Of a stretch of 64,000 nt of DNA, positions 1 through 64,000 are shown piece by piece. The position numbers and the translations under genes were made by a program. The stretch is from contig CAMJNS010000003.1 in the NCBI GenBank assembly GCA_946407375.1, forward strand, positions 15,170-79,169, in the 5' to 3' direction. The notes under the pieces are model-generated. The model saw only the letters and a program-made list of their open reading frames with translations, had not been told where the DNA came from and ran no database searches. The number at the start of each line of letters is the position of its first letter. Positions within the stretch are counted from its first letter, which is position 1. This stretch comes from an uncultured bacterium (GTDB lineage Bacteria; Muiribacteriota; Ozemobacteria; Ozemobacterales; Ozemobacteraceae).

Positions 1-1
1 T

Positions 2-940
2 GATATTGGCGATACTATAAAAAATGGTGACATCGTTGCTGAATTAGATGATGAAGAATTTATTCTAGCTGTTGAACAAGCTGAAGCAGCCTTAGAAATA
101 GCAAAAGCCAATTATAACGAAAGCGGCGAATTGTTAGAAATTTCCAAAAGAGAATTAGAACGCGTTAAAACAATGCGTAAACAAAAAGTTGCTTCAGAAG
201 TAGAAGTTGAAAATGCCAGTGCAGATTTTAAAACTCGTTCTGCAAAGCATATGGTTAATAAATCTTCTTTAAGACAAGCAGAAGCTTCTTTAGCTCAAGC
301 AAAGCTAAAATTAGCTTATACGAAAGTTGATGCTTCCTGGAGTTACGGAACAAACGATAGATTTGTTGCAGAACGTCTTCTTGATGAAGGTGCGATGATT
401 ACTGCGAACACACCAATTATTTCTGTTATAGATATTACAAATCTTACTGCGGTAATTGATGTTGTTGAAAGAGATTATTTCAAAATAAAACAGGGTATGG
501 AAGTTAAGATTTTCCCGACAGCTCTTCCGGGGAAGGAATATACCGCTAAAGTTACAAGAATTGCACCTATGCTTGATGAAGTTTCGAGACAGGCTAGAAT
601 TGAACTAAATTTAAAGAATCCTAATTTTGAATTAAAGCCAGGTATGTTTATTTCTGCCAATATCATTTATGGAACACATCAAAATACTACAATTGTTCCA
701 ATAGAAGCTTTAGTTATTCGTAAAGAAAAAGAAGGCGTGTTTATTGTTGATGAAACCAAAAAAGTTGCAAAATTTGTTCCTGTAGAATGTGGTTATAGAA
801 ATCCAAAACAAGTTGAAATATGCTATCCGGAAATAAGCGGAAGAGTAATTACACTTGGTCAGCACTTACTTGAAGATGGAATGGCAATCAGAATCCCATC
901 TGATGAAGAAAAAGCCAAAGGGAGCGAAACTAAAAAATGA
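2..940 (+). CDS. RND efflux periplasmic adaptor (membrane-fusion protein, HlyD/AcrA family), 5'-truncated by the window edge
   Basis: Frame 2 is open from base 2 (DIGDTIKNGDIVAELDDEEF...). Coiled-coil hairpin followed by beta-rich domains is typical of MFPs. The stop overlaps the start of the RND pump gene (ATGA). Confidence 0.85.
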   Translation, partial: DIGDTIKNGDIVAELDDEEFILAVEQAEAALEIAKANYNESGELLEISKRELERVKTMRKQKVASEVEVENASADFKTRSAKHMVNKSSLRQAEASLAQAKLKLAYTKVDASWSYGTNDRFVAERLLDEGAMITANTPIISVIDITNLTAVIDVVERDYFKIKQGMEVKIFPTALPGKEYTAKVTRIAPMLDEVSRQARIELNLKNPNFELKPGMFISANIIYGTHQNTTIVPIEALVIRKEKEGVFIVDETKKVAKFVPVECGYRNPKQVEICYPEISGRVITLGQHLLEDGMAIRIPSDEEKAKGSETKK

Positions 941-3900
941 AATTATCTAAACAATCTGTAAGACACCCAATTGGCGTTACAATGATAACGCTGATGGTGG
1001 TCATTTTTGGTTTCGTTTCTTTATATAAACTTCCTGTTGATTTGATGCCTGATATGACTTTCCCTATGATAAGCGTTTCTGCGACTTATGAAAATGCAAG
1101 TCCTACAGAAGTCGAAACTTTGATTACCAGACCAATAGAACAGGCTATAGCTGCTGTTTCTGGTGTTGAAGAAATAGAATCATCTTCTAGCGAAGGAAGA
1201 AGTAATGTAAGAATTTCGTTTGCCTGGGGAACAAATCTTGATGCTGCCACAAACGATGTTAGAGACCGCATTGACCGTATCATTAAAAGGTTGCCAGATG
1301 ATATAGACAGACCACAGATACGTAAATTCGACTCTAATGCAATGCCGATTATGGTGCTTGGTGCCTCAGCAGAGTTAGATCCTGTTAAATTGCTTGATTT
1401 AATAGATAATCAGGTTAAATATCGTATAGAAAAAATAGATGGTGTAGCTTCTATTGATGTTATGGGTGGTAATCAACGTGAAATTCAGGTTAATTTGGAT
1501 ATCAATAAGGCAAAAGCCTTAAAAATAAGCCCAGAACAAATTATTAGCAGAATAAGAGCTGAAAATATCAATCTTCCAGCAGGTATGATTGAATCTGGAA
1601 ACTTTGAAATCAGACTAAGAACTCCTGGAGAATTTCAAACTGTTGAGCAGATTTCAAGACTTGTTGTTGGAATGAACGGTCAGCAGGTTATCAGACTTTG
1701 TGATGTCGCAAATGTTGAAGATCATTGGGAAAAGAAAAGAAGTGTTGTTAGAATCAACGACAATGAAGGTGTTCGAATATCTGTCAGCAAGCAATCTGGT
1801 GCAAATACTGTCAACGTTGCAAAAGCTGTAAAAAAAGAAGTTGCAGCAATTAACGAAGAAATTCCTCAATTAAGATTGACTCCTATTGTCGATAGCTCAA
1901 AATACATTACCCGCTCTATTAATAATGTTAGCCAATCTGCTATCTTGGGCGGTATTCTTGCTATTGTTATTTTACAAATATTTCTTGCTAACTTAGCTAG
2001 TACAACTATTATCGCTATTGCTATTCCCGTTTCTATTATCGCAACTTTCACTTTGATGTATTACTTCGGTTTCACATTAAATATCATGTCATTAGGTGGT
2101 GTTGCTCTTGGTATTGGTATGTTAGTAGACAACTCCATTGTTGTTCTAGAAAACATTTTCAGACATAGGGAAAACGGCGTTCCTATTATAGAAGCTTCAA
2201 TTGAAGGCTCTAACGAAGTTGCAATGTCTATTCTAGCTAGTACTCTTACAACTGTTGTTATATTCCTTCCATTACTTTTTGTAGAAGGCGTAACGGGGGT
2301 AATGTTTAAGCAGCTTGCTTATATAGTTGCTTTCTCGCTATTCTGTTCAATGGCTATTTCTCTGACGATTGTTCCAATGATGACTTCTATTTTCTTAAAA
2401 AACGTTGTTTCTAAAGAAGATAAAGCTACTCATAAAGTTGGATTGTTCAAGAGAATGTCTGATGCAATGGTAGGAATCATCCTAAAAATACAATCCTGGG
2501 CACTGAATAAGGTTCTTACTTATAGAGCATCTACTTTCTTTATATTAGGTTGTTTAATTGCTTTTGCTTGTTCCTTGGTAAGTCTTATGGGAACAGAATT
2601 TATGCCCACTGCTGATGAAGGCGAAGTTAGAGTTAGCATTGAAATGGAAGAAGGCTCTAGATTAAGTTTAGTTGATGAAACTTTCAAAAAAGTTGAAGCA
2701 ATTATAAAGGAAAAAGTGCCTGAAAGAGACATTATGTTTACTAATGTTGGTGGTGGCCGAAACTCTGCAGTAAATAAAGGTGATATACGTATTCCTTTAA
2801 AAGCCTCTAATGAAAGAAAAAGAAGCAGTGCCCAGATTGCTGCCGCACTTAGAAAAGATCTTGGCGGCATTCCTGGAACCGTTATCAGAACAAGAGAAGG
2901 TCAGGGAATGTTTATGATGCGTATGGGTTCTGGCTCTGATAAAGTTCAACTTGAAATACGTGGTTATGATATTGAAACTGCCGATGCATTAGGAGCGCAG
3001 GTTGCAAAGCTTATAAAAGAAGTCCCTGGAATTACAGATGTTAAGCTTTCTCGTGAAAAGGGTGTTCCTGAACGTTCTATCATAATAGATCGTGATAAAG
3101 CAGCAGACCAGAAACTTACTATAAATGCAATTTCTACTTTCCTTGAAACTATGATGTCTGGAAGAAGTGCGGGCAATCTTAGAGATGGTTCTAACGAATA
3201 TAAGATATTAGTAAAAGCTACTGATGCTGAATATATGAAGTTAGATGAAATTCTTAATATGGTTATAACCAACTCTGCCGGCAACCCTGTTATGCTTCGA
3301 AATGTCGCTAGACTTGAAAGCAAGATGGGGCCAACTATTATTGAACGTCATAATCAGGAAAGAATTCTTACTCTTTCTGCCGATGTAGAAGGCCGCTCCC
3401 TTGGTTTTGTTATAAAAGATGTTCAAGAAAAGATTAAAGAAATTCCGTTACCAGAAAACTTTGCTATTGTTATGACTGGTGACTACGAAGATCAACAGGA
3501 AGCTTTCATGGAACTGGCCTTCAGCTTTATTCTTGCTATTTTCTTGGTTTATATGGTTATGGCGATTCAGTATGAATCGTTAAGAGACCCTTTTATCGTT
3601 ATGACAACAGTTCCGTTGTCTGTTATCGGTGTTGTTCCTATTCTTTATTTCACAGGAACTACCTTCAATGTTCAAACATTCATTGGTTGTATCATGCTGG
3701 GCGGTATTGTTGTTAACAACTCAATTCTGCTTGTTGACCATATGAATGAGTTAAGACGCAAGAATCCTGATATGGATATTATTGAAGCCGCTAAAGAGGC
3801 AGCATCTAACCGCTGTCGACCAATTCTGATGACTGCTTCAACAACCATTCTTGGTCTTGTTCCTTTGGCATTAGGTTGGGGAGAAGGCGGTGAAATGCAG

Positions 3901-4029
3901 GCTCCAATGGCAAGAGCGGTTATAAGCGGTCTTACTATCGCAACCTTTATATCACTTCTGATTATTCCGCTTATTTACATTGAATTCGACAAAGCTTTTG
4001 GAAGCGGAAAGGCGAAAACAAATAATTAA
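937..4029 (+). CDS. RND (AcrB/HAE1-type) inner-membrane efflux pump
   Basis: 1030 aa with 12-TM RND architecture and two large periplasmic loops. AcrB-like blocks include SVRHPIGVTMITLMVVIFG, GGVALGIGMLVDNSIVVLENI and DPFIVMTTVPLSVIG. Confidence 0.95.
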   Translation: MKLSKQSVRHPIGVTMITLMVVIFGFVSLYKLPVDLMPDMTFPMISVSATYENASPTEVETLITRPIEQAIAAVSGVEEIESSSSEGRSNVRISFAWGTNLDAATNDVRDRIDRIIKRLPDDIDRPQIRKFDSNAMPIMVLGASAELDPVKLLDLIDNQVKYRIEKIDGVASIDVMGGNQREIQVNLDINKAKALKISPEQIISRIRAENINLPAGMIESGNFEIRLRTPGEFQTVEQISRLVVGMNGQQVIRLCDVANVEDHWEKKRSVVRINDNEGVRISVSKQSGANTVNVAKAVKKEVAAINEEIPQLRLTPIVDSSKYITRSINNVSQSAILGGILAIVILQIFLANLASTTIIAIAIPVSIIATFTLMYYFGFTLNIMSLGGVALGIGMLVDNSIVVLENIFRHRENGVPIIEASIEGSNEVAMSILASTLTTVVIFLPLLFVEGVTGVMFKQLAYIVAFSLFCSMAISLTIVPMMTSIFLKNVVSKEDKATHKVGLFKRMSDAMVGIILKIQSWALNKVLTYRASTFFILGCLIAFACSLVSLMGTEFMPTADEGEVRVSIEMEEGSRLSLVDETFKKVEAIIKEKVPERDIMFTNVGGGRNSAVNKGDIRIPLKASNERKRSSAQIAAALRKDLGGIPGTVIRTREGQGMFMMRMGSGSDKVQLEIRGYDIETADALGAQVAKLIKEVPGITDVKLSREKGVPERSIIIDRDKAADQKLTINAISTFLETMMSGRSAGNLRDGSNEYKILVKATDAEYMKLDEILNMVITNSAGNPVMLRNVARLESKMGPTIIERHNQERILTLSADVEGRSLGFVIKDVQEKIKEIPLPENFAIVMTGDYEDQQEAFMELAFSFILAIFLVYMVMAIQYESLRDPFIVMTTVPLSVIGVVPILYFTGTTFNVQTFIGCIMLGGIVVNNSILLVDHMNELRRKNPDMDIIEAAKEAASNRCRPILMTASTTILGLVPLALGWGEGGEMQAPMARAVISGLTIATFISLLIIPLIYIEFDKAFGSGKAKTNN

Positions 4030-4054
4030 ATCTTTCGTTAGTATTGTCTAAGTT

Positions 4055-4094
4055 GCTACCCCAGTAGTTTTTTAACTCTGGGGTAGCATCTTTT
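4055..4094 (+). terminator. Hairpin terminator after the RND pump gene
   Basis: Perfect 10-bp stem gctaccccag/ctggggtagc (4055-4064 and 4078-4087) followed by atctttt. Confidence 0.55.
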
Positions 4095-4231
4095 AGAAAA
4101 GCTGTCTTCATTTGGGTAATTTAAGATCTTCCCCTAGTTTTGCTGGGGGAAGTGATACGTAGTGCCGAAAGGGGGTTTCTCAACAACTGCCAGCAACAAA
4201 AAATAAAAAAATTAAAATTTTTTAAATTCTC

Positions 4232-4415
4232 CGTGGATTTTTAGTTTTTCGTTTTGTCTATATTTATGAAAGCGAACAAAGAACTTCGAAAGCGGTTCTA
4301 TAAAGCATAAATAATAAATCTAAGAAATTAAATTCAGGAGTTAAAATGAGAAAAGTATTTTCAATGGCAGCACTAATGGTATTCATGAACGCAGCAATGG
4401 CTATGGCAGCTTCAG
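4232..4415 (+). repeat. 184-bp perfect direct repeat, copy 1 (promoter + 5'UTR + RBS + signal-peptide codons)
   Basis: Base-for-base identical to 15664-15847 at a constant offset of 11432. Identity ends at a4416 versus g15848. Confidence 0.95.
4235..4260 (+). promoter_or_regulatory. Candidate two-block promoter GGATT-N16-GTCTA (copy A)
   Basis: The GGATT and GTCTA blocks are conserved in all three paralogous upstream regions, while the 16-nt spacer differs in copy B. An A-run/T-run tract lies immediately upstream. Confidence 0.35.
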
Positions 4416-4537
4416 ATCAAGTAACAAACAATCGACAGGATACCTTAAGAAACGACAAGACTCAGGTAGAATTGATGGGCGACAAACATACTGGTTCTGA
4501 TAATATCGATCCCACAAAAGCAGGTGTTAGAGTATAA
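4346..4537 (+). CDS. Small secreted peptide, paralog A (63 aa, Sec signal peptide, ~40-aa hydrophilic mature part)
   Basis: AGGAG sits 6 nt upstream of the ATG. Signal peptide MRKVFSMAALMVFMNAAMAMA/AS. The C-terminal 23 codons differ from paralog B by 6 synonymous and 2 conservative changes. Own terminators follow. Confidence 0.7.
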   Translation: MRKVFSMAALMVFMNAAMAMAASDQVTNNRQDTLRNDKTQVELMGDKHTGSDNIDPTKAGVRV

Positions 4538-4571
4538 AAAGCATAAATAAATGATATAGCCAACAAAAGAC

Positions 4572-4594
4572 CACTCGAAAGAGTGTTTTTTTTT
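4572..4594 (+). terminator. Intrinsic terminator (cactc-gaaa-gagtg + T9)
   Basis: 5-bp stem with GAAA tetraloop followed by nine T, 35 nt after the peptide A stop. Confidence 0.6.
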
Positions 4595-4636
4595 GCTTTG
4601 TTGTTATTGTAATCTCTAAACTTAGTTAACAACCGC

Positions 4637-4662
4637 CTCTGAAGCAATTCAGAGATTTTTTT
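4637..4662 (+). terminator. Intrinsic terminator conserved between peptide genes A and B
   Basis: ctctgaa-gcaa-ttcagag followed by a T-run. The block aaccgcctctgaagcaattcagagattttttt recurs at 5884-5914. Confidence 0.7.
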
Positions 4663-4698
4663 GTTTTTAGCAAAATTATCTCATTTCTAATTTTATAT

Positions 4699-5103
4699 CT
4701 ATTTGTTCAAATATTTATTACAAAACTCTCTAGCTGTTATTATTTTTGTCTTTTCAAACTTTTTTAAAACCAATAAATCTTTGTCGCCACTCACTATGTA
4801 AAGAGCTCCAGAATCTTTTGCACAACCAAGAAATTTATTGTCATCCGGGTCTCTACATATTTTAACATTTGATTTAGCCGTGATTATTTTTAAAGACTTT
4901 ATCAATGGAAACAATATATCTTTTCTTAATTTGCCTTGTTTCATATCTATCATTTCATCAACGATTTCTTGATATTCTTCAACAATTTCTGTTGTTGCAA
5001 AAGCATCAAATTCTTTCTGCAAAACAGCTTCTAGTATTTTTCTTGGTTCTCCACCGAAAAACACAGCAGAAATAACAACATTTGTATCTAGAACTATTTT
5101 CAT
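4699..5103 (-). CDS. PIN-domain toxin (VapC-like) of a type II toxin-antitoxin pair
   Basis: 134 aa. N-terminal MKIVLDTNVVISAVFFGG with acidic residues spaced as in PIN domains. 4-bp overlap with the upstream antitoxin gene. Confidence 0.8.
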   Translation of the reverse strand: MKIVLDTNVVISAVFFGGEPRKILEAVLQKEFDAFATTEIVEEYQEIVDEMIDMKQGKLRKDILFPLIKSLKIITAKSNVKICRDPDDNKFLGCAKDSGALYIVSGDKDLLVLKKFEKTKIITAREFCNKYLNK

Positions 5104-5366
5104 TTCCTTTTCTTTTTTCTTACCGATTTGATTATGTTGTTAACATCGCTTTCTTTATAACCTACAGAATCAGCCCATTCTTTTGCTTCGTCTAATGTTT
5201 TAGAAAATTCTTCAGCGGTTGGAAGTCTCAAGACTTTCAGCATTACAACATCACCAGAAGTATAAACAGCCAGTTTGTCGCCAGCATCAATATTTAAATT
5301 TCTTCTAATAGCAATTGGTAAAGAAATTTGCCCCTTAGATGAAAGAGTTAATATTCGAGCGTCCAT
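5100..5366 (-). CDS. AbrB/SpoVT-family antitoxin
   Basis: 88 aa. SSKGQISLPIAIRRNLNIDAGDKLAVY is a looped-hinge-helix (AbrB/MazE) signature. Translationally coupled to the PIN gene. Confidence 0.8.
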   Translation of the reverse strand: MDARILTLSSKGQISLPIAIRRNLNIDAGDKLAVYTSGDVVMLKVLRLPTAEEFSKTLDEAKEWADSVGYKESDVNNIIKSVRKKKRK

Positions 5367-5384
5367 TTTTTTGTTTTTCCTTTG

Positions 5385-5399
5385 GTAAGAATTTCTTAC
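5385..5399. promoter_or_regulatory. 15-bp perfect palindrome, candidate TA operator
   Basis: gtaagaa-t-ttcttac lies just upstream of the RBS (AAGGA) of the antitoxin gene on the minus strand. Confidence 0.4.
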
Positions 5400-5523
5400 T
5401 TAATTATAACATAAAAATCTTAATTTCAAAATTCGTCATTACTAGAACCTTTTAAACAGCTACAATAACTACCAACTACAATAAAAACTTTCAAAAAAAA
5501 TGAAATTTTTTTTGAAAATTCGT

Positions 5524-5549
5524 GGATTTTATAAATTTCATTTTGTCTA
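5524..5549 (+). promoter_or_regulatory. Candidate two-block promoter GGATT-N16-GTCTA (copy B)
   Basis: Same blocks and spacing as 4235-4260 but with a different spacer sequence. The flanking cgtggatttt and ttttgtctatattta.gaaagcgaac are conserved. Confidence 0.35.
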
Positions 5550-5605
5550 TATTTACGAAAGCGAACGAAATAAAAATAAAGTAAATAAACTTAGGAGTAG
5601 AAAAA

Positions 5606-5800
5606 ATGAAAAAAGTATTATCAATGGTAGCATTAATGGTATTTATGAACACAGCAATGGTTATGGCAGCTTCAGATCTAGTATCAAACAAACGACAGGA
5701 TACCACCTTAAGAAATGAAAGAACCCAAGTAGAACTTATGGGCGATAAACATACTGGTTCTGATTATATAGATCCAACAAAAGCAGGCATAAGAGTTTGA
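5606..5800 (+). CDS. Small secreted peptide, paralog B (64 aa)
   Basis: AGGAG RBS. Signal peptide MKKVLSMVALMVFMNTAMVMA/AS. Mature part aligns end to end with paralog A (VELMGDKHTGSD.IDPTKAG.RV). Confidence 0.7.
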   Translation: MKKVLSMVALMVFMNTAMVMAASDLVSNKRQDTTLRNERTQVELMGDKHTGSDYIDPTKAGIRV

Positions 5801-5888
5801 AAAACAGTAAACAGACAGCGAGGTAAAAACAAGCAAATCTAAAGATTGAAAGAAAAATTGCGATTCACAAAATTAAGTAAACAACCGC

Positions 5889-5914
5889 CTCTGAAGCAAT
5901 TCAGAGATTTTTTT
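5889..5914 (+). terminator. Intrinsic terminator, same sequence as 4637-4662
   Basis: ctctgaa-gcaa-ttcagag followed by a T-run. Confidence 0.7.
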
Positions 5915-6118
5915 ATTTTAGCTTCTATTGGCGTAATATTTTTTGTTTATTTGTTATAAATACATTCACTACTTTGGTTATTATTACTTAATTCCAACAT
6001 AAATAATATAAAATCATAGTTAACAACTTAATAAATTATTCAAAGAAAGTTTTTCATGGTCTTAGAAAGACTTATAATAAAGTTAACTATCTTTTATATA
6101 TTTATAAGGAGAATTAAA

Positions 6119-6880
6119 ATGGTAGAGGAACTTCTATTTACAAAAATTGTTGATAAATCGACTCTTTATGAAGGAATAAGCATTCCTGTTGCTTATCAGA
6201 AATTTCTTTTAAGTAAAATGCATTTCTCCTTAGAAAAAGGTAGTCAGAAAAATATTAAAGTGGAAATGTGTGGATATATTTACGATGATGCTGTTATAAA
6301 GAATCAATTTTTTGATGAAGTGAAATTTCCAAATCACTCAGATTTAATACAGATTCGTTATGCTAAGCAAAGTTTACTTGCCCAAAAAATACGTGAAGTT
6401 TTTTCTGTAACAGAATATTTCGTTAATGAGTATTGGAAAAATCAAGCGGATAATAAATCACACCTTGTTATACCTGAAGACAGAAGAGAATACATTGCTT
6501 TATATGTATCAAAAGATAGAATTCGATTTGATTGTATTCCACGTAATTTAACAATAAATACTCAGTCAAAAACTGATTTTGGTGAGGAAGCACCTCAAAG
6601 AAGAGAAACAACGACTTTGGGGTTCAAAAGAAATGCAAACGTTATCGAAAAAGCAAAAGAACGTGCTTCAGGAATTTGTCAATTGTGTGGTAATCTAGCT
6701 CCTTTTTGTGATAAACAGGGATATCCATATTTGGAAGTACATCATGTAATATGGCTTTCACGTGGAGGTGCTGATAAATTAAGCAATGTAGTTGCTTTAT
6801 GTCCAAATTGCCATTCGAAAATGCATATCGTCGATGATGAACAAGATATAGCACTTTTACTAGAAAAAGCTAAGCTATAA
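6119..6880 (+). CDS. HNH endonuclease (McrA-like C-terminus) with an uncharacterised N-terminal domain
   Basis: C-terminal CQLCG...PYLEVHHVIWLSRGGADKLSNVVALCPNCHSKMH is a CxxC/HH/N/CxxCH HNH motif. Start moved to the ATG at 6119, which has AAGGAG 7 nt upstream. The N-terminal FTKIVDKSTLYEGISIPVAYQKF resembles the opening of B3/EcoRII-N pseudobarrels (weak). Confidence 0.8.
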   Translation: MVEELLFTKIVDKSTLYEGISIPVAYQKFLLSKMHFSLEKGSQKNIKVEMCGYIYDDAVIKNQFFDEVKFPNHSDLIQIRYAKQSLLAQKIREVFSVTEYFVNEYWKNQADNKSHLVIPEDRREYIALYVSKDRIRFDCIPRNLTINTQSKTDFGEEAPQRRETTTLGFKRNANVIEKAKERASGICQLCGNLAPFCDKQGYPYLEVHHVIWLSRGGADKLSNVVALCPNCHSKMHIVDDEQDIALLLEKAKL

Positions 6881-6976
6881 TATAATTCATACAGTAATTT
6901 GCTATAGAAACAATTGTTGATTTATAATCGTATTAATTCTAAAGTAATACATAAAATAAATAAGAGCTTCTGTAAT

Positions 6977-8431
6977 ATGAACTATGACGAACTAGTAAAT
7001 CTAAGACAAATGAATGTCGCTTGGATTTTGCTTCGAGCTGATAATGCCCCATTAATAATAAGTTTTCTACACAAAACTTTTATAGAGCCAAATAAAAGAG
7101 ATATAGCCAAAAACATATTAGAAAATTTACTTGAAGATGAGTTGTTCAAATTAAGAGATAGAAATCAGGATCTTTTTCCTAAAAAAGCGTCTGAATACAT
7201 TACAGATTGGCAAAAAAGTGGCTATTTAAGGAATTTTTATGTTGATAACGACGATGAGCCTCATTATGATATTTCCGCAAAGGCAGAAAAAGCCATTCAA
7301 TGGATAGACGATTTAATATCTAAAAAATTCGTAGGTACTGAATCGCGTTTAAGAACTATTTTCAGTTTAGTTGAACAAATAGTTATTGGATCTGATAGAA
7401 ACAAAGAAAATCGTTTAGAAAATTTGGAAAAGCAAAAACAAACTCTTGAAGCTGAAATAGAGAAATTGAAGGCTGGAAATGTATCTATTTTAAGCGATAG
7501 TGAAATTAAAGACAGATTTCAGCAGGTTATTTCTTTGTCTAATATGATGTTAAGCGATTTTAGAGAAGTTGAAGATAATTTTAGAAAACTAGACCAAGCC
7601 ACACGAGAAAAAATAGCAACCAGTGATGGTGCCAAAGGAGAAGTTCTAGAAACTCAATTCAAAGATTTTGATTACATTGAGTCAACCGATGAAGGAAAAA
7701 GCTTTAAAGCCTTTATGCAATTTATTATGTCGCAAGATAAAATAGACGATTTCGATGAAAAATTGGCTAAAATACTTGAAATGAAACAGATTAAAGAGCT
7801 CAAACCAGATAAAAAAATTGCTAAAATATATCGAAATTGGCAGAAAGCTGGAGAATCAACTCAAAAAATGGTTATAAAACTTACTCAAAGACTAAGTAGG
7901 TATGTAAGCCAAAATATATCATCCCAAAACAAAAGTATTGAGCGACTTATAAAAAGAATAGAAAACATGGCAATAAAACTTAAAACAATTGCTAATAACG
8001 ACAAAAATTACATGGATATAGATAAAGCAGGAATTGAATTATCTATGCCAATGGAATTACCTCTTTGGACTTCTTCTGAAAAGCCAAATATTGTTTCAGA
8101 CATTGAAATTGGCTTAGAAAATGACATAGATGATAGTGCCCTATATAATCAAGTCTTTGTAGATAAGCAATCCATAATAGATAATATTCGTAAAGCACTG
8201 AATTTAAATGAACAAACAACTTTAGGACAGGTTATAAATAATAATCCGTTAAATAAAGGTTTAATGGAGTTAATAAGCTATTTTAGCGTTGCAAGTGAAA
8301 TGCAAAACAACCGGCAAATTAATATAATTTGTGATGATTCAAGTAAAGAAGAAATAAAATGGTTAGATGAAAGTTTGCAAGCAATTCGAGTTGCCAAAAT
8401 TCCAAAAATAACAATAAGCTACGAGAAATAA
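6977..8431 (+). CDS. jetA: Wadjet JetA (kleisin-like subunit, DUF3375-type)
   Basis: N-terminal MNVAWILLRADNAPLIISFLHKTF matches the conserved JetA opening as I recall it. ~484 aa with a central coiled coil. First of four contiguous genes with JetABCD sizes and order. Confidence 0.8.
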   Translation: MNYDELVNLRQMNVAWILLRADNAPLIISFLHKTFIEPNKRDIAKNILENLLEDELFKLRDRNQDLFPKKASEYITDWQKSGYLRNFYVDNDDEPHYDISAKAEKAIQWIDDLISKKFVGTESRLRTIFSLVEQIVIGSDRNKENRLENLEKQKQTLEAEIEKLKAGNVSILSDSEIKDRFQQVISLSNMMLSDFREVEDNFRKLDQATREKIATSDGAKGEVLETQFKDFDYIESTDEGKSFKAFMQFIMSQDKIDDFDEKLAKILEMKQIKELKPDKKIAKIYRNWQKAGESTQKMVIKLTQRLSRYVSQNISSQNKSIERLIKRIENMAIKLKTIANNDKNYMDIDKAGIELSMPMELPLWTSSEKPNIVSDIEIGLENDIDDSALYNQVFVDKQSIIDNIRKALNLNEQTTLGQVINNNPLNKGLMELISYFSVASEMQNNRQINIICDDSSKEEIKWLDESLQAIRVAKIPKITISYEK

Positions 8432-8432
8432 A

Positions 8433-9056
8433 ATGACTATATCTGAAGAAGAAAAAAATAATTATAACTTTTCCAAAATACTTATAAACCTTATGAAAGG
8501 TATTGTTTATAGAGAAGATGATGTAAATATTTGGAATTATTTAGAAGATAATGAATCTCAAGTTTCTGAACACTTTAAAATAATTGGTTTACGGCTAATT
8601 ATTGATAAATCAAGAGGTTACGCTTATTTAAAGCAAATCTTATTTAACCTGGAAGAGGAACAACTGCCCAGATTAATAAGGAAACAACCTCTAAGTAGAC
8701 AAGTATCAATATTAATTGTTGTTTTACGGCAAATTGTTATAGAAAAAGAAAACTCAGGTAGTGATGATAGAATCATTGTTTCTTTTGATGATATAGCAGA
8801 TAAATATAGAGCGTTTTATCCAAATAGCAATGATGATGAAAAAAAATTCTATAAAGATTTAAAATCATATTTAAAGAAGGTTATAGATTTAGATTTTATT
8901 AGAGAATTAAAAAGTGAAGAAGATAATTATGAAATAAAACCAATAATAGTATCATTTGTAGATATGGATTGGCTTAACAATTTCAAGGACAGGTTAACAG
9001 ATGAATTGAGAGAAAACAATATAGATATTGCTGATGAAAATGAGGATTTAGAATGA
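8433..9056 (+). CDS. jetB: Wadjet JetB (KITE-like subunit, DUF4194-type)
   Basis: 207 aa acidic protein. Starts 1 nt after the jetA stop and overlaps jetC by 4 bp. Size and position fit JetB. Confidence 0.7.
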   Translation: MTISEEEKNNYNFSKILINLMKGIVYREDDVNIWNYLEDNESQVSEHFKIIGLRLIIDKSRGYAYLKQILFNLEEEQLPRLIRKQPLSRQVSILIVVLRQIVIEKENSGSDDRIIVSFDDIADKYRAFYPNSNDDEKKFYKDLKSYLKKVIDLDFIRELKSEEDNYEIKPIIVSFVDMDWLNNFKDRLTDELRENNIDIADENEDLE

Positions 9057-12000
9057 ATTACGAACAAAGCTTTTTAGAATTTGCAACAGATAATTCAACA
9101 ACAGGTTTTAGACTAGATCGTTTAGAAATACTTAATTGGGGAACTTTCGACCAAAAAGTCTGGTCTCTTTATCCCTCAAGCAGAAATATTCTAGTTACTG
9201 GTGAAATTGGTTCAGGAAAATCAACAATAGCAGATGCAATTAGTACTTTGCTTGTTCCTCCACAGTGGTTGTCTTTTAATAAAGCCGCAGGAGCAGAAAG
9301 AAGAGAGAGAGATTTAAAGTCTTATGTTTTAGGTTTCTATAAAACAGAATCTGCTGATAGTGGTCTAATAGGTAAACCAGTAGCTTTACGTGATATAAAT
9401 TCATATTCTGTAATATTGGGAGTTTTTAAAAATTCAGGATACAATCAAGTTTATACGCTAGCACAAGTTTTTGTAGCCAAACCAGAAGGTGGGCAACCTG
9501 AAAGATTTTATTTTATTTCAAGTTCAGATTTATCAATTAAAAATGATTTTTCAGGCTTTGGAAATGAAATCAAAGCATTAAAATCAAGATTAAGAAAAAT
9601 ACCTGATTCAAAAATTTATGATACTTTTCTACAATACGCTAACGATTTTAAAAGATATTTTGGAATAGATAATAATCAGGCTTTGGGTTTATTTAATCAA
9701 ACAATTTCAATGAAGTCTGTTGGAAATCTTACGTCTTTTATTCGCGAAAATATGCTTCAAGAATATGAAACGAATGAAGAAGTAAATGCAATGATTCAGA
9801 ATTACGAACAGCTTTCAAAAGCTCATGACGAAATTCTTAAAGCCAATGATCAGATAGAAATCTTAAAGAAAATATCTAATATTGGTCAAGAATGTAGCAA
9901 ATTTGAAAAAGAAATAAATGATACTGAAAATAAATTAGATGCTTTACATTCTTATATGCTAGTAAACAAAGTTTCTTTTGTAGAAAAAGAAATTAATAGA
10001 TTAAATAATGAAAAAGAAAATGTTGATCAAGAATTAAATAAATTAAAAGAAGATGAAACAAACTATAATAGTCAAGTAACAGAAATAACTACTAATATAG
10101 TTTTAAATGGTGGCAATGAGATTACAGAAATAGAAAATAAAATAAAAACTCAAGAAAAAGAACTAAATAAACGCAAAAGAAATGAGGAAGAATATAAATC
10201 TATTTTAGCTATGACAGATTTAATATTCCCCATTGATATAGCAAGTTTTGAAAATAACAAACGTCAAATTGAAACAATAAGAAATTATACAAAATCAGAA
10301 TATTCTATAAAAAATGAAGAAAAATTTAGCAAAAAGCTTAATATTCAGGTATTAAAAAACAATAAAAAACAAATAGATGATGAAATAAATTCATTAAAAG
10401 GGCGTATAAACAATATTCCACTAGAACAAATAAAGATAAGAAGTTTAATTTGTACTAAAACAGGTTTGTTAGATGATGAATTACCATTTGTTGGAGAGCT
10501 TATTCAGGTAAAAGAAAGCGAAAAAGCATGGCAAGGAGCTATTGAGCGAGTCCTTCATGGTTTTGGGTTATCTCTATTAGTATCTGATTCTGTATATTCT
10601 AAAGTATCCAAAGCTGTTGATGAAACAAATCTTAAAGGTAAAATTGTTTATTTCAGAGTAAAAAACTTGGAAAACAGAATAAGTAACTATAATATTTCAC
10701 CAAATTCTATGGTTAGGAAAATAAAGGTAAAGCCAGATTGTTGGGCTTATGATTGGTTGCAAAATGAATTAGAAGAAAGATTTAATTATATATGTTGTGA
10801 AAACTTAGAATTATTCCAAAAAGAAAAATATGCAGTTACAATAAATGGTCAGGTTAAACATGGTGGAGTAAAGCATGAAAAAGACGATAGAAAAGCAATT
10901 AACGATATTTCTACTTATATTTTAGGCTGGAATAATAAAGAAAAAATATTAAATTTAAAAGCTGAATCTGATAAAATTCAAGAAGAAATAAATTCTTTAT
11001 TATCTGAAATAAAATTACTAGATAATAGATTAAAATTATTAGAACTTAAAGACAATAAATTGCATGAACATATAAAATATAGTAGCTATGAAAATATAGA
11101 CTGGAAAAGCATTGATTTAGAAATAAAAGAGTTACAAGAAAGATTAGAAGAGCTACATAAATCTTCTGACAAACTTAATAAGCTAAGAGAACAAAAAACA
11201 AAGCTAGAAGAAAAAATAAATGAGATAAAAGTTATAATTAATACAAAAACTAAGAAACAAGGCGGAATTGAAAATAAAATAAGCGAATTAAATAAAATAT
11301 TAAACAAATCTAGTGATGAAATAAATTCTAATAATGACTTCCCCAAGACAGAATATTTAGAAAGTTGTTTAAGTGAAATAATAAATGATATTAAAGAAAT
11401 ATCATCATTAGAAGAGTTTGATAGACAAGAAAGAATTTTAAACAAAAAATTTAATGATTTGAAATCAAATCTTCAAAAGGATTTTAGTGATAAAAAGAAT
11501 ATATTAGTCAAAGAAATGAGTGTATTTAAAAATAAATATGTCTTAGAATCAGCAGAACTGGGGCAAGAATATCAATATCTTTCTGATTACAATAAATTCC
11601 TTTTAAGGCTACAAAATGATGATTTGCCTAGATTTGAAACAAGATTTAAAGATTTACTGCATCAACAAACAATTCAAGGAATTGCTTCCTTTAATTCAAA
11701 GTTAAACAGAGATTCTGAAGAAATAAAAGATAGAATTAGAGCTATAAATGAGTCGTTAAAAGAAATTCAGTATAATGAAGGTCGTTATATAAGAATTGAA
11801 GTTATTTCTAATAATGACAAAGAAATAAATGATTATAAAAGCGATTTACGAAATTGCACAAACAATTCATTAAATTTTTCTGATGACGAATATTATAATG
11901 AACAAAGATTTGAAGCCGTTAAAGTAATTATAGACAGATTAAAAGGTCGAGAAGGCTTTATTGATGCAGATAAAAAATGGCGTTTAAAAGTTACTGACGT

Positions 12001-12433
12001 TAGAAATTGGTTTAATTTTGCTGCTTCTGAAAGATATAAGTCTGATGACAGTCAGGCAGAATATTACAATGATTCTACAGGAAAATCCGGAGGACAAAAA
12101 GAAAAGCTTGCATATACTATATTGGCGGCGGGATTAGCTTACCAATTTGGTTTAAGAAAAATAGGCGAAACCAAATCAAGAAGTTTTAGGTTTGTTGTAA
12201 TTGATGAAGCTTTTGGTCGTGGAAGTGAAGAATCAGCCCGCTTTGGATTAGAACTTTTCAAAAAACTGGATTTACAGATAATGGTTATAACACCTTTGCA
12301 AAAAATACACGTCATAGAGCCATATATAGACAATGTGGGTTTTGTGGCTATCAGCGACAACAGGTCTAGAATTCGTAATTTAAGTATAGAGCAATATAAA
12401 GAAGAATATAATGAAAGAACTACAAAACAGTAA
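9053..12433 (+). CDS. jetC: Wadjet JetC (SMC-like ATPase)
   Basis: 1126 aa. N-terminal Walker A GEIGSGKST, a very long K/E/N-rich coiled-coil middle, then C-terminal signature SGGQKEKLAYTILAAGL and Walker B FRFVVIDEAFGRGS. Confidence 0.9.
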   Translation: MNYEQSFLEFATDNSTTGFRLDRLEILNWGTFDQKVWSLYPSSRNILVTGEIGSGKSTIADAISTLLVPPQWLSFNKAAGAERRERDLKSYVLGFYKTESADSGLIGKPVALRDINSYSVILGVFKNSGYNQVYTLAQVFVAKPEGGQPERFYFISSSDLSIKNDFSGFGNEIKALKSRLRKIPDSKIYDTFLQYANDFKRYFGIDNNQALGLFNQTISMKSVGNLTSFIRENMLQEYETNEEVNAMIQNYEQLSKAHDEILKANDQIEILKKISNIGQECSKFEKEINDTENKLDALHSYMLVNKVSFVEKEINRLNNEKENVDQELNKLKEDETNYNSQVTEITTNIVLNGGNEITEIENKIKTQEKELNKRKRNEEEYKSILAMTDLIFPIDIASFENNKRQIETIRNYTKSEYSIKNEEKFSKKLNIQVLKNNKKQIDDEINSLKGRINNIPLEQIKIRSLICTKTGLLDDELPFVGELIQVKESEKAWQGAIERVLHGFGLSLLVSDSVYSKVSKAVDETNLKGKIVYFRVKNLENRISNYNISPNSMVRKIKVKPDCWAYDWLQNELEERFNYICCENLELFQKEKYAVTINGQVKHGGVKHEKDDRKAINDISTYILGWNNKEKILNLKAESDKIQEEINSLLSEIKLLDNRLKLLELKDNKLHEHIKYSSYENIDWKSIDLEIKELQERLEELHKSSDKLNKLREQKTKLEEKINEIKVIINTKTKKQGGIENKISELNKILNKSSDEINSNNDFPKTEYLESCLSEIINDIKEISSLEEFDRQERILNKKFNDLKSNLQKDFSDKKNILVKEMSVFKNKYVLESAELGQEYQYLSDYNKFLLRLQNDDLPRFETRFKDLLHQQTIQGIASFNSKLNRDSEEIKDRIRAINESLKEIQYNEGRYIRIEVISNNDKEINDYKSDLRNCTNNSLNFSDDEYYNEQRFEAVKVIIDRLKGREGFIDADKKWRLKVTDVRNWFNFAASERYKSDDSQAEYYNDSTGKSGGQKEKLAYTILAAGLAYQFGLRKIGETKSRSFRFVVIDEAFGRGSEESARFGLELFKKLDLQIMVITPLQKIHVIEPYIDNVGFVAISDNRSRIRNLSIEQYKEEYNERTTKQ

Positions 12434-13616
12434 AGACATAAAAGAAGAACTTAATAAAGTTTGGAATAAAGGCTTGATTTTGTGTCAAAAATTAAGCATT
12501 AACAAAGATCAAAGAGTCATAGAATTTCCTTATAAAATAAGACTTAGACAGCCTGCATCAAAAGATAGAGCTGATATTTCAAATTATAATACAATTAAAG
12601 ATTGGTGCAAGCACTGGAAAGATCAATATGATTTATTTGGCAAGCAAAAACTTAATATAAGCATTGAATATATGCCGATTAATGACAGAATTTTAGGGAA
12701 ACAGGAACTTCCTGCGTATATTGTGGTAAATGATATAAATAGCTTCATACATTATATAAAAAAAGAAAAAGAGATTAAACAATTTGAAGAAATAGTAACG
12801 GTTATTTTTGATGAATGTTCTAATCTCCTTAATTTAATGAATGATAAGCCTTTCGATTTTTTGAAATACGATTCAAAAGAATGGCACAAAATTATACAAG
12901 TATCTGTTTGGATAGCTAACAATCCAAATCCAAATATTTATTTAAGAGAATTGGAAATTCCTAATGTTGATACAAAATTTATAGAAAAGCATGATGGAAT
13001 TTTGAAAAAAGTAATAAATTTTCTTCTTAACAAAGATGAAAAAGATTTTGCTACGAATAATTTTGAAGTACGCTATGGATTCAAAAGAAAGCCTGTAACA
13101 GTTCATTTTCGTATTCTTGACAAAGATTTAGCTATAAATGGCTTAACGGATTTAGAAATCCCTATTGAGGATTTTGCTAGATTAAATATTTCTGTCAAAA
13201 AAGCATTTATAATAGAAAACAAGATTACAGGGTTGTCTTTCCCAAATGTAAAATCAGCAATAGTTATTTTTGGTCTTGGTTTTGGGCTAGATAGACTTAA
13301 AAAATGCGGTTGGCTGAATAATTTGGAATTATATTATTGGGGTGACTTAGATACAAACGGTTTTGTTATGCTAGACCAGTTCCGTTCTTATTTTCCAAAA
13401 GCCAAATCAATGCTAATGACTTCAGAAATTGTTAAAGAGCACAAAGATATGTGGGTTAAAGAGGAAAAACAATCTATTAGAGAGTTAACTCATTTAACAG
13501 CTGATGAAGCAAATACCTACAAAGAATTAAAAGAAAACAAACACACCAACAATTTACGCTTAGAACAAGAACGAATTAATTTTTCTTTTGTAAAAGAATT
13601 TTTAAATAGTCTATAA
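12411..13616 (+). CDS. jetD: Wadjet JetD (Toprim/topo-VI-like nuclease subunit)
   Basis: 401 aa and overlaps jetC by 23 bp. C-terminal YYWGDLDTNGFVMLDQFR is a Toprim DxD motif, as in JetD/MksG. Confidence 0.8.
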   Translation: MKELQNSKDIKEELNKVWNKGLILCQKLSINKDQRVIEFPYKIRLRQPASKDRADISNYNTIKDWCKHWKDQYDLFGKQKLNISIEYMPINDRILGKQELPAYIVVNDINSFIHYIKKEKEIKQFEEIVTVIFDECSNLLNLMNDKPFDFLKYDSKEWHKIIQVSVWIANNPNPNIYLRELEIPNVDTKFIEKHDGILKKVINFLLNKDEKDFATNNFEVRYGFKRKPVTVHFRILDKDLAINGLTDLEIPIEDFARLNISVKKAFIIENKITGLSFPNVKSAIVIFGLGFGLDRLKKCGWLNNLELYYWGDLDTNGFVMLDQFRSYFPKAKSMLMTSEIVKEHKDMWVKEEKQSIRELTHLTADEANTYKELKENKHTNNLRLEQERINFSFVKEFLNSL

Positions 13617-13709
13617 ATAATACTATTTTTTACGTTTGGTTTTAAAGGTGGATTAGTTATGGTTGATGAAATTTCTAATCGATCTTATTGTCTTTTCAAT
13701 TCTCAATTC

Positions 13710-15413
13710 TCATTTTACAACAGCTACTCGGCAGCGCTTTTTATAGCAGGCTATGACAAACTTTCTGACTACATAAGTATCTTCGTCATCGAAGATTTTG
13801 ATATATCGATTGTTTTCGATTTGCTTTATTCCCTCGTCAAGAGCTTCCTGGAATTTTTTGGGGCTTTCTGCGTATTTGAGTTCTATTATTATGCCAATAG
13901 TATAGCTTGGAGTGTAAAGAATAAGGTCAGGATAGCCGTAACCAGATTCTTTGTTTGATTCAACAATAAGTTTCTTGTTGTTTGGGGTTAATAAGCCTAG
14001 CAGAAGACCATGGTAGAAGTTTTCCTTGTAATCTTTCTTCGCCATACTGTCTCTGACACTGATAGACTGCTCCAGAATTTCAGTAAAAGCTTTTTCAACT
14101 TTTTCTGCATTTCCATCATATAAACCATCATAGAGTTCATTCATAAGAGGCTGTTTTTCTATGAAAGAATCTTTCATCCATTCCATAATCTGATCTTCAT
14201 AAAGAACTCTTATTTCTCTATTGGGAATTCTTAGACTGAAAGTGTCGTTGCTTTCTCGGTCGGTAAAGGTAAGATAGCCCGTAGAAAAAAGAACGCTCCA
14301 GATATTGTCTGTCTTTTTATACAAATCTCTGTAGGTAATTTCCTGCTTAATCTTTTTAGTGATTGTCTCGCCAGCAACCAGGCTTTCAATCTCTCTTTTG
14401 GTTGAGTTGTCAGCTTCTTTTAAGAATTTGATTATTATGTCGTTTCCGCTGGTATTTGCCCAGTAAGGTTTTGGAAAAACATTTATATCTGTATCTAGTT
14501 GGCTACAGAAAAGTATTACATCCCATGGGCAATAGACTTCTTTTTTCCCGAATCTATAACCATCATACCATTTTTTTGCATCGTCGAATCTAGAAGAAAC
14601 TTTGTAGTAATCGAACATTTCTCTAACTTCGTCTTCTGTGAAACCAAAAAATTCGGAAGCTTCATTATCTGCAATAGAAAATACGTTGAAATTATTTACT
14701 CCAGTAAAAATGCTTTCTTTGGCTATTCTCAGGCAACCAGTAAGCACAGCCATTTCTAAATATGGATTTGTTTTGAAAGTGTTATTGAACATTCCCCTTA
14801 TAAGAGAAATCATTTCGTTGAAATAACCATTGTTTTCCGCTTTATCTAAGGGAACATCATATTCGTCGATAATGAAAACTGTCTTTTTGCCGTAATGTTT
14901 GTATATTAGTTCAGAAAGAATTCTGAGGCTTTTGGTAATTAGATCATTTTGTTTTTCTTTATCGTATTTTTCTATATTTTTTATACTTTTAAAAGTATCT
15001 TTTTCTTCATCGTTTAATTTTTCACTATTAGATAAATCATTAAAAGAGCGAACAGCATCTAGAACCAGTCCCATTAGATGGAGTCTTGCGGATTCAAAAC
15101 TGTTTCCTTCAACGCCTTTTAAAGTCATAAAAATAGTAGGAAACTGGTTCTGCCATTCTTCACAAAGTGTTTTGTTCTCAGATATTTTCAAGCCATTGAA
15201 TAATTCTGGATTGCCACCCATTCTTAAAAATTCGTAAAGCATGGTCATGTTAAGAGTTTTGCCGAAACGTCTTGGGCGGGTGAATAGATTTACATCACCC
15301 TTTTTCTCTTTCAGATATTCTATTAACCCTGTTTTATCAATATAATAAGAATGGTCGTTTATTAGTTTTTCAAAAATATCTGTTCCTATTGGTAATGGCT
15401 TTTTATTGGACAT
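13710..15413 (-). CDS. AAA-ATPase-like protein with C-terminal PD-(D/E)XK nuclease domain (AAA-ATPase_like + PDDEXK_9 architecture)
   Basis: N-terminal PIGTDIFEKLI...YIDKTGLI...FTRPRRFGKTLNMTML is the family signature. The C-terminus has YPDLIL...IIIELKY, a D...ExK motif. Confidence 0.8.
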   Translation of the reverse strand: MSNKKPLPIGTDIFEKLINDHSYYIDKTGLIEYLKEKKGDVNLFTRPRRFGKTLNMTMLYEFLRMGGNPELFNGLKISENKTLCEEWQNQFPTIFMTLKGVEGNSFESARLHLMGLVLDAVRSFNDLSNSEKLNDEEKDTFKSIKNIEKYDKEKQNDLITKSLRILSELIYKHYGKKTVFIIDEYDVPLDKAENNGYFNEMISLIRGMFNNTFKTNPYLEMAVLTGCLRIAKESIFTGVNNFNVFSIADNEASEFFGFTEDEVREMFDYYKVSSRFDDAKKWYDGYRFGKKEVYCPWDVILFCSQLDTDINVFPKPYWANTSGNDIIIKFLKEADNSTKREIESLVAGETITKKIKQEITYRDLYKKTDNIWSVLFSTGYLTFTDRESNDTFSLRIPNREIRVLYEDQIMEWMKDSFIEKQPLMNELYDGLYDGNAEKVEKAFTEILEQSISVRDSMAKKDYKENFYHGLLLGLLTPNNKKLIVESNKESGYGYPDLILYTPSYTIGIIIELKYAESPKKFQEALDEGIKQIENNRYIKIFDDEDTYVVRKFVIACYKKRCRVAVVK

Positions 15414-15663
15414 ATCTATGTTCCTGCTTTTGTTTTATAGATTTATTCTAATAGGAAATCTTGTTTTTAGCAAGATGTTGAGAATTGAGAGATATGAGAC
15501 CATAACTTGAGATATAAGATTAAAGTAATTGTTGTTGTCAATTTTTTGAAGCTTACGCTTCTCTTGTTTTTGTTGTAGTAATTTATCGATTTATTTCAAA
15601 CTTTTGATTGCTTGAGAACTAAACAATCCTCTTATCTCTCTTCTCTAAAAAAAAATTTTTTAG

Positions 15664-15847
15664 CGTGGATTTTTAGTTTTTCGTTTTGTCTATATTTATG
15701 AAAGCGAACAAAGAACTTCGAAAGCGGTTCTATAAAGCATAAATAATAAATCTAAGAAATTAAATTCAGGAGTTAAAATGAGAAAAGTATTTTCAATGGC
15801 AGCACTAATGGTATTCATGAACGCAGCAATGGCTATGGCAGCTTCAG
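15664..15847 (+). repeat. 184-bp perfect direct repeat, copy 2
   Basis: Identical to 4232-4415. Confidence 0.95.
15667..15692 (+). promoter_or_regulatory. Candidate two-block promoter GGATT-N16-GTCTA (copy C)
   Basis: Lies inside the perfect repeat, at the same position relative to the ATG as copy A. Confidence 0.35.
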
Positions 15848-17664
15848 GTCTTGTCTCCTACAACAGACAGGATGTCACCTTTAAGTATGGCAAGACTCAG
15901 GAAAACGTGACCTGTATTCAGGATGCCAAGGATGAAAAGCAGTGGTACTACGTATCCAACAAGCCAAGACTTGCCGAAAGCAAGAATGGCGATCCTATGA
16001 TGATGCTGGTTTCCTACCAGAAGAATTCAAAAGCAGGTGTTAAGAATGACGGCGGTATCCTCCAGTGTGGTATCAACCTCTCTCTTCCTGCAGATGCAAT
16101 TCCAACTCTGAGAAAGGAACTTGCAAAGACAGTCGGTGTTTCTGACAGCAAAATCAAGCTTGCTCCACTTGATATGAAGAACGCCAAGCTTATGGTCTAT
16201 GCTCCCGGCGGAGATCTCATGGGTGACAAGCTTACAGCCCCAGAAATCGGTCCAAGCTTCGCCAACGAATGTCTTCCAATACAGATGAATCTCAACAATC
16301 TCGGTGTTCCTGTTATAGAAGCTTTGATCAAAGGTACAGGCGGATTACAGGTAGTATATGTATTTGACTATGACGCACTAACTCCTGAATATTCTGTAAA
16401 AGTCACAGCTAACTACGACAAGGCTTTTGAACACTTCAGCCACGATTCAAAAACCTCTGTATCCGCCAAGAAATGGTTTTTTGCTGGTGCCAGTTCAGAT
16501 GTAAGCGTTACCACTGTAAGAGAAAAACTCCAGCAGTCAGGAGCACTGAAGATTGAATCCATCGGCGGTGAAAAGCTTACTGATGAACAGATCGACAAAC
16601 TCACCCAGCCTGTTATTGAAAAACTGATGAACGGTATCTATGAAATCGAAACTCCTGAAAAGATAGACCCCGCAAAATCAGGCGATCCTAAGGAAGTTAA
16701 GACAGCCTGGATCAATGTAAGCACCAATATGGCATTCAAGAGTGTAAAGACTCGTAAGACCGGTGAATTTGTATACGACTTCAGAAAACGCTACATCGAA
16801 ACCAGAAAGACAACTGTCGGCGGAATTATGAGTCTTGCCGGTTACACTCAGGCTCAGAGAGATGCTGCTGTTCAGACTGTTGATCCAACCTACTGGAAGA
16901 ATGCTTTCTACAGTCTGCCAACTATCAGTAAGTCCTTGAACGGTATTGATGAAATGACTGTAACTGTAAACTTCCTCTACAAGGGCAAACAGGCAGAAGG
17001 AACCGAACAGCAGCTTGCCAAATGGACCAAGAAGGAAGGCTGGGTTGACGCTAAGAAGGAAGAATGCGTAGGTCTTGAATTCCCACTCAAATACTTCTAT
17101 GACAAGTATGCAAAGAACAACAGCAGATTCGCAGACGACATCTCCTATCAGCAGAATTTCGAAGTAACCTATATGGAAGGCAACAATACCAAGGTTAAGA
17201 AGTTCTCTACTACAGTTCCTGCTTTCACAGGCGAAATCCCGATAAGCACTCCGATGGTCGGCGTAACCTACATCGAACTCAATGCTGATGAAGAAGACAT
17301 CACCTGGGACAAGGCAGATTACGAAGGCGGAGAATTCGACGGTTTGAAATCCAATCTTACCAAGATCGGTGTTAAGATGGAATCCAAGAACCCCGGCAAC
17401 AAAGGCACTGCAACTTTGACAAGCAAGAACACCTCAGCAGGTTTCTGGTTCGACAATCTCTTCGACAAGAAGACCGGCACCTACTCAGTTCCACAGGTTT
17501 CTGCAACATATACATTCTATAATACCAAATTAGCAAAAGCTATGGGTACTAAAGACAATAAAACTATAGTTGTAGAAAGTGACGATGCATTGAGCGAAAG
17601 CACAAGCATAACCTTTATGAATGACAGTTATATGCCAGTTGAAAAACCAGCATCCTACAAGTAA
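15778..17664 (+). CDS. Secreted 628-aa protein of unknown function, predicted highly expressed
   Basis: Signal peptide identical to peptide A. Mature N-terminus SGLVSYNRQDVT is homologous to peptides A and B. Codon usage is strongly C-ending (tac, aac, aag, atc, ttc, ctc) like tuf and unlike its neighbours. A strong terminator follows. Confidence 0.85.
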   Translation: MRKVFSMAALMVFMNAAMAMAASGLVSYNRQDVTFKYGKTQENVTCIQDAKDEKQWYYVSNKPRLAESKNGDPMMMLVSYQKNSKAGVKNDGGILQCGINLSLPADAIPTLRKELAKTVGVSDSKIKLAPLDMKNAKLMVYAPGGDLMGDKLTAPEIGPSFANECLPIQMNLNNLGVPVIEALIKGTGGLQVVYVFDYDALTPEYSVKVTANYDKAFEHFSHDSKTSVSAKKWFFAGASSDVSVTTVREKLQQSGALKIESIGGEKLTDEQIDKLTQPVIEKLMNGIYEIETPEKIDPAKSGDPKEVKTAWINVSTNMAFKSVKTRKTGEFVYDFRKRYIETRKTTVGGIMSLAGYTQAQRDAAVQTVDPTYWKNAFYSLPTISKSLNGIDEMTVTVNFLYKGKQAEGTEQQLAKWTKKEGWVDAKKEECVGLEFPLKYFYDKYAKNNSRFADDISYQQNFEVTYMEGNNTKVKKFSTTVPAFTGEIPISTPMVGVTYIELNADEEDITWDKADYEGGEFDGLKSNLTKIGVKMESKNPGNKGTATLTSKNTSAGFWFDNLFDKKTGTYSVPQVSATYTFYNTKLAKAMGTKDNKTIVVESDDALSESTSITFMNDSYMPVEKPASYK

Positions 17665-17673
17665 GGAGGAAAA

Positions 17674-17714
17674 TCAGGAAGCCTCTCGGCGCAAGCCGGG
17701 AGGCTTTCTGGTTT
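17674..17714 (+). terminator. Strong intrinsic terminator
   Basis: caggaagcctctcggc-gcaa-gccgggaggctttctgg gives a ~16-bp GC-rich stem with GCAA loop, followed by tttt. Confidence 0.75.
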
Positions 17715-18023
17715 TAGGTATTGATGGTATAACTCACATTAACATTGAAGATTTTCTTTTGCATAAAAAAGATCTATTTCTGTCTTAAGAGTTTAGCTAG
17801 ATAGGCTATTCTAAAGCCTCTTCTTAGTGGTATTACAGCAATACATCCATCCAGAAAATATTAAATTAAAAATAACTCAATCAAATTTATAGATAAAGCA
17901 AGACTAAGGGGCTGCAATGCGGTTAGCGTTTTGTATATTGAGAAATCGGCTTTAACAATCTTAATAATTATTAAATTGCGCGAATGTTCGGTTGTGTTAT
18001 AATAAAAAATCAGGAGTAGAATT

Positions 18024-19715
18024 ATGTCACAACGCTTTTTCCATAAAAAATATGCCTTAATTTCGATAATTGCTTTAACTTCATTAAGTTGCTATGCTCA
18101 AGAAGCAGAAATAACTAGTAGTCCAAAATATTATGATAGAAGTGTAATCAATAGAATTTTAGTTAAAGAACAGTTAGAAAATAATAAATCAACAAAATTA
18201 AATATAACAAATACTCAGGAAGGCCCTATTACTCAGCCTGATGAACCTAGTGGAAAAATCTATAAATCAACATCTTTCGGGGCTTGCGATATTTTTGATA
18301 AAGATGAACAAGCATCTTTTACTATTTCTCTGAAAAATGCTGTTGAAATGTCTTTAAACAATAATATTGCTTTAAATATTGAAAAAATAGATCCTGAAAT
18401 CTATGCAACAAGTGTAGAACAGGCAAAAGCAGAATTTGACACAAATATTTCTGCTTCTATTTCTGCTTCAGATAAAAGAAGTCGTTCAATAAATGCAAAC
18501 GATGTAATCGGGCGAAATTCAAATAATGGAACTACAGCTTCTATAGAAGCTGAGAAGAAATCTACTTCTGGTATAAGAACCAATGTTAGTGCTTCTATTA
18601 ATAGAAGCAGAACAACAAGCCATTCTAGTCTTTATGCAGCTAGATTAGGAATAGATGTTACCGCTCCTTTAATGCGTGGTGCAGGTAAAGAAGTTAATCT
18701 TGTTTCTTTGAGAAAAGCCGAATTAGATTTAGATTGGTCAAAATATGAGCTTTACGGTTATATTCTTGATTTTGTCAGCGAAACTGAAAAAAAATATTGG
18801 CAGTATTATTTAAATGTTGAGCAGCTTGAAATTGTTAAAGAATCTCTACAACTAGCTTTGCAACAACGCGATGAAACACAGAAACGTATTGAGGTTGGCA
18901 AAATTGCAGAATCAGAAATAGCAGCTGCTGATGCTGAAGTTGCACTTTGTCAGGAAGATTTGATTGATGCTGAAAGCCGAGTTGTTAGTTCTGCAATTTC
19001 TTTGCTTCGCAATATAAACCATGATACGGAAAACTTTTGGAGAAAAAGACCAAATGTAATAAGTATGCCAAAACTTAGAGAAATCGACCAATACGATTTC
19101 AACTTGGAAGACTGCATCGCAGACGCTTTGGTTATGAGACCAGAACTTAGGCAAGCAGAGTTAATGCAGCGGAAAAACGAGTTAGAAATTGTATCAACAA
19201 AAAATGGCATGCTTCCAAAATTAGACTTTTTTATTAGTCTTGGAAAAACTGGTTATTCAAAGTCTTTTGATGGTTCAGAACCAAGCTTTAATCATAAAGA
19301 ACCTTTTGATTCTTCTGTTGGACTAACTTATGATTTGAATCGTCATAGAAGAGGCGAAAAGGCCAAGTATGATAGAGCTAAGCTGAACTTGAAGCTTCAA
19401 AAAGAATCTATTAAGAATCTTGAACAGCTTGTAAAAGAAGACGTTATAAAAGCTTATATTGAAATTAAGCGAACAAAAGAACAGCTTGCAGCTACAACAG
19501 CAACTGCTCAGAAACAGGAAGAAAAACTAAGAGTTGAAAATGTAAAATTTGATGTTGGTAAAACTACTGCTTTTCAGGTTGCTCAGGCCCAACGAGATTT
19601 AACTGCTGCTAAAATCGCTCAAGTAAAAGCAATTATAGATTATACTGTTTCTAAGTCAGAACTTCTTCGTTCAACAGGATTACTGCTAAAATTTCGTGGT
19701 ATAGAAGTAAAATAA
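18024..19715 (+). CDS. TolC-family outer-membrane efflux protein
   Basis: 563 aa with signal peptide. Two OEP-type repeats with long helical/coiled segments. C-terminal region FDVGKTTAFQVAQAQRDLTAAKIAQVKAIIDY is typical of the TolC family. Confidence 0.8.
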   Translation: MSQRFFHKKYALISIIALTSLSCYAQEAEITSSPKYYDRSVINRILVKEQLENNKSTKLNITNTQEGPITQPDEPSGKIYKSTSFGACDIFDKDEQASFTISLKNAVEMSLNNNIALNIEKIDPEIYATSVEQAKAEFDTNISASISASDKRSRSINANDVIGRNSNNGTTASIEAEKKSTSGIRTNVSASINRSRTTSHSSLYAARLGIDVTAPLMRGAGKEVNLVSLRKAELDLDWSKYELYGYILDFVSETEKKYWQYYLNVEQLEIVKESLQLALQQRDETQKRIEVGKIAESEIAAADAEVALCQEDLIDAESRVVSSAISLLRNINHDTENFWRKRPNVISMPKLREIDQYDFNLEDCIADALVMRPELRQAELMQRKNELEIVSTKNGMLPKLDFFISLGKTGYSKSFDGSEPSFNHKEPFDSSVGLTYDLNRHRRGEKAKYDRAKLNLKLQKESIKNLEQLVKEDVIKAYIEIKRTKEQLAATTATAQKQEEKLRVENVKFDVGKTTAFQVAQAQRDLTAAKIAQVKAIIDYTVSKSELLRSTGLLLKFRGIEVK

Positions 19716-19742
19716 AAAGGTTTAATATAGTTTAAGAAAACA

Positions 19743-19780
19743 AAAACCGCTTACTAATTGAATTGTTAGTAAGCGGTTTT
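19743..19780. terminator. Bidirectional terminator between the TolC gene and hup
   Basis: Perfect 15-bp stem aaaaccgcttactaa/ttagtaagcggtttt with A/T runs on both sides. Confidence 0.75.
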
Positions 19781-19805
19781 CAACTTTTCGAATTATTAAT
19801 CTAAA

Positions 19806-20090
19806 TTATTTTTTCTTAGAATTAACCATTTCACGAAGTTCTTTGCCTGGAACAAATTTAGCTACATTGCATGCAGGAATCTTGATAGACTTTTTGGTCT
19901 GTGGATTAATGCCAGTTCTAGCTTTTCTAGAACTTACTTTAAAAGAACCAAAACCAACAAGACGAACATCATCTTTGTTCTTAAGAGCAGTCTTAATGAT
20001 AGCGATTGTTGCTTCAAGAGCTTTAGCTGCCTGGGTTTGAGTCATTTCTGCTGTTTTTGCGATTTCGCGAACTAATTCGATTTTTTTCAC
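19806..20090 (-). CDS. hup: HU/IHF-family DNA-binding protein
   Basis: KKIELVREIAKTAEMTQTQAAKALEA...VRLVGFGSFKVSSRKARTGINPQTKKSIKIPACNVAKFVPGKELR is a canonical HU fold signature. Likely GTG start at 20090 with AGGGAG upstream; the ORF track extends to 20129. Confidence 0.85.
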   Translation of the reverse strand: MKKIELVREIAKTAEMTQTQAAKALEATIAIIKTALKNKDDVRLVGFGSFKVSSRKARTGINPQTKKSIKIPACNVAKFVPGKELREMVNSKKK

Positions 20091-20213
20091 TTCTAAAATC
20101 TCCCTTAGATAAATATGTTTAGAACTCAACTCTTGCTATCATAACGATTGTTTCAAGCTTTGTCAATGGGGTTTTATCATTTTTATATTTTTTTTATGTT
20201 AATTTGCTATATT

Positions 20214-21419
20214 TTATCTTTTTTTATGCTGTAGTTCGTGTAATTTGCTTGTTAAAACCCGATTTTCAGCTCTAAGGTCAGATAGTTTTCTTTGTGCATA
20301 GTTTATTTTTAGTTTATTTCCTGTAGAATTATCATTATTAGAACATAAAGAACCTATTTCTAATTCTGTTTGTCTTATTAAACTTTGAACTCTAAGTAAT
20401 CTATTTTTGATATTAGAATACTCTCTTTCAAGGGAAGAATAATCTGTAATACTGCTTGGTGCTTTGCTTCTTTCTCCGAAAGAAACAGCGTGACCTTCTT
20501 GCATCATTTTAGATTTTTCAGGAATACTAAAACCTATTACCGAATCACGTTCTAACTGTTGTTGTCTAAGCATTTCAGCAAATTCAGAACGTTGTCGTGC
20601 AAATATTTTGACTTTACCATTTTCTGAAAAAGTTTCAGGCTCATTTTCTATTATTTTTTCAATCGGTTTAAATTCCATCTCAACTTGATTATCTGGATTA
20701 ATTGCTGGAAGTTGATTTATTACACCAACCACAGGAGATGTTTCTCGTTTCTTTTCTGTTAATTCTTCAACAAGAGATTTATTTCTTAATTTGCCAGGAG
20801 TGAAACCATAGAAACTTCTTTGTTCCCATTCACTTTTCATTGCGGCTTCAATTCCTTGATGCTGGAATTTTTCTGGTTTATCAGCAACTTTTGAGGAATC
20901 CGATAATAAAGTATGCATACCGCTTTGTAAAACTAATTGTTTGTTGCGTTTGTCGTCTGAAGCTCTTACGGCAACAATACCTTGAAATACTCTTACACGA
21001 GTTTTCCCATATTTATCAACATCAACATCAAAAGAAGTCCCTAGAACACTGCAACTTCCTTTTGGTGTTGTAACTTTAAATACATCAGCACTCTTTTTTA
21101 CATTTAGCCATACGTAACCAAATCTTAGATTAATACCATATCTTGCTAGGGCTACCATAGCATTGTTTTTCATTCTCACAGAAGTCCCATCTGGAAATAT
21201 TATTTCGCCTTTTCCATCGCCTTCTACATTAACCAAATCACCAGGATGAAGTTCCATCGGCTGACCGGGTTGTAATGCAAGCCAAGAAGAGCCTTGAGTG
21301 CGAGAAAGAACAGCTCTTCCTGTAAACAAATAAAAATTATACTTGTTATGCTGAGCAAAGCACAATGAAGCCGTAATTATAAATATAGATAAAGTTATAT
21401 ATAGTTTAAATTTATTCAC
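20214..21419 (-). CDS. FecR-domain protein with C-terminal coiled coil
   Basis: Signal/anchor segment, then a FecR-like beta-rich block (GDLVNVEGDGKGEIIFPDGTSVRMKNNAMV...GTSFDVDV...VRVFQGIVAV). Likely GTG start at 21419 with GGGAG upstream. Confidence 0.6.
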   Translation of the reverse strand: MNKFKLYITLSIFIITASLCFAQHNKYNFYLFTGRAVLSRTQGSSWLALQPGQPMELHPGDLVNVEGDGKGEIIFPDGTSVRMKNNAMVALARYGINLRFGYVWLNVKKSADVFKVTTPKGSCSVLGTSFDVDVDKYGKTRVRVFQGIVAVRASDDKRNKQLVLQSGMHTLLSDSSKVADKPEKFQHQGIEAAMKSEWEQRSFYGFTPGKLRNKSLVEELTEKKRETSPVVGVINQLPAINPDNQVEMEFKPIEKIIENEPETFSENGKVKIFARQRSEFAEMLRQQQLERDSVIGFSIPEKSKMMQEGHAVSFGERSKAPSSITDYSSLEREYSNIKNRLLRVQSLIRQTELEIGSLCSNNDNSTGNKLKINYAQRKLSDLRAENRVLTSKLHELQHKKR

Positions 21420-21579
21420 ATAAACTCCCAAAATATGAGGGGTAACCTACAATCTAATTGTTTTTATAATATCATTTATTATAATGATAAGTACAGCAAA
21501 ATTAAAAAATTGTACTATATGGTCTAAAATGATATAATTAATTTCACAATTAAACTCGTAGGAAAAAGTTATAACTCTC

Positions 21580-22977
21580 ATGTTAAATTATTATCAGCTT
21601 TTAGGCGTTCCAAACTTTGCTGCTCAAGACGAAATAGCCACAGCTTATAAAAACAAATATAACGAATTATTCTCTTCTGATTCACCATTGGCAAACATTC
21701 CGAAACTAAAGCAATTAAAACAAGCTTTAGATATTTTATCTGACGAAGATCAGAGAGAAACTTACGACCAGGAACTAGGCGAATTTCTAGAACTAGTAAA
21801 TGAACAGTATGAAGAAGCTGTTTACGATTTAGAAAATAGAGATTTGGATTCTTCTGCTGAAAAATTGACCTGGTGCATGACTCAAAACCCAAACGAACCA
21901 GACTATTACGAAACAATGGGATTAGTTTGTCGGTTACAGGGTGATTTGAAAAATTCCCTTAGATTTTACAAACAAGGGTTAGAAACTGGGCAGAGAAAGG
22001 GCTTCTTCCATCGTTATTTAGGCGATATATATGCATTAATGCACGAAGATGAAAAATCTGAAGAACAGTATATTATTGCTGCAGAAGAATTTAGAAAGCT
22101 TCTTAAAGTTGACCCTAAAAATGTTGAAGCAATGGAACAACTTGGTGATATTTACCGCCATATGAAGTTTTTTGAAGAAGCTTTGGATACTTATCAGCAA
22201 TTACTTAAGCGTTATCCTTATAATGCTGCATTCCATCGTGAAGCAGGAAGTATTATGTCTGAAATGGATATGCTTGGAGAAGCTGAAAGTCATCTAATAG
22301 AAGCACTGAGAATTAAGCCGAGCAATGCTCCATCACTTATGGAACTTGGATTAGTTTACTTCAAAAAACGATTACTCGGTATGGCTGTTCAGACTTTCCA
22401 AGATTGCTTAAAAGCTGATCCAAACCAACCAGAAGTAAGACAATTGATTACGCAGATTGAATCTGTTCGTAAAGAAATAGGTCAAACAGTAGAAGAAATG
22501 ACTTACGATCCTGCTCCTGATGCTTATGTTGAAGGAACTGTAAAGTGGTATAACAAAGAGTCTGGTATGGGAGTTGCTACTTGCGAAAGTTTTCCTGATG
22601 TTCTTTTGCACTATACTGCTATAAAAAATGAAAAGGACATTGATTTAAAAAAGGGCGATGCTATACGATTTGGTGTAGTTAAAGACAAAATGAGTCCAGT
22701 AGCCGTAGAAGTTGAAAAAATTGGCACACCATCTGAATCTGAAGTTCTTCCTGGAAAAATAACTAAATTTGATACAGATAAAAAACTTGGTTTAATAAAA
22801 GGTGCTGATGGAAGCGATGTCTTTTTCCCGTTTTCTGCTTTAACAGAAGAAACTCTTAATTCTCTTGAAGTTGGGCTGGATGTTCTTTATGAAACAAAGA
22901 GCATTGTCGGATTAGATGATAATGCAGCTTCACAAGCAATAAGAGTTAGACTCAGAAAGAAGAAAACAGCTAAGTAA
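21580..22977 (+). CDS. J-like domain / TPR repeats / two cold-shock-like (CSD/OB) domains fusion protein
   Basis: N-terminal NYYQLLGVPNFAAQDEIATAYK...LSDEDQRETYD is J-domain-like but has no HPD tripeptide. The middle carries TPR repeats. C-terminal GTVKWYNKESGMGVA and GKITKFDTDKKLGLIKG are CSD-like. Confidence 0.65.
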   Translation: MLNYYQLLGVPNFAAQDEIATAYKNKYNELFSSDSPLANIPKLKQLKQALDILSDEDQRETYDQELGEFLELVNEQYEEAVYDLENRDLDSSAEKLTWCMTQNPNEPDYYETMGLVCRLQGDLKNSLRFYKQGLETGQRKGFFHRYLGDIYALMHEDEKSEEQYIIAAEEFRKLLKVDPKNVEAMEQLGDIYRHMKFFEEALDTYQQLLKRYPYNAAFHREAGSIMSEMDMLGEAESHLIEALRIKPSNAPSLMELGLVYFKKRLLGMAVQTFQDCLKADPNQPEVRQLITQIESVRKEIGQTVEEMTYDPAPDAYVEGTVKWYNKESGMGVATCESFPDVLLHYTAIKNEKDIDLKKGDAIRFGVVKDKMSPVAVEVEKIGTPSESEVLPGKITKFDTDKKLGLIKGADGSDVFFPFSALTEETLNSLEVGLDVLYETKSIVGLDDNAASQAIRVRLRKKKTAK

Positions 22978-22990
22978 TAGCCCAAATAAT

Positions 22991-23602
22991 ATGAACGAGA
23001 CAGTTGAATACTACGATAAAAACGCAGCTGATTTTTGCGATAAACATGATGCCATAAGATTAGACCCTTTCCACAAAGAAGTTAGAGCAAATCTTCCGGT
23101 TGGGGCAAAACTTTTAGAAATAGGCTGTGGCTCTGGCCGTGATGCTGCTAGAGCTTTGGCTGATGGCTACGATGTTATTGCTTTAGATGGTTCAAAGGGA
23201 TTGTTAGCAGAAATACCTAAACGACATCCAGAGCTTAAAGACAGACTAGTTTTTGGAATTATGCCTTGCAAAATAGAATTTTCAGATGAATACTTTGATG
23301 GATTCTATTCTGTTGCTTGTTTAATGCATCTTTATGAAAAAGATTTATTACCAACAATGTTGGAACTAAACAGAGTTACCAAAAAGGGTGGAAAAGGTTT
23401 AGTATCAATTCCATCTACTAGAAATGATGTCAATGATGACGGTGTAGATGATAAAGGCAGAACAATGAATCTTATGCCGTTAGATGTTTGGGCAAAGCAT
23501 TTTGAAGAAGCTGGTTTTTCTGTAACCCATGGAGAAGAAGAACCCGACAAACTAGATAGACCTGGAGTTTTTTGGGTTACTTTCGTTTTGACTAAAAAGT
23601 AA
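22991..23602 (+). CDS. Class I SAM-dependent methyltransferase
   Basis: Motif I LLEIGCGSGRDA plus the following acidic loop and Rossmann pattern. Confidence 0.8.
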   Translation: MNETVEYYDKNAADFCDKHDAIRLDPFHKEVRANLPVGAKLLEIGCGSGRDAARALADGYDVIALDGSKGLLAEIPKRHPELKDRLVFGIMPCKIEFSDEYFDGFYSVACLMHLYEKDLLPTMLELNRVTKKGGKGLVSIPSTRNDVNDDGVDDKGRTMNLMPLDVWAKHFEEAGFSVTHGEEEPDKLDRPGVFWVTFVLTKK

Positions 23603-23624
23603 AAACTATATTATATAGTAGCTT

Positions 23625-24620
23625 TTAACAACAAAGTTTTAAATAGTTTTGCCACTTTTTATCTGGTAGCTGTTTGATTTTTACCTTGGTTAGCTCAACT
23701 TTATCCGGCGTAATTCCTGTATATAGAATAATACCTCTAATCATTTCTTTACGAAGCATTTCGGCGGTTTCTTCATCATAATCATAGTTTAAATCAGAGA
23801 AGAGTTCATCGACCATTTTCAAGGTTTCATTCAAAAGTTCGTTTTTTATAAAATTGTATTCATCCGATGTGAGTTCTGGCTGTTCTTTACAAACTTCATC
23901 AAAGCTTAACCAAGGCATTTCTGCAAGCAAAGAACGACTTTTCATGCGAATGTCACTACGATGGTCAAAAAGACACATTGCACAAATACCATCTTTTGAG
24001 CGTGTAACGTTGGCTCTGCATATTTTACATAAGGTATAGCCTTTTTCTTCTAATCCTTTAAGTCTAGCACTAAGCTTTTGCTGGCATTGGTCTAATGTTT
24101 TGGCAAGTTCTGGATTATTAACTTTTGGTTTTTCTGTGATTTCTTCTTCTTTCCAGTCTGGCCAAGCGGCTTCTTTTACTAGTTTTACAACAGATGCTGG
24201 TATTTTACCGATTCTTCCTATTATATCTTTTATTTTTAAGTCGGGAAAAAGCTGTCCGAGTTTTTGTATTATTCCTGATTTGAGAAAGAGCAATGTTTGC
24301 ATCCATTGACTATCTGAAACAGTTAAATACAATGTGTTTTTGAATAGTTTTAAAGGGCAGGTTTTAGAAGCAAGCTGAATTCCTACAACATCTCGCCAAG
24401 AATTAATTAAACGACCTAAGGTAACTAATTCTTTTGCTGCAAGATTGTGCTTGTAATCACTCTCAGGAGTTCCTTCATTGTTGAAGCAAGCTTTTCTCAT
24501 GCTGGCAATGGTTTTTACTAGACTGAAAGATATTGGTTTTTTACCAACACCAATACGTTTTTTTGAGTTGTAGGTTCTAGAATAAGTCATTTTTGTTGCT
24601 ATAATAAGGATTTCTTGCAA
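23625..24620 (-). CDS. DUF721 (DciA-like) domain protein with central Zn-ribbon
   Basis: WRDVVGIQLASKTCPLKLFKNTLYLTVSDSQWMQTL is DUF721-like. CKIC...CAMC is a four-Cys ribbon. Start uncertain: TTG at 24620 or ATG at 24590. Confidence 0.45.
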   Translation of the reverse strand: MQEILIIATKMTYSRTYNSKKRIGVGKKPISFSLVKTIASMRKACFNNEGTPESDYKHNLAAKELVTLGRLINSWRDVVGIQLASKTCPLKLFKNTLYLTVSDSQWMQTLLFLKSGIIQKLGQLFPDLKIKDIIGRIGKIPASVVKLVKEAAWPDWKEEEITEKPKVNNPELAKTLDQCQQKLSARLKGLEEKGYTLCKICRANVTRSKDGICAMCLFDHRSDIRMKSRSLLAEMPWLSFDEVCKEQPELTSDEYNFIKNELLNETLKMVDELFSDLNYDYDEETAEMLRKEMIRGIILYTGITPDKVELTKVKIKQLPDKKWQNYLKLCC

Positions 24621-24740
24621 TACCTTTGGCTGTTTTAGACAATATCAATTTTTTTTAAGAAACACAAGTATTTTAGAATTGAAGAGCATGGAAATCTCTG
24701 TCGATTGATGTTTAAAATTTTATTTGATATAATCGTTATT

Positions 24741-27059
24741 ATGAATAAAAAATTAGTAAAATTATTTATATTATTATTAATAGTCTTTAATACAATCATA
24801 TTAAAAGCTCAAGAACAAGAAGGTCCATCAGCTCAGGCTCAAGAAGCTTATAACAAACCTAACTATTTAGAGCCTCAAGAACTTTTTGATCGAGCAAAAC
24901 AATGTTTGGCAGATGGCAAACTTGATGATGCTCGGCTTTATTCTTTAAGACTTTATATTGATGGAAACCGAAATGCAAATCTTTTAAATATGCTTGGTAT
25001 GATAGAAATTCAAGACGGTAAGCCTCTTTTAGGGGCAGAGTGGCTAAGAAAAGCTTGTGCATTGAGTTTGAATAATAAAACTGCACAGCGATACTTGCCG
25101 AGATTGCCGCAAAAACCAAGACCAATACCTGTTGATCCAGCCAAACTTACTGACCATTTTACTGAAATTTCCGAAAGTTTGCCAAAGCTTATTGAAAAGC
25201 TTTCTAATTCTAAATTGCATTTTGAAGCTGTTTTAAAAGCTTTAGAACGAGGACAGATGTATCTCGCTCTTGCTTTATCTGAAGAATATGAAAAGCGATA
25301 TCCTGAAACAGCAGATGGGCATGGTCTTTCTGCTTTATGCGCATGGTATTTGGGAAGAAACGGTGATGCTTTAAAAATTATTGAAGAAAACATAAAAAAA
25401 GAACCTTATAATCCTTTGTTGCTATTTGTAAAGGCGATGATAAATGATTATCATCCAGCAACATTTGGAGGCACTTATTTTAGAGCTCTTTATGATTATG
25501 ACCAATGGGAAAAAGCTTTAAATCTTGTTGAACAATATAATAAACAATTTCCTAATTCTGCAGATGCTTATATTACAGAAGCTCGCATTATGTTGGAACT
25601 TCACAAAACTAAAGAAGCTGGAGAAGCCTTACAAGAAGCTGGTAAACGAGATCCTGGTAATCCTGAAATAGAAATTCTCTGGGTTAACTATATGATTCAG
25701 AGAAATGAAAAGGAAAAAGCAGCTAAAAGGTTAGTAAATGCTTTTAAAAGAGGTTATAACCTTCCCTCTGTAAATTTGACTGCTGCTGTTTTTGCTATAC
25801 AAGAAGGGAGAATGGATGAAGTTAATCTTATTTTAGATGAAGCTACTAGTTGTCTTCCTTTCTCTGACCCAGAAGCATATCCTATTTATGTTTCGTTAAC
25901 TCTTACTATAGATCGTCTTTCTGATGCTAGTAAAGCACTAGCTCTGTGGAAACCAAGATCGGCAGAAAAAAGTATGTTCTGCTATATGGAAGCTTATTAT
26001 TATTTCAAAGCTAACCGCATTAAAGATGCTTTAGAATGGCTTAGAAAAGCTTTTAAATTAAATCCAAATCGTATAGATGTTTTAAGATTCTTTGTTGCTC
26101 TTCCTGTATTAGAACAAGAAGACAAAAATCTTTATGCAAAAATAAATAATAAACTTTCTGAATTGTCTCAGGGATTTATAAGTATGAAAGTTCCCGCAAA
26201 AGTAGTTAAAAAACCAGAAAAAAAGAAAGATGTAGCTCCTGGTATCGCAGCCGAAGGTGCTCCATTTGTTTCTGGTAATTTTAAGATTACTTTGGGAAAA
26301 GGAATTGATGTTAATGGTAGAGATATGTTGCTTAACGAGCTTAATGAAATGTATAGCCGCATAGCATCAAGAATAGGTTCGATTAAAGAACCGGTTAACA
26401 TTAGATTGATTTCTGCTGAAAATATGGGAGCTATGGTTGTTTATTATGACTATAAAAAAGACGTTATAACCGTTACTTCCAATTATTATGATAGTGACAT
26501 GATACGAAATATTATTTGTGCTAATTATGATTCTTTTAGCGAAGAGCAATTAACAGAAATAATAAACGAATATCCCGGTCATCTTTTGGCAACAGCTTTA
26601 GGAAGATATATGATTAATCATATTTGTAAAGACGCTAAAGAAGCTGATTCTAAAATTTATTGGATGGCTGTTGGATTATCCGAAATTTTGGCTGGTAGTA
26701 AAAATACCCTAAGATACAAATTATTATTTGCTCAAAAAAGTATTGAAAATCAAGAAGCTAAAATGTCTTCTCTAGAAAACATAAACAATGTGTTTTTAGA
26801 TACTTACAATACTACACCGGCAATCTTAGAAACTACCAATGCTCAATCATATTTAATGACTTGTTATTTGGTTAAAAAACTGGGATTAGGAAAAGGCTGT
26901 AAGCAAATGATAGAGTTAATTTCTTCAGTAAGTTCTGGTGAGGATTTTGACGCTAGTTTGAAAAAAGCGTTTAAAATTAGTAAAGTTGATTTTGATAAAG
27001 GTTGGAGAGATGCCGCTTATTGGGCAATGAAACAAGGCTCTCCATATGAATGGGAGTAA
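24741..27059 (+). CDS. Secreted TPR-repeat protein
   Basis: Signal peptide from MNKKLVKLFILLLIVFNTIILKAQ (ATG at 24741), followed by multiple TPR-like helical repeats. Confidence 0.65.
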   Translation: MNKKLVKLFILLLIVFNTIILKAQEQEGPSAQAQEAYNKPNYLEPQELFDRAKQCLADGKLDDARLYSLRLYIDGNRNANLLNMLGMIEIQDGKPLLGAEWLRKACALSLNNKTAQRYLPRLPQKPRPIPVDPAKLTDHFTEISESLPKLIEKLSNSKLHFEAVLKALERGQMYLALALSEEYEKRYPETADGHGLSALCAWYLGRNGDALKIIEENIKKEPYNPLLLFVKAMINDYHPATFGGTYFRALYDYDQWEKALNLVEQYNKQFPNSADAYITEARIMLELHKTKEAGEALQEAGKRDPGNPEIEILWVNYMIQRNEKEKAAKRLVNAFKRGYNLPSVNLTAAVFAIQEGRMDEVNLILDEATSCLPFSDPEAYPIYVSLTLTIDRLSDASKALALWKPRSAEKSMFCYMEAYYYFKANRIKDALEWLRKAFKLNPNRIDVLRFFVALPVLEQEDKNLYAKINNKLSELSQGFISMKVPAKVVKKPEKKKDVAPGIAAEGAPFVSGNFKITLGKGIDVNGRDMLLNELNEMYSRIASRIGSIKEPVNIRLISAENMGAMVVYYDYKKDVITVTSNYYDSDMIRNIICANYDSFSEEQLTEIINEYPGHLLATALGRYMINHICKDAKEADSKIYWMAVGLSEILAGSKNTLRYKLLFAQKSIENQEAKMSSLENINNVFLDTYNTTPAILETTNAQSYLMTCYLVKKLGLGKGCKQMIELISSVSSGEDFDASLKKAFKISKVDFDKGWRDAAYWAMKQGSPYEWE

Positions 27060-27064
27060 GTTCA

Positions 27065-27877
27065 ATGTTTGCTTTCTTTGCTTCTTTATCTTTTATGGAA
27101 AGTCTATTTATATTTTGTGGCGTTTTAGGCACTTTGTTCTTTGTTCTAAGACTGATTGTGTTAATAGTTGGTGGGGTTGGTGGAGGAAGTGACGCTATTG
27201 AATCTAATGGCGGCGATTTAGCTTCGGGGTCGTTAATGCAAGACCTTGATGGAAATGGAATTCCAGATGTTTTAGAAACGGATGGTTTATCTGGTACAGA
27301 TATTGATGTTTCAACAGATATAGATGTCTCGACGGATGTTGATGTTTCAACAGATGTTGATGCTTCTTCTGATTTAGATTCTTTTGATGATGCTTCTCCT
27401 GATAGAAAAATGATTCTTGATTCATCAGATAAAATTCATTTAAAATCCGGTAATAAATTTATTGAATTTTCAGTTCAAAATATAAGTGCTTTTCTTATGA
27501 TATTTGGTTGGATTGGTATAACCATGACCAGATACAGCGGAATTAATATAATAATTGCTTTAATTGGTGCTATTATTGCTGGAACTTTTTCTGCTTGGAT
27601 TTTTACTATAGTCAATAGATATCTAATGAAGCTCAATAGTAGTGGAAACAAAGTGATAACTTCTACTGTAGGTAAAAAAGGAACTGTTTATTTGCGAATT
27701 CCTAAAGATGGTTCAGGTCAGATACAAATAAATGTTTCTGGTAGGCTAGAAATATGCGATGCAATATCCGCTGATAAAGCTGAAATTCCTTTTGGTGAGG
27801 AAGTTCAGGTTGTCGGTATTAATAAAGATAAAGCTCTTATAGTTACGACTAAATTTTTAAAGACAGATAATAAATAG
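27065..27877 (+). CDS. NfeD-like membrane protein with acidic tandem repeat
   Basis: TM segments plus C-terminal OB-like GKKGTVYLRIPKDGSGQIQINVSGRLEICDAIS...VQVVGINKDKALIV, as in the NfeD C-terminal domain. GGGAG lies 8 nt before the ATG at 27065; the ORF track starts at 27050. Confidence 0.55.
   Translation: MFAFFASLSFMESLFIFCGVLGTLFFVLRLIVLIVGGVGGGSDAIESNGGDLASGSLMQDLDGNGIPDVLETDGLSGTDIDVSTDIDVSTDVDVSTDVDASSDLDSFDDASPDRKMILDSSDKIHLKSGNKFIEFSVQNISAFLMIFGWIGITMTRYSGINIIIALIGAIIAGTFSAWIFTIVNRYLMKLNSSGNKVITSTVGKKGTVYLRIPKDGSGQIQINVSGRLEICDAISADKAEIPFGEEVQVVGINKDKALIVTTKFLKTDNK
27296..27367 (+). repeat. 4 x 18-bp in-frame tandem repeat (TD[IV]D[VA]S)
   Basis: acagatattgatgtttca / acagatatagatgtctcg / acggatgttgatgtttca / acagatgttgatgcttct. 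Confidence 0.85.
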
Positions 27878-27902
27878 AATTAATATTGTTTGTGGAGAAT
27901 TT

Positions 27903-28313
27903 ATGATATCTGATGATTATGCTTTTGAAATGAGTTGGAAAGTTCGTGACTATGAATGTGATTTGCAAGGAATAGTTAATAATGCTGTCTATATGCATTA
28001 TCTTGAGTTTACCCGAAATGAGTTTTTGAATAAAACAGGAACAAATTTAGCTGATTTACATGCTATGGGTATTGATATTGTTTTAGCAAGGATAACTATG
28101 GCTTTAAAAGCACCTTTAAGACCTGGTGATGAAGTTTTATCCAAACTTAAAATACATAAAGAAAAAATTAAATATGTTTTTGAACAGGATTTATTTAGAA
28201 AATCAGACAATAAACTCGCCTGTAAAGCAAGCGTAGAGCTAGTTTGCCTAATAAAAGGCAAACTAGGTAATTCTGAATTCGTTGATAATCTTTTACTAGC
28301 TAATCAAAACTAA
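27903..28313 (+). CDS. Hotdog-fold acyl-CoA thioesterase (4HBT/YbgC family)
   Basis: 136 aa. WKVRDYECDLQGIVNNAVYMHYLEFTRNEFL is the family N-terminal signature, including the catalytic Asp. Confidence 0.8.
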   Translation: MISDDYAFEMSWKVRDYECDLQGIVNNAVYMHYLEFTRNEFLNKTGTNLADLHAMGIDIVLARITMALKAPLRPGDEVLSKLKIHKEKIKYVFEQDLFRKSDNKLACKASVELVCLIKGKLGNSEFVDNLLLANQN

Positions 28314-28340
28314 GTTAAAACAAATTAATACTAGTAAAGA

Positions 28341-30032
28341 TTAAATTGATATGCCACCATTAGTTGGAGCAGAGTCTGAAAATTCAACACCACCAAAAAT
28401 GTTGTTTTTGATATAGTTGTATCTCTCTATATCCATTGTATAGATAAACAAACCATCTCTTGTCTTGTATATATCGTTTCCGTTGCTATCTTTGGTTATT
28501 ATGCCACCCATTATATAAAAGCCTACTGATTCGGCCATATCTTCGTAAGGAGCGGTTCTTGCATAACTACTAGGTGGAACGCCATCTGTCTTTATTTGGG
28601 TTTCATTTTTCCAGAATTTTTCTTGCCAAGCAGCAATAACATCATTTCCTTTTGCCTGCTGTGAATGCTGATAACAATGTGTCATTTCATGAGCTACTGT
28701 TTGAGCAAAAGAATATTCTAGTTTAGATTTTAATCTTGATTCTGTTAATAATATATCAGGATTATTATCTTGTATTTGATTTATTTCTGATTGAGTCAAA
28801 TAAGTAGCTCTATCTAAGAGATGTATTTTTGTTTCATTATTGTTTACATAAGCGGCAACATCGTTTTTGTCTTGAACTGTTTGGGTTTGCATATCATCAG
28901 GGCAAGCCGATTCTCTGATTATTTCTGTTGTGGAATGTAAAAATTCCTTAGCTTCTTCAGAGTTTGCTTCATTAAGTTTTGACAAAACTTGATCAATCAT
29001 TTGGAGCTGTCTAACAGTAAATGCATTGTCTCCGTCAGTGCATTTTATACCATAAAGGCTACTGATTCTTGCTTTTAAATCATCTTCTGTTTCTTCAGAA
29101 ACAGAAGTGTTTGTACCTGTATTAGTATTTGTTCCTGTTGAACTTCCTGTATCTACATCTGTATCGACTGAGGTTTGACTACCAGTATTGCTTCCCGTAT
29201 TGGAACCTGTGTCAGAACCAGTGCTAGAACCAGTATTTGTGTTGGTGTCGTCATCGTCATCAGTGTCTGTATTTGTTGCAGAACCAGTGCTACTACCAGT
29301 ATCCGTATCGGTGTCATCATCGTCATCTGTGTCTGTGCTTGTTGCGGAACCAGTGCTGCTTCCAGTATCTGTATCCGAACTAGTAGCAGAGCCAGTATCT
29401 GAACTGGTGTCTGTGTCGTCTCCAGAATCTGTTCCGGTATTTGTATCTGTGCTTGAAGATGAACCGGTATCTGTATTGGAACCAGTATCTGTATCGGTGT
29501 TAGTTGATGAACCAGTGCTACTTCCGGTATCGGTGCTAGAGCCTGTGTCTGAACTTGTACTAGAACCAGTATCAGTATTAGTAGGTGTTGCAGTATCTGA
29601 AGAACCATCAAGATTAATAAGAGTAAAAGAAGAAGTATCAATATTTACACCCATATTCATTCCAATAAGAATACGAGTCATATTGGTGAATACTTCGTTT
29701 ACATGGGACAATTCATTGTTTTGGTCATTTGGTTGTTCACCATCTTGTTGTGTTTCTGGAGGATCATCACTGATTGTTACTGAAGAATCTGGGTCAGTAA
29801 AAATAATTGGAGTTCCTTCGTCTTCGCCAGGGGTATCTTTAGCTTCTGTGGTTACTTCTGCTGCTTTGAAATCAGAAGAAATGGCTTTATCTGAACCTTC
29901 AACAGCTTGGTAAATTGTATCAAGATAACTTCCGCTCTGAGCCATTGAAGAAAATGGTATAGAAAGGCAGAAGAAAATAGCTACTAATAAGCTCAAAATA
30001 GATTTTTTTGTTAATTGTTGTTTTCTTTTCAT
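28341..30032 (-). CDS. Secreted S/T/D/G-repeat protein with C-terminal HExxH (zincin-like) domain
   Basis: Signal peptide, ~165 aa of TDTGSSTGS-type low complexity, then VAHEMTHCYQH with a downstream EDMAES, which is gluzincin-like and resembles the DUF4157 motif from memory. Confidence 0.6.
   Translation of the reverse strand: MKRKQQLTKKSILSLLVAIFFCLSIPFSSMAQSGSYLDTIYQAVEGSDKAISSDFKAAEVTTEAKDTPGEDEGTPIIFTDPDSSVTISDDPPETQQDGEQPNDQNNELSHVNEVFTNMTRILIGMNMGVNIDTSSFTLINLDGSSDTATPTNTDTGSSTSSDTGSSTDTGSSTGSSTNTDTDTGSNTDTGSSSSTDTNTGTDSGDDTDTSSDTGSATSSDTDTGSSTGSATSTDTDDDDDTDTDTGSSTGSATNTDTDDDDDTNTNTGSSTGSDTGSNTGSNTGSQTSVDTDVDTGSSTGTNTNTGTNTSVSEETEDDLKARISSLYGIKCTDGDNAFTVRQLQMIDQVLSKLNEANSEEAKEFLHSTTEIIRESACPDDMQTQTVQDKNDVAAYVNNNETKIHLLDRATYLTQSEINQIQDNNPDILLTESRLKSKLEYSFAQTVAHEMTHCYQHSQQAKGNDVIAAWQEKFWKNETQIKTDGVPPSSYARTAPYEDMAESVGFYIMGGIITKDSNGNDIYKTRDGLFIYTMDIERYNYIKNNIFGGVEFSDSAPTNGGISI
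29096..29594 (-). repeat. Coding low-complexity tandem repeats
   Basis: Reiterated units such as ggaaccagtgct(a/g)ct(a/t)ccagtatc(c/t)gtatc and gtcatcatcgtcatc. One ~66-bp unit is duplicated around 29215-29345. Confidence 0.8.
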
Positions 30033-30194
30033 ATAAAAATCTGTACCCTTTAATATAAATTATAATCAAAAAGTGTCAAGTAAGCAATAATTTGTTCAGG
30101 ATAAAAGAAATATTGAGTAAAAAGATTGATTTTTCCCCTGAAAACAAAAAATATATCTTGTAAAGAGTTTATATTTTGGTTATCTTTTAGAATT

Positions 30195-31859
30195 ATGAGT
30201 ATACAAAAGAAACGTTTAGGCGATATCCTAATAGATTGTAATCTAATTAACGAAGATCAGTTAAAAGAAGCTTTAACTTTCCAGCGTGAGCACGGGTTAA
30301 AGCTAGGCGAAGCCCTTTCCCAAATGGGCTTAGTAACAGAGGATGATATTATTTGGGCATTGGGTAACCAACTGAATATATCTTTTATTCACTTAAGCCC
30401 AGATATTGTTAATCCTGAAGTTGTTAAACTTATTTCAGCTGACTTTGCTCGTGAAAACAGATTAATGCCTTTGTATAAAGCAGGGTCTGATTTTAGTGTT
30501 TGTATGGTCGACCCGTTAGATTCTCGACCTATAGAGTATCTTGAAGGCAAATTTGGAGCAGTTGCACAGATTTCAATTTGTACAGCTTACGATTTTGAAC
30601 AAACTTTCAATGCTATTTATGGCCCGCTTGATGTTTCCAATACTGGAGAAGTTGAAGCTAGTACAACTGATGCTGAAACAAAACAAATGGAACAGGGCAT
30701 TCCAAAAGGAATGGAAAGCTCTGAAAAAATAATTAATTATATCCTTAGTCAAGCAATTCTAAATAAAGTTGATAGAATTCATTTTGAACCATCAGATAAG
30801 GGTGTTCTTATTCGTTTCAGATCTAATAATGTTCTCAACAGAAAAATAGAAATACCTGTCAAGGTTCATCACGATGTAATATCTCGTCTTAAAAAGCTTT
30901 CTCAGCTTTCTGAAAAAGATATGTCTAGAGAAGGCGGTGTTTTAGTCGGCCATTTTAAAGTTAATGTGCAAGGAAGACAGATTAATATACAATCTATTTT
31001 CTACCCGACAGTAAATGGCGAAATGGTTATATTGCATCTAAACGATATAGCTGCTTTGGTTGAACATATTTCTCGTTCTGGAAAAGATGCTATAGAAAAT
31101 GTTTTAAATACCGTTAAAACTACCCATGGTATTTTGTATGTAAGTGGTCCAAGAGAATCAGGTAGAACAACTACTCAGTATTGTATTATTAGTAGTTATG
31201 ACCCAGAAAAATGTAAACTTGTAACAATTGAAGATCCAGTTATTTCTACATTGGCAAATATAACTCAGCTTCAAATCGGTTCCGGAGACATTGTTTCTGC
31301 CATTGATGGTTTGAGACTTTCTTTAATGTTAGATGCCGACGTTATTTACGTAGATAAAACTGATAATAAACAATTGTTAGAAGAATTATGTTATGCTGCT
31401 CTTGGTGGAAAGACAATATTGACAGGCGTTTTAGCTTATGATGCTTCTAGTAGCATTATTAAACTTTTAGAAACAGGCGTTGATCCTGTTATTATGGCTT
31501 CTTCTCTTTGTGGTTTTGTGAACCAGCGTTTGGTTAGAATGCTTTGTCCAAATTGCAAAAAAGAAGCTCAAATTCCTAAAGAAATAGAAGAGTTAATTCC
31601 TGAACAGCAACGAAATACTGTTATTTATAAGGCTTGTGGTTGTGAATCTTGTAATCAAACAGGTTATATAGGCAAGGCTTTGGTTACAGAATTTATTCCT
31701 GCAACAGCAAGATTGAGACAAATGATAATAAACAAAGAGTCTTATCTTGATTTCTCTAATTTTGCTCGTAAACAAGGAATTAAGAGTATAGAACAAGAAA
31801 CTCTTGAACTTGTTTTAAAGGGAATAACAACTGCTGATGAATTTATGAGGCTGTTTTAA
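30195..31859 (+). CDS. GspE/PilB-family secretion-ATPase homolog with degenerate catalytic motifs
   Basis: N-terminal T2SSE_N-like domain (LGDILIDCNLINEDQLKEAL...) and a C-terminal CPNC...CESC zinc motif. Walker A reads GPRESGRT, Walker B DADVIYVDKTDN, and the His box is lost (TGVLAYDAS). Start taken at the ATG at 30195. Confidence 0.8.
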   Translation: MSIQKKRLGDILIDCNLINEDQLKEALTFQREHGLKLGEALSQMGLVTEDDIIWALGNQLNISFIHLSPDIVNPEVVKLISADFARENRLMPLYKAGSDFSVCMVDPLDSRPIEYLEGKFGAVAQISICTAYDFEQTFNAIYGPLDVSNTGEVEASTTDAETKQMEQGIPKGMESSEKIINYILSQAILNKVDRIHFEPSDKGVLIRFRSNNVLNRKIEIPVKVHHDVISRLKKLSQLSEKDMSREGGVLVGHFKVNVQGRQINIQSIFYPTVNGEMVILHLNDIAALVEHISRSGKDAIENVLNTVKTTHGILYVSGPRESGRTTTQYCIISSYDPEKCKLVTIEDPVISTLANITQLQIGSGDIVSAIDGLRLSLMLDADVIYVDKTDNKQLLEELCYAALGGKTILTGVLAYDASSSIIKLLETGVDPVIMASSLCGFVNQRLVRMLCPNCKKEAQIPKEIEELIPEQQRNTVIYKACGCESCNQTGYIGKALVTEFIPATARLRQMIINKESYLDFSNFARKQGIKSIEQETLELVLKGITTADEFMRLF

Positions 31860-31862
31860 TCT

Positions 31863-33293
31863 ATGGCAGATAATTTTTTTGGAAAACTATTTGGTGGGGA
31901 TGACAACAAAAAGCCCACAACACCTGCAAGTGCTCCTAAACCGGTTCAACCGGCAACAATGCCTCCACGACCGATAAATCCTGCTATATCAAATTATCAG
32001 CCGCCTAGGCAACAACCTGCTGCGAGACCTGTTCCTCAACAGCAAGTTCCACCTCAAAGGCCTCCTACTCCTTCTCCGATGCCTCCTAGACCAACTCCTC
32101 AGAGACCTCCTTTACAACAAGATCCTTTAGGAGGATTAGCTAGTAATTCTGGCGGAGGGTTTAGATCAAATTCTCAATCGTCTAGTGGCTCTATAATAAG
32201 TAGTGGTCATTCTGATGTTCAAGAAGGCGAACTCACTATTGATGATCTTTTGAAGTTGATTGTTGATAAGGCTGGTTCAGACCTTCATTTAACAGTTGGT
32301 TCTCCGCCAATGTTAAGACTTCAAGGTAAGTTATGGCCAACTGATTTACCTCCATTAACTCCAAAAGAAATTCGTCGTCTTGTTTATAACTTTTTAACTA
32401 ATGATCAGCGTGAAAAGCTCGAACAAGATTTAGAATTGGATATTTCATATGAACTAAAAGGTGTAGCTCGTTATAGATGTAATATCTTTTTTACGAGATT
32501 GGGTATGGGAGCTGTATTCCGTGTTATTCCAACACGTATCAAATCTCTTTCAGAATTACGTCTTCCAATGGTTCTTGGTGATTTGGCTCGCCGAAATAAA
32601 GGTTTAATACTTGTTACCGGTCCTACTGGTTCTGGTAAATCAACTACCTTGGCGGCAATGGTTGATCAGATTAACAACGAACGTCAAGACCATATTTTAA
32701 CTATTGAAGACCCAATAGAATTTGTTCATCAACACAAACAATGTATTGTTAATCAGCGTGAAATTGGTCCGAATACAAAATCTTTCGCAAATGCATTACG
32801 TTCAGCATTGCGTGAAGACCCAGATATTATACTAGTCGGCGAAATGCGTGACTATGAAACAATTTCATTGGCTGTTACCGCTGCTGAAACAGGTCACTTG
32901 GTCTTTGCTACTTTGCATACTCCATCAGCAGCTCAGTCTGTAGACCGTATCGTTGACGTTTTCCCTGCTCACCAGCAGGCACAGATTAGAACACAGCTTG
33001 CAGATGCTTTGCAAGGTATTATTGCTCAACAGCTTATTCCTACTATTGATGGACAGCGCCGTGAATGTGCTCTTGAAATAATGATTAACACACCGGCTGT
33101 TGCTAACCTGATTCGTGATAATAAAACATTCCAGTTAACTTCTATTATGCAGACTAGTAAACAACAGGGTATGCAGACTATGGACCAGGCTTTGATGGAC
33201 TTGGTAAAATCAAGAAAGATTAGTCCTCAAGAAGCTTATAGAAGAGCTTTGGATAAAAAGGCATTTGAACAATACAAACCTAGAGACTATTAA
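31863..33293 (+). CDS. pilT: PilT-type retraction ATPase with ~120-aa P/Q-rich N-terminal extension
   Basis: Canonical GPTGSGKSTT, TIEDPIEF, REDPDIILVGEMRD and TGHLVFATLHT motifs. The N-terminus is proline/glutamine-rich low complexity. Confidence 0.9.
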   Translation: MADNFFGKLFGGDDNKKPTTPASAPKPVQPATMPPRPINPAISNYQPPRQQPAARPVPQQQVPPQRPPTPSPMPPRPTPQRPPLQQDPLGGLASNSGGGFRSNSQSSSGSIISSGHSDVQEGELTIDDLLKLIVDKAGSDLHLTVGSPPMLRLQGKLWPTDLPPLTPKEIRRLVYNFLTNDQREKLEQDLELDISYELKGVARYRCNIFFTRLGMGAVFRVIPTRIKSLSELRLPMVLGDLARRNKGLILVTGPTGSGKSTTLAAMVDQINNERQDHILTIEDPIEFVHQHKQCIVNQREIGPNTKSFANALRSALREDPDIILVGEMRDYETISLAVTAAETGHLVFATLHTPSAAQSVDRIVDVFPAHQQAQIRTQLADALQGIIAQQLIPTIDGQRRECALEIMINTPAVANLIRDNKTFQLTSIMQTSKQQGMQTMDQALMDLVKSRKISPQEAYRRALDKKAFEQYKPRDY

Positions 33294-33325
33294 TAGACTA
33301 TTTATAATTTAAGCTTTAAGTCTTA

Positions 33326-33358
33326 AACCCGTTTAGATAAAAATCTAAGCGGGTTTTT
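33326..33358 (+). terminator. Intrinsic terminator after pilT
   Basis: aaacccgtttaga/tctaagcgggttt stem with one U-G pair, followed by ttttt. Confidence 0.7.
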
Positions 33359-33372
33359 ATATATCTAGAAGG

Positions 33373-33545
33373 CTGTGCGAAAACCAGCTTTTTAAGCTCT
33401 AATTAGATTATGCTAATTGTCCACACAGTTGTCATAAAAAGTATAGCGTATGGGCTTTAGCTCTGAAAGCTATACGTTTATGACAATGTGTAGACTAAAT
33501 AAAAAGAAATATAATTTTTTTAGAGAATTTTAAGTTTTCGCACAG
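33373..33545 (+). repeat. ~170-bp imperfect-palindromic element, copy 1 (MITE-like or structured RNA)
   Basis: Terminal inverted repeats tgtgcgaaaac/gttttcgcaca. Internal long hairpin ttgtcataa..gtatagc...gctatac..ttatgacaa. A second copy in the same orientation lies at 44315-44484. Confidence 0.8.
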
Positions 33546-33557
33546 CTTCCTAGAACC

Positions 33558-34496
33558 CTAAGAGTGCATTAAAAGAGGTATCATTAGCTTGTTATGATAC
33601 TCTGGAGTATGCAAAAAATCAGCTAGATTGCTTGATTTTGCTTTGTCGAGAATAAATAATATGTTGTCTTCCTCTTTGCATTTAGTTAGCTTGCAATGCT
33701 TAGTTTGATTTAACGGGAAACCGAAATATATTCTTTCTGTATTCTCTCTGGCTATCGAAGAAATTATATTTTTTAACGAGCAATTAGATTTACAAAAAAC
33801 ATCATAGAGAACTATTACTTCTTTTTCGTAACCAGCAATTGCGATTGCGTCTTCTTCTTCAATATAATAAATATCATTTTTGTTATATTTCATACAATAA
33901 AACATTAAAAGCCCTAGATTAGATATATTTATTAAAGAAAATGGATTGCCGAGTTTAAAATGTTCTATTAGTAAATCAACATCTTTTTTTGAATCCATAT
34001 TTAGACGCAAAGCGTCGTTGTTACTAATATCAGATTTTATATCCATATAATACTGATATTCATCAACAGCTTTAAAACCAAAACGAGGATAGTAATCTCT
34101 AACTCCTTCATGTCCAAAGAGATATATTCCATCGCAATTATCTTCCCAATCGGTAAGGATTTTATCCATCAAAGTAGTTGATAGACCTTGATTGCGGTAA
34201 GGCTTTGAAGTCATAACTCCGCCAAGCTGAATATATAAACGAGGCTTCGAGTTTCCAATCTGTATGTTCATTTTGTTTACAGAAATGGCAGAAACTATGT
34301 CGTCACCATCTTTTAAAACATGAGGATTAAAAAGATTTCCATTCCAATAACCAGCTTGATACCATTTTTCGAAAGTTAGACCTGGAAATACTTCTGAACA
34401 TAATTTTTCATAAGAAGCTCGTTCATAATTTCTTTCTTGTATTTGGTCGCAAAGTTCATAGGTTTTATCAAATATTTGGATTAGGGTAGAGTGCAT
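33558..34496 (-). CDS. GNAT-family N-acetyltransferase with C-terminal extension
   Basis: Acetyl-CoA motif A YRNQGLSTTLMDKIL and ...YYPRFGFK. Confidence 0.65.
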   Translation of the reverse strand: MHSTLIQIFDKTYELCDQIQERNYERASYEKLCSEVFPGLTFEKWYQAGYWNGNLFNPHVLKDGDDIVSAISVNKMNIQIGNSKPRLYIQLGGVMTSKPYRNQGLSTTLMDKILTDWEDNCDGIYLFGHEGVRDYYPRFGFKAVDEYQYYMDIKSDISNNDALRLNMDSKKDVDLLIEHFKLGNPFSLINISNLGLLMFYCMKYNKNDIYYIEEEDAIAIAGYEKEVIVLYDVFCKSNCSLKNIISSIARENTERIYFGFPLNQTKHCKLTKCKEEDNILFILDKAKSSNLADFLHTPEYHNKLMIPLLMHS

Positions 34497-34574
34497 TTGT
34501 TATACTGATTATTTGTAGTTTTTAAAAGATTTATAGCTTTTTTTATTGTTCTTAGAAATTAGATTTTTGAGGTT

Positions 34575-34619
34575 AGAGGTAAGAGAATTGTTTAGACTAC
34601 AAACAATTCTCTTACCTCT
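34575..34619. repeat. 19-bp perfect inverted repeat (hairpin) with CT-rich tail
   Basis: agaggtaagagaattgttt - agactac - aaacaattctcttacctct, followed by aatctctaatctcttatctct. Lies between two minus-strand genes. Confidence 0.8.
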
Positions 34620-34643
34620 AATCTCTAATCTCTTATCTCTATA

Positions 34644-35363
34644 TTAATTTTTGTTTAGTCGTCTAGACAATTTTTTGTGTTTAAGAGCATATTTCAAAAT
34701 TACATATATTGCTCTGACACCGTCTTTCCAACCGATTTTCTTGCCTTCAGCATAGGTTCTGCCATAATAAGAAATACCAACTTCATAAATATTACAGCCT
34801 AAATGAGCAATTTTTGCGGTGATTTCTGGTTCGAAACCAAAGCGATTTTCCTCAATATCTATAGATTGGATAATTTCACGTTTAAAAAGTTTATAGCAGG
34901 TTTCCATATCTGTAAGATTCAAGTCTGTGCACATATTTGATAAAAGAGTCAGAAATGTATTGCCAAGACTATGCCAGAAATAAAGAACGCGGTGGGCATT
35001 GCCCCCTGCAAATCTAGAACCATAAACAACATCTGCTTTACCAGCTAAAACTGGTGCAAGCAATAGAGGATATTCGTTGGGGTCATATTCCATGTCAGCA
35101 TCTTGAATAATAACATAGTCACCAGTAACTTCTTTGAAACCGGTTCTCAGAGCAGCCCCTTTTCCTTGGTTGTGGTCGTGATAAATTACTTTGTCTACTA
35201 ATTTATAAAGTTCATTTTGAAGTAGTTCTCTTGTGCCATCTGTAGAATAGTCGTCAACAAGCACTATTTCTTTATTTTCTACAGGTGCTTCTTTAACCCT
35301 CATGATTATGTCTTTGAGTGTGTTTTTTTCGTTATAAACAGGAATTACAATAGAGAGTTTCAT
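34644..35363 (-). CDS. GT2 polyprenol-phosphate glycosyltransferase (DPM1/ArnC-like)
   Basis: [15 protein letters not shown]...[13 protein letters not shown]...[11 protein letters not shown] are GT2 DxD-type motifs. Confidence 0.85.
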
Positions 35364-35480
35364 ATAATCTCCAAAAAAATAATTTTTTATAATATTAAAC
35401 TAATATTCATATGGCTACAAGAGAAAAAGTTTTTAAATAAAATAAGCCTCGGGAAAACCCGAGGCTTAAAACTTTTTGAT

Positions 35481-36707
35481 TTATTCTAGAATTAACTTAT
35501 GGAAAATCTTTTTGCCTTTTTTGATTTTTGCGCCGTTTTTAAGCATTTCTTCAGTAAATTTGAAATCCTGAGTTTCAACTTTATTGCCGTCGACAGTGAT
35601 GCCACCCTGTTTTACTAAGGTTCTTGCGTCACCTTTGCTCTTTGCAATACCGGTTTTTACTAAGGCGTCGAGAATGCCTATGGCACCATCAGTTAAATCA
35701 GAAGATGTAATAGTAGTTGTGGGCATATTAGCATCATCGCCATTTCCGCCGGCAAATAATGCAACAGCAGCTTCAGCGGCTTTTTCTGCTTCTTCTTTTC
35801 CATGAACAAGAGAAGTAAGTTCTAAAGCTAAAATCTTCTTCTTTTCGTTGATGCGGCTGTCATCCCATTTTTCCATTTCATCAATCTGTTCTAATGGCAG
35901 GAATGTAAGCATTCTGATGCATTTCATAACATCGGCATCACCGACATTTCTCCAGTATTGATAGAAATCATATGGAGAAGTTTTATTTGGGTCAAGCCAT
36001 ACAGCATTGCCAGCGGTTTTACCCATCTTATGACCTTGAGAGTCGGTTAGAAGAGTAATAGTCATTGCGTGAGCATCTTTGCCTAATTTTCTGCGGATAA
36101 GTTCAGTGCCACCAAGCATATTGCTCCACTGATCATCACCACCAAACTGCAAATTGCAGCCCATATTCTGGTATAGATAATAAAAGTCATAGCTTTGCAT
36201 AATCATGTAGTTGAATTCTAAGAAGCTAAGACCCTGAGCCATTCTTTGCTTGTAGCATTCAGCTCGAAGCATGTTGTTTACAGAGAAACAATGACCAACT
36301 TCACGAAGCAAGTCTATATAGTTAAGGTTGAGTAGCCAATCAGCATTATTTACCATTATGGCTTTGCCTTCGCCAAATTCTATGAATTTTTCCATTTGGC
36401 GTTTGAAACATTCGGCATTGTGGTTAATATCTTCACGAGTAAGCATTTTTCGCATATCTGTTCTTCCAGATGGGTCACCAATCATTGTGGTGCCGCCGCC
36501 TATCAATGCTACTGGAGTATTGCCAGCCATTTGAAGTCTTTTCATAAGAGTTAAAGCCATAAAGTGACCAGCAGTGAGACTGTCTGCGGTGCAGTCAAAA
36601 CCTATGTAGAACTTAGCTTTACCAGAGTTTACCATGGTTCTGATTTGTTCTTCATCAGTTACCTGAGCTATCAGGCCTCTAGCTTTCAGTTCTTCGTAAA
36701 TACCCAT
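35481..36707 (-). CDS. tyrS: Tyrosine--tRNA ligase
   Basis: YIGFDCTADSLTAGHFMAL (HIGH region), GGGTTMIGDPSGRTDMR, KMGKT (KMSKS) and a C-terminal S4 domain. Confidence 0.95.
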   Translation of the reverse strand: MGIYEELKARGLIAQVTDEEQIRTMVNSGKAKFYIGFDCTADSLTAGHFMALTLMKRLQMAGNTPVALIGGGTTMIGDPSGRTDMRKMLTREDINHNAECFKRQMEKFIEFGEGKAIMVNNADWLLNLNYIDLLREVGHCFSVNNMLRAECYKQRMAQGLSFLEFNYMIMQSYDFYYLYQNMGCNLQFGGDDQWSNMLGGTELIRRKLGKDAHAMTITLLTDSQGHKMGKTAGNAVWLDPNKTSPYDFYQYWRNVGDADVMKCIRMLTFLPLEQIDEMEKWDDSRINEKKKILALELTSLVHGKEEAEKAAEAAVALFAGGNGDDANMPTTTITSSDLTDGAIGILDALVKTGIAKSKGDARTLVKQGGITVDGNKVETQDFKFTEEMLKNGAKIKKGKKIFHKLILE

Positions 36708-36806
36708 CGTTTATTTATCTCCGTTCACTAAGTATGTAATAGTGAGCGATTATAACAGGGTTTTGCTAAAATATCAACCCGATGGAAAGTTTATTTACTT
36801 GTTAAT

Positions 36807-38849
36807 TTATCTATTAGAACTGTTGTAGTTATTGCTGTTACCTATGGTTGCTGCTATCTGATCGCCTTTAATTAACAATGAATTCCAAAAGTCTGTTGCT
36901 GGGCTATAAGAATTACTGTTAACTTTTTCTGGTTTGGTTGGTGAGTCATCGTTATTATTGCTAGATGTTTCTTTATTGCTTGGTTCTTTATGTTTTTCAG
37001 GTATTTTAGCAATTTCTATTCTAGAATTTTCTGATTTGATTTCTTTATTAATATTAGAGTTATTAGATGATTCTGACTTGGAGTTATCAACTTTCATTTC
37101 TTTTGTTTGAGATTTTTTAGCTGAGCTATCAGAAGTTAATGATATAGGTATATTTACTGGATTTCTATTAATTAGTGCAGAATTAGCTGAAACAGGAGTA
37201 TTTTCTTTAACTGTTCTATTTGTATTGTTCTTTGGTAACATTGCTACTTGTATTGGTTTGTCATCTGTAATGGTTGGTTTGCTAGCTACAACTTCTTTTT
37301 CAGAAGGAACAGGTTGGTTATAGATAGTTTCTTTGTTGAATGCAACAATGTTTCTATCAATCTTATGACCTTGAAGATAAGCATTCAACCAGCATCTAAT
37401 ATCTACTGCAACATGTTGATCTGGCCCCATACTAAGAGGTGTATTGCAGCCATATAATCTTTCTAATTGATTACGTAAACGTTTTTCTAACGCATAAAAT
37501 TTTTGTTTTGTTTGTCCATCATTGGCTGTTGCTAATTCTTGTCCTTTTGCTCCCCAACGGTATTCTATAGAGTGATAGGGGTCGAAAGAAAGATCAAACA
37601 ATCTCTGACAAACATCGTCAAATGTTAATTTCACGCTTCTTCCTGCAGAATTAACATAAGTTATACAAAATTTTGGACTAAGTTCATCATATTTGATTAA
37701 AAAATTATAAGCTAAAGCTCTTGCAGTTTGTTTATCATACTTTTCTGCTGTTAAAACCATTTGTCTTGTCGTATCGTAAAATTCTCTAAATGCTACTTTT
37801 AATCTGGCATCCCTTGATGGGGTTGATAATTCTTCCCATATTCCGTCTGTGCCATAAATATTATAGGGTAGAGAACCTGGGTGAGGTTTTAGATGACAGC
37901 CTTTTTGAATAGCAACATCAACTGCTATAGCTCGATATCTTATATCTTCAAAAATGTCTTGCATCATAAAGACAAATTCTGTCATAGGGTCAGAACGACT
38001 ATTTGCGTTAGCCATAGAAAGACGTATGTATTCGTGATAACCAACACCACTCTTCCCATTGATAGAAAAAGATTTCTGATATTGGTCTGTAGCTGAATAA
38101 TCTTTTAAATTGTGATTTTGAGTTCTGACAGTCTTTCCTTCAGATGTATATCTTATTTGACGCCATTTTTTAAATCCACCACCATTACTTTTGTTCCCTT
38201 TGGAAAATTTGGTTCCAAACCATGGCTTAGATATGCTTTTGTCTGGATGTGCGTCAATAAGTCTTATTCGTCCATTGTCTAAAACTTTAGCAACTAAAGC
38301 TACGTGACCATCAGGGTCATAATAAATAGTACCAGGAGTTAAGTTTTTCTTGTTTATTTTTATTGGATAATGGTCTGAAGTTTCTGATGAAACATCCATT
38401 CTAAAATACCCAGAGTTTATTAGAACTACCTGATTAAATAATTGTTGTGGGGAAGAAAAATAATCTTGGTCTCTAAATTTAAGAGGTTTATTTCCTTTGC
38501 TGTATCTTTCGTCGCCACCTTTCCCGGATATTTCAGAAACATAACTGAAAGGTAATCTAAGTTTATAGGCAACATAAGCTCTAATTAAATAAGGTAAATC
38601 AGCACAATCAGGGCTAAGATTAAATTTTTTATCTTCTTCGCCGTAGAAAGGATTTGCTTTAGGATCTTTTATAAATTTATTCAAATTCCCGTATTTGGAA
38701 TCACAAAGTCGCTCAACAAAATTACTGTAGGCTTTTTCGTCCTGTTCAGTCCAGACGGAACGACTAACTTTCCAAGCTGCAGCATATGTTGTATTGCTAA
38801 CAAACACAACACCAATTATTATGCTTAAAATTTTGAATAATTTTTTCAT
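36807..38849 (-). CDS. Secreted protein of unknown function, with possible Cys/His hydrolase core and S/N/K-rich tail
   Basis: Signal peptide MKKLFKILSIIIGVVFVSNTTYAAA. PDCADLPYLIRAY and DPDGHVALVAKV resemble papain-like (NlpC/P60 or transglutaminase-like) Cys and His motifs. The C-terminal ~170 aa are low complexity. Confidence 0.4.
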   Translation of the reverse strand: MKKLFKILSIIIGVVFVSNTTYAAAWKVSRSVWTEQDEKAYSNFVERLCDSKYGNLNKFIKDPKANPFYGEEDKKFNLSPDCADLPYLIRAYVAYKLRLPFSYVSEISGKGGDERYSKGNKPLKFRDQDYFSSPQQLFNQVVLINSGYFRMDVSSETSDHYPIKINKKNLTPGTIYYDPDGHVALVAKVLDNGRIRLIDAHPDKSISKPWFGTKFSKGNKSNGGGFKKWRQIRYTSEGKTVRTQNHNLKDYSATDQYQKSFSINGKSGVGYHEYIRLSMANANSRSDPMTEFVFMMQDIFEDIRYRAIAVDVAIQKGCHLKPHPGSLPYNIYGTDGIWEELSTPSRDARLKVAFREFYDTTRQMVLTAEKYDKQTARALAYNFLIKYDELSPKFCITYVNSAGRSVKLTFDDVCQRLFDLSFDPYHSIEYRWGAKGQELATANDGQTKQKFYALEKRLRNQLERLYGCNTPLSMGPDQHVAVDIRCWLNAYLQGHKIDRNIVAFNKETIYNQPVPSEKEVVASKPTITDDKPIQVAMLPKNNTNRTVKENTPVSANSALINRNPVNIPISLTSDSSAKKSQTKEMKVDNSKSESSNNSNINKEIKSENSRIEIAKIPEKHKEPSNKETSSNNNDDSPTKPEKVNSNSYSPATDFWNSLLIKGDQIAATIGNSNNYNSSNR

Positions 38850-39124
38850 ACTACGTAAATATGTAAAGAATAATGTTTTTTTCCAGTAGTTTTTTTATTT
38901 GTTTTTATTTTTAGTTAATCTTTGAATCTATCTTTAGCTTATCAACTATTAAGCTACTTAACTTTTTCTCTCTTATCCTTTTTAGTGTTTCATAAAATGT
39001 ACCTGTTTATTAAAGTGGGCAAATATAAATTGTACCGATTTAAGACACAACTATGATATAAAATGTGGTTTGGTTAAAAAGTTAAACAAGTATAAAAATA
39101 AAAAAAATATTTTTAAAAAAGTTG

Positions 39125-39153
39125 TTGACTTTAAGAATGAAATATAATAAAAT
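39125..39153 (+). promoter_or_regulatory. Sigma70-type promoter for the tRNA-tuf operon
   Basis: TTGACT - 17 nt - TAAAAT, about 45 nt upstream of the first tRNA. Confidence 0.55.
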
Positions 39154-39199
39154 CCCCTTACCGTGAAACGCGGTACAGTTTAAAAACTGTTGTCGATTC

Positions 39200-39272
39200 G
39201 CCGAAGTAGCTCAATTGGTAGAGCAGCTGACTTGTAATCAGCAGGTTGCGGGTTCGAGTCCCATCTTCGGCT
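39200..39272 (+). tRNA. tRNA-Thr (anticodon UGU)
   Basis: Acceptor stem GCCGAAG/CTTCGGC, anticodon loop cttgtaa, T-arm ggttcgagtcc. Confidence 0.9.
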
Positions 39273-39279
39273 TTCAATC

Positions 39280-39362
39280 GGAGAGATGCCCGAGTGGCTA
39301 AAGGGGGCAGACTGTAAATCTGTTGGCTGGCGCCTACGATGGTTCGAATCCATCTCTCTCCA
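39280..39362 (+). tRNA. tRNA-Tyr (anticodon GUA), long variable arm
   Basis: Acceptor stem GGAGAGA/TCTCTCC, anticodon loop ctgtaaa, T-arm ggttcgaatcc. Confidence 0.9.
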
Positions 39363-39369
39363 ATCGATT

Positions 39370-39442
39370 GCTCGTGTAGCTCAGTCGGCAGAGCACTAGC
39401 ATGGTAAGCTAGAGGTCACCAGTTCAATCCTGGTCGCGAGCT
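39370..39442 (+). tRNA. tRNA-Thr (anticodon GGU)
   Basis: Acceptor stem GCTCGTG/CGCGAGC with one G-U pair, D-arm tagctcagtcggcagagc, anticodon loop atggtaa. Confidence 0.85.
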
Positions 39443-39500
39443 TTTATTTGTAATTGGGCGATTTTAAAATAAAACCCCAAAAATTTCAGGAGGAAGCCAA

Positions 39501-40694
39501 ATGGCAAAGGAAACCTATCAAAGAACAAAACCGCACGTTAACGTTGGTACTATCGGTCACATCGACCACGGCAAGACCACTTTAACTGCTGCTATCACAA
39601 TGACATGTGCTAACCTGAATGGTAATGGCAATGTAATGAACTATGCTGATATCGACTCAGCTCCTGAAGAAAAAGCTCGTGGTATCACCATTAATACTTG
39701 TCACGTTGAATATGAAACAGCAACTCGTCACTATGCTCACGTTGACTGCCCAGGTCACGCTGACTATATTAAGAATATGATCACTGGTGCTGCTCAGATG
39801 GACGGTGCAATTCTTGTTGTTGCCGCTACTGATGGTCCAATGCCCCAGACTCGTGAACACATCCTCTTGGCTCGCCAGGTTGGCGTTCCTAGAATCATTG
39901 TTTTCATGAACAAGACTGACCTTGTTGATGACGCAGAACTTCTTGACCTTGTTGAAATGGAAGTTCGTGAACTTCTCAGCAAATATGAATTCCCAGGCGA
40001 TGATATTCCTGTAATTCGTGGTTCAGCTGAAAAGGCTCGTCTTGCAGAAGGTAAAGGTCCTGATGCAGAACCAATCAAAGAACTTTTGAATGCTCTTGAT
40101 ACCTACATTCCAGAACCAGAACGCGCTATCGATAAGCCATTCTTACTCCCAATCGAAGACGTATTCACAATCACTGGTCGTGGTACTGTTGTTACTGGCC
40201 GTGTTGAACGTGGTATCGTAAAAGTTGGCGATAAGGTTGAAATCGTTGGTATTAAAGAAACTCGTGAAACTACCGTTACTGGCGTTGAAATGTTCAGAAA
40301 ACTTCTTGATCAGGGTCAGGCTGGTGACAATATCGGCGTTCTTCTCAGAGGCGTTGAAAAGAAAGACGTTGAACGCGGTATGGTTCTTGCTAAACCAGGT
40401 AGCATTCATCCTCACAAGAAATTCATGGCTGAAGTTTACATTCTTACTAAAGAAGAAGGTGGACGCCATACTAGATTCTTGTCTGGTTACAGACCACAGT
40501 TCTACTTCAGAACTACAGACGTTACTGGCGTTGTAACTCTTGGCGAAGGTCAAGAACTTGTAATGCCTGGTGACCATGCTAAGTTCCAGTGCGAACTTAT
40601 TACACCAATCGCTTGTGAAACTGGTTTACGCTTCGCTATTCGTGAAGGCGGCCACACAGTAGGTGCTGGTGTAGTTACTCAGGTTATTGAATAA
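39501..40694 (+). CDS. tuf: Elongation factor Tu
   Basis: [17 protein letters not shown] and NKTD GTPase motifs. 397 aa full-length EF-Tu. Confidence 0.99.
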
Positions 40695-40712
40695 TCTGAA
40701 ATTGTTGTAAGT

Positions 40713-40773
40713 AAAGGTGGGGCGAACCCCGTCCCACCTTTTTGTGTTTAAAGCCGACAACGTCGGCTTTTTT
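40713..40773 (+). terminator. Two tandem hairpin terminators after tuf
   Basis: aaaggtgggg..ccccgtcccaccttttt, then agccgac-aac-gtcggct followed by tttttt. Confidence 0.65.
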
Positions 40774-40788
40774 AAGCGAGGTAATGTT

Positions 40789-40938
40789 ATGCGTGAAAAA
40801 ATTACATTGGTTTGCAGCAGTTGCAAGCGCAAAAACTACATGTCAATGAAGAACAAGCGTAACAATCCCGATCGTATTGAACTAATGAAATATTGTTCAG
40901 CCGAACGCAAGCACACCCTTCACAAAGAAGGTAAGTAA
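40789..40938 (+). CDS. rpmG: 50S ribosomal protein L33
   Basis: [49 protein letters not shown], 49 aa, with a GAGG RBS. The longer ORF in the track runs through the terminators. Confidence 0.9.
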
Positions 40939-40965
40939 TTGTAGGGACTGTTAGCAATTAGGTTT

Positions 40966-41038
40966 AGGCCAATAGCTCAATTGGCAGAGCACCGGTCTCC
41001 AAAACCGGGGGTTGGGGGTTCGACTCCCTCTTGGCCTG
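40966..41038 (+). tRNA. tRNA-Trp (anticodon CCA)
   Basis: Acceptor stem AGGCCAA/TTGGCCT, anticodon loop ctccaaa, T-arm ggttcgactcc. Confidence 0.9.
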
Positions 41039-41069
41039 ATTGAAATACCCCAATCGAAAAGAGGGTTAA

Positions 41070-41348
41070 ATGAGTAATAATAAATCGGAAAAAGAATTAG
41101 AAAATTCTGAAAAAAGTTCTGGATTGGCAATTTGGTGGAAAGAAACCTTACAATTCTTGCGTGAAGTATGGATTGAAGTTAGACCTAAAAATGGTCGTGT
41201 CACCTGGCCGACTTTTGCAAGTGTAAGAGTATCAACAAGAATTGTTATTATCTCTTCAATTGGTTTAGGTTTATTTATTGGTCTTTGCGATGCTTTATTT
41301 GCATATGCATATTCTGCAATCGTAAATAGTTCTGGTGGAATTGGATAA
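41070..41348 (+). CDS. secE: Preprotein translocase subunit SecE
   Basis: LREVWIEVRPKNGRVTWPT followed by a single C-terminal TM segment. Conserved position before nusG. Confidence 0.85.
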   Translation: MSNNKSEKELENSEKSSGLAIWWKETLQFLREVWIEVRPKNGRVTWPTFASVRVSTRIVIISSIGLGLFIGLCDALFAYAYSAIVNSSGGIG

Positions 41349-41357
41349 GGTTTAATT

Positions 41358-41903
41358 GTGGATATTTTAAAAGCAAAATGGTATGTAATCCATACAAATT
41401 CAGGTTCAGAATATAAAGTTAAAAAGAATCTTGAAAATCGTGTTGAACTCTTAGGAAAAAAAGAAAGCATTCTTCAGGTATTAGTTCCAGAAGAAAGCTC
41501 TGAAAGAGTTCAAGATGGTGAAAGAACTTCTAAGTCTCGTAAAGTATATCCTGGTTATGTTCTTGTTCAAATGGACATGGACGATGAAACTTGGACTGTA
41601 GTGAAGAATACACCTGGTGTAACTGGTTTTGTTGGATTAGGAAATAAGCCAACACCATTACACGATAAAGAAGTTCAGAATATACTTAGAGCCGCTGGTA
41701 TAGGTCCACAACGTTCTGCCGCTATGACACCTATTGGATTCACAGAAGGTCAGAATGTAAAGATTATCGGTGGTCCATTCTCTGATTTTGTAGGCGTTAT
41801 TAAAGAAATTAATCAAGAAAAGCGCAAGGCCAAAGTGCTTGTCTATATATTCGGTCGTGATACCGCAATAGAAGTTGATTTAATTCAACTAGAAGAAGCT
41901 TGA
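41358..41903 (+). CDS. nusG: Transcription termination/antitermination factor NusG
   Basis: KWYVIHTNSGSEYKVKKNLE (NGN domain) and a C-terminal KOW motif (GQNVKIIGGPFSDFVGVIKEI). GTG start. Confidence 0.95.
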   Translation: MDILKAKWYVIHTNSGSEYKVKKNLENRVELLGKKESILQVLVPEESSERVQDGERTSKSRKVYPGYVLVQMDMDDETWTVVKNTPGVTGFVGLGNKPTPLHDKEVQNILRAAGIGPQRSAAMTPIGFTEGQNVKIIGGPFSDFVGVIKEINQEKRKAKVLVYIFGRDTAIEVDLIQLEEA

Positions 41904-41949
41904 TTATAAACTTGAAGACATCGTTCTTAGTTAAGGAGTTTTAAATATT

Positions 41950-42375
41950 ATGGCCAAGAAATTAGTTGCTGTTGTTAAGTTACAGATTCCTGCCGGTAAA
42001 GCAAATCCGGCTCCTCCAGTTGGTCCAGCTCTTGGTCAGCATGGTGTTAACATCATGGACTTTTGTAAGAACTTTAACTATAAGACGGCTAAAGAAGGCG
42101 ATGCAATAATCCCGGTTGAAATTTCTGTTTATGCAGACAGATCTTACACCTTCATCACCAAGACTCCGCCTGTAGCGTTCTTACTCAAAAAAGCAGCTGG
42201 TATTGCAAAAGGCAACCAGACACCTGGTCGCAGTAAAGTTGGTAAAGTCACTATGGCTCAGATTAAAGAAATCGCTGAAAAGAAGATGCCAGATCTTACC
42301 GCAGCTTCTCTTGAAGCAGCTATGAATGTAGTTAAAGGAACTGCTCGTAGCATGGGTATGGAAGTTGTTGACTAA
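41950..42375 (+). CDS. rplK: 50S ribosomal protein L11
   Basis: [34 protein letters not shown]. Confidence 0.98.
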
Positions 42376-42428
42376 CAACTAACTTTATGGTAAAGTAACG
42401 AATCCTCAAAGAAAGGAGGAAGAAAATT

Positions 42429-43136
42429 ATGCCGAAACACTCTAGAAGATTTAACGAAACAAAGAAAGATTTAGTTCATCTTAAACAATATGGTTTGGAT
42501 GAAGCTTTTGAAAGAGTTAAAAAGACTGCCACTGCTAAATTCGACGAATCTGTCGATGTAGCCGTTCGCACTGGTCTTGATCCAAAATATGCAGATCAGC
42601 AGTTGCGTGGTAGCTGTGTATTGCCTCATGGCACTGGTAAAACTACTCGTGTAGTTGTATTTGCTGCTGGTCCAAAAGCACAGGAAGCACAGGCAGCTGG
42701 AGCAGACTTCGTTGGTGCTGAAGATTTAGTCGCCAAAATCGAAGGAGGCTGGACAGATTTTGATGCCGCTGTTGCAACACCCGACATGATGAGATTTGTT
42801 GGTAAGTTAGGTAGAATACTTGGTCCACGTAACTTAATGCCAAATCCAAAAGTTGGAACTGTTACAATGGATGTTGCTAAAGTAATCACTGAATTAAAAG
42901 CTGGTAAACTCCAGTATCGTGTTGAAAAAGCAGGTATCATTCATACGTCAATAGGAAAAGCTTCTTTTGAAGCTAAAAAGCTAAAAGAAAATTTCCTAGC
43001 CTTCTTTCAAGCAATTAATAAAGCTAAACCATCAGGAGCTAAAGGTACTTACATCAAAGGTGTAACCCTTAGTTCAACAATGGGTCCTGGTTACGATCTA
43101 GATTTAAGTGAAGCAAAGACCGAATCAGATAAATGA
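42429..43136 (+). CDS. rplA: 50S ribosomal protein L1
   Basis: [34 protein letters not shown]. Confidence 0.98.
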
Positions 43137-43301
43137 TTTCGTCTTTGAAATTACTGGTCTAAGACCGCAGGTCTTAAGTAATTGGTTCTTATAGAACCTC
43201 CCTGCCGAGACTAGAAAATGTTAGATAGATAATATCAAACCGTTTTCGGTCTCGTGCTGAAAACGGTTTTTTTATTCCTCAACAAAGGAGGAGGTGAAGA
43301 C
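43137..43301 (+). promoter_or_regulatory. rplJ (L10) leader region with attenuator-like hairpin
   Basis: Structured leader: aattact..taagacc-gca-ggtcttaagtaatt, then aaaccgttttc/gaaaacggttt followed by ttttt at 43237-43274, immediately before the rplJ RBS AAAGGAGGAGG. Confidence 0.5.
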
Positions 43302-43823
43302 ATGAAAGATTTATCCAAAAAAGAAGCTTATGTAAAAGCATTTCAGGAAAAGATTGCTAAAGCTCAAGTTGTTGTTTTAGCTAACTGCGAAGGCGTTCAA
43401 GTTTCTGATATGACAGCTCTCAGAAAATCAGTTCGTGAAACTGGTTCTGAAATCCGCGTTGTAAAGAATACTCTCCTCTGCCGTGCTTTCCATGATACAC
43501 CTATGGCTGAATTGGAAAAGTCAGTTAAAGGTAACACTGCTGTTACTTTTGGTTATGATGATCCAATAGCCCCAGTTAAAGCTTTGTTTGCATTTGCTGA
43601 TAAGGCTAAGAAGTTTACTTTCAAGGCTGGTTTTATGGATGGTGAAATTCTTGATGTTGCAAAACTCACTGCATTATCCAAAGTACCAGGCAAGAAAGAA
43701 TTGTATACAATGCTTGCTTCTGCAGTTCAAGGTCCAATCCGCAAGTTCGCATGTGTTATCGATGCTCTTCGCAAGAAGAGAGAAGAAGCTGCTGCTCCTG
43801 CCGATGCACCCGCTGCAGCATAA
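43302..43823 (+). CDS. rplJ: 50S ribosomal protein L10
   Basis: ATG at 43302 is preceded by GGAGGAGG. LRKSVRETGSEIRVVKNTL is the L10 signature. Confidence 0.95.
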   Translation: MKDLSKKEAYVKAFQEKIAKAQVVVLANCEGVQVSDMTALRKSVRETGSEIRVVKNTLLCRAFHDTPMAELEKSVKGNTAVTFGYDDPIAPVKALFAFADKAKKFTFKAGFMDGEILDVAKLTALSKVPGKKELYTMLASAVQGPIRKFACVIDALRKKREEAAAPADAPAAA

Positions 43824-43866
43824 TTTATTATTTTTACAACTAACTTAATTTTAAGGAGTTTTTACA

Positions 43867-44229
43867 ATGAATAAAGACCAGATTCTTGAAGCCATCGAAA
43901 AGATGACCGTTCTTGAACTTTCTGATTTAGTTAAAGCTATTGAAGAAAAATTTGATGTTACTGCTAATGCACCAGTTATGGTTGCTGCTGCTGGTCCCGC
44001 TGCTGCCGCTGCTGAAAAAGACGAATTTGACGTAGTTCTTGAAAGCAATGGTACTAACAAGATCAATGTTATTAAGGCTGTTCGTGAATTGACTGGCCTT
44101 GGTCTCAAAGAAGCTAAAGATTTAGTTGACAGCGTTCCAAAGACTGTAAAAGAAGGTCTAACTAAAGCTGATGCTGAAGCTATGAAGAAGAAACTTGAAG
44201 ATGCCGGTGCTAAGGTAACTTTAAAGTAA
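43867..44229 (+). CDS. rplL: 50S ribosomal protein L7/L12
   Basis: Ala-rich hinge followed by [19 protein letters not shown]. Confidence 0.98.
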
Positions 44230-44240
44230 TTCTAAGTAAT

Positions 44241-44272
44241 AAAAAACCTCGTAATTATTTACGAGGTTTTTT
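44241..44272 (+). terminator. Intrinsic terminator after rplL
   Basis: cctcgta-attatt-tacgagg flanked by an A-run and a T-run. Confidence 0.8.
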
Positions 44273-44314
44273 ATTTTTAGTTGTTTGCAGGTTTAATACG
44301 TCATTGCGAGAGGG

Positions 44315-44484
44315 TGTGCGAAAACTAGATTTTCAAGTTCTAATTAGATTATGCTTATTGTCTTCACATTTGTCATAATAAGTATAGCGTATGGGCTTTA
44401 GCCCTGAAAGCTATACGGTTATGACAATGTGAGACAACATAGAATGAAATACTATTTTTTTAGAGAATTTCGAGTTTTCGCAAA
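44315..44484 (+). repeat. ~170-bp imperfect-palindromic element, copy 2
   Basis: Aligns along its whole length with 33373-33545 and has the same terminal tgtgcgaaaac ... gttttcgcaaa. Confidence 0.8.
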
Positions 44485-44530
44485 GCCTCTGCGAGGTTCT
44501 GAAAGAGCCGTGGCAATCCAGACATTTTTT

Positions 44531-45172
44531 TTATTTATTCATCATACTATCACAAAAATTTGAAATGATACATTCTTCGCATTTTGGTCGTCTGGCGATA
44601 CAGGTTTCTCTTCCATGTAAAATTAGCCAGTGTGAAAAATTAATCCAATGTTTTTCTTCAACTATTTTCATTAAGTCTTTTTCTATTTTTTCAGGGTCAG
44701 ATTCTTTTGAAAGACCTATTTTCTGTGATAGTCTAGATACATGAGTATCTACTACAATCCCTTCTGCTTTTCCAAAAGCTGTTCCCAATAACACGCTACC
44801 TGTTTTTCTTCCTACTCCAGGTAATTTTGTGAGTTCTTCTAAGGTTTGTGGTATAACACCTTTATATAGTTTTATTAGTTCTGTAGCACATCCAATAATA
44901 TTTTTAGCTTTGTTGTGATAAAAACCTGCAGAGTGGATTGCTTCTTCCAATTCTTTTATATTAGCTTTTGCAAAAGATTCTACCGTTGGATATTTTTTAA
45001 ATAGTGCAGGAGTAATCATGTTGACTCTTTTGTCTGTACATTGTGCGGAAAGAATTGTTGCTACAAGCAGTTCCCATGGACTCATATGATTTAAAGCACA
45101 TTGAGGTGATGGATATTTTTTACTAAGTAAATTTATAATTTTTTTAACTTTGTTTTTCAGGTTTGTTGTCAT
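44531..45172 (-). CDS. nth: Endonuclease III (DNA glycosylase/AP lyase)
   Basis: HhH-GPD motif LTKLPGVGRKTGSVLL, catalytic region, and a C-terminal 4Fe-4S cluster CIARRPKCEECIISNFC. Confidence 0.95.
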   Translation of the reverse strand: MTTNLKNKVKKIINLLSKKYPSPQCALNHMSPWELLVATILSAQCTDKRVNMITPALFKKYPTVESFAKANIKELEEAIHSAGFYHNKAKNIIGCATELIKLYKGVIPQTLEELTKLPGVGRKTGSVLLGTAFGKAEGIVVDTHVSRLSQKIGLSKESDPEKIEKDLMKIVEEKHWINFSHWLILHGRETCIARRPKCEECIISNFCDSMMNK

Positions 45173-45743
45173 TTTCTTTTTTCTCTATTTTTAGTTCTTT
45201 TTCTATTTCGTTCATTTTATCTTTTATTGCTTCTTTTAATTTTTTTTCATCTGGAACGGATAAGTTATTAAAAACAAAGAAACTGCAACTACAAAGGAAG
45301 AACAAGGAAATTACTAGAGAAGCGGTTTCTTTTAAATCGTTAAGATTCATTGTACTAGCAATAAGCCATATTGCAATGTATAAAAATGTACAGATAAAAA
45401 AATCTGCCATAATAGAAATAATAATTCTTACAATATGAGTACCTTGAAATTTTGACTCATCAAAATTCATTCTTCGTTGTAAGACAGCGTTAATTTTTTT
45501 ATTTGGGTATCTGCCATACTGCATTCTAATCATTACATTTCTTAGAAGATTCATATTTTTTAGTGTTTCATAATCTTCTTCAAGAGTTGGTTCCGGTTCT
45601 TCTTTTTCTACACTTTCTTCTTTTTTTAAAGATTCAGAATCGACAGAAGTTGAAGTTGCTGTGGCAGTTGACTTTGTACTGTTATTATTATCTTTTAAAT
45701 TATTATTTTCTTGTTGATTTGATGTGTTATTTGTGTCTGGCAT
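45144..45743 (-). CDS. Hypothetical membrane protein (N/S/T/E-rich N-terminus, two TM segments)
   Basis: ORF overlaps nth by 29 bp. Hydrophobic segments IIISIMADFFICTFLYIAIWLI and LVISLFFLCSCSFFVF. No recognisable motif. Confidence 0.45.
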   Translation of the reverse strand: MPDTNNTSNQQENNNLKDNNNSTKSTATATSTSVDSESLKKEESVEKEEPEPTLEEDYETLKNMNLLRNVMIRMQYGRYPNKKINAVLQRRMNFDESKFQGTHIVRIIISIMADFFICTFLYIAIWLIASTMNLNDLKETASLVISLFFLCSCSFFVFNNLSVPDEKKLKEAIKDKMNEIEKELKIEKKENDNKPEKQS

Positions 45744-45867
45744 AATAATATTATTTTATCATGGTAATAATTTAACTTGCAATCTAACTAGTTTATTATA
45801 ATTTACTTGCATTATTTACTTGTTTTGATTATCTTTTTATAAAGGAATAGTAGGTGGAGTAACAAAT

Positions 45868-54966: not shown

Positions 54967-56673
54967 ATGAACGAAACTGAAATTAGAAAAGAATATGCAA
55001 GATGGGTTGAAGCAACTAAGGCAAATAAAGATATAAACGCTGAATTGGTTGCTATTAAAGATGACTATGCAAAGATTGAAGATGCGTTTTATACAGAATT
55101 AGCTTTTGGGACTGGCGGATTGAGAGGCGTTCTTGGTGCTGGAACCAACAGAATGAATGTTTATACTGTTGCTAAGGCTTCTCAAGGTTTAGCTTCTTAT
55201 GTGGTTAACCACTACAAAGAAGGTGACAGAAGAATTGCAATCAGCTTTGACTCAAGAATCAATTCTGATTTGTTTGCCAGAACTGCTGCTGAAGTTTTTG
55301 CTGCTAACGGAATCGAAGTCTACATCTATAAGCAGTTAATGCCTACTCCCTGTGTTTCTTATGCCACAAGAGAACTCAAATGTTCTGCAGGCGTAATGGT
55401 TACAGCTTCTCATAACCCATCAAAATACAATGGTTACAAGGTTTATGGTGCTGACGGCTGCCAGATTACTTCTGATGCTGCTAAAGAAATTCAGGATAGA
55501 ATCAACAAAACCGATGTTTTCAAAGATGTTAAACAAGGCAACTTCGATGAAGGCATGAAAAAAGGCACAATCAAATATATTCCTGAAAGCATTATCACTT
55601 CTTTTATCGAAACCATCAAAAAGCTTTCTATGCTCAACGGCGAAAAGATAGACAAGAATGTTGCTATCGTTTATTCACCGCTTAATGGCACTGGTCTTGT
55701 TCCTGTAACCAGAGTATTGAAAGAAACAGGTTTTACTAACGTAACAGTAGTTAAAGAACAGGAAATGCCAGACGGTCATTTCCCGACTTGCCCATTCCCG
55801 AACCCAGAAATTAAAGAAGCTATGCAGCTTGGTATGGATTATGCCAAACGTTTGAATGCAGATATGCTTCTTGCTACTGACCCTGACTGCGATAGAGTCG
55901 GTATTGCTGTAAAAGACGACAAGGGCGAATACAGACTTATGACTGGTAACGAAGTAGGTCTTTTGTTGGTTGATTATATCTGCTCAAGATTGATTGCTTC
56001 TAAGAAAATGCCAGTTAACCCCACTGTTATTAAGACTATCGTTTCTACTGACCTTGCAGACGCTATTGCTGAAAGCTATGGTGCTAAGACAATCAGCGTT
56101 CTGACTGGTTTCAAATATATTGGCGAACAGATTGCTATTCTTGAAAAAGGCGGTCACCCCGAATCTTACTTGATTGGTTTTGAAGAAAGCTATGGCTATC
56201 TTACCGGTACCCATGCCAGAGATAAAGACGCTGTTAATGCTGCTTTCCTAATCTGCGAAATGTTTGCTTACTACAAGACTCACAATAAGAGCCTTATTGA
56301 ACGTTTGAACGAACTCTATGCTAAGTTCGGTTATAACCTGAACATTACTCATTCTTATACTTTCGAAGGTTCTGCAGGCCTTGCCAAGATGAAAGCTGTT
56401 ACTACCGGCTTTGCTAAGGGTGTTGATGTAATCGGCGGCGTAAAAGTTAACAAAATGCTCGATTACAACAAAGGCATCGATGGCTTGCCAAAATCTGATG
56501 TTATCAAGTTCCTTATGGATGGCAGCTGCTCTGTAGTAGTAAGACCTTCTGGCACCGAACCAAAGCTCAAAACCTACGTTTCTGTCAGAGCAAAGAATGT
56601 TGAAGAAGCTTCCAAAATCGAAGCCAAAATCGCAGCCGACTTGCAAACTAAGGTTGATGAGTTTGCGAAGTAA
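54967..56673 (+). CDS. pgm: Phosphoglucomutase/phosphomannomutase (alpha-D-phosphohexomutase)
   Basis: Active-site loop TASHNPSKYNGYKV, metal loop DPDCDR, sugar loop GFEESYG. Confidence 0.92.
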   Translation: MNETEIRKEYARWVEATKANKDINAELVAIKDDYAKIEDAFYTELAFGTGGLRGVLGAGTNRMNVYTVAKASQGLASYVVNHYKEGDRRIAISFDSRINSDLFARTAAEVFAANGIEVYIYKQLMPTPCVSYATRELKCSAGVMVTASHNPSKYNGYKVYGADGCQITSDAAKEIQDRINKTDVFKDVKQGNFDEGMKKGTIKYIPESIITSFIETIKKLSMLNGEKIDKNVAIVYSPLNGTGLVPVTRVLKETGFTNVTVVKEQEMPDGHFPTCPFPNPEIKEAMQLGMDYAKRLNADMLLATDPDCDRVGIAVKDDKGEYRLMTGNEVGLLLVDYICSRLIASKKMPVNPTVIKTIVSTDLADAIAESYGAKTISVLTGFKYIGEQIAILEKGGHPESYLIGFEESYGYLTGTHARDKDAVNAAFLICEMFAYYKTHNKSLIERLNELYAKFGYNLNITHSYTFEGSAGLAKMKAVTTGFAKGVDVIGGVKVNKMLDYNKGIDGLPKSDVIKFLMDGSCSVVVRPSGTEPKLKTYVSVRAKNVEEASKIEAKIAADLQTKVDEFAK

Positions 56674-56694
56674 GTAAAAAAAATAGAAAGTAAT

Positions 56695-56724
56695 AAAAAA
56701 GGCTCGCGATTGCGAGCCTTTTTT
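56695..56724. terminator. Bidirectional terminator
   Basis: aaaaaa-ggctcgc-gatt-gcgagcc-tttttt between convergent genes. Confidence 0.8.
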
Positions 56725-58350
56725 CTATTTAAAATATTCGTCAAAATTTTTACCATGAACAATTCTAGGTTCTTCTTTAAAATTTTCTGATAAAGGAGAC
56801 TTATTCAAATTATCACAATCTAAGGTGATATTAGCTAAGTTTAGAATAGAATAAGCGGCATAATTTACAAAAGGTTTATTTGTTGCATTTTGCCATAATT
56901 TGTAAGTATCTGAAGATAATTTAGATTTATAATCATCGGAAAGCCAAATAAAAAATGGTATTTCAAAGTAAAAACGTGACTCTAAAGAATCATGATGTCC
57001 ATGCTGATTACGAGAATCAAAGCACTCTTCCCCATGATCAGAGAAGAATAATAAAGCACTTCCAGGCTCTTTTCTAATCATATTTATAAATTCACAAATA
57101 ATGTAGTCTGTGTAATATATGGTATTATCGTAATCGTTTATATATTTTTTAGCTTTTCTACCAAACCAAGACTTTTCTGTAATTTCGTTTTCATTATTAA
57201 AAAAGGCGTAATTATCTGGATAACGAGAAGCATAGTTTACATGAGAACCCATTGTGTGGATAAATATAACACGTTTTTTGTTTTTAGGTTCTTTTTCTAA
57301 TATTTCTTTTAAAACAGGGAAAATCTTTTCATCATAAACTCTAGCATAGCATTGGTCTCCACCACGATTCAGATATATGGTTTTATCAGCTCCTGAAACT
57401 AAGCATACTATAGCATTTGAATTATCAACAGTATTTTGGTTAGATATCCATATTGTTTCAAATCCAGCTTGTTTAAATATATTAACTAATGGAGCTTCTT
57501 CTATATCTTTAATACCTTTACAGGTCATAGCATCACTAACAGAGGTAGTTGTTCTTGCCCAAGCGCTAATGGAATTATTAAATATCAATAGCTGATTTTT
57601 TATAGAATTTAATTTTGGAGTTGTATTCCTGAAATAATTATAAATTCCCCAATGATGTCTATTTGAAGATTCTCCTATTACAACAAGAAGAGTAATTGAA
57701 TCATCAGAAAGACATTTTACACCTGGTGCTTTAGAATTTTTCATTTTTTCCATATAAGCATTTAGTTCTACAATATTTTTTTTATAGATTTTATAACTTT
57801 GGATAAGTTGAATTATGATGTTTTGATCAAGCATTTTATTCTGTCTATTTGAAGAAAATAAAAGTATACATAGAATAATTAAAACTATAGCTGAAATTTT
57901 AGAAGCTTTGCAGGGTTTTATTTCTTGTTTCAAAAATCTGACAATAAAAAAAATAGGTATAGCTATAAGCATAAGCAAGCATAAAACAGAACCAAAATTA
58001 ACATTAGCCTGTAAAAATTCATGAGATTCACTATAACTTGTTTCAAAAATAGCAAACAAGGATTGTTCTGTTATCATTGCATTAAAGAAATATACGTGCA
58101 TTCCTGAGAAAATAATAGCAGGTACAAAGATAATTGAAAGAATAACAGCCCAAGTTTTAGCAATTTTAGGGAATAAAAAAGCTGGAATGAACATAAAAAA
58201 AGTAATAGGCAAACCTAATAAGAAGCATCTTAGAGGAAACCAAACAGGAGTTTGGGCAAACCATATTAAATGAACTGGCAAAAAGAAAACTGTAGCAAGC
58301 AAAAATAATTTTGAAACCCAATTTTGTTTCTTTTCTGTCGTATTCTGCAT
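56725..58350 (-). CDS. Sulfatase-superfamily membrane transferase (phosphoethanolamine-transferase/EptA-like)
   Basis: N-terminal ~5 TM segments plus a periplasmic alkaline-phosphatase-fold domain. LLVVIGESSNRHHWGIYNY occupies the nucleophile-motif position, with DHGE later. Confidence 0.7.
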   Translation of the reverse strand: MQNTTEKKQNWVSKLFLLATVFFLPVHLIWFAQTPVWFPLRCFLLGLPITFFMFIPAFLFPKIAKTWAVILSIIFVPAIIFSGMHVYFFNAMITEQSLFAIFETSYSESHEFLQANVNFGSVLCLLMLIAIPIFFIVRFLKQEIKPCKASKISAIVLIILCILLFSSNRQNKMLDQNIIIQLIQSYKIYKKNIVELNAYMEKMKNSKAPGVKCLSDDSITLLVVIGESSNRHHWGIYNYFRNTTPKLNSIKNQLLIFNNSISAWARTTTSVSDAMTCKGIKDIEEAPLVNIFKQAGFETIWISNQNTVDNSNAIVCLVSGADKTIYLNRGGDQCYARVYDEKIFPVLKEILEKEPKNKKRVIFIHTMGSHVNYASRYPDNYAFFNNENEITEKSWFGRKAKKYINDYDNTIYYTDYIICEFINMIRKEPGSALLFFSDHGEECFDSRNQHGHHDSLESRFYFEIPFFIWLSDDYKSKLSSDTYKLWQNATNKPFVNYAAYSILNLANITLDCDNLNKSPLSENFKEEPRIVHGKNFDEYFK

Positions 58351-58506
58351 TATTAATATCCAAAAACTAATAATATAGAAATGATTATATCATAGTTTCC
58401 TACATTCTACGATTTAATATGAAATACCATTAAGGTGAATTATTGCAAAAAAAAATATTTTAGAATAAACTATGGGGGCAAAAATCATATTTTTGGCGAA
58501 ATGCAA

Positions 58507-60195
58507 ATGAAAAAAGAAATTACTGCATTATCTATATTAACAATACTTTCAGCATTATTAGTTCCTATAACCTGTGTGATATGTAAAGTTGATAAAATAC
58601 CTAGTGAAGTAATATATTTACCAACTAGCTTATATACATTTGGGCAATATGCTAATCTCATTGTTACAGCAATTTTAGTAACTTTTGTTTTCGGTCTTTT
58701 CAGTTTATTATTTTATTTTGAAAAATTAAAAAAGATATATTTTATTTTTTTGTATTTGTTGAATATATTTATAATAATTGTTGAAATCTTCTGTCTTTCA
58801 AAATTTGGTTTAGCTATAAGTCCGCCAATGACTTCCATAATGGCAGACACCAATAATTTTTTAGAAGTAAAGGGCTTTTTCCAAACATATTTTGACTTAA
58901 GTGCTATTCTAATTATTACGGGAACTCTATTGATAAGCTGGTTAATTTGGCACTATAGTCAAAAAATATATGATTTTGTAGAAAATAATAAAAAGATTTT
59001 TATTGGTATATTTATCGCATTAGTTGCTCTTTCATTATATGGAACTCATAAAATAGGTGGATTAACCTGTTCCCCACCTATTATGAAAACTATATATTGT
59101 GCTAAATATTGGTTAAAAGTGAAGGGAAATCTGGCAAAACTTTCTTCAGATAAGACAAATAGAGTTGAAATAACCAAAAATAATGCGGATACTCCTTTTG
59201 CTATTTTTGTAATAGGAGAATCAGAAGCTCGTCATTTCATGGGAATGTATAATACAAAATATGATAGTACTCCTTTATGTAACAGGCTTATTGATTCTGG
59301 TAATATGTTTGCCTTTACGGATACTATTTCAATGAAGTCTTCTACTGCTCAAGTTATGACACCTTTATTAAGCTTTATGGATAACACTACAGAAACTACA
59401 GATTTAACAAAATTTGATCCTATAGTAGATGTTTTTACCAAAGCAGGTTACCAGGCTTTTTGGATTTCTAATCACGAGAAAATTACTAAAGATTTGTCTT
59501 ATGCTACATATATGAGTACTCGTTGCAATTATTCGACTTTTACAGCTAAGATTTCTGGCAATACAGAATTTACTTCATACTTATGTCTGAAAGACGAAGT
59601 TATGTTACCTCATCTGGATAATTATATTAAAAATCAAGTTCCCCAAAAAGACAAAAACCTTTTCTGTTTCCAAATTATGGGAAGTCATATAAGGTATCCT
59701 GATAGATACCCTGATTCTTTTAGGCATTTTAAGGCTTCGGATATAAAAGAAGATGGTTTTAAAGACAATCAAAAAGAGTTATTAGCTTCATATTTAAATA
59801 CTATTTATTATACCGACTATATTCTTAATGAAATTATAAATAGATTTAAAGACCAGGAAGCTTTTCTTGTATATGTTTCAGATCATGGTGAAGAAATGTG
59901 GCAAGCGGGTTTTCAAGGTCATGGTCCAACGAATGTATCAAAATATATGGTTGAAATCCCTTTATTGATATGGGTTTCAGATAAATATAAAGAAAAGAAT
60001 CCTCAAATAGTTGAACAAATTAAAGAAGCTATAAATAAACCTTTTATGACAGACAATCTTGTTCACGTAATACTTGATTTGGCTAAGATAGAAACAAAAC
60101 AATATGATGCTACAAAAAGCGTTGTAAATGAAAAGTTTATTCCTAGAGAACGCGTTGTTGTTGATGGATTAAAATATGAAGCGTTAAGGAAATAG
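58507..60195 (+). CDS. Sulfatase-superfamily membrane transferase (EptA-like), paralog a
   Basis: AIFVIGESEARHFMGMY, MGSHIRY and SDHGEE. Start set at the MKKEITAL ATG by alignment with the paralog at 61163. Confidence 0.7.
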   Translation: MKKEITALSILTILSALLVPITCVICKVDKIPSEVIYLPTSLYTFGQYANLIVTAILVTFVFGLFSLLFYFEKLKKIYFIFLYLLNIFIIIVEIFCLSKFGLAISPPMTSIMADTNNFLEVKGFFQTYFDLSAILIITGTLLISWLIWHYSQKIYDFVENNKKIFIGIFIALVALSLYGTHKIGGLTCSPPIMKTIYCAKYWLKVKGNLAKLSSDKTNRVEITKNNADTPFAIFVIGESEARHFMGMYNTKYDSTPLCNRLIDSGNMFAFTDTISMKSSTAQVMTPLLSFMDNTTETTDLTKFDPIVDVFTKAGYQAFWISNHEKITKDLSYATYMSTRCNYSTFTAKISGNTEFTSYLCLKDEVMLPHLDNYIKNQVPQKDKNLFCFQIMGSHIRYPDRYPDSFRHFKASDIKEDGFKDNQKELLASYLNTIYYTDYILNEIINRFKDQEAFLVYVSDHGEEMWQAGFQGHGPTNVSKYMVEIPLLIWVSDKYKEKNPQIVEQIKEAINKPFMTDNLVHVILDLAKIETKQYDATKSVVNEKFIPRERVVVDGLKYEALRK

Positions 60196-60199
60196 TTTT

Positions 60200-61141
60200 A
60201 TGGTTATTTCGGTTGTTATACCATCTAAAAATGGACTTCATCATTTAAAAGAATGTTTACCGACTGTTATTAAAGCAGCAGAAAACACATCAGACAAGAT
60301 TAATATAATTGTTGTTGACGATTGCTCAGATGATAATACCTATAGTGAATTACCAATGCTTTTTCCTGATGTTATATGTTTAAGAACTACTAATGAAGAA
60401 AATGGTATTTGTGCTGCTAAAAATTTAGGTATTAAGGCTAATAACTGTGATTGGATATGTAATTTAGATAACGATGTGTTTCTTGAACCTGATTTCTTTA
60501 ACACTTTAAAGAAATATATGCGCGATGATGTATTTGCTATAAGTTGTTGTGGATATGTTGCTTATCCGAAATTTCCAGATACAGAAGAACAGAATGATGG
60601 GGTTAAGCTTTTTCACTGGAAAAGAGGCTTCCCAAGGTTTACTGAAAACATAAAAAATGACAGACTAGATTTGAATAAAGAATATGAATGCATTGGCGGT
60701 CAAGGTGCTTATTTAATCGTTAATAGAAAATGGTATGATTTACTTGGTGGTTTTTGTAACCTATTTAATCCTTATTTGTTAGAGGAAACGGATTTTCTTT
60801 ATAGAGGCTTAAAACGAGGCGGTAAAATAATTTATGCTTCTGATACAAAACCAAGACACAAATGTGGTGGTACTATTCAAAGCAAGACCAATCCTTTCAC
60901 CAAATACCTTTCTAAGCGCAATAGGATCATATTTGTATGGAAAAATATCCATGACTCTAAATTGCTTTTGTCTAGCCTTTTCTGGACTATAATTAATCCT
61001 ACTCCAAAAGCTTTATTTGCCTGCTTGAAAATGCTTCCAGAAATATTAAAGAAACGTAAAATAGAAAGAAGGGCTATGAAGGTTTCTGATAATGATTTGT
61101 TAAAACGCTCTAAAGCTATCGAAGAATCTATAAAAAAGTAA
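60200..61141 (+). CDS. GT2-family glycosyltransferase
   Basis: ISVVIPSKNGLHHL...VVDDCSDDNT...NLDNDV (DxD). Confidence 0.8.
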   Translation: MVISVVIPSKNGLHHLKECLPTVIKAAENTSDKINIIVVDDCSDDNTYSELPMLFPDVICLRTTNEENGICAAKNLGIKANNCDWICNLDNDVFLEPDFFNTLKKYMRDDVFAISCCGYVAYPKFPDTEEQNDGVKLFHWKRGFPRFTENIKNDRLDLNKEYECIGGQGAYLIVNRKWYDLLGGFCNLFNPYLLEETDFLYRGLKRGGKIIYASDTKPRHKCGGTIQSKTNPFTKYLSKRNRIIFVWKNIHDSKLLLSSLFWTIINPTPKALFACLKMLPEILKKRKIERRAMKVSDNDLLKRSKAIEESIKK

Positions 61142-61162
61142 CCTTTTGAAAATGAAACACTG

Positions 61163-62848
61163 ATGAAAAAAGAACTTACAGCTATAACATTATCAACATT
61201 GCTCTCTTCTGTATTAATTCCGACTCTCGCAACTATTAAAGGAATTGAACGCTTAGACGGGGAAGTAATGCGTCTTCCATATGACTATTTTAGTCTTGCT
61301 CAATTTTCAAATCTTTGTGTTATTGCAGTAATTACTGGCGTTATTCTTTATTTAATAAATTATTTGTTTTATTTCAAACTTCTTAAAAAAGTTTATCTAA
61401 TAGGAATATATCTGATAACTTGGTTTCTTGCTTTAATTGAATTTTTCTGTATAACAAAGTTTGAATTATCTATAAGCAAGCCTATGATTAGCATAATGGG
61501 TGATACAAATAATATGTCAGAGGTTAGAAGCTTTTTTGAGCTTTACTTTGACTGGTCTACTGTAGTGTTGATTGTAGCAATGGTAGCTATTTCATGGGCA
61601 ATTTGGCATTTTGCAGAAAAAATAAGTGATTTTATCCTGAAATATAAGAAAACTTTTATAACTATTTTTGTGTTGTTAATTGTTTTTGCTGTTACTGGTC
61701 ATAAGCTTGGTGGCAATTCTGCCAATGCTCCAATTGTGAAGACTATTTATTCCATTAATCACGGTTTCAAAGTTAAGCGTTATATTGCTAAGTTAGCGGC
61801 TGATAAAACAAATAAAGTCGAAATAATATCAGACAAATCAGATACACCATTTGTTATATTTGTAGTTGGAGAATCTGAATCTAGGCTTGTTATGGGACTT
61901 TATAACAAAAAATATGATTCCACACCTCTTTGCCAAAAGTTAGTTGATTCAGGCAATATGTTTGCTTTTACAAATACTATTTCTATGAAATCTGTTACTG
62001 CTCTTTGTATTCCACCATTGTTGAGCTTTATGGAGAATACAAATACAACACCAGATTTAACAAAGTTCGATTCTATTGTTGATGTTTTTGATAAGGCTAA
62101 TTATCAGACTTTTTGGATTTCCAACCATGAAAAAATAACAAAAGATATGTCTTATGCAACCATTCTTATGATGAAAAGCAATTACAATGCTCACGTAGCA
62201 AAGGTTGAGGGTTGCTCTGAATATGTTCCATGGCTTTGCCAAAAAGATGAAGCAGTATTAAAACCTTTAGACGAGTTCATTCAAAACAAGGTTCCCCAAA
62301 AGGAAAAGAACTTTTTTGTAATACACATAATGGGTAGCCATGCTCGTTATGTTGATAGATACCCAGATAATTTTAAACATTTTACCTCCAATGATATAAA
62401 GGAAAACGATTTTAATGAGCAGCAAAAGAATACTTATTCTTTGTATTTAAATTCTGTTTTATATACCGACTTTGTTTTAAACGAAATAATTTCAAGATTT
62501 AAGGAACAAAATGCTGTTTTGGTTTATGTTCCAGATCATGGTGAAGAATTGTGGCAAGGCGGATTTGTCGGTCATGGTCCAACAAATGTTTCCAAATATA
62601 TGGTAGAAATACCAATGCTTATTTGGCTGTCTGATAAGTATAAAGAAAAAAATCCAACAATTGTTGAGAATATTAAAGCATCATTAGACAAGCCGTTTAT
62701 GACAGATAATCTGGTTCATTTAATATTAGATTTAGCAAAAATACAGACCAAGCAGTATGATGCTACAAAGAGTGTAATAAATCCTGCTTTTGTAGCAAGA
62801 GACAGAATTGTAACTAACGGGCTCAAATACGAAGATTTGAGGAAGTAA
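61163..62848 (+). CDS. Sulfatase-superfamily membrane transferase (EptA-like), paralog b
   Basis: Collinear with, and highly similar to, 58507-60195 (VIFVVGESESRLVMGLY, MGSHARY, PDHGEE). Confidence 0.7.
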   Translation: MKKELTAITLSTLLSSVLIPTLATIKGIERLDGEVMRLPYDYFSLAQFSNLCVIAVITGVILYLINYLFYFKLLKKVYLIGIYLITWFLALIEFFCITKFELSISKPMISIMGDTNNMSEVRSFFELYFDWSTVVLIVAMVAISWAIWHFAEKISDFILKYKKTFITIFVLLIVFAVTGHKLGGNSANAPIVKTIYSINHGFKVKRYIAKLAADKTNKVEIISDKSDTPFVIFVVGESESRLVMGLYNKKYDSTPLCQKLVDSGNMFAFTNTISMKSVTALCIPPLLSFMENTNTTPDLTKFDSIVDVFDKANYQTFWISNHEKITKDMSYATILMMKSNYNAHVAKVEGCSEYVPWLCQKDEAVLKPLDEFIQNKVPQKEKNFFVIHIMGSHARYVDRYPDNFKHFTSNDIKENDFNEQQKNTYSLYLNSVLYTDFVLNEIISRFKEQNAVLVYVPDHGEELWQGGFVGHGPTNVSKYMVEIPMLIWLSDKYKEKNPTIVENIKASLDKPFMTDNLVHLILDLAKIQTKQYDATKSVINPAFVARDRIVTNGLKYEDLRK

Positions 62849-62891
62849 GAGATAGTTTTTTTATTATTAATAGAAAGAGAAGTAACTTATA

Positions 62892-63878
62892 ATGATTTCT
62901 ATTGTAATGGCAACTTATAATGGTGAAAAATACATAGAGCAGCAATTAGAAAGTATCGCAGCTCAAACTATTTTACCAGATGAATTAATTGTTGGTGATG
63001 ACTGCTCTACAGATAAGACAATTGAAATATTAGAGAATTTTAAAAATAGAGTTCGTTTTACTGTTAAAATATTTAGAAATAAAGCTAATGTAGGTTATAT
63101 AAAGAATTTTGCTCGTGTGATTTTAGAAGCTAAAGGTGATTTCGTTTTTTTATGTGATCAAGATGATTTTTGGTTCACAAATAAAATAGAAACGGTTTTA
63201 AAAGCTTTTGAAAATAATCCGAAAACACAATTAATAGCACATAATGCCAATTGTACAGACTCTAATTTAAAGTCATTAGGAAAAACACTTTTTGAATATG
63301 ATATTAGTCGTGGTTTAGAATATGGTTCTGCTATGCATGGTTTCGTTACTTGTGTTAGAAAAGATTTTCTAAAATATGCAACACCTATTCCATATAGTTA
63401 TAGTTTTGATGGGTGGCTATATTATCTTTCTTCTGAAATGAAGGTTAGATATGTGTTGGATGAAGTTTTAGGATATTATAGGCGACATGATAAAGCTGTA
63501 ACTTTTGATACGATTGGTAAAAATCAAAGCTTTATAGAGGCTATAAAAAAACGTATTTTAAAAAATATTAAAAACATTAAATTTATTCATTCTATGGAAG
63601 GTATTAATGCACATTTTGCTCCAAAGGCTTCAACTTATGAGTTCGTAAGAAAAATAAAAGTTAATAAAGAATTACCAGATTGGGTTGATATTGAATTATT
63701 AAACAAATTAGAATGTCGTTCTCAAAAAGAAGTAGAGTTATTTAAAGCTAGATATAAAGCAATATCTGTAAATGGCTTATCTAGATTAAGACGAATTCTT
63801 AGTGCATATAAAAAAGGGGTTTATAATAATTTTCACGACTTTAGAACAGCTATAGATGATTTGTTTAGAGTAAAATAA
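62892..63878 (+). CDS. GT2-family glycosyltransferase
   Basis: ISIVMATYNGEKYIEQQLESI...VGDDCSTDKT...LCDQDD, as in rhamnosyl/WbbL-like GT2 enzymes. Confidence 0.8.
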   Translation: MISIVMATYNGEKYIEQQLESIAAQTILPDELIVGDDCSTDKTIEILENFKNRVRFTVKIFRNKANVGYIKNFARVILEAKGDFVFLCDQDDFWFTNKIETVLKAFENNPKTQLIAHNANCTDSNLKSLGKTLFEYDISRGLEYGSAMHGFVTCVRKDFLKYATPIPYSYSFDGWLYYLSSEMKVRYVLDEVLGYYRRHDKAVTFDTIGKNQSFIEAIKKRILKNIKNIKFIHSMEGINAHFAPKASTYEFVRKIKVNKELPDWVDIELLNKLECRSQKEVELFKARYKAISVNGLSRLRRILSAYKKGVYNNFHDFRTAIDDLFRVK

Positions 63879-64000
63879 TAAAACTTAATATTTATAAATT
63901 CTAAATTGTATATTATTTGTTTCTTGAAATACAAATATGATATTATTTCACTGATAGACTATAATTTAATATTAATAACAATAATGAATCTCTAAGTTTT

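Follow-up and report, generated by a model that had tools for sequence, protein, structure and literature searches.

The window, that is, the whole 64-kb stretch of DNA that was analysed, comes from an uncultured rumen Riflebacterium and harbors between an RND efflux pump gene and its outer-membrane efflux protein gene a variable defence hotspot, which most likely took shape as paralogous modules underwent homologous recombination. The most probable reading is a peptide-punctuated island beside the gene of a 628-aa secreted protein, in which two perfectly identical gene-start modules result from recent homologous recombination, the 628-type module having replaced that of peptide A. Ordinary homologous recombination among copies of a multi-copy gene start suffices to explain the arrangement and a new kind of mobile element is not needed.

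Organization of the locus and allelic states in relatives

The features of the locus are as follows.

131-940, MFP gene upstream of RND
937-4029, plus strand, RND (AcrB-type) efflux pump gene, left conserved flank (Pfam ACR_tran 2e-255; 96% amino acid identity to L004)
4004-18007, unstranded, whole inserted block of ~14 kb between RND and OEP (comparison with L004)
4030-4231, plus strand, spacer (sequence and alignments)
4232-4415, plus strand, repeat copy 1, 628-type 5' module fused to a peptide-type body (exact identity with copy 2)
4346-4537, plus strand, peptide A, 63-aa secreted peptide gene (ORF; 80% amino acid identity to peptide B)
4699-5103, minus strand, PIN toxin (Pfam PIN_3 3e-21)
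5100-5366, minus strand, AbrB/MazE-type antitoxin (Pfam MazE_antitoxin 2e-8)
5462-5919, plus strand, peptide unit B (U tract, diverged short-leader module, peptide B, terminator)
5935-6032, plus strand, conserved framework spacer (80-90% matches at the corresponding site of L050, L051 and L053)
6056-6880, plus strand, HNH endonuclease, 274 aa (Pfam HNH 4e-11; PADLOC mREase_IV PDLC03656 4e-21, residues 182-265 only)
6914-13616, plus strand, type I Wadjet operon JetABCD (Pfam; PADLOC JetA1/B1/C1/D1)
6914/6977-8431, plus strand, jetA (PADLOC JetA1)
8433-9056, plus strand, jetB (PADLOC JetB1)
9053-12433, plus strand, jetC (PADLOC JetC1)
12411-13616, plus strand, jetD (PADLOC JetD1)
13710-15413, minus strand, accessory AAA-ATPase_like + PDDEXK_9 gene, 567 aa (Pfam PF09820 1e-37, PF08011 1e-11)
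15490-15663, plus strand, element X and U_C tract (locus alignments)
15664-15847, plus strand, repeat copy 2, 628-type module in native context at the 5' end of the 628-aa gene (exact identity with copy 1)
15778-17664, plus strand, 628-aa secreted protein gene (ORF; no Pfam match)
18024-19715, plus strand, outer-membrane efflux protein (OEP/TolC-like), right conserved flank (Pfam OEP 7e-36)

The cargo is arranged in the order peptide A, PIN/AbrB, peptide B, HNH, JetABCD and AAA/PDDEXK. Pfam and PADLOC confirm the gene content listed in a preliminary description of this DNA, and neither an integrase or transposase domain nor a tRNA was found in the inserted block, in agreement with the absence of integrase and transposase noted there. 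The order across both repeat copies is that of a single assembly. Its segment 5885-10148 is reproduced at 99.93% by contig L055, which stems from another sample of the same strain, begins within the terminator of unit B and includes the HNH gene.

Window positions 1-4001 and 18012-19705 correspond to 8506-12506 and 12526-14219 of L004, where only 15 bp separate RND from OEP and the gene directly after RND is 89% identical to the window OEP at the amino acid level. The same adjacency is found in L007, L029 and more than 10 other Riflebacteria, and the contiguous state is ancestral. Compared with this operon, the insertion (~4004-18007) takes in the 628-aa gene as well, and the last RND codons after ..KAFG (~4004) are replaced: the C-terminus of the window protein (..KAFGSGKAKTNN) is similar to that of L046 (..KAFGSGKLKAEN), a related metagenome contig with the same derived RND 3' end, while L004 differs (..KAFGTKKD). 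Three states are hence distinguished among relatives, which are different species or strains with 81-90% nucleotide identity, namely RND-OEP contiguous, RND-U-module-628 without the island (L046) and the arrangement of the window. Island-free alleles do exist; the empty site predicted earlier (RND genes, one module, 628-aa gene) is matched by L046 in its RND-module-628 part, but not in the sequence after the 628-aa gene.

These comparisons also bear on a possible assembly artefact, in which the 184-bp repeat would be one collapsed graph node, entered by two edges and left by two, and the true genome would hold RND-module-628-OEP plus the island as a separate molecule or locus, or a mixture of strains. 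With 184 bp the repeat is longer than the usual k-mers and than any single short read, related contigs built from short reads end at such repeats (L055 and the ~2-kb contigs L037, L046 and L044), and pairing the edges the other way reproduces the L046 arrangement exactly. It would, however, leave an 11.4-kb circle without a replicon, the placement of both copies on a 64-kb contig implies spanning information in the assembler, and the interior is confirmed by L055, which makes an artefact very unlikely. Since both resolutions hold two identical modules, the biological finding stands in either case.

The 184-bp module and its origin

Direct comparison confirms that the two copies are base-for-base identical over 184 bp, as first described, and that identity breaks off one base beyond either end in both copies. 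They form the sole long perfect repeat within the window, the remaining dispersed repeats being 76-90% identical; in the repeat scan the pair is listed as a 210-nt family (96%), to which a diverged third member beginning near 5492/5521 also belongs. The earlier interpretation as a promoter-to-signal-peptide module is supported. The module consists of a 46-nt conserved upstream core, a long leader with a GAAA-loop hairpin, an RBS and 23 signal-peptide codons; its ATG is at repeat offset 115, so that the repeat covers 23 codons and one further nt of the ORF. The core pattern occurs three times in the window versus zero expected from shuffles. From its conservation and position the module probably acts as a promoter; a sigma-70 scan of the core gave no strong match. 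The module was not found in viral contigs.

The module is of 628-type origin. Orthologues P0001 (93%) and P0003 (85%) carry the same MNAAMAMAAS signal peptide as the window gene, and the 628-aa gene is therefore the native home of the module; the 628-aa loci of L001, L037, L039, L044 and L046 likewise have its upstream core and long leader. In an alignment of 21 module copies from 628-aa genes and peptide units, all 628-aa genes show the long leader and an MR.. start (MRKV/A8/A16 codons), and a private 'TTTCGTTTTG' variant is common to the two repeat copies, A (at peptide A) and C (at the 628-aa gene). Thirteen of the 14 promoter-bearing peptide units, including peptide B, instead show MKKV/V8/T16 codons and a leader that is shorter by about 40 nt. 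Only peptide A has the module of 628 type, so that the identity most likely is a recent recombination or gene-conversion patch with a 628-type source. Past 4415/15847 the peptide A and 628-aa genes stay homologous at ~65% identity, but peptide A there tracks peptide B instead of the 628-aa gene.

The 628-aa protein itself is beta-rich and secreted, with only 22 homologues, all from Riflebacteria, and a search of the PDB with its AF2 model (pLDDT 78) gave no fold match (TM ≤0.11). The usual home of the gene in other genomes is a secretin cluster, whereas here it lies, atypically, between the RND pump gene and its OEP gene.

The peptide gene family

The 63/64-aa peptides constitute a conserved, dispersed small-gene family under purifying selection, whose genes derive from the first ~41 codons of the 628-aa gene and are scattered across variable, defence-rich regions of rumen Riflebacteria. 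Units 80-93% identical to unit B (core 5521-5566, 64-aa peptide B 5606-5800, terminator 5889-5906) are present in L040, L042, L045 and L047-L054. Peptide A, the body of which is nearest to the L049/L054 peptides, is followed by terminators with hairpin and T-run at 4572-4585 and 4637-4654 (terminator scan). For 12 peptide genes the dN/dS is 0.36 and the stop position is fixed, hence they are real genes. In the signal part their synonymous divergence (pS) is 0.075, one third of the value for the mature part (0.227), indicating recurrent homogenisation of the module, and the L050/L053 peptide is a second mosaic with 628-like codons 24-41. The preliminary description had deduced a recent event from the perfect identity as opposed to the diverged third copy, by gene conversion or by an insertion duplicating the gene's 5' end; recombination or conversion is upheld, while peptides as duplication by-products were rejected in view of the purifying selection.

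Island framework and cargo

The spacer in front of copy 1 consists of two G+C hairpins (4030-4180), absent from L046 and without match in any of the loci compared, and an A/T-rich low-complexity tract of roughly 7-nt periodicity (4181-4231, 'U_AB'); tracts of this type also precede peptide B and the 628-aa gene of L046. Copy 2 is preceded by element X (15490-15581, with a hairpin at 15548-15561) and the C/T-rich tract 'U_C' (~15612-15663). Element X is seen ahead of peptide units and within accessory contigs, but never at other 628-aa loci; U_C also stands before the 628-aa gene of L037 and before the peptides of L051, L052 and L054. L043 and L051 keep this framework (AbrB upstream region, peptide unit, 5935-6032 segment, X, U and module) around other cassettes, GmrSD or DUF3990/DUF3791, the AbrB gene and its upstream region being 94-95% identical in L043.

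The cargo is composite. L056-L059 match the window only over 6899-13621, i.e. JetABCD, at 88% identity and with entirely different flanks, and JetABCD (Pfam DUF3375, DUF4194, AAA_29+SbcC_Walker_B and DUF3322+JetD_C) is a self-contained cassette. The earlier view of the 11.4 kb as a single unit is contradicted by this recurrence and by the other cassettes in related contigs. The HNH gene, whose product has a C-terminal domain similar to type IV methyl-directed restriction enzymes, lies 34 bp upstream of the Wadjet genes in the window strain and is absent beside the L056-L059 cassette, and is therefore a neighbour of Wadjet rather than a component. The AAA-ATPase_like/PDDEXK_9 gene gave no PADLOC match.

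As described before, the jet region is indeed richer in AT than its flanks (GC 0.26-0.30 for the Jet genes and 0.37 for RND, window mean 0.33). As evidence this is weak, because 49-55 kb of the window is equally AT-rich and the GC content of the 628-aa gene (0.44) is a family trait, its orthologues being likewise.

AT-rich defence cargo between direct repeats might also suggest a site-specific or transposon-like element, with the module copies as att or target-duplication sites and a recombinase encoded elsewhere. The 46-nt core is invariant enough for a protein-binding site, and in L056-L059 the Jet cassette has a YhgA/Rpn-like (Transposase_31) gene as its neighbour. Such an element is nevertheless highly improbable, the least probable of the readings considered: there is no recombinase inside or beside the block, 184 bp far exceeds known target duplications, the repeat edges are the limits of paralogue homology and not of the cargo, cassettes vary independently within the framework, and in non-island contexts (secretin clusters) the module is a functional gene 5' end.

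Probable recombination between module copies

Just upstream of the 628-aa gene lies an accessory island of several slots, interspersed with peptide units. In the preferred reading of homologous recombination, the 628-type module would have displaced, at peptide A, the short-leader module that is otherwise usual. Such a replacement could have occurred by non-reciprocal gene conversion with the 628-aa gene as donor, or by a crossover inside the module through which the island and the 628 locus became joined, with homogenisation thereafter. RecA-dependent recombination between the present copies could cleanly delete 11.4 kb to give an L046-like RND-module-628 arrangement, a loss which the enclosed toxin-antitoxin pair may counter-select.

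The 5' edge of identity coincides with the end of all alignable homology (U_AB versus U_C), hence only the 3' edge shows the classic pattern of a patch in diverged homology. Conversion would also have had to transfer the long leader, a heterology of ~40 nt. The two flanks look like reciprocal chimeras, RND-U as at the L046 628 locus preceding peptide A and X-U_C, otherwise found only with peptide/accessory contigs, preceding the 628-aa gene; this fits crossover or integration better than pure conversion. A crossover with a typical short-leader unit alone, on the other hand, would not yield two identical long modules.

The chimeric flanks, with peptide/accessory-type X-U_C before the 628-aa gene, also speak for a Campbell-type gain. 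In this reading a circle with the whole island (X-U_C-module-peptide A...TA...peptide B...HNH-Jet-AAA) would have integrated into an L046-like chromosome (RND-U-module-628) through one RecA-mediated crossover within the module, creating the direct repeat by the insertion itself and being able to leave the same way. L046, with the same derived RND end, has exactly the pre-insertion or post-excision arrangement, L051 shows the same order (peptide-cargo-X-U_C-module, then another peptide), and the interval drawn as a circle would be a regular two-peptide framework. All 13 other promoter-bearing peptide units are, however, of the short-leader type, and crossover with these would give two different hybrid modules, so that conversion, or a donor already so arranged, would still be required. 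The interval lacks replication, transfer and recombinase genes, the cargo is demonstrably composite, and an 11.4-kb Wadjet-carrying circle would itself be a substrate for the cleavage of small circular DNA by Wadjet. We consider such a gain unlikely, albeit less so than an assembly artefact, and favor replacement of the peptide A module by one of the two routes described above.

Comparison with known systems

Concerted evolution by gene conversion between dispersed paralogues is known from tufA/tufB, and with partial copies from Neisseria pilE/pilS. As in these systems, a patch of perfect identity lies within diverged paralogues, partial copies exchange with a full-length gene and the exchanged part has depressed synonymous divergence. 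Unlike in these, the non-variable promoter, leader and signal peptide are exchanged without any logic of antigenic variation, each partial copy comes with a promoter and a terminator and codes for a conserved peptide, and the transfer would have run from the full gene to the partial copy.

Genomic islands with integrase-mediated attL/attR direct repeats, which duplicate part of the target at the ends of tRNA or protein genes, resemble the locus in that the repeat brackets the cargo, one copy lies within an intact gene and one intact gene would be left once the two copies had recombined. In the window, by contrast, an integrase is missing, the 184-bp repeat spans a 5' end instead of a 3' end and is limited by paralogue homology, and the other copy drives a conserved gene of its own. 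The Wadjet system itself is ordinary, with the four genes of the type I anti-plasmid system in canonical order and strong PADLOC and Pfam matches.

Integrase-less defence islands between conserved genes reportedly include the Vibrio phage-defence elements of Hussain et al. (2021). Another example is the core defence hotspots of Pseudomonas aeruginosa (PMC10250203). Such islands share with the window a variable, defence-rich cargo at a fixed site between core genes (here RND and OEP), the lack of mobility genes, a cargo that differs or is absent among relatives, and a turnover ascribed to homologous recombination. The window differs in its host phylum, the uncultured Riflebacteria, and in an island punctuated internally by copies of a promoter-signal-peptide-peptide gene; one of these copies has exactly the sequence of the adjoining 628-aa gene's 5' end and thus provides an internal route to precise deletion.

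The 184-bp repeat and the genes around it

The segments 4232-4415 (copy 1, at peptide A) and 15664-15847 (copy C, the 5' end of the 628-aa gene) had been reported in the preliminary description as identical base for base, and direct comparison bears this out over 184 bp, with the match ending at the very next base on both sides. The ATG lies at repeat offset 115, so that each copy runs from upstream sequence through a leader and an AGGAG ribosome-binding site into the first 23 codons, in agreement with the earlier reading as 5'UTR, RBS and first 23 signal-peptide codons; this 5' unit is denoted the module. The pair is the sole long perfect repeat in all 64 kb, the remaining dispersed repeats being 76-90% identical. 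A repeat scan of the window revealed a third, diverged copy near 5492/5521 at the peptide B unit, together with duplication of the peptide body (4442-4585 vs 5705-5848, 74%) and of the terminator (4613-4667 vs 5865-5919, 89%). The window contains exactly three occurrences of a 46-nt core, CGTGGATTTT..TTTTGTCTA.AT..AYGAAAGCGAAC, vs zero expected. A riboswitch or known leader RNA was dropped as an account of this core, as no Rfam family matched within 3900-18100 at E up to 1, and a phage-borne origin of the module is unsupported, its pattern being absent from IMG/VR viral contigs.

Genes of the block and its flanks
131-4029: MFP and RND efflux pump genes (Pfam/PADLOC)
4346-4537: peptide A, 63 aa
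4699-5103, minus strand: PIN toxin (Pfam PIN_3, 3e-21)
5100-5366, minus strand: AbrB/MazE antitoxin (Pfam MazE_antitoxin, 2e-8)
5606-5800: peptide B, 64 aa
6056-6880: HNH nuclease, C-terminal domain type IV restriction enzyme-like (Pfam/PADLOC)
Type I Wadjet operon, complete, JetA1-D1 (Pfam and PADLOC)
Minus strand: AAA-ATPase_like/PDDEXK_9 gene (Pfam)
15778-17664: 628-aa gene, without Pfam match
OEP (TolC-like) efflux pump gene (Pfam)

Pfam and PADLOC corroborate the gene content proposed earlier (PIN/AbrB, HNH, JetABCD, AAA/PD-(D/E)XK). The four jet genes lie in one operon. According to Pfam, jetA matches DUF3375 (3e-121), jetB DUF4194 (1e-40), jetC SMC-like ATPases (6e-22/1e-21) and jetD DUF3322 plus the Toprim-like JetD_C (2e-52/7e-32); the best PADLOC matches for the four genes are JetA1, JetB1, JetC1 and JetD1. 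On the minus strand the antitoxin gene lies upstream of the PIN/VapC-like toxin gene with a 4-nt overlap, and by gene content the pair would be a type II toxin-antitoxin system (PIN/VapC-like with AbrB/MazE-fold antitoxin). The HNH gene is situated 34 bp upstream of jetA in the window strain and in L055, a contig of the same strain from another sample, SRR17714296, whereas in the Jet cassette of contigs L056-L059 (88%) its place is taken by a YhgA-like (Transposase_31/PDDEXK) gene and a 133-aa gene (L056 247-1602); different nuclease-type genes thus adjoin the same Wadjet operon.

Further repetitive sequences are present elsewhere in the window. A 563-aa ORF without Pfam match (28341-30032, minus strand), which adjoins a type II/IV secretion ATPase gene (30126-31859), contains degenerate 42-66-nt tandem repeats at 29079-29618 that are rich in Ser/Thr/Asp-type codons. 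Three tandem paralogues of ~600 aa at 49451-54884 (0.25-0.27 GC, PMT_2 glycosyltransferase matches in two of the three) show internal 162-nt similarity of 64-73% and a compositional deviation equal to that of the Jet region. A dispersed repeat of ~180 bp (33370-33549 and 44311-44489, 83-90%) recurs in L052 (1003-1081) and L056 (14-64), one of these related-contig copies adjoining a peptide unit and the other a Jet cassette, and may be MITE-like or of terminator type.

The 628-aa gene and the origin of the module

All 22 detectable homologues of the 628-aa protein reside on Riflebacteria-type contigs. Exact-protein look-ups of the window 628-aa, RND and OEP proteins gave no match on record and no alternative junction from the same strain. 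In L001, L002, L003 and L039 the gene forms a cluster with genes for a Big_1 protein, a 141-aa protein, a secretin, a 577-aa distant paralogue and a TIG/NHL protein, the 628-aa gene itself being present in one or two copies. The clusters extend over L001 236-12734, L003 5373-15547 and L039 1136-7957, with a TIG/NHL protein of ~1200 aa, and may represent an undescribed secretin-associated surface system; in the window the 628-aa gene lies away from the secretin cluster, within the RND operon. Comparison of a fairly confident AlphaFold (AF2) model of the protein (pLDDT 78) with the PDB yielded no meaningful fold match, only generic Ig/FN3-like noise (TM <=0.11).

The upstream core and the long leader also precede the 628-aa orthologues in L001, L037, L039, L044 and L046, and the closest orthologues P0001 (93%) and P0003 (85%) carry the same signal peptide, ..MVFMNAAMAMAAS; this makes the 184-bp module native to the 628-aa gene. 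The 628-aa leader contains a GAAA-loop hairpin with a stem covarying among orthologues. This 7-bp hairpin with GAAA or AAAA loop (window 4280-4300 / 15712-15732; also L037, L046, L041, L001, L039 and L044) has two covarying stem pairs (GAACCGC/GCGGTTT, GAATCAC/GTGATTC, GAATTAC/GTGATTC), bears one mismatch in the window and is without Rfam match; a stabilising or regulatory role at the 5' end is probable.

The peptide family

Peptides A and B align to residues 1-41 of the 628-aa proteins of the window genome and others, and the peptide family descends from the N-terminal part of that protein. The C-terminal ..TKAGVRV of the peptides is perhaps an echo of ..SKAGVKN, located around residue 85. 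Scanning metagenomes for the core pattern gave 15 contigs, to which the window was added. The resulting 14 complete peptide genes, 13 of them distinct (L050 equals L053 in sequence), all encode 63-64 aa with identical stop position, and the terminator scan found that a hairpin-plus-T-run terminator closes each unit. Among 66 peptide pairs dN/dS in the mature part is 0.36 (Nei-Gojobori), and pS is threefold lower in the signal-peptide part (0.075 in codons 1-23 vs 0.227 in codons 24-64). By these values the peptides are real genes under purifying selection, with a 5' module undergoing homogenisation. The secreted products follow the consensus MKKV.SMVALMVFMNTAM.MAASD.VSNNRQDTTLRNDKTQVELMGDKH..DPTKAG.RV (window, L040, L045, L047-L054).

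In the other contigs the neighbours of peptide units are mostly accessory or defence genes. L053 and L054 have a heavy-metal ATPase flank in common and different cargo, indicating that peptide units sit at more than one locus.

Genes near peptide units in related contigs
L042, L047, L050: type I RM specificity subunit (HsdS) and DUF1016/YhcG nucleases
L043: GmrSD
L045, L048, L050, L051, L053: DUF3990/DUF3791 pairs
L054: AAA_14/DUF4143 ATPase
L049: ECF sigma factor

Peptide A as a chimera

In an alignment of 21 module copies all 628-aa genes have the long leader and an MR.. start, while 13/13 other promoter-bearing peptide units, peptide B included, have a leader shorter by ~40 nt and the MKKV, V8 and T16 codons; the contrast in leader length holds for promoter-bearing units, together with the coding diagnostics, only. 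Peptide A is the lone exception, its module being 628-type throughout and agreeing with the orthologues P0001, P0003, L037 and L046 in long leader and signal peptide. The private variant TTTCGTTTTG is found in peptide A and copy C and nowhere else in the alignment. Directly after GCAGCTTCAG (4415) peptide A turns peptide-type, nearest to the L049/L054 peptides, while the 628-aa gene stays orthologue-like; identity between the two falls from 100% to ~65% at 4415/4416, and peptide A then keeps resembling peptide B. This switch from a 628-type module to a peptide-type body makes peptide A a chimera, with the 628-type sequence as source. At the 5' side the flanking tracts (U_AB, 4181-4231, vs U_C, ~15612-15663) are unalignable, and the end of a conversion tract there is indistinguishable from the end of homology. 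Besides the low pS in codons 1-23, the L050/L053 peptide is an extra mosaic with 628-like codons 24-41, which indicates that such exchanges recur.

Two simpler diagnostics were dropped. The long leader is not exclusive to 628-aa genes: its 3' half also occurs in tandem peptide pairs, in the second unit, which lacks a promoter (L047 unit 2, L051 unit 1). Nor could U_C be taken as native to the 628-aa gene (as in L037) and U_AB as peptide-type: in the wider alignment both tract types occur with both gene types, so that the U tracts are useless for polarising the event.

A mosaic island rather than one segment

The interval between the repeats had been regarded as one 11.4-kb segment, a view that did not survive comparison with related contigs. 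For JetA, an independent sample gives a 100% match; there L055 equals window 5885-10148 at 99.93% and breaks within the unit B terminator. A relative at 89% is present in L056-L059, and the next-best JetA is at 44%. What the window and L056-L059 have in common is 6899-13621 alone, which is exactly JetABCD (88% nt), flanked there not by HNH and AAA/PDDEXK but by genes of YhgA-like (Transposase_31) and UPF0175-like type. The framework recurs with other cassettes:

Window: PIN/AbrB(-), unit B, 5935-6032 segment, HNH-Jet-AAA, element X, U_C, long module, 628-aa gene
L043: AbrB(-), AbrB upstream region (95% to 5367-5447), GmrSD, element X, U, short module, peptide
L051: peptide, terminator, DUF3791 cassette, 5935-6032 segment, element X, U_C, short module, peptide

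The region is a variable island with multiple slots, in which peptide units form the punctuation, and not an 11.4-kb element. Element X is part of the island framework. It is ~90 bp long, contains a GAAGCTTACGCTTC hairpin and recurs next to accessory cassettes as well as upstream of peptide modules, at a distance of 120-400 bp; none was seen at seven other 628-aa loci.

Copies of element X
Window 15490-15581
L043 260-351
L045 2439-2505
L047 5012-5075
L048 2414-2480
L049 1265-1352
L050 4356-4402
L051 1760-1821

Low-complexity intergenic tracts with a period of ~7 nt are located just upstream of promoters (4181-4231, 5462-5520, 15612-15663, 34601-34641) and also in L039 (5870-5940) and L046 (reverse strand, tail past the 628 stop). 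Examples are CAACAAC TGCCAGC AACAAAA, CTCTTAT CTCTCTT, GGTAAGT GGTAAGT GGTGGGT and CAGTTTT CAGTTCT CAGTTTT, and the sequence type differs at equivalent positions among genomes.

Insertion site and mobile-element signatures

A genome scan with the RND protein followed by BLAST found OEP directly after RND in L004 (RND 96% aa), L007, L029 and >10 more distant Riflebacteria, with a gap of 15 bp in L004. Contiguity of RND and OEP is the ancestral arrangement, relative to which window ~4004-18007 is inserted, the 628-aa gene included. In L005 (RND 92%) and L006 (91%) genes other than OEP follow RND, so that the site is unstable, with several rearrangements in the rumen clade; the genes downstream of RND encode FGE-sulfatase-domain and repeat proteins (L005 4392-11058, L006 10979-20972).

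On L046 the order runs from the RND 3' end through 24 bp and a U tract to the long module and the 628-aa gene, with 87% nt identity. Its RND C-terminus (..KAFGSGKLKAEN before the stop) has the derived form of the window (..KAFGSGKAKTNN), that of L004 being different (..KAFGTKKD). By this common derived C-terminus L046 and the window descend from one original insertion of the 628-aa gene, with L046 lacking the island; it could be the state before island gain or after island loss. The empty site predicted earlier (RND, one module, 628-aa gene) is found in part: L046 has this order, but the sequence after its 628-aa gene is unlike the window.

No recombinase or transposase was detected by Pfam and PADLOC among all ORFs >=60 aa in 4030-18023, consistent with the earlier remark that no integrase or transposase is visible. 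No tRNA gene lies within 20 kb of the block, ruling out a tRNA-targeting island. The repeat does not resemble an att site, being 184 bp long, placed at a gene 5' end and bounded by paralogue homology, and no repeats are present at the real insertion boundaries vs L004 (~4004, ~18007). Nor does the cargo behave as a unit, JetABCD alone being common to L056-L059 and other cassettes occupying L043/L051. An integrase-mediated island thus fails for want of a recombinase, of att-type boundaries and of unit cargo, and a site-specific element is very unlikely.

As expected from the preliminary description the Jet genes are AT-rich (0.26-0.30 GC vs 0.33 for the window), but the tetranucleotide deviation of the Jet region is at most that at 39-44 kb and 49-55 kb. 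The elevated GC of the 628-aa gene (0.44) relative to its own locus is common to its orthologues. As the Jet deviation is matched elsewhere in the window, composition says little and is left out as support for recent foreign origin.

Probable recombination between gene starts

None of the scenarios constructed works without homologous recombination in the module, and each calls for one or more non-reciprocal steps. As a class, recombination of paralogous modules in which conversion led to the present identity is probably the best account. Pure gene conversion, with the 628-aa gene as donor and peptide A as recipient, accounts for the patch and its direction, but must carry the 40-nt leader heterology. 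Two features are unaccounted for by pure conversion, namely X-U_C upstream of the 628-aa gene (otherwise only with peptide/accessory contigs, 0/7 other 628 loci) and RND-U upstream of peptide A, as upstream of the L046 628-aa gene. Such reciprocal chimeric flanks would follow if an L046-like chromosome had crossed over once, within the module, with DNA carrying X-U_C-module-peptide A; with a typical short-leader unit this would instead generate two different hybrid modules. That a crossover also delivered the island we consider unlikely. Mis-pairing of the assembly at the repeat is highly improbable; two identical modules would remain even then, plus an implausible replicon-less circle.

The two perfect 184-bp direct repeats 11.4 kb apart would constitute a substrate for RecA-dependent deletion. 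The predicted product, RND-U-module-628, is the L046 arrangement with the 628-aa gene intact; everything from the peptide A body to the AAA/PDDEXK gene, with the TA pair, peptide B, HNH and Wadjet between them, would be lost. The enclosed pair could penalise island loss, in analogy to islands stabilised by chromosomal TA loci. According to published work Wadjet cleaves small circular DNA, and an 11.4-kb circle, if excised, would be such a substrate.

A broader reading, which we regard as doubtful, is that the module plus the 64-aa peptide gene acts as a portable homology anchor by which rumen Riflebacteria excise, swap and re-insert defence cassettes through general recombination without a dedicated recombinase, the peptide having its own function. 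If true, the anchors would be a recombinase-free, gene-start-based cassette system, and the peptide function would account for selection keeping them intact. The peptide, in effect a small version of the 628-aa secretin-cluster protein's N-terminus, might be a signal or secretion decoy.

The case illustrates how gain, loss and rebuilding are possible for a defence island without mobility genes, in which cargo in an operon-internal hotspot is framed by gene-start copies that offer a precise handle for RecA deletion or exchange. It also brings to light, in an uncultured rumen phylum, a dispersed and conserved family of short secreted peptides that originate from a large surface or secreted protein specific to Riflebacteria and consistently adjoin restriction, Wadjet, GmrSD and TA-like cassettes. 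For annotation, a perfect repeat around AT-rich cargo does not necessarily signify mobility as an element, and what looks like "cargo" may be mosaic.

Relation to known defence islands

Integrase-less defence hotspots between conserved core genes are described, for example, in PMC10250203. A search of the literature on Riflebacteria islands returned nothing specific, general defence-hotspot papers only. The defence hotspot between core genes is the closest known category, accompanied here by concerted evolution among paralogous gene starts. At the same flank RND and OEP are adjacent in L004, L007 and L029, RND-module-628 is found in L046, other genes in L005 and L006 and a 14-kb block in the window. 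The defence content comprises type I Wadjet, the type IV REase-like HNH and PIN/AbrB, with GmrSD, HsdS and DUF1016 nucleases by peptide units in relatives. Current ideas on defence-island turnover stand, and a concrete, testable variant is added to them. New here is that a conserved promoter/signal-peptide/peptide unit, with its origin in a 628-aa gene specific to the lineage, punctuates the island.

Follow-up and report, generated by a model that had tools for sequence, protein, structure and literature searches.

The window, by which we mean the whole 64,000-nt stretch of DNA analysed here, carries two short monocistronic genes on the forward strand, pepA and pepB. The pepA CDS (4346..4537, 63 aa), delimited as an ORF and by our selection analysis, and the pepB CDS (5606..5800, 64 aa) are each preceded by an AGGAG RBS, at 4336-4340 and 5593-5597, lying 5 and 8 nt 5' of the ATG, respectively. 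An earlier sequence-only reading of this DNA had described these two genes with their RBS, a Sec-type signal and a common terminator, and all of these elements lie where it placed them. Downstream of both genes is a 35-nt segment, AACAACCGCCTCTGAAGCAATTCAGAGATTTTTTT, that is identical at 4628-4662 and 5880-5914 and has no third site in the window (0 expected by chance); both copies scored as terminator-like in our scan. For pepB this segment is the terminator (5880..5914, forward strand), with a hairpin at 5889-5906 followed by a T-run. For pepA it is a second terminator (4628..4662, hairpin at 4637-4654, forward strand), found by repeat search and terminator scan; the scan also picked up a first terminator-like hairpin, CACTCGAAAGAGTG followed by a T-run (4572..4594, hairpin at 4572-4585, forward strand), and the 3' module of this first hairpin recurs after some homologues (loci L018-L020).

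Upstream of pepA lies a 5' module (4232..4415, forward strand), delimited by exact-match extension, alignments and a box search, that comprises the promoter box, the 5'UTR with a small hairpin (4281-4298, forward strand), the RBS, and the signal-peptide codons. Its 26-nt box, TTTTGTCTATATTTAYGAAAGCGAAC, occurs in the window at 4252, 5541, and 15684 only (0 expected), in agreement with the proposal that the peptide genes share their promoter with the gene for a 628-aa protein, p628. The pepB promoter box as a whole (CGTGGATTTT...TTTTGTCTATATTTACGAAAGCGAAC, 5521..5566, forward strand) is conserved at all homologous loci. A sigma-70 scan did not flag the conserved upstream box, and we assign the 26-nt box as a promoter by its conservation and position alone. 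The putative transcription start is predicted a few nt 3' of TATATT, near GAAAGCGAAC. An Rfam scan of 3900-6100 at E<=1 returned zero matches, so that the conserved leader corresponds to no known RNA family.

By inspection, the signal peptides of pepA and pepB begin with MRK or MKK, continue with VFSMAALMVFMNAAM, and end in A-M-A/A-S (V-M-A/A-S in pepB). The charged n-region, an h-region of ~12-18 residues, and the AxA motif are those of a Sec/type I signal peptidase substrate, with cleavage predicted in pepA after residues 1-21 (4346-4408, forward strand); the same Sec-type layout is present in 22/22 p628 homologues. The predicted mature pepA peptide has 42 aa, ASDQVTNNRQDTLRNDKTQVELMGDKHTGSDNIDPTKAGVRV; it is small and hydrophilic, with a net charge of ~-1. 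We looked for Cys in pepA, pepB, and 42 aligned homologues and found none; there is thus no lipobox and these are not lipoproteins. Given the absence of Cys from the aligned family, the label 'LpoB lipoprotein' given by one source is not credible. AlphaFold2 models the peptide as one long helix, but at a low pLDDT of 51-59 across the mature residues we take this model as uninformative; on its own the peptide appears unstructured. Over the last 23 codons, pepA and pepB differ by 6 synonymous changes (at L, D, I, P, G, and V) and 2 replacements (N/Y and V/I), exactly as had been counted before. At the level of sequence, pepA and pepB are real genes for predicted peptides of ~42 residues carrying a Sec-type signal.

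The two genes, in direct orientation, bracket a toxin-antitoxin (TA) cassette on the reverse strand (4699..5366) that consists of a PIN_3 toxin (4699-5103) and a MazE/AbrB-type antitoxin (5100-5366). After pepB comes the body of a defence island (6056..15413): an HNH nuclease resembling a type IV restriction enzyme (6056-6880), a type I Wadjet system, JetA-D (6914-13616), and an AAA-ATPase_like/PDDEXK_9 gene on the reverse strand (13710-15413). This layout confirms that the peptide genes flank the TA cassette with defence genes downstream. The island is followed by the 5' module of p628 (15664..15847, forward strand), a direct repeat of the pepA module 11.4 kb away, and by p628 itself (15778..17664, forward strand), which encodes a 628-aa, beta-rich envelope protein of the family that donated peptide residues 1-41. 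Everything from the TA cassette through pepB to the defence island therefore lies between the pepA module and the one at 15664-15847. Farther out are an AcrB gene (937-4029) and an OEP gene (18024-19715), and the interval between them, 4030-18023, may be a single inserted island.

Peptide copies are found at many loci, nearly all of them defence or TA islands. A copy sits upstream of HNH-Wadjet at pepB, L010/L037, and L012, and upstream of Wadjet at L001, which has no HNH gene; Wadjet I and III are both represented among the island contexts. The PIN_3/MazE cassette is also downstream of a peptide gene in L025. Neighbours of the peptide genes in PADLOC include JetA1/JetC1, JetB3/JetC3, PDC-S01, PDC-S02, PDC-M13/M10/M42, PDC-M03A (HipA), the S subunit of a type I R-M system, and PIN/MazE; while these neighbours match many families of PADLOC-DB 2.0, pepA and pepB match none. 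Cassettes bracketed by units of the same orientation occur in the window (twice) and at L022, L025, and L001. We observed no excision circles directly, nor any presence-absence polymorphisms of cassettes with breakpoints inside the units. Two points go beyond the sequence-only reading: the defence link spans many loci and not this window alone, and the promoter/signal tract that pepA and p628 have in identical form reflects recombination.

Sedentary chromosomal integron arrays with defence and TA cassettes (bioRxiv 10.1101/2024.07.02.601686) resemble this arrangement in that short defence/TA cassettes alternate with a repeat of one orientation; here, however, the place of an attC site is taken by a complete, selected protein-coding gene that has a promoter and a terminator. 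We rejected an integron cassette array for this locus: the window ORFs scanned contain no integrase domain, and the organisation is not attC-like. With no integrase in the scanned ORFs, any movement of cassettes would need homologous recombination.

A search for relatives, proposed along with the original description, returned 67 distinct homologues. Nearly all are 63-64 aa long, the exceptions being N-terminally extended gene calls, variants of 57-58 aa, and one 34-aa fragment. Where a source could be identified, it was a Candidatus Riflebacteria MAG of rumen or reindeer origin. When all proteins of 1.84 billion cluster representatives were read, only 2 full-length peptide clusters emerged at 50% identity, and HMMER over the same 1.84 billion representatives found nothing but the peptide family and p628 N-termini. 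The peptide had been said to belong to no recognised family, and this holds: searches of Pfam, NCBIfam, PADLOC, PDB, and Rfam gave zero matches. Likewise, a search for a phage or plasmid origin came back empty, as neither the viral contigs of IMG/VR nor phage records gave a match. A single Logan contig was examined; it extends past the terminator and does not look transcript-like. The peptide genes are a young gene family restricted to one lineage, the uncultured rumen Riflebacteria.

The mature N-terminus had been reported as common to the peptides and the 628-aa protein. Aligned by hhalign, the peptide and p628 families match with E=8.6e-14 over residues 1-41 only, that is, the signal peptide and the first beta-strand, and the match stops at KTQ. 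This segment is kept across the p628 family down to 33% identity and is therefore native to that family; since homology is limited to it, the peptide gene is a partial 5' duplicate to which a new tail of 23 residues was added. The peptide genes also have a promoter and leader of the p628 type. The peptide lacks the body homology that defines p628 proteins, with its WYY..N.PRL, GG.LQ, and TYWK..YSLP motifs, and is, judging from the alignments, a derivative of a p628-family 5' end and not a family member. The family originated when a p628-family gene was duplicated at its 5' end, over the promoter, the 5'UTR, the signal peptide, and the first mature beta-strand, and this piece acquired a 23-codon tail (VELMGDK...IDPTKAG[VI]RV) and a terminator, both of them new. 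Two candidate sources for the tail within p628 or its other frames were set aside as chance: a likeness of ELMGDK to DLMGDK in p628 residues 146-163 (shuffle P 0.03-0.04), and a 15-nt identity at 16028-16042; the two lie in the wrong order, and neither has hhalign support.

The parent gene and its derivative appear to have remained in contact. By exact-match extension, pepA 4232-4415 equals 15664-15847 at 100% over 184 nt; beyond this tract, identity falls to about two thirds over ~57 nt and then to none. This tract points to recent gene conversion between pepA and p628. Across the family, pS in the signal peptide is 0.067 vs 0.23 in the mature part, and the tail variants are mosaic. The identical tract, together with how very little the signal peptide has diverged at synonymous sites, leads us to conclude that the promoter and signal-peptide module is evidently swapped between peptide and p628 genes by recombination. 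Like other truncated paralogues that arise by partial gene duplication, the peptide genes are homologous to the parent in promoter, 5'UTR, signal, and the first 19-20 mature residues, with a sharp end. They differ in having a new conserved 23-residue tail, their own terminator, purifying selection, residence at many loci, and ongoing exchange of the 5' module with the parent gene.

In relatives, at L034, L035, L042, and L043, p628 is found in an operon ordered as a Big_1 lipoprotein, a 141-aa lipoprotein, a secretin, a 577-aa distant paralogue, one or two p628 genes, and a 1190-aa TIG/NHL protein. The p628 copy of the L042/L043 operon has a promoter box and signal peptide identical to those of the peptide genes, and the L042 sample also yields a peptide locus; the window's own p628 copy is outside any secretin operon. 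We infer that p628 is, in these relatives, the major gene of the secretin and lipoprotein cluster and has a transcript of its own. In the p628 model, the segment homologous to the peptide is the first beta-hairpin, E26-37 and E40-49 (mean pLDDT 78). Foldseek searches of p628 against PDB and BFVD reached TM-scores of only 0.1-0.2, to multi-domain beta-sandwich proteins, and neither a PDB profile search nor PADLOC-DB 2.0 gave any match. If the peptide acted by beta-strand complementation, in the manner of chaperone-usher systems, and so completed or competed for an incomplete fold of a partner subunit, the strand concerned would correspond to E26-37 of this single-chain p628 model. Most of the hydrophobic positions of the p628 N-terminal strand are, however, replaced in the peptide (Y to N, V to T, F to L, and Y to N), which speaks against the two simply occupying one groove. 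Because the 628-aa homologues sit in secretin operons, the idea that the shared N-terminus has a common sorting, anchoring, or pro-peptide role is a reasonable one.

The peptide had been claimed to be under purifying selection, with dN/dS across homologues as the proposed check. Calculated from 19 sequences that are non-independent and recombining, dN/dS comes to 0.39 in the N-terminal portion of the mature peptide and 0.35 in its tail; both together give 0.37 (bootstrap CI 0.22-0.64; 0/2000 replicates reached 1). Removal of 6 hypervariable codons lowers the value to 0.22; those 6 alone give 1.33. The CDS is thus, on this analysis, under purifying selection save at a few hypervariable positions. 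This bears on two readings that give the peptide no function. One holds that the units are decaying p628 5' remnants that persist through their youth or by hitch-hiking on the copying of adjacent DNA. Their derivation from the p628 5' end and the very narrow phylogenetic spread of the family are in keeping with decay, as are a frameshift in the ATG-A run of one lineage (4 assemblies) and the truncation of one copy at its 5' end, which also indicate that individual peptide copies are dispensable. Beyond these exceptions, dN/dS is not near 1 and stops and frameshifts do not accumulate at a neutral rate: 0 nonsense changes were seen vs at least 3.7 expected (P=0.024), indels in the CDS are all in-frame whereas the flanks are rich in them, and the stop position is conserved with an own terminator present in nearly all copies. 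Moreover, the invariant Pro is encoded as CCA, CCC, CCG, and CCT, the invariant Leu as TTG, CTG, and CTT, and the invariant Gly and Val positions also use several synonymous codons. With the confidence interval for the mature part below 1 as well, we regard decay as highly improbable. The scenario of decaying 5' fragments of the 628-aa gene family, named in the sequence-only reading among the outcomes that would refute a functional peptide family, is right about the partial 5' duplicate origin and wrong about the decay, as the duplicate gained a new conserved tail and terminator and then multiplied. The other reading takes the peptide product as incidental and the 0.5-kb unit as portable homology, an integrase-free landing pad for defence cassettes. 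Much of the locus data speaks for it: all contexts with readable flanks hold defence, TA, or PADLOC-candidate genes; the same-orientation brackets in the window and at the three other loci, the 184-nt tract at 100%, and the absence of integrase and transposase domains from the window ORFs scanned all fit; and the peptide-Wadjet junction is common to four lineages that differ on the upstream side. Yet a landing pad alone would not yield purifying selection on the tail at the protein level, nor would it keep the RBS, start codon, signal peptide, and stop codon. As the whole explanation it is unlikely; as a second role, and not the sole one, it is compatible with our preferred account.

Two further readings give the peptide a more specific role. 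It could be a secreted effector or signal, bacteriocin- or pheromone-like, leaving by the p628 secretin route, with the hypervariable positions marking specificity types. The Sec signal, the small hydrophilic mature peptide, the N-terminal segment in common with a secretin-operon protein, and the six hypervariable positions (dN/dS 1.33), with strain variants at one locus (L014 vs L019), all suit such a role. Sec-dependent class II bacteriocins of the enterocin P type are small peptides exported by Sec, and the likeness extends to the monocistronic genes, the classical type of signal peptide, the length of the mature product (~40 residues), and the presence of several copies that vary. However, the host here has outer-membrane machinery (a secretin and a TolC-like OEP), any passage through the outer membrane is hypothetical, and pepA and pepB have no adjacent immunity gene. 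Across the family, no immunity, receptor, kinase, or ABC-exporter gene consistently adjoins the peptide gene, and the leader is of the Sec and not the double-glycine type, unlike class II bacteriocins and microcins. The peptide is near-neutral to slightly acidic, Cys-free, and not amphipathic, which sets it apart from the known bacteriocins. Nor does it resemble arbitrium-type peptide signalling, as no conserved regulator is adjacent and no copy lies on IMG/VR contigs or in phage records. We therefore find this reading quite unlikely. Alternatively, the peptide might be an envelope anti-phage factor that masks or decoys a p628-based receptor or entry route by strand mimicry, which would explain its residence in the islands. 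Small phage-exclusion envelope proteins such as T5 Llp and Cor block a receptor, and the peptide resembles them as a small exported protein among anti-phage genes with a possible envelope-protein interaction; it differs in being no lipoprotein and not prophage-encoded, and in a receptor relationship that is hypothetical. Its recurrence in defence islands of varied composition, the homology of its N-terminus to a secretin-associated envelope protein, and the hypervariable positions are consistent with this idea. Against it, p628 as a phage receptor is purely hypothetical, no PADLOC model matches, viral contigs and phage records hold no copy, and recombination explains the island association equally well, making this a very unlikely reading.

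The account we prefer, to which we give a probability of roughly 0.55, is that pepA and pepB are genuine genes, members of a young family that arose by duplication of a p628 5' end, that the peptide has a role in the envelope, and that the units also serve as homology for cassettes. Because the peptides carry the p628 promoter and signal peptide, their synthesis and their export to the periplasm probably go along with those of p628. The most likely role of the peptide would be in the envelope, where it would offer the N-terminal strand kept from p628 (the S-x-N-R-Q-D motif) to a p628 partner or export route, while the conserved tail and the variable patch would give it a specific activity. Whatever the peptide's function, the ~0.5-kb units would supply homology through which cassettes may be inserted, deleted, or swapped; insertion would be a single crossover of a circle, duplicating the unit. 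Such a homology scaffold would account for both the multicopy state of the units and their placement at cassette borders.

A bolder version of this account, which we put forward tentatively and consider rather unlikely, makes the peptide units the scaffold of a homology-driven, integrase-free cassette array. PIN/MazE, the DUF3990 modules, HNH-Wadjet, and PDC-S01 would each have entered by a single crossover in which a unit on an incoming or circular DNA meets the 5' module of a peptide gene or of p628 that is already resident. Every such event would leave one more copy of the unit, and the recombination site would at the same time be a functional gene for a secreted peptide. Optionally, the peptide would also shield the envelope from phage by mimicry of the p628 strand.

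These genes offer a clean case of a small secreted protein born out of the first part of a larger gene, in which one can still see the family that donated it, the point of joining, and the continuing exchange of the promoter and signal module. They also draw attention to an uncharacterised secretin/lipoprotein/p628 cluster whose major product is without a detectable structural relative. Finally, the arrangement of the units suggests that defence islands in this uncultured phylum may be built and reshuffled simply by recombination, free of an integrase.

Both small genes, pepA (4346-4537, + strand, 63 aa) and pepB (5606-5800, + strand, 64 aa), lie where the sequence-only reading had placed them, each preceded by the AGGAG ribosome-binding site that it described (4336-4340 and 5593-5597, respectively). 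As it also proposed, the N-termini have the classical tripartite Sec layout, with MRK or MKK, a hydrophobic core, and AMA/AS or VMA/AS; predicted cleavage after residue 21 would yield mature peptides of 42 (pepA) and 43 (pepB) residues, both of them hydrophilic and Cys-free, with a net charge near -1. The same terminator does follow both genes: a 35-nt segment is identical at 4628-4662 (after pepA) and 5880-5914 (after pepB), and both copies are rated terminator-like in a scan that found six such sites in the region compared to about 1.0 expected. An additional pepA hairpin (4572-4585) lies 5' of the shared terminator. Upstream of both genes is a conserved promoter box, CGTGGATTTT...TTTTGTCTATATTTAYGAAAGCGAAC, whose 26-nt core has only three copies in the 64-kb window (4252, 5541, and 15684), with 0 expected by chance. 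In some copies, the repeated unit reaches about 100-200 nt 5' of the promoter box (TTGTAGTAATTTATCGATTTATTTCAAACTTTTGATTGCTTGAGAACTAAACAATCCTCTTATCTCT...; window 15570-15663, and in the related loci L001, about 7800-7960 and 14400-14448, and L025, 2400-2507), and a second, alternative upstream type (CAACTACCAACTACAATAAAAAC...) precedes pepA, pepB, and others; these extensions may have a regulatory role or may just belong to the unit that recombines.

A profile-profile comparison of the peptide family with 22 homologues of p628, the 628-aa beta-rich predicted envelope protein encoded at 15778-17664, aligns residues 1-41 only, ending at KTQ (E=8.6e-14), upholding the claim of a mature N-terminus in common. 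This mature segment (SGL.SYNR.DV.FKY.KT.) is native to p628 and is kept in homologues down to 33% identity; an AlphaFold model of p628 (pLDDT 78, pTM 0.73) places it as the opening strand of a beta-hairpin at the N-terminus (E26-37 and E40-49). In other genomes, too, p628 genes have this promoter box, along with a leader containing a small hairpin. Given the homology, the native segment, and the common promoter and leader, the peptide gene is a partial 5' duplicate of a p628-family gene. As judged from these alignments, it is the promoter, 5' UTR, predicted signal peptide, and first strand of p628 joined to a 23-codon tail of unrelated sequence with a new 3' end. Four variants (L023, L025, P0057, and P0091) keep more residues of p628 type (SYNRQ.VTF) and so resemble intermediates or products of conversion.

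The 5' module, from promoter to signal peptide, is exchanged by recombination. A 184-nt tract at pepA (4232-4415) is 100% identical to 15664-15847 at p628, spanning the first base of the promoter box to the predicted signal-peptidase site; past it, identity falls suddenly to about two thirds over ~57 nt, and then to none. pepA has a p628-type signal peptide (MAALMVFMNAAMAMAAS) and a p628-type hairpin leader; pepB and most homologues have a peptide-type signal peptide and leader. Together with the low synonymous divergence of the signal peptide (below), these data show recombination between peptide and p628 genes. The tail variants (HTG, DAG, HVD, or HAD with N, Y, S, G, or K) occur in mosaic combinations and differ among strains at one locus (L014 vs L019). 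The small hairpin of the p628-type 5' UTR has a GAAA or AAAA loop (window 4281-4298 and 15713-15730; leaders of L031, L032, and L034) and reads GAACTTC-GAAA-GCGGTTC in the window versus GAATCAC-GAAA-GTGATTC in L031, changes that largely keep pairing. The usual leader of peptide type has lost this hairpin, which may serve mRNA stability or translation.

p628 itself has no match in Pfam, NCBIfam, PADLOC, or PDB sequences, and no meaningful structural match by Foldseek. Its homologues lie within a conserved cluster on four other contigs, from Riflebacteria (L034 236-12734, L035 5373-15547, L042 252-13040, and L043 338-12898), comprising genes for a Big_1 lipoprotein, a 141-aa lipoprotein, a secretin (best matches to GspD and PilQ models, under trusted cut-offs), a 577-aa distant p628 paralogue with the motifs WYY..NPKL and GEIPI.TP in common, one or two p628 proteins, and a TIG/NHL protein of ~1190 aa. 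There are no ATPase or pilin genes inside the cluster, and we know of no nameable secretion system that it resembles. In L042 and L043, the first p628 gene of the cluster has the same promoter box directly 5' and an identical signal peptide (MRKVFSMAALMVFMNAAMAMAAS); L042 and the peptide locus L009 share a sample of origin. In L034, the first cluster p628 gene is followed by a terminator-like hairpin of its own. We infer that p628 is the major product of an envelope system associated with the secretin, and that it is transcribed separately and probably strongly. The window p628 is an extra copy outside any such secretin cluster, and at least three partial p628 copies lie at contig ends in one MAG.

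The main new observation is the genomic context of the peptide units, found at about 8-10 different loci. In the window, the peptide genes flank a toxin-antitoxin cassette with defence genes downstream, just as the initial reading had it: a PIN_3 toxin and MazE-type antitoxin (- strand) lie between them, and 3' of pepB are an HNH nuclease (type IV restriction-like), type I Wadjet JetA-D, an AAA-ATPase_like/PDDEXK_9 gene, and then p628. HNH and Wadjet I also neighbour units in L010/L037-40 and L012, and in L001 without HNH; PIN/MazE recurs in L025. Other neighbours are Wadjet III (JetB3/JetC3) with PDC-S01 (L006-9), PDC-S01 (AAA_14/DUF4143; L011 on both sides, L015, L021, and L037), HipA (PDC-M03A; L011), a type I R-M S subunit with PDC-S02 (L013), the YhcG nuclease (PDC-S02; L023/24), and DUF3990 modules (PDC-M13/M10/M42; L014/19, L022, and L023/24). 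PADLOC models were matched by 9/10 further neighbours tested. Cassettes are flanked by units in direct orientation in four cases: pepA, PIN-MazE, pepB, HNH-Wadjet-ATPase, p628 5' module (window); two peptide genes, then 79-aa, DUF3990, and 81-aa genes, then a peptide gene (L022); a peptide gene, PIN-MazE, and an upstream module at the contig end (L025); and a peptide gene, a Wadjet remnant with ATPase, and an upstream module at the contig end (L001). The peptide-Wadjet junction is common to four lineages, and the genes upstream of the peptide differ. That many contigs break off within the unit is what a dispersed repeat would produce. These results show that the units are enriched at defence-cassette borders.

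The L001 Wadjet adjoining the peptide gene (8740-11288) appears degraded: JetA is cut to 295 aa, a 471-aa ORF is JetB-like at its start with a JetC match of 84%, and an 87-aa JetC fragment follows. The window is chromosomal (33% G+C), with tuf, nusG, tyrS, and the L11, L1, L10, and L7/L12 ribosomal protein genes; no integrase or transposase domains were found in the window ORFs scanned. Between genes for a membrane-fusion protein (131-940) and an AcrB-type RND pump (937-4029) on one side and a gene for a TolC-like OEP (18024-19715) on the other lie ~14 kb holding pepA, the TA cassette, pepB, HNH, Wadjet, ATPase, and p628, and it looks like a tripartite efflux operon was split by insertion of the whole island. 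Further along, three consecutive membrane-protein genes of ~600 aa each (49451-54884), two matching PMT_2 glycosyltransferases, and three sulfatase-family paralogues (~540-590 aa) interleaved with GT2 glycosyltransferases (56725-62848) together look like an expanded envelope-modification cluster. Three sizeable ORFs have no Pfam match: 27050-27877 (+, 275 aa), 36807-38849 (-, 680 aa), and 28341-30032 (-, 563 aa), the last adjoining a pair of T2SSE/PilB-type ATPase genes (30126-33293).

The peptide family is real but very narrow. A search of 5.8 billion proteins returned 67 homologues at 66-100% identity, mostly of 63-64 aa. Those of other lengths are gene calls extended at the N-terminus, variants of 57-58 aa that begin at an internal Met, and a single fragment of 34 aa. 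When every protein of 1.84 billion cluster representatives was read with HMMER, the family profile found two full-length clusters at 50% identity, and otherwise p628 N-termini only. Where a source is named, it is a Candidatus Riflebacteria MAG; species-representative genomes account for three loci, a reindeer-rumen Riflebacteria MAG carrying two and the rumen genome RUG334 the third. There is no match in Pfam, NCBIfam, PADLOC, PDB sequences, or Rfam. Tandem peptide genes spaced by ~65 nt occur in L013 (1956-2412) and L022 (1-340), where the second gene has an RBS but no promoter box of its own, making these two-gene peptide operons.

Two kinds of defective copy were found. In the reindeer-rumen lineage, the copy upstream of HNH-Wadjet has ATG-A7 instead of ATG-A6, a +1 frameshift present in four independent assemblies (L010 3286-3296; same position in L037-L040) that could reflect slippage in the run of A or an inactivation that has become fixed. 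Such copies may be the source of the 57-58-aa 'MVALMVFMN...' variants in the protein database. In L027 (1342-1455), a 5'-truncated remnant begins at codon ~28, without promoter or signal peptide but with tail and terminator kept. Single copies can thus be dispensed with, in keeping with a multicopy family.

The possibility that the units are decaying remnants of p628-family genes is disfavoured by the pattern of substitution. The earlier count of 6 synonymous and 2 replacement differences over the last 23 codons of pepA and pepB is exact, and purifying selection extends to the family: among 19 unique coding sequences from 33 fetched loci and the window, which are related and recombining and in part taken from called ORFs, the whole mature part has a dN/dS of 0.37 (pS 0.234, pN 0.097; bootstrap CI 0.22-0.64; >=1 in 0/2000 resamples). 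Its N-terminal part (pS 0.236, pN 0.104, dN/dS 0.39, CI 0.20-0.82) and tail (pS 0.233, pN 0.092, dN/dS 0.35, CI 0.14-0.85) behave alike, and the ratio is 0.22 (pS 0.219, pN 0.055) without six hypervariable codons (alignment positions 25, 33, 50, 51, 54, and 62; pS 0.309, pN 0.381, dN/dS 1.33). The signal peptide, at very low synonymous divergence, gives 1.09-1.16 (pS 0.067, pN 0.073-0.077). The invariant Pro is encoded by CCA, CCC, CCG, and CCT, and the codons TTG, CTG, and CTT all occur for the invariant Leu; at Gly and at the terminal Val, too, variation is synonymous only. With at least 92 substitutions and a stop-creating share of 4.1% of point mutations, at least 3.7 nonsense changes are expected under neutrality; none was seen (P=0.024). 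Indels in the coding sequence are whole codons only, compared to flanks rich in indels. pepA and pepB are genes under selection that carry a Sec-type signal peptide and descend from the p628 5' end.

Our proposals for peptide function are inferential. We assign a probability of about 0.25-0.3 to the peptide being co-expressed and co-exported with p628 and acting in the envelope through its retained N-terminal strand, with the conserved tail (invariant end [VI]-R-V-COOH) and variable patch supplying activity. S-x-N-R-Q-D and L-R..K-T-Q positions are conserved in both families; most hydrophobic strand residues are, however, swapped for polar ones in the peptide, which counts against simple strand mimicry. 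Equally tentative, and compatible with the envelope role, is that the 0.5-kb units supply the homology by which cassettes are captured and lost: one crossover between a resident unit and a unit carried on a circular cassette reproduces the unit-cassette-unit arrangement observed, adding one copy each time, which would explain their copy number, orientation, mosaicism, and island location. Homology as the sole role, with an incidental peptide product, is disfavoured by the protein-level selection. Against a secreted bacteriocin or pheromone, partner genes are absent, and an anti-phage receptor mask has no direct support. In membership tests, the family is not a lipoprotein, known bacteriocin/microcin, arbitrium-type module, integron element, or known defence component.

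The family resembles truncated-paralogue gene birth. In locus-level logic, the peptide loci are like the chromosomal integron arrays described as storing defence and toxin-antitoxin cassettes (10.1101/2024.07.02.601686), but differ in that no integrase or attC was found and the repeat is a selected protein-coding gene. These genes may represent a new orphan family of predicted secreted peptides whose association with defence cassettes is unusual and possibly mechanistically meaningful; although the lineage is uncultured, the cassette-bracketing pattern is directly testable with long-read data.

Follow-up and report, generated by a model that had tools for sequence, protein, structure and literature searches.

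The gene at positions 6119-6880 of the window (the whole stretch of 64,000 nucleotides analysed, from an uncultured member of the Ozemobacteraceae) probably encodes a self-contained two-domain restriction endonuclease of the type IV-like kind, which would be independent of the Wadjet operon located immediately downstream and its neighbour by virtue of a shared block of defence genes. In the proposed mechanism, an N-terminal pseudobarrel similar to B3 and EcoRII-N domains would select the DNA target, a flexible linker of about 27 residues would tether the HNH domain to this barrel, and the C-terminal McrA-type HNH domain, probably dimerising as in EcoKMcrA, would cut the DNA. The target would most likely be foreign DNA that is modified within a particular sequence context, since no cognate methyltransferase gene is adjacent and the relatives of the protein are encoded among type IV genes or alone. 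The enzyme would work without Wadjet.

Gene start and upstream region

The open reading frame (6119-6880, + strand) is intact and translates without internal stops into a protein of 253 amino acids. A ribosome-binding site, AAGGAG, is located at 6106-6111, 7 nt upstream of the ATG at 6119. The start is placed at this ATG because the full-length homologs, including those from other phyla, all begin with the shared N-terminus M-x-E-E-L-L-F. An in-frame ATG at 6056, which would add 21 residues, is ruled out by the position of the ribosome-binding site and by the N-termini of the homologs.

The 186 bp preceding the gene (5933-6118, + strand) comprise its conserved 5' region and the left edge of the defence block. 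In an alignment of the four known copies of the block this region is near-invariant and more conserved than the coding sequence, while the DNA further left differs. A promoter scan revealed a promoter-like element, TTTTCA-16-TATAAT, at 6051-6078. A 5-bp inverted repeat, GTCTT-aga-AAGAC, is found between its -35-like and -10-like hexamers and may be an operator.

The HNH nuclease domain and the linker

The C-terminal part of the protein (residues ~171-253; 6629-6880 including the stop codon, + strand), delimited using Pfam, PADLOC, the structure 6ghc and the homolog alignment, is a McrA-type HNH nuclease domain. Residues 187-236 match Pfam HNH (PF01844) with an E-value of 3e-11 and 43.7 bits, compared with a curated cut-off of 21.4, and the motif comprises C187-x2-C190, LEVHH at 205-209, N223, C228-x2-C231-H232 and H236. 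Both CxxC zinc motifs and the catalytic HH pair are present, as are N223 and H236, and 12 full-length homologs show no variation at C187, C190, H208, H209, N223, C228, C231, H232 and H236. With a score above the curated cut-off and its catalytic and zinc residues in place, the domain belongs to the HNH (beta-beta-alpha-Me) superfamily. Among solved structures, the HNH domain of E. coli McrA is its closest relative (6ghc; E 2.4e-19, residues 169-244), and the gene product shares the McrA-type HNH domain of the EcoKMcrA family. An earlier note on this DNA, made from the letters alone, had described the motif as complete and McrA-like, which agrees with these results. The PADLOC model for type IV methyl-directed restriction enzymes, mREase_IV PDLC03656 (E 3e-21), covers residues 160-244 only.

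The preceding residues, ~144-170 (6548-6628, + strand), form a linker, as judged from pLDDT and conservation among homologs. It is predicted to be disordered, with pLDDT below 50 at residues 145-151 and 155-170 of the full-length AlphaFold2 model, and is partly conserved in the homolog alignment (GEEAPQRRE).

Predicted fold of the N-terminal domain

Residues 1-143 (6119-6547, + strand) are predicted by AlphaFold2 and Foldseek to form a B3/EcoRII-N-like pseudobarrel. The earlier note had singled out an N-terminal part of about 170 residues opening with F-T-K-I-V-x-K-S-T-x(5)-I-S-I-P, a pattern that it likened to B3, EcoRII-N and BfiI-C domains. The opening was read correctly (F7-T-K-I-V-D-K-S-T...I-S-I-P23), but the folded domain is shorter, about 143 residues, and the likeness holds at the level of the AlphaFold2 and Foldseek fold but not in sequence profiles (Pfam, hhalign).

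Structure prediction, which that note had proposed for the N-terminal part, resulted in a confident AlphaFold2 model (pLDDT 91.7 and pTM 0.84 with an alignment of 133 sequences), whose meaningful PDB matches are plant B3 and EcoRII-N domains only. Its secondary structure elements follow the order b1-a-b2-a1-b3-b4-b5-a2-b6-b7, equal to that of the B3 fold, which consists of seven strands and two helices (PMC12065111). The best six Foldseek matches in the PDB are all B3 or EcoRII-N structures, with probabilities of 0.60-0.97 (at least 0.90 for five of the six), TM-scores of 0.35-0.60 when normalised to these domain-sized targets, and weak Foldseek E-values of 0.04-0.2. They include the VAL1 B3 structures 5yzy and 6j9a (probability 0.97, TM up to 0.60 on the target), the LEC2 B3 domain 6j9c, and the EcoRII N-terminal domain (3hqf and 1na6), while all remaining PDB matches have probabilities of 0.10 or less. 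An independent full-length model, built from 12 sequences only, retrieved the same B3/EcoRII structures after McrA, and a search of a viral structure library with the model of the domain returned only noise.

Profile scans of Pfam and NCBIfam and an HMM search of PDB sequences gave no match to residues 1-~143. Neither Pfam B3 (PF02362) nor EcoRII-N was detected in 44 members of the domain family at E-values up to 10, and hhalign against four plant B3 sequences yielded a probability of 0.35%, aligning b1-b2 alone, the very stretch picked out in the earlier note. The domain has the predicted fold of a B3/EcoRII-N pseudobarrel with no sequence-profile match to that group; it is B3-like at the level of the predicted fold and not a proven homolog. 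Conserved residues are found in the b1-b2 region (K9, D12 and S14) and in the b4/b5 region (N62, Q78, R80 and Y81), and by their position in the model they would match the N-arm and the C-arm of B3 domains. The predicted fold, together with the fusion partners described below, suggests that the domain binds double-stranded DNA.

Two other relationships were considered and rejected. A PUA/SRA-type pseudobarrel is ruled out, no PUA, SRA or EVE structure being present among the Foldseek matches. [quoted passage not shown] Residues 1-160 have no significant alignment to 6ghc, and PADLOC PDLC03656 skips the N-terminus.

Family and fusion partners of the N-terminal domain

A phmmer search covering all 1.84 billion representatives detected the N-terminal domain in 250 clusters (50% identity) at E <1e-3, and in 92 at E <1e-10; the domain is therefore real and widespread. 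It is found alone or N-terminal to a McrA-type HNH domain, to a different, HNH_2-like HNH domain (in proteins of ~280 aa), to an SRA-like domain (protein P0130), to SRA plus HNH (P0129), to a McrB-like AAA_5 ATPase (P0210 and P0261) or to AIPR (P0183 and P0245), and in P0255, which has an MTaX1 domain, it takes the C-terminal position. The full architecture of N-terminal domain plus HNH occurs in about a dozen proteins only. The list of partners is that expected for a target-recognition module of restriction-type systems. The domain also has a paralogue of 214 aa with 29% identity (G005:C67, L019 1354-1998, - strand), which contains no nuclease and ends in a Sigma70_r1_1-like C-terminal tail (Pfam E 5e-6).

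Genomic context of homologs and the probable target

The homolog P0002, with 93% identity to the window protein, is encoded in the same HNH-jetABCD-AAA/PDDEXK_9 arrangement. Five distant lineages (53-73% identity) have no jet genes at their loci. The gene for P0005 (73%) comes after HEPN-SNF2, SACS-type ATPase and DUF4379 genes and is followed by a gene for an HNH_4 protein; that for P0007 (61%) lies beside a restriction-modification cluster with two methyltransferases, with a Dcm-type methyltransferase gene 2.6 kb off; and a homolog from Clostridiales DTU053 (61%) has only glycosidase, sugar kinase and transporter genes around it. P0010 (57%) is encoded directly after a SauUSI-like PLD-helicase-DUF3427 gene and a NUDIX gene, and P0012 (53%) has the SauUSI-like and NUDIX genes together with McrBC, two Mrr genes and two other HNH genes.

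Two gene arrangements recur among these loci. Directly after the B3-HNH gene, two distant lineages encode a homologous HNH_4 protein of ~365 aa (L002 10502-11413 and L008 10864-11961); the HNH_4 proteins encoded beside P0005 and P0012 share 55% identity, and the gene pair may represent a recurrent two-gene arrangement of restriction nucleases. In two lineages (the P0010 and P0012 loci, L004-L009) a SauUSI-like PLD-DEAD-helicase-DUF3427 gene and then a small NUDIX gene are located 5' of the B3-HNH gene, the NUDIX gene being replaced in L004 by an ORF of 63 aa.

Modification dependence of the type IV-like kind is probable for the HNH enzyme. Methyltransferase genes are absent from the block, and from the DNA next to it, in all four copies; the DTU053 homolog stands by itself in a metabolic neighbourhood; genes of type IV systems (SauUSI-like, McrBC and Mrr) recur near the homologs; the N-terminal domain occurs fused to SRA domains, which are readers of modified cytosine; and the HNH domain belongs to the McrA / mREase_IV type. 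All of these features argue against a sequence-specific nuclease acting on unmodified DNA in a type II or IIE-like manner, in which the B3-like domain would read a defined unmodified site, and self-DNA would be spared by a distant methyltransferase, by avoidance of the site, or by autoinhibition relieved, as in EcoRII, only in the presence of several sites. Such an enzyme is rather unlikely here, yet it is a serious rival because every B3-type domain characterised so far in restriction enzymes reads unmodified sites (PMC7680126, PMC12065111, PMC12191111). P0210, in which the N-terminal domain is joined to AAA_5, matches the PADLOC 'REase_II' models. A nuclease of this kind would also accord with the restriction-modification cluster beside P0007 and with the three N6/N4 methyltransferase loci in the window's genome, which could protect self-DNA.

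Host methylation is equivocal as a clue to the target of the putative modification-dependent enzyme. No C5-cytosine or Dam-type methyltransferase was found in the window's assembly (86% complete), while two congeners, G005 and G003, carry the HNH gene together with C5-cytosine methyltransferases. Context-free 5mC-dependent activity appears unlikely because of these C5 methyltransferases and the Dcm-type methyltransferase near P0007. A more tentative proposal, somewhat doubtful at present, is that the N-terminal domain is the first B3-fold reader of modified DNA.

The Wadjet operon and the shared defence block

The type I Wadjet operon downstream (6977-13616, + strand) is complete according to Pfam and PADLOC. 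It consists of jetA (6977-8431; DUF3375, with PADLOC JetA1 aligned from residue 1), jetB (8433-9056; DUF4194/MksE, PADLOC JetB1), jetC (9053-12433; SbcC_Walker_B/AAA_29, PADLOC JetC1) and jetD (12411-13616; JetD_C/DUF3322, PADLOC JetD1), all on the + strand. Canonical Wadjet is a four-gene system with JetD as the nuclease, and to our knowledge an HNH partner is not part of the described system.

With the jetA start at 6977, as given by PADLOC JetA1, the HNH gene lies on the same strand and ends 96 bp 5' of jetA, exactly as had been noted earlier. The spacer (6881-6976, + strand), analysed by promoter scan and block-copy alignment, contains no terminator-like hairpin. The hexamers of a possible promoter proposed in the earlier note, TTGATT (6917-6922)-17-TAAAGT (6940-6945), are indeed present, but they are overlapped by a better sigma-70-like match, TTGCTA-18-TATAAT at 6899-6928 (10/12), which is conserved in 4/4 copies of the block. 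Promoter-like matches in this AT-rich region between the HNH gene and jetA are no commoner than in shuffles (5 found vs 10.2 expected), so a promoter in the spacer is at most a possibility.

The HNH gene, jetABCD and an AAA-ATPase_like plus PDDEXK_9 gene (13710-15413, - strand; Pfam), the last of the block, are contained in a single block of ~9.7 kb (5933-15624). According to blastn, it is ~94% identical in four copies, namely the window, the congeneric Riflebacteria MAGs G003 and G005, and the metagenome contig L001. In the window the block separates an RND pump (937-4029) from the corresponding outer-membrane factor (18024-19715), and in G003 and L001 it is inserted between Peptidase_C11 genes. 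The HNH proteins (89-94% amino-acid identity) and the Jet proteins (90-98%) have diverged to a similar extent across the copies, and faster evolution of the HNH protein was not seen. It is probable that the block as a whole has been relocated from one chromosomal site to another within one Riflebacteria genus.

The surroundings of the block are repetitive. A segment of ~210 nt containing a promoter and a signal peptide is present in three copies (4232-4441, 5492-5701 and 15664-15873; the first and third are 96% identical without gaps), and a terminator hairpin is duplicated (4613-4667 and 5865-5919). Together these repeats bracket a toxin-antitoxin cassette and the defence block, and recombination between them may cause rearrangement. 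Just upstream of the block, the opposite (-) strand encodes a PIN_3 toxin paired with a MazE/AbrB-type antitoxin (4699-5366).

Within whole genomes, the HNH gene and Wadjet occur together only in the window genome and in G003 and G005. The HNH gene is absent from the Wadjet loci of three other genomes of the same family, and no other nuclease gene was seen 5' of jetA in family-level Wadjet loci. HNH-jetABCD co-occurrence is not conserved across lineages, the adjacency amounting to one ~94%-identical block in one genus. Because there is one shared block with differing flanks, in which the HNH and Jet proteins have diverged alike, the adjacency is, on comparison of these loci, one inherited or transferred arrangement and not a recurrent association. 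The HNH gene is most likely a mere neighbour of Wadjet in a shared defence block.

The earlier note had left the choice between an independent restriction gene and a lineage-specific accessory to Wadjet, had proposed a survey of homologs, and had stated that homologs scattered without Wadjet would indicate the former. The homologs are scattered in restriction-type islands or stand alone, with Wadjet only in the window's genus, which favours the independent restriction gene. The accessory alternative is disfavoured, but same-strand co-inheritance in four copies leaves it some room. In its fullest form it holds that the B3-HNH protein was recruited as a Wadjet partner in this Riflebacteria lineage, co-transcribed with jetABCD and adding a mark- or site-dependent nuclease activity, a proposal that we consider very unlikely; if true, it would mean an extra nuclease activity on an SMC-based plasmid-restriction machine. 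A lineage-specific accessory role, in which the HNH protein would be co-expressed with JetABCD and help to restrict plasmids or phages, for example as a second nuclease or a sensor of DNA marks, is just as improbable. The shared strand, the 96-bp gap without a terminator, and the co-inheritance of HNH and jetABCD with similar divergence in all four copies would fit such a role. It is countered by the five independent lineages in which full-length homologs occur without jet genes, by the Wadjet loci of related genomes that lack the HNH gene, by the conserved promoter-like element of the spacer itself, and by the canonical Wadjet being already complete with its own nuclease. We infer that the HNH enzyme is independent of Wadjet.

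Homing endonucleases occur among HNH nucleases, and the HNH gene is the first in a block found at different chromosomal sites, but a homing-type or mobility-associated endonuclease promoting the spread of the 9.7-kb block is highly improbable, given that homologs elsewhere are embedded in restriction islands and not at the edges of comparable blocks, that the HNH domain represents the McrA subtype and has a zinc-finger CxxC pair, that there is no integrase, intron or intein context, and that the paralogous repeats bracketing the block could explain its movement by recombination.

Relation to known restriction systems

Solitary restriction nucleases combining a reader with an HNH domain are already known, as are B3 modules in restriction enzymes. 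The type IV 5mC/5hmC-dependent HNH endonuclease EcoKMcrA resembles the window protein in its clearly homologous HNH domain and in being encoded by a solitary gene without a methyltransferase. However, its NEco domain, which has a MotA-like fold (PMC6182155), is unrelated to the predicted B3-like barrel, and the specificity is expected to differ because the N-terminal domains are unrelated.

B3 recognition modules are established in EcoRII and BfiI (PMC12065111, PMC12191111), LlaJI.R1 (PMC7680126) and Menshen NsnA (PMC12065111). The window N-terminal domain resembles EcoRII-N, BfiI-C and plant B3 domains, its best and only significant structural matches, in being predicted to form an open barrel of seven strands and two helices arranged in the same order, but it has no detectable sequence-profile similarity to them. 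The nuclease partner also differs, being HNH in the window protein, PD-(D/E)XK in EcoRII and PLD in BfiI, and unlike these two enzymes the window protein is encoded without an adjacent methyltransferase. LlaJI.R1 of Helicobacter pylori is a McrB-family GTPase in which an N-terminal B3 domain provides a restriction motor with target recognition (PMC7680126), and the window domain family is likewise fused to McrB-like AAA_5 (P0210, P0261). LlaJI, however, is a multi-gene restriction-modification system with methyltransferases and an unmodified site, whereas the window protein is a single-chain HNH enzyme.

The SRA-HNH, EVE-HNH and SBD-SRA-HNH type IV enzymes (TagI, VcaM4I and ScoMcrA) have the same single-chain organisation of reader plus HNH, and the relative P0129 combines the N-terminal domain with both SRA and HNH. 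The reader of the window protein differs in being predicted as B3-like and not of the PUA superfamily. The HNH domains of TagI and ScoMcrA are weak sequence matches to that of the window protein. In Menshen, B3-fold modules of NsnA are swapped as DNA sensors of defence proteins, and sigma-70 region 1.1-like sensors are also listed (PMC12065111); the G005 paralogue of the window domain has a tail of this type. The effector context of NsnA differs from that of the window protein.

Implications

The literature searched contains no account of a McrA-type HNH domain combined with a B3-like module, nor of this unannotated N-terminal domain family. For the biology of Wadjet the present case is a caution, as adjacency within a defence block is no evidence of partnership. 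The N-terminal domain has no Pfam family despite its occurrence in hundreds of protein clusters and with many restriction-type partners, and the characterisation of one member would give the family a function. If the domain reads modified DNA, more than 250 clusters would together make up a new family with type IV specificity. Such work could also provide epigenetic mapping with a nuclease whose specificity for sequence or modification is new.

Follow-up and report, generated by a model that had tools for sequence, protein, structure and literature searches.

The described systems that come closest to the locus studied here are the exoproteins of type II secretion (GspD/PilQ secretins), pilus and fibre operons (type IV and chaperone-usher), Ig-like and macroglobulin surface proteins (invasin, intimin, FdeC, alpha-2-macroglobulin), and the SLH-anchored S-layer or OmpM-type proteins of diderms. 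We compared them with a 628-aa gene in a 64,000-nt stretch of DNA (the window) from an uncultured bacterium of the Ozemobacteraceae. Genes of this type are labelled B, and a distant, 20%-identical paralogue is labelled A.

With type II exoproteins, B shares a Sec signal and a predicted soluble, folded, multi-domain body, and its orthologues and paralogues lie directly 3' of a gene for a GspD/PilQ-like secretin. However, the B cluster encodes no inner-membrane platform or ATPase, GspE/F/G-type and pseudopilin genes included; its paralogues form a cargo-like series (A, B1, B2 and so on), the window copy is unlinked, and secretion is predicted from genes. We know of no secretin that works without an inner-membrane platform or ATPase. 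Pilus and fibre operons resemble the B system in that B1 and the window copy are strongly biased in codon usage and have a conserved promoter, A and B2 are unbiased, and the cluster includes a secretin. Mature B, at 607 aa, is not a small pilin, however. It has a class I signal without a prepilin motif, and no usher, chaperone or sortase accompanies it.

The C-terminal half of B is predicted to consist of stacked beta-sandwiches, as in Ig-like and macroglobulin surface proteins, and the cluster partners of B carry Big_1/Invasin_D3 and TIG domains. B differs from these proteins in having no sequence match to Big, MG or FN3 domains (structural matches reach a TM of about 0.1) and in its N-terminal half, which has no structural relative in the PDB. 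Like SLH-anchored proteins, B is exported and a candidate for high abundance, with similar or higher codon bias, but it has neither an SLH domain nor a beta-barrel and shows a patchy, accessory distribution.

The gene, its product and the predicted fold

The ORF at 15778-17664 is a true gene. No competing ORF of at least 80 aa was found on the opposite strand, and comparison with four relatives indicates strong purifying selection (dN/dS 0.047-0.09). An AGGAG ribosome-binding site (15768-15772) lies 3' of the promoter blocks and 5 nt upstream of the ATG, as expected from a sequence-only reading of this DNA by a model, which had described a strong RBS. The same reading had placed a GC-rich terminator of ~16 bp behind the gene; the hairpin is real, but its stem is longer (Table 1). 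It is preceded by an A-tract and followed by a U-tract, and folds at -36.8 kcal/mol (z -8.1); none of 200 shuffled sequences reached so low an energy.

By prediction, the product is a Sec-exported, soluble, multi-domain 67-kDa protein (mature form 607 aa, 67.4 kDa, computed pI 6.4). Its signal peptide, MRKVFSMAALMVFMNAAMAMA|AS, has an n-region, an h-region and an AxA site (MRK-VFSMAALMVFMNAAM-AMA|AS) and includes the sole hydrophobic 19-mer of the protein (residues 4-22, KD19 1.87); a hydropathy scan of 19-mers found no membrane segment in the mature protein. There is no Cys before residue 46 and so no lipobox, which confirms the earlier description of a Sec signal without one. Neither a class III (prepilin) signal motif nor a match to the N_methyl profile was found. 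An outer-membrane beta-barrel is not indicated: the AF2 model is alpha/beta plus beta-sandwiches, and the C-terminus (...PASYK) has no aromatic beta-signal, as the sequence-only reading had also observed.

Table 1. Coordinates of features in the window, counted from its first nucleotide
Feature	Coordinates	Strand	Basis
Accessory segment of ~14 kb between RND pump gene (937-4029) and TolC-like gene (18024-19715)	4030-18004	.	Comparison with congener G042
Copy of promoter/RBS/signal-peptide module, heading a 63-aa ORF (4346-4537)	4232-4441	+	96% identity to 15664-15873
Third, diverged module copy, heading a 64-aa ORF (5606-5800)	5492-5701		60% identity to 15664-15873
Candidate promoter with 5'UTR (B gene)	15647-15777	+	Blocks invariant in five upstream regions
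ORF of 628 aa	15778-17664	+	Window sequence
Sec (SPase I) signal peptide, residues 1-21, cleavage AMA|AS	15778-15840	+	Read from sequence
N-terminal conserved beta-rich domain, residues 24-212	15847-16413	+	Alignments A2 and A3
Helical insert, residues 213-315	16414-16722	+	DSSP on AF2 models
C-terminal beta-sandwich (Ig/MG-like) region, residues 318-600	16729-17577	+	AF2 full model
Intrinsic terminator, 21-bp GC-rich stem, GCAA loop	17670-17715	+	Fold energy

The full AF2 model has a pLDDT of 78 and a pTM of 0.73; modelled separately, the N-terminal half reaches pLDDT 83. The N-terminal domain carries the signature QWYY(V/I)xxxP(R/K)LA and most of the invariant residues of the family (W56, Y57, Y58, P73, Q96 and G189 in alignments A2 and A3). 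Conservation within this half is lowest in the helical insert, where a hydrophobic-moment scan identified a single clear amphipathic helix (270-287) and no conserved alternating beta pattern. Alignment gap fractions mark gap-rich variable loops in the C-terminal region at ~504-520, 558-570 and 594-605.

As the sequence-only reading had found, no motif could be placed. Profiles from Pfam, NCBIfam, PHROGs and PADLOC gave no match, in Pfam and NCBIfam at E<=0.1, and 65 diverse family members gave none in Pfam. Sequence profile searches of the PDB with A2 and A3 returned nothing usable, the lone match being an ArgRS (E 0.1). Foldseek and remote-homology searches, which that reading had proposed, yielded weak matches for the C-terminal half (macroglobulin, FN3 and Ig chains, phage tail/FdeC-like proteins) and no convincing relative. 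The full model retrieved only beta-sandwich chains from the PDB, at a TM of about 0.1, and the N-terminal half had no fold match there (best E 0.07, TM below 0.2). Matches in BFVD were set aside as uninformative; they comprised one uncharacterised Medusavirus protein (E 1e-6, TM 0.2-0.27) and tail/FdeC-like proteins. Nothing on the B family emerged from a literature search covering Riflebacteria, Ozemobacter, secretin and NHL.

Insertion and promoter module

An insertion of ~14 kb interrupts an RND-TolC efflux operon and has the 628-aa gene as cargo. In the congener G042 (L027), the run of MFP, RND and TolC genes is unbroken apart from a 21-nt gap. The inserted segment also carries peptide genes, a PIN/AbrB pair, an HNH type IV-like nuclease, Wadjet JetABCD and an AAA-ATPase/PD-(D/E)XK gene. 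The gene had been called an anchor gene. That description is wrong because the gene is itself part of the insertion in the efflux operon, within its limits. The duplication of its 5' end, part of the same earlier claim, was recovered at the other end of the segment (Table 1).

The candidate promoter module contains the blocks GCGTGGATTTT (15663-15673, with GGATT at 15667-15671), a 16-nt spacer, GTCTA (15688-15692) and GAAAGCGAA. These blocks are invariant across five orthologous upstream regions (the window, L009, L001, L008 and L031); the coding regions behind them have diverged, with dS from 0.8 to more than 1. We regard the GGATT-N16-GTCTA pair as a candidate promoter conserved across species. 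The module also heads two small peptide genes, and it is absent 5' of the operon copy (C25a) in the same genome. Searched for across the genome, the motif turned up at the three module copies and at one further site, probably by chance, and no regulon could be defined from this. The best match in a simple sigma-70 scan was 9/12. Rfam found nothing in the 5'UTR or 3' region of the gene, and the 5'UTR folds no better than shuffles.

Codon usage

No gene in the genome has a more extreme codon bias than the 628-aa gene, and this bias is of the expression-linked type. Among 1614 ORFs of this 34% GC genome, the gene ranks 2nd both in GC3 (0.469; ORF mean 0.224, sd 0.049) and in C3 (0.294). Its fractions of TTC (0.69), TAC (0.55), AAC (0.53), AAG (0.67), ATC (0.59), CTC (0.28) and ACC (0.40) are all far over genome values. 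A preference for C-ending codons as strong as that of tuf had been claimed from the sequence, and the preference is in fact stronger (tuf has a GC3 of 0.317 and a C3 of 0.229). C3, with AAG and CAG, accounts for the only enriched classes. Outside Lys and Gln, G3 is 0.026 (reference genes 0.020, genome 0.049), and GAG is used in 0 of 39 cases; in foreign-looking GC3-rich genes of the same genome, G3 lies at 0.15-0.18 and the GAG fraction at 0.3-0.46. The tRNA set found includes three Glu-UUC and no Glu-CUC, both Gln-CUG and Gln-UUG, and GNN anticodons for NNY boxes.

The claim that the codons are translation-optimised was borne out only in part, and fared differently with different indices. The sequence-only reading had named an average codon adaptation index as the outcome that would refute it. 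With 15 ribosomal proteins as the reference set, classical CAI is 0.615, slightly under the mean of 0.661 (sd 0.048, z -0.9, rank 1359/1614), compared to 0.765 for tuf (rank 34). Taken formally, this value would refute the claim, but it is an artefact that CAI produces at a genomic GC of 34%, because CAI penalises overshoot past the ribosomal proteins towards C. A direction-aware log-odds index (23 highly expressed genes against the genome) places the gene at rank 24/1614 (z +3.0), and by codon class at rank 1 for two-fold codons, 20 for Leu/Ser/Arg/Ile and only 353 for four-fold boxes. In the four-fold boxes and Arg, the gene uses ACC, GCA, GTA and AGA (AGA fraction 0.82); ribosomal proteins and tuf use ACT, GCT, GTT and CGT. 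Since CAI is below average and the four-fold boxes deviate, the bias is not simply that of ribosomal proteins. Karlin's E(g), defined as B(g|all)/B(g|highly expressed set), is 1.27 (rank 85/1614), which places the gene among the 133 PHX genes with values above about 1.05. For B(g|all), the distance from genome-average codon usage, it ranks 1st. In AT-rich genomes, classical CAI may thus rate an overshooting, expression-biased gene as average, and a refutation test by CAI alone would have thrown out a genuine codon signal. A self-consistent (iterative) CAI was discarded; it converged on AT-richness instead of expression.

Related genes were also compared. Polarised synonymous changes in the 628-aa gene number 47 W>S vs 19 S>W, mostly T>C, and a 93% relative (L009) shows the same synonymous pattern. 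In the operon, log-odds ranks (of 1614) are 33 for B1, 521 for A and 485 for B2. B1 copies in AT-rich relatives have a GC3 of 0.34-0.43 vs 0.19-0.24 in their neighbours, the secretin gene of the relative L001 is ordinary in GC3 (0.23), and B genes in two non-rumen genomes (G020 and G055) have no GC3 excess over their neighbours. The codon usage suggests that the protein is made in large amounts. That it is among the most abundant exported proteins of the organism is plausible, and by this measure B may be one of the exported proteins that a rumen bacterium makes in greatest quantity. For a low-GC3 stretch (codons 571-600), recent gene conversion from the operon copies was considered and found unsupported, identity there being only 79-82%.

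Family, secretin cluster and proposed role

Riflebacteria have been reported to have the highest density of unknown gene families among phyla (PMC10849945). The B family is large (836 cluster representatives) and unnamed; Pfam has no model for it, and its fold is neither solved nor recognisable. In one GTDB family of Riflebacteria, 30 of the 51 genomes carry it; of 36 others in the phylum, none does. Its absence from the remaining 21 genomes of that GTDB family, which include three congeners more than 95% complete, makes the distribution patchy, so the family is not a core envelope component. The B cluster is restricted to this one family, the Ozemobacteraceae/Rifleibacterium group, and is conserved among distant genera within it. 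Its order is Big_1 lipoprotein, small lipoprotein, GspD/PilQ-like secretin, A, B (1-5 copies per cluster) and a TIG/NHL beta-propeller lipoprotein of 1200-1465 aa. The secretin matches TIGR02517 (E 1e-60) and TIGR02515 (E 2e-45); neither match reaches the cut-off. Linkage to a secretin is present for the operon paralogues and orthologues, at at least seven loci, and absent for the window copy, whose connection to the cluster therefore rests on those relatives. Away from the operon, the 628-aa gene forms a third, dispersed B copy with a promoter of its own. Its protein is 88% identical to B1 (dS about 1.3), and in our search set no other genome of the genus has a third copy. The constant pairing of B with an orphan secretin points to an undescribed envelope or secretion apparatus.

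We give about an even chance to the reading that B, abundant and exported by Sec, is the main structural or adhesive part of an envelope system linked to a secretin, with the window gene as a dispersed copy. The window copy would be transcribed at high output from its own native B1-type promoter and 5'UTR, and its product would cross the inner membrane by Sec. The cluster secretin would probably then carry B to the cell surface, where A and B2 could serve as minor partners and the TIG/NHL lipoprotein as the anchor.

The unusual composition might instead reflect recent horizontal acquisition from a GC-richer donor, which would make the gene foreign cargo rather than a highly expressed one. The location within an insertion carrying defence genes, the lack of a third copy elsewhere in the genus, the low CAI, the choice of ACC, GCA, GTA and AGA and the extreme distance from average codon usage are all consistent with this. 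However, enrichment is limited to C3, AAG and CAG, other G-ending codons are as rare as in highly expressed genes of the host, and the absence of GAG is unlike genuinely foreign-looking genes. The flanks are AT-rich, as are the promoter and signal-peptide module, and resident genes share them; B1 is likewise GC3-enriched in AT-rich relatives, and the closest relative (L009) has AT-rich flanks. Transfer between close relatives may have occurred but would leave the bias unexplained. We consider a foreign origin unlikely. Similarly doubtful is the idea of a periplasmic or outer-membrane-associated protein induced by an ECF-type sigma factor, neither constitutively abundant at the surface nor necessarily a secretin substrate. 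The GGATT-N16-GTCTA blocks are the only invariant promoter blocks, and they may be closer to sigma-E/ECF-type promoters (GGAACTT-N16-TCTGA-like) than to a sigma-70 -35/-10 pair. The poor sigma-70 match and the missing platform genes fit as well. Set against this, no ECF sigma/anti-sigma pair adjoins the gene, the motif is confined to the module copies, precluding a definable regulon, and the strong codon bias speaks for high output at least sometimes.

An S-layer or sheath protein, as the sequence-only reading had proposed, would be abundant and exported, as B looks to be, and the several paralogues and the Ig-like C-terminal domains with variable loops would suit that role. We nevertheless consider it highly unlikely: no SLH or other known anchoring domain was found with Pfam and NCBIfam at E<=0.1, the genome encodes two separate SLH-domain proteins whose expression-type bias equals or exceeds that of the 628-aa gene (C5:20886-22532 is 5th), and the B family is missing from 21 of the 51 genomes, three congeners more than 95% complete among them. 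Least probable of all, to the point of being very hard to credit, is a toxin-like role for B, as a secreted pore-former or similar effector with a helical insert that refolds on the target membrane. The beta-rich core with its poorly conserved insert superficially resembles MACPF/CDC proteins, and a secretin is close by in the orthologous clusters. Yet neither the 628-aa protein nor the 65 family members match MACPF/CDC or aerolysin in Pfam, the best Foldseek match to a CDC is not significant (E 0.017, probability 0.07, TM 0.1), and toxins seldom show high, constitutive-type codon bias or occur as tandem paralogue arrays. The insert was also rejected as a pore-former for want of a conserved alternating amphipathic beta pattern.

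The reading of B as a major component of a secretin-linked envelope system can be extended, in a form that we think rather improbable. A and B, the orphan secretin and the Big_1 and TIG/NHL lipoproteins would together form a new, Ozemobacteraceae-specific, secretin-dependent surface assembly, with a 67-kDa protein of new fold as its major subunit. The 5' module, comprising promoter, signal peptide and first beta-strand, would have been copied into secreted peptides of ~40 aa that could cap or modulate the assembly, and the module repeat would act as a recombination boundary for swaps of defence cassettes.

Codon bias of the 628-aa gene

Codon usage was ranked among 1614 non-overlapping ORFs, each of at least 200 aa, from the source genome (2.97 Mb, 167 contigs, 33.8% GC). 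The 628-aa gene is second of 1614 for both C3 and GC3 (0.469; ORF mean 0.224, sd 0.049). A sequence-only reading had judged its preference for C-ending codons to be as strong as that of tuf; it in fact exceeds tuf (GC3 0.317). The same reading held that an average codon adaptation index (CAI) would count against translational optimisation, and by classical CAI, referenced to 15 ribosomal protein genes, the gene does fall short, with 0.615 against a mean of 0.661 (z -0.9) and 0.765 for tuf. However, the commonest synonymous codon in the ribosomal protein genes of this AT-rich genome is still mostly T- or A-ending, so CAI is lowered for a gene moving further toward TTC, TAC, AAC, GAC, AAG, CAG, ATC and CTC; classical CAI is misleading here. 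A log-odds index contrasting 23 highly expressed genes (ribosomal proteins, tuf, tsf, two GroEL, DnaK, GAPDH) with the genome places the gene 24th of 1614 (z +3.0), and Karlin's E(g) is 1.27. By codon class, it ranks 1st for two-fold codons, 20th for Leu/Ser/Arg/Ile and only 353rd for four-fold boxes. Because it uses ACC, GCA, GTA and AGA where ribosomal protein genes and tuf use ACT, GCT, GTT and CGT, its fit to host optimal codons is only partial.

Along the gene the bias is uniform (GC3 0.4-0.67) except at codons 571-600 (17488-17577), where GC3 falls to 0.17; the matching stretch of the closest relative, L009, has GC3 0.63. Recent conversion from the operon copies is not supported as the cause of this dip, since identity there is only 79-82%.

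Such bias could instead reflect foreign composition. G3 and GAG split the GC3-rich genes of the source genome into two classes: a foreign-looking one, with G3 of 0.15-0.18 (outside Lys/Gln) and GAG fractions of 0.3-0.46, and a second with G3 of at most 0.03 and zero GAG, which takes in tRNA synthetases, a fermentation enzyme and the operon paralogue. The 628-aa gene falls in this second, C3-only, expression-type class (G3 0.026, GAG 0/39, C3s 0.31). The 34 tRNA genes found, an incomplete set, include three Glu-UUC, no Glu-CUC and both Gln anticodons, and GNN anticodons serve the NNY boxes. Synonymous changes polarised with four outgroups number 47 AT>GC versus 19 GC>AT, mostly T>C, and L009 (93% identical, GC3 0.51) has changed in the same direction. 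From these sequence patterns we conclude that the bias is probably of a selected, expression-linked type that overshoots ribosomal proteins, and not donor composition. The gene may nonetheless have been transferred between close relatives.

Coordinates of the 628-aa gene, its signals and foreign-looking GC3-rich genes (window positions unless a source-genome contig is named)
Feature	Position	Strand	Remarks
628-aa ORF	15778-17664	+	no ORF of at least 80 aa on opposite strand
Ribosome-binding site AGGAG	15768-15772	+	5 nt 5' of ATG
Terminator	17670-17715	+	21-bp stem, -36.8 kcal/mol, z -8.1
GC3-rich gene, raised G3 and GAG	C2:48175-49125		foreign-looking by composition
GC3-rich gene, raised G3 and GAG	C36:2749-3756		foreign-looking by composition
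GC3-rich gene, raised G3 and GAG	C10:29766-33203		foreign-looking by composition

An exported, conserved member of a lineage-restricted, secretin-linked family

The extremely codon-biased gene encodes an exported, conserved protein (dN/dS 0.05-0.09) of a lineage-restricted, secretin-linked family. Its N-terminus (MRKVFSMAALMVFMNAAMAMA, then AS) has the form of a typical SPase I signal lacking a lipobox, and holds the protein's sole hydrophobic 19-mer. The mature product has 607 aa (67.4 kDa, pI 6.4), and its C-terminus (...PASYK) lacks a beta-barrel signal. The signal without a lipobox, the missing beta-barrel motif and the ribosome-binding site agree with the sequence-only reading; its terminator hairpin is also present, but with a longer stem than the ~16 bp proposed. 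A confident, compact AF2 model (pLDDT 78, pTM 0.73; N-terminal half alone, pLDDT 83) predicts a beta-rich N-terminal domain, a helical insert and C-terminal beta-sandwiches. Neither the full nor the N-terminal-half model has a convincing structural neighbour in PDB or BFVD.

A word-indexed search returned merely 22 relatives, and an exhaustive profile search 836 cluster representatives at E<=1e-3 (176 at E<=1e-30). In 65 diverse members no Pfam domain was found, and every source name among the matches is "hypothetical protein". Where a genome is named, it is a Candidatus Riflebacteria rumen MAG (from goat, reindeer or cattle), Ca. Rifleibacterium or Ozemobacteraceae. Of the species-representative genomes, 30 of 51 in the GTDB family to which the window belongs carry this protein family, a single genome holding as many as 10 matches. 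It is missing from all 36 genomes of the phylum's ten remaining families and from three congeners that are more than 95% complete. Members at 25-28% identity lie in L040 (a MAG labelled Erysipelotrichia) and L043 (CP070696.1, labelled Spirochaetaceae), labels that could reflect mislabelling, mis-binning or rare transfer.

Relatives with long enough contigs reveal the order of the home cluster: a Big_1/invasin-like lipoprotein, a small lipoprotein, a GspD/PilQ-like secretin, a 571-593-aa protein (paralogue A), one to five B genes, sometimes a ~230-aa protein, then a 1190-1465-aa TIG/NHL beta-propeller lipoprotein. Exceptions are L009, on a 2.3-kb contig without neighbours, and one further, dispersed copy in genome G020; at the distant L003/L004 locus no secretin adjoins the family gene. 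Paralogue A is distant from B (20% identity, E 6e-13; HMM E 1e-65 to 1e-80). The source genome has the cluster on contig C25, with A, B1 and B2; here B1 is 99% identical to its goat-MAG orthologue and 88% identical to the 628-aa gene (dS 1.28). Among these copies, codon bias is confined to B1 (rank 33) and the 628-aa gene (rank 24); A (rank 521) and B2 (rank 485) are unbiased. The secretin gene of L001, a related MAG, has an ordinary GC3 of 0.23.

Very long flagellin-like genes (730-870 aa, opening MALRINHN.../MSLRINQN...) were seen at L016 413-3025, L017 2165-11616 (G020) and L028 165-2357 (genome G043); in G020, four tandem copies adjoin the secretin-A-B cluster. A GspE/PilB-type ATPase (T2SSE, MshEN) at window 30126-31859, 12 kb 3' of the 628-aa gene, could serve one of the secretins encoded in this genome as a platform component.

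Promoter module and possible role

The 130 nt 5' of the 628-aa gene contain the blocks GCGTGGATTTT, a 16-nt spacer, GTCTA and GAAAGCGAA. Despite saturated synonymous sites, they are invariant 5' of L009 and in front of the operon B genes in three other genomes, which marks the region as the probable native B1 promoter and leader. They are absent 5' of the operon copy in the source genome, leaving the 628-aa gene as its only full-length B gene with a B promoter. The two 63/64-aa ORFs at 4346 and 5606 are headed by this module too. In place of the blocks, C25:22357-22515 (5' of B1) has a short hairpin, GACGGGTGAAACCGTC. Tandem GGTAAGT/GGTGAGT-like heptamers occur in this A-B1 intergenic region (also L008 5870-5920), with similar heptamers 3' of B2 from C25:26383 onward.

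Together, these observations suggest that the dedicated promoter would drive high output, and that the protein may be the major envelope or surface component of the secretin-linked system. Less probably, it would be an ECF-type stress protein, a toxin or an S-layer protein. Against the last, two SLH-motif proteins (FSDVPASHWAY...; C5:20886-22532 and C42:16680-18299) show strong codon bias of the expression type (one is 5th of 1614) and are better candidates than the 628-aa gene for the OmpM/S-layer-type major envelope protein.

An accessory insertion in an efflux operon

In the congener G042 (L027, G042:C128, 8507-14226), the genes for MFP, RND pump and TolC lie side by side, with a gap of 21 nt. 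In the window, ~14 kb (about 4030-18004) separates the RND pump gene (937-4029) from the TolC gene (18024-19715) and carries peptide genes, a PIN/AbrB pair, an HNH nuclease, Wadjet, an AAA/PD-(D/E)XK gene and the 628-aa gene. This makes the latter part of an accessory insertion's cargo, and not the "anchor gene" first supposed. With the strong terminator now 5' of tolC, tolC must be transcribed from a new promoter within the gap at 17716-18023. The region 5' of tolC orthologues varies by congener, with rlmN in G043 (L028, G043:C62) and unrelated exported proteins in G044 (L029, G044:C234); such variation suggests a hotspot of rearrangement.

Follow-up and report, generated by a model that had tools for sequence, protein, structure and literature searches.

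A PilB-like protein with all catalytic motifs replaced and a predicted c-di-GMP-binding head, encoded directly upstream of PilT in Riflebacteria

Cells choose between extension and retraction of their type IV pili, and c-di-GMP feeds into this choice; the known c-di-GMP inputs (MshE, PilF and FimX-PilZ) act on the extension motor. MshE of V. cholerae (5HTL) and PilF of T. thermophilus (GSPII), which combine twin 24-residue motifs with an N2D-CTD body and a tetra-Cys site, are active ATPases with intact Walker A and B motifs, Asp box and His box, and the mshE gene belongs to the MSHA pilus operon. In M. xanthus, PilB is a working motor whose MshEN-bearing fold also signals independently of hydrolysis and in a conformation-dependent manner (Black et al. 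2017, PMC5544727). In the FimX-PilZ-PilB system of Xanthomonas and Pseudomonas (PMC8389850, PMC5595344), a catalytically degenerate c-di-GMP receptor acts on the pilus motor ATPase; here the receptor is FimX, a degenerate GGDEF-EAL protein rather than a paralogue of the motor, and its target is PilB and not PilT. Finally, the nearest described gene pair is mshE (GSU0435)-pilT3 (GSU0436) of Geobacter sulfurreducens, in which a gene of PilB/MshE type immediately precedes one for a PilT paralogue. This pair lies outside the main pilus locus and is conserved across Geobacter species; both of its proteins are reported to be highly expressed and a coordinated function has been suggested, while the pair itself is uncharacterised (Speers et al. 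2016, PMC5065972).

The gene pair described here comes from an uncultured Ozemobacteraceae bacterium (assembly GCA_946407375.1, contig CAMJNS010000003.1, positions 15,170 to 79,169); this 64-kb stretch, analysed as a whole, is hereafter the window, and all coordinates below are window positions on the + strand. Its upstream gene (30195..31859) encodes a PilB/GspE-family protein of 554 residues, termed pseudo-PilB, in which all the catalytic motifs are replaced, as seen from Pfam, NCBIfam, structure alignments, an AF2 model and Foldseek. Pseudo-PilB has the same twin motifs, N2D-CTD body and tetra-Cys site as MshE and PilF, but it has lost the motifs that are intact in both, and its gene is paired only with pilT. 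With the PilBs of M. xanthus (3jc8) and Geobacter (5tsg, 5tsh, 5zfr), it shares domain order and fold at 28–31% identity, but neither the catalytic residues nor the arginine fingers. The order pilB-pilT is itself typical of many pilus operons, whereas no pilC follows pilT at this locus. In comparison with the Geobacter pair, MshE is a presumed ATPase whose motif degeneracy is not discussed and PilT3, by the paper's description, has no proline-rich N-extension (PMC5065972), whereas the PilT next to pseudo-PilB has one. FimX bears no sequence relation to pseudo-PilB and is only analogous to the role proposed below, in which the signalling function combined with motor activity in M. xanthus PilB would have passed to a separate, specialised dead paralogue. 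Our literature search found no published description of PilB pseudo-ATPases or of degenerate PilB Walker motifs, and dead paralogues go unmentioned in a 2024 review of PilB.

Fold and catalytic motifs of pseudo-PilB

The ATG at 30195 is the correct start of pseudo-PilB, because its homologues all begin with M..KKRLGD. The protein belongs to the T2SSE (PilB-GspE-PilT) superfamily (PF00437: 193.6 bits for a Pfam cut-off of 24.9), while its best NCBIfam matches, the equivalog models for the T2SS protein GspE (TIGR02533: 271.9 vs 630.25) and for PilB (TIGR02538: 251.7 vs 675.65), both score below half of their cut-offs. Its fold is confidently predicted to be that of PilB/GspE (AF2 model with a pLDDT of 83.7; top Foldseek matches GspE 4pht and Geobacter PilB 5tsh, with a TM of 0.84 over N2D-CTD), and the whole architecture (MshEN/N1D, N2D, CTD and zinc site) is retained.

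A first-pass annotation of this DNA, made from the sequence alone, had called the Walker A motif, the Walker B motif with its catalytic Glu and the His box degenerate. HMMER alignments to the solved PilF/PilB structures 6f8l (PilF, the best PDB match), 3jc8 and 5zfr indeed place these strings opposite the canonical motifs, without any mis-assignment, and the homologues were compared at the same positions. In Walker A (GPRESGRT, 31146..31169), G318-PRESGR-T325 faces canonical GPTGSGKT, with Lys replaced by Arg and the shape GxxxxG[RK]T kept; the consensus of the Riflebacterial family is GP[RH]ESG[RK]T, most members having Arg and a few Lys (GPRESGKT, GAHESGKT, GPGESGKT). In the Asp box (31230..31244), E346-DPVI350 faces EDPVE, the second Glu being lost. 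The Walker B region (DADVIYVDKTDN, 31332..31367), i.e., D380-ADVIYVDKTDN391, lies opposite canonical DPDIIMVGEIRD, and VIYVDK stands where hhhhGE is expected: Gly is replaced by Asp (D387), which is near-invariant in the family and followed by a variable residue, and the catalytic Glu by Lys. The His box (LGGKTILTGVLAYDAS, 31401..31448; G404-GKTILTGVLAYDA417, also given as GGKTILTGVLAYDA and GGKTILTGVLAYD) has lost both His of the canonical TGHLVLSTLHTNDA, so that pseudo-PilB displays neither TGHxxxSTxHT nor EDPxE. A further loss, absent from the first-pass list, affects the N2D domain (residues 176–300, 30720..31094), where alignments and the AF2 model reveal the variable segment SEKDMSREGGV in place of the arginine fingers (E[RK]RxPQDGR); the motif ERRxPQDGR is absent or variable across the family. 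The zinc motif of PilB/GspE is retained, as had been noted: in the homologue alignment, its four Cys (C451, C454, C483 and C486; 31545..31652) are invariant in 29 diverse members.

Because pseudo-PilB keeps the GxxxxG[RK]T shape of its P-loop, as well as an Asp where Walker B is expected, it may still bind a nucleotide or perhaps even hydrolyse it slowly. Moreover, the strict conservation of the GPRESG(R/K)T loop, together with an acidic residue in place at Walker B, suggests that the former nucleotide pocket still has a role: it might bind a nucleotide without hydrolysing it, or fill itself in a 'locked' conformation.

Conservation of the family and its MshEN head

About 90 homologues (43–90% identity), nearly all from Riflebacteria, share the same fixed catalytic substitutions (~93 matches, of which 91 entered the alignment from which motifs were counted). 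The gene has an intact ORF in 47 species genomes, with dN/dS values of 0.03–0.09 for pseudo-PilB vs 0.02–0.04 for the PilT core, and 83 columns are invariant in 29 sequences that are 44–69% identical to the pseudo-PilB of the window. In Riflebacteria as a whole, the catalytic losses are fixed and subject to purifying selection. Intact PilB-type ATPases coexist with pseudo-PilB in related genomes, including on the same 5.2-Mb chromosome. Altogether, the motif alignments, this phylum-wide fixation under purifying selection, the transcription reported below and the intact paralogues of the relatives support the view, already put forward in the first-pass annotation, of a probable pseudo-ATPase.

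The best-conserved segment of the family is the MshEN helix bundle (mean identity of 77%, vs 54% for the CTD core), a profile inverted with respect to canonical PilBs (49% vs 70%). The whole MshEN (GSPII/N1D) domain (residues 1–144, 30195..30626) is recognised by Pfam (PF05157: 42.2 vs a cut-off of 23.1) and from the secondary structure of the model (pLDDT 70–90), which bears out its reported retention. Its two 24-residue motifs (R7-Q30 and K36-Q59, 30213..30371) are separated by the five residues REHGL and are recognised by the NCBIfam c-di-GMP motif model (NF053729: 62.1 bits vs 38), while the whole head aligns without gaps to V. cholerae MshEN (5HTL). Both are close to the published consensus, (R/K/L)LGxx[LVI][LVI]xxG[LVI][LVI]xxxxLxxxLxxQ repeated twice, five residues apart (PMC11731258): position 10 of motif I is Asn for Gly, as it is in Geobacter and M. 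xanthus PilB, and in motif II position 7 is occupied by Ser, where the family consensus has Ile, and position 17 by Ile. From these motifs, we infer that the four-helix bundle is a c-di-GMP binder, and the c-di-GMP sensor suggested in the first-pass annotation finds support in the sequence. Upstream of the gene, neither a c-di-GMP riboswitch nor any other reached the Rfam gathering score. We also considered whether an intact PilB-like paralogue of Riflebacteria (P0110 type) had lost its c-di-GMP motif, which begins with LLG and not RLG, but rejected this idea: Leu is allowed at the first position of the extended consensus, where it is linked to higher affinity (PMC11731258).

The PilT partner, the operon and other dead PilB clades

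Pseudo-PilB is followed, 3 nt after its stop, by a PilT-family retraction ATPase of 476 residues (31863..33293; TIGR01420, junction sequence and synteny). As first read, this PilT is intact: it scores 491.3 bits with TIGR01420 (cut-off 319.1) and has all its motifs (GPTGSGKS, EDPIE, DPDIILVGEMRD and TGHLVFATLHT). Among the 47 genomes, an intact PilT lies directly downstream of pseudo-PilB in all 41 species loci with enough downstream DNA, mostly after 2–4 nt and at most after ~120 nt according to gene calls; no informative genome of the phylum has lost this adjacency, whereas the other neighbouring genes have all changed. It could nevertheless be partly inherited from the common pilB-pilT-pilC order and not reflect a direct interaction. 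At its N-terminus, the PilT of the window has a conserved peptide (MADNFFGKLFGGD, 31863..31901; DN(D)FFGKLFGG across the phylum in the homologue comparison), the DNFFGKLFGG-type motif occurring only once within the window. The peptide is followed by a tether of ~100 residues (31902..32222), which is rich in proline and glutamine, variable in sequence among homologues and predicted to be disordered (pLDDT ~25–35 in a fusion model). In this artificial fusion, a modelling device only, meant to probe docking of the PilT peptide on pseudo-PilB, both genes were read as one chain with the TAA stop and the 3-nt spacer in frame (15-row paired alignment; table 6 at loci with a TAA stop and table 4 at those with TGA); the resulting model is of low confidence (pLDDT 53.6, pTM 0.27), with the PilT peptide as a short helix (pLDDT ~60). 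Peptide and tether probably belong to the pseudo-PilB arrangement.

The two genes are transcribed together: a 2915-nt metatranscriptome contig from sheep gut RNA-Seq (run X1) matches 30374..33286 with 0 mismatches, crosses the gene junction and ends at the end of the operon, which a sequence scan finds closed by a terminator-like hairpin (14-bp stem followed by a T run, 33325..33356). A promoter scan at the operon returned no more sites than shuffled sequence. The reported lack of adjacent pilC, pilM-Q or gspF genes extends to the whole window, none of whose ORFs of at least 110 residues encodes such a domain.

Other dead PilB-like clades with an MshEN + T2SSE architecture (P0248/P0271, P0393, P0428, P0238, P0224, P0162 and others) have lost the Walker A Lys, the catalytic Glu or the His box, through substitutions that differ from those of the Riflebacterial family. 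The P0248/P0271 clade is sister to the Riflebacterial one (SH-aLRT 96); in P0271, PilT comes after a 2-nt gap, and the protein has in common with pseudo-PilB a Cys in motif I and the signature 'NWALGTQL'. According to the tree, most of the other dead clades arose independently within canonical PilB clades, and their contexts vary: in L055, for instance, the gene follows a canonical PilB and a response regulator, and in L054 it lies within a complete pilus operon. The N-terminal extension of PilT is absent from all the other dead PilB clades compared.

Proposed role and alternative explanations

Since the ATP-splitting residues are lost, the c-di-GMP head is kept and PilT is always directly downstream, pseudo-PilB is most likely a signal-sensing regulator and not a motor. 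More precisely, we consider it fairly probable, judging from sequence, that it is a non-catalytic, c-di-GMP-sensing PilB paralogue and that, at the type IV pilus, it controls either PilT or the exchange of motors. The MshEN bundle would bind c-di-GMP, and pseudo-PilB would relay this signal to the pilus motor system without ATP hydrolysis, for which there is a precedent in hydrolysis-independent PilB signalling, where the nucleotide-free form is the signalling state (PMC5544727). It might do so either by binding or positioning the co-translated PilT or by sitting, like an inert copy of the motor, where PilB docks on the PilM/PilC platform, thereby tipping the balance of the machine between extension and retraction; the N-terminal peptide of PilT, on its proline-rich tether, could be a membrane anchor or a docking peptide. 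The strict synteny and translational coupling with PilT lend weight to the regulator or scaffold imagined in the first-pass annotation. Pseudo-PilB would be a candidate c-di-GMP receptor on the retraction side, and it would exemplify a natural motor paralogue turned regulator (pseudoenzyme).

Motif degeneracy, taken alone, might also indicate a decaying pseudogene or an annotation artefact, a reading that we reject as having a negligible probability, given an ORF intact in 47 species genomes, purifying selection (dN/dS 0.03–0.09), 83 invariant columns, the RNA contig and a confidently predicted fold. An ATPase still functional in extension or secretion (as PilB or GspE) by means of non-canonical catalytic residues would agree with the retained fold, zinc site and hexamer-forming domains, as well as with GspE and PilB being the best NCBIfam matches; yet five independent catalytic elements are lost together, the equivalog scores do not reach half of their cut-offs and intact paralogues coexist in related genomes. 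Moreover, mutagenesis has established that single changes in the motifs of PilB, PilT and PilU already abolish function (Chiang et al. 2008, as cited in PMC11656802). In view of the motif losses seen against solved structures and in the family alignment, such an active enzyme is very unlikely.

The preserved, almost invariant P-loop shape, the Lys found at Walker A in some members and the near-invariant D387 would rather speak for a nucleotide-binding, non-hydrolysing switch, in which the main signal is not c-di-GMP but the state bound to ATP/ADP or another nucleotide, a situation that we take to be comparable to archaeal FlaH regulating FlaI. Against it, the nucleotide-contacting arginine fingers of PilB, the Asp-box Glu and the His box are all gone, the fourth P-loop residue, a Glu, may obstruct the phosphate site, and selection is at its strongest in the MshEN bundle rather than the CTD. 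We therefore hold this switch to be improbable as the main mode of action, even though it is compatible with our preferred explanation and not exclusive of it. Pseudo-PilB might instead be a c-di-GMP-responsive signaller with an output other than PilT, e.g., the control of exopolysaccharide or biofilm, its linkage to pilT being a relic of a pilB-pilT-pilC operon. Indeed, PilB can signal without ATP hydrolysis or pilus assembly, nucleotide-free PilB of M. xanthus acting on the Dif pathway (PMC5544727), the window is devoid of further pilus genes, and the partly degenerate PilB-like gene inside a full pilB-pilT-pilC-pilD-pilM operon (L054) exhibits the ancestral order. However, a PilT adjacency of mostly 2–4 nt that is kept in every informative genome while the neighbours changed, and that recurs in a second dead clade, is more than expected of a relic, which makes this other output unlikely.

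Within the favoured reading of a c-di-GMP-sensing regulator of PilT or of motor exchange, one bolder version is rather improbable: a c-di-GMP-gated 'motor mimic', i.e., a PilB-shaped inert ring that would replace the extension motor on PilM/PilC and capture or release the leashed, co-translated PilT, which the FFGKLFGG peptide would keep close on its proline-rich leash of ~100 residues. If true, the second messenger would control the type IV pilus directly on its retraction side and, with the dead-PilB-PilT pairs of unrelated phyla, a widespread, undescribed class of motor-derived pilus regulators would emerge.

In databases, homologues of pseudo-PilB are named 'PilB', 'GspE' or even 'TadA' ATPases. 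Such labels, which make the active motors of Riflebacteria and other phyla seem more numerous than they are, should be corrected.

Domains, motifs and fold of pseudo-PilB

The PilB/GspE-family protein encoded at 30195–31859 (+), hereafter pseudo-PilB, counts 554 residues and combines an MshEN domain with a full-length T2SSE domain (193.6 bits, Pfam). The TIGR PilB and GspE equivalog models of NCBIfam match it from end to end, but with scores (252 and 272, respectively) below half of their cut-offs (676 and 630). The first-pass annotation had read this protein as a pseudo-ATPase in which Walker A, Walker B and the His box are all replaced. In residue-by-residue HMMER alignments against the solved T. 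thermophilus PilF, M. xanthus PilB and Geobacter PilB, the strings it had singled out fall exactly opposite the canonical motifs, i.e., GPRESGRT opposite GPTGSGKT (Walker A), DADVIYVDKTDN opposite DPDIIMVGEIRD (Walker B) and GGKTILTGVLAYDA opposite TGHLVLSTLHTNDA (His box), and its motif assignment is therefore correct. The same alignments place EDPVI opposite the canonical EDPVE in the Asp box. The loss extends beyond the motifs listed at the time: the N2D motif E(R/K)RxPQDGR, the source of the arginine fingers, has become a variable segment. As also noticed then, the tetra-Cys motif is retained, its four zinc-binding cysteines being invariant across the family.

With 29 family members as input, AlphaFold2 gives a confident model (pLDDT 83.7), which superposes on Geobacter PilB with a TM of 0.84 over N2D–CTD. 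Judging from its motifs, pseudo-PilB should be unable to hydrolyze ATP. Given that the GPRESG(R/K)T loop is invariant and that an Asp occupies the Walker B position, the old pocket seems to retain a role; it might bind a nucleotide without hydrolyzing it or be locked in a self-filled state.

Regarding the MshEN head, the c-di-GMP-motif model of NCBIfam reaches 62 bits (cut-off 38) over residues 7–59. The published consensus, (R/K/L)LGxx[LVI][LVI]xxG[LVI][LVI]xxxxLxxxLxxQ in two copies with 5 residues between them (PMC11731258), is fitted by R7–Q30 and K36–Q59, with REHGL as the spacer; the Asn found at position 10 of motif I, where the consensus has Gly, is common to pseudo-PilB, M. xanthus PilB and Geobacter PilB. 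Moreover, the head aligns without gaps to V. cholerae MshEN (5HTL). From this sequence agreement, we infer that the MshEN bundle binds c-di-GMP.

A conserved family fixed beside PilT

Among 5.8 billion proteins searched, about 93 are homologues (43–90% identity); those with a named source nearly all come from Candidatus Riflebacteria, Rifleibacteriota or Ozemobacteraceae (one bears the label Erysipelotrichia). Below them lies an identity gap, followed by ordinary PilB/GspE at 34% or less. The family stands equally apart when 1.84 billion representatives are searched with a profile: past its last member, the score falls from 766 to 507 bits. The replacements GP[RH]ESG[RK]TT, LDADxIYxD and LGGKTxLT are near-universal among members. 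Compared with the closest relatives of the window (MAGs from rumen, goat and reindeer gut), pseudo-PilB has a dN/dS of 0.03–0.09 and the PilT core one of 0.02–0.04, these values being rough owing to saturated dS. Such shared replacements and low dN/dS rule out a decaying gene: pseudo-PilB is a conserved family. Its mean pairwise identity is highest in the MshEN four-helix bundle (77%, vs. 54% in the ATPase core), which is the reverse of working PilBs in the same alignment (49% vs. 70%), the two sets being unequal in taxonomic breadth.

The gene lying directly 3′ of pseudo-PilB (31863–33293, +) encodes a PilT that is indeed intact, with every motif present and a TIGR01420 score of 491 (cut-off 319). 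The reported lack of adjacent pilC, pilM-Q and gspF also holds, since none of the ORFs with 110 aa or more in the 64-kb window contains a pilC, gspF, pilM-Q or secretin domain. In a GTDB synteny scan using one genome per species, pseudo-PilB occurs in 47 genomes, all of them either Riflebacteria or MAGs that are unnamed or evidently mislabelled, and PilT follows directly in 41 out of the 41 loci with enough downstream DNA (the other six end at or just past the pseudo-PilB gene). According to our own ORF calls, the gap spans 2–4 nt in most genomes and occasionally up to ~120 nt; in the window, the junction from stop to start reads TAA-TCT-ATG. The other neighbours vary between loci, with a HU gene often upstream and BipA often downstream.

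At its N-terminus (31863–32222), the partner PilT carries a peptide conserved across the phylum, M(S/A)DN(D)FFGKLFGG, followed by a proline-rich, sequence-variable linker of ~100 aa and then by the normal PilT body. This peptide may anchor PilT to the membrane or serve for docking; as a lead only, we take it to resemble the amphipathic helix (…FLKRLFGG) with which the C-terminus of MinD targets the membrane. An artificial in-frame pseudo-PilB–PilT fusion, folded to probe the contact with the peptide, gave a low-confidence model.

Both genes are found in a sheep-gut metatranscriptome, which contains 94% of the words sampled from them. A single RNA contig of 2915 nt corresponds to 30374–33286 with 0 mismatches, spans the gene junction and stops at the PilT stop; a terminator with a 14-bp stem lies at 33325–33356 and depth is 0 past 33575. 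The divergent gene upstream (28341–30032, −) is transcribed as well, on a separate contig of its own. These observations fit a two-gene transcript. A residual possibility is that the signal of the RNA library stems from DNA carry-over, against which the coincidence of contig ends with gene ends argues.

Related ATPases and origin of the pair

Riflebacteria also encode a highly conserved PilB-like ATPase (P0110-type; 73–92% identity within the phylum) with every motif intact (e.g., 10001–11764 in locus L057 and 676–2442 in locus L006). Its named copies belong to Ca. Rifleibacterium amylolyticum and Ca. Ozemobacter sibiricus, both of which encode pseudo-PilB too, while one 5.2-Mb chromosome carries the intact copy at 2.35 Mb and pseudo-PilB at 0.70 Mb. 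The P0110-type ATPase always neighbours a radical-SAM enzyme, an MCP/PilZ-like protein and an unknown protein of 300 aa; pilC does not lie next to it, and the motor is an orphan. Many PilB-like proteins of ~1000 aa with a C-terminal extension of ~450 aa (P0130, P0132, P0133, P0135) also ranked high in the pseudo-PilB profile search.

The best profile matches and the relatives of one match include other PilB-like proteins that have lost catalytic residues. Two of them, P0248/P0271, are sister to the Riflebacterial clade (SH-aLRT 96) in a quick ML tree where both stems are long and attraction is possible. They share with it the motif-I cysteine and the ‘NWALGTQL’ signature, and their gene is likewise followed by PilT after 2 nt, but this PilT is devoid of the N-extension. 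Others arose independently within canonical PilB clades. Gene contexts include a bare pseudo-PilB–PilT pair in another lineage (L056, 3214–5906), a dead gene after a normal PilB and a response regulator (L055, 153–4048) and a partly degenerate gene that takes the place of pilB in a complete pilB-pilT-pilC-pilD-pilM operon (L054, 1758–9455). Most plausibly, the pair descends from a duplicated pilB-pilT unit. In Geobacter, Speers et al. (2016) found the mshE(GSU0435)–pilT3 arrangement to be conserved and suggested a coordinated function, but they regard MshE as a presumed ATPase (PMC5065972).

Hypothetical mechanism and other genes of the window

Our hypothesis is that the MshEN bundle would bind c-di-GMP and that pseudo-PilB would then pass the signal to the pilus motor system without hydrolyzing ATP, either by binding the co-translated PilT or as an inert mimic of PilB seated on the PilM/PilC platform. 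A precedent for such hydrolysis-independent signalling is M. xanthus PilB, which signals in its nucleotide-free conformation (PMC5544727). Pseudo-ATPases of the PilB family are not described in any paper that our literature search turned up. Of the parts, MshEN, PilT and the PilB fold are all known; what is new is their combination, i.e., a dedicated dead paralogue that has kept its sensor, fixed beside a PilT with a tethered peptide.

The divergent gene upstream encodes a secreted protein of 563 aa without any Pfam match; repeats rich in Thr/Ser/Asp/Gly (DTGSST runs, for instance) make up ~230 aa of it, and its C-terminal part carries a zincin-like motif, HEMTH. Elsewhere in the window, a Wadjet/JetABCD-type cassette (6056–13616), preceded by an HNH endonuclease ORF, comprises DUF3375 (JetA), DUF4194/MksE (JetB), an SbcC-like ATPase (JetC) and JetD. 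Finally, the window encodes a 465-aa protein in which TPR repeats, a DnaJ domain and a pair of cold-shock domains are combined (21580–22977, +), a DciA-domain protein of the helicase-loader type with a long C-terminal extension bearing Cys pairs (23625–24620, −) and a fusion of a metallo-beta-lactamase-fold domain with a cyclic-nucleotide-binding domain (45868–48060, +).
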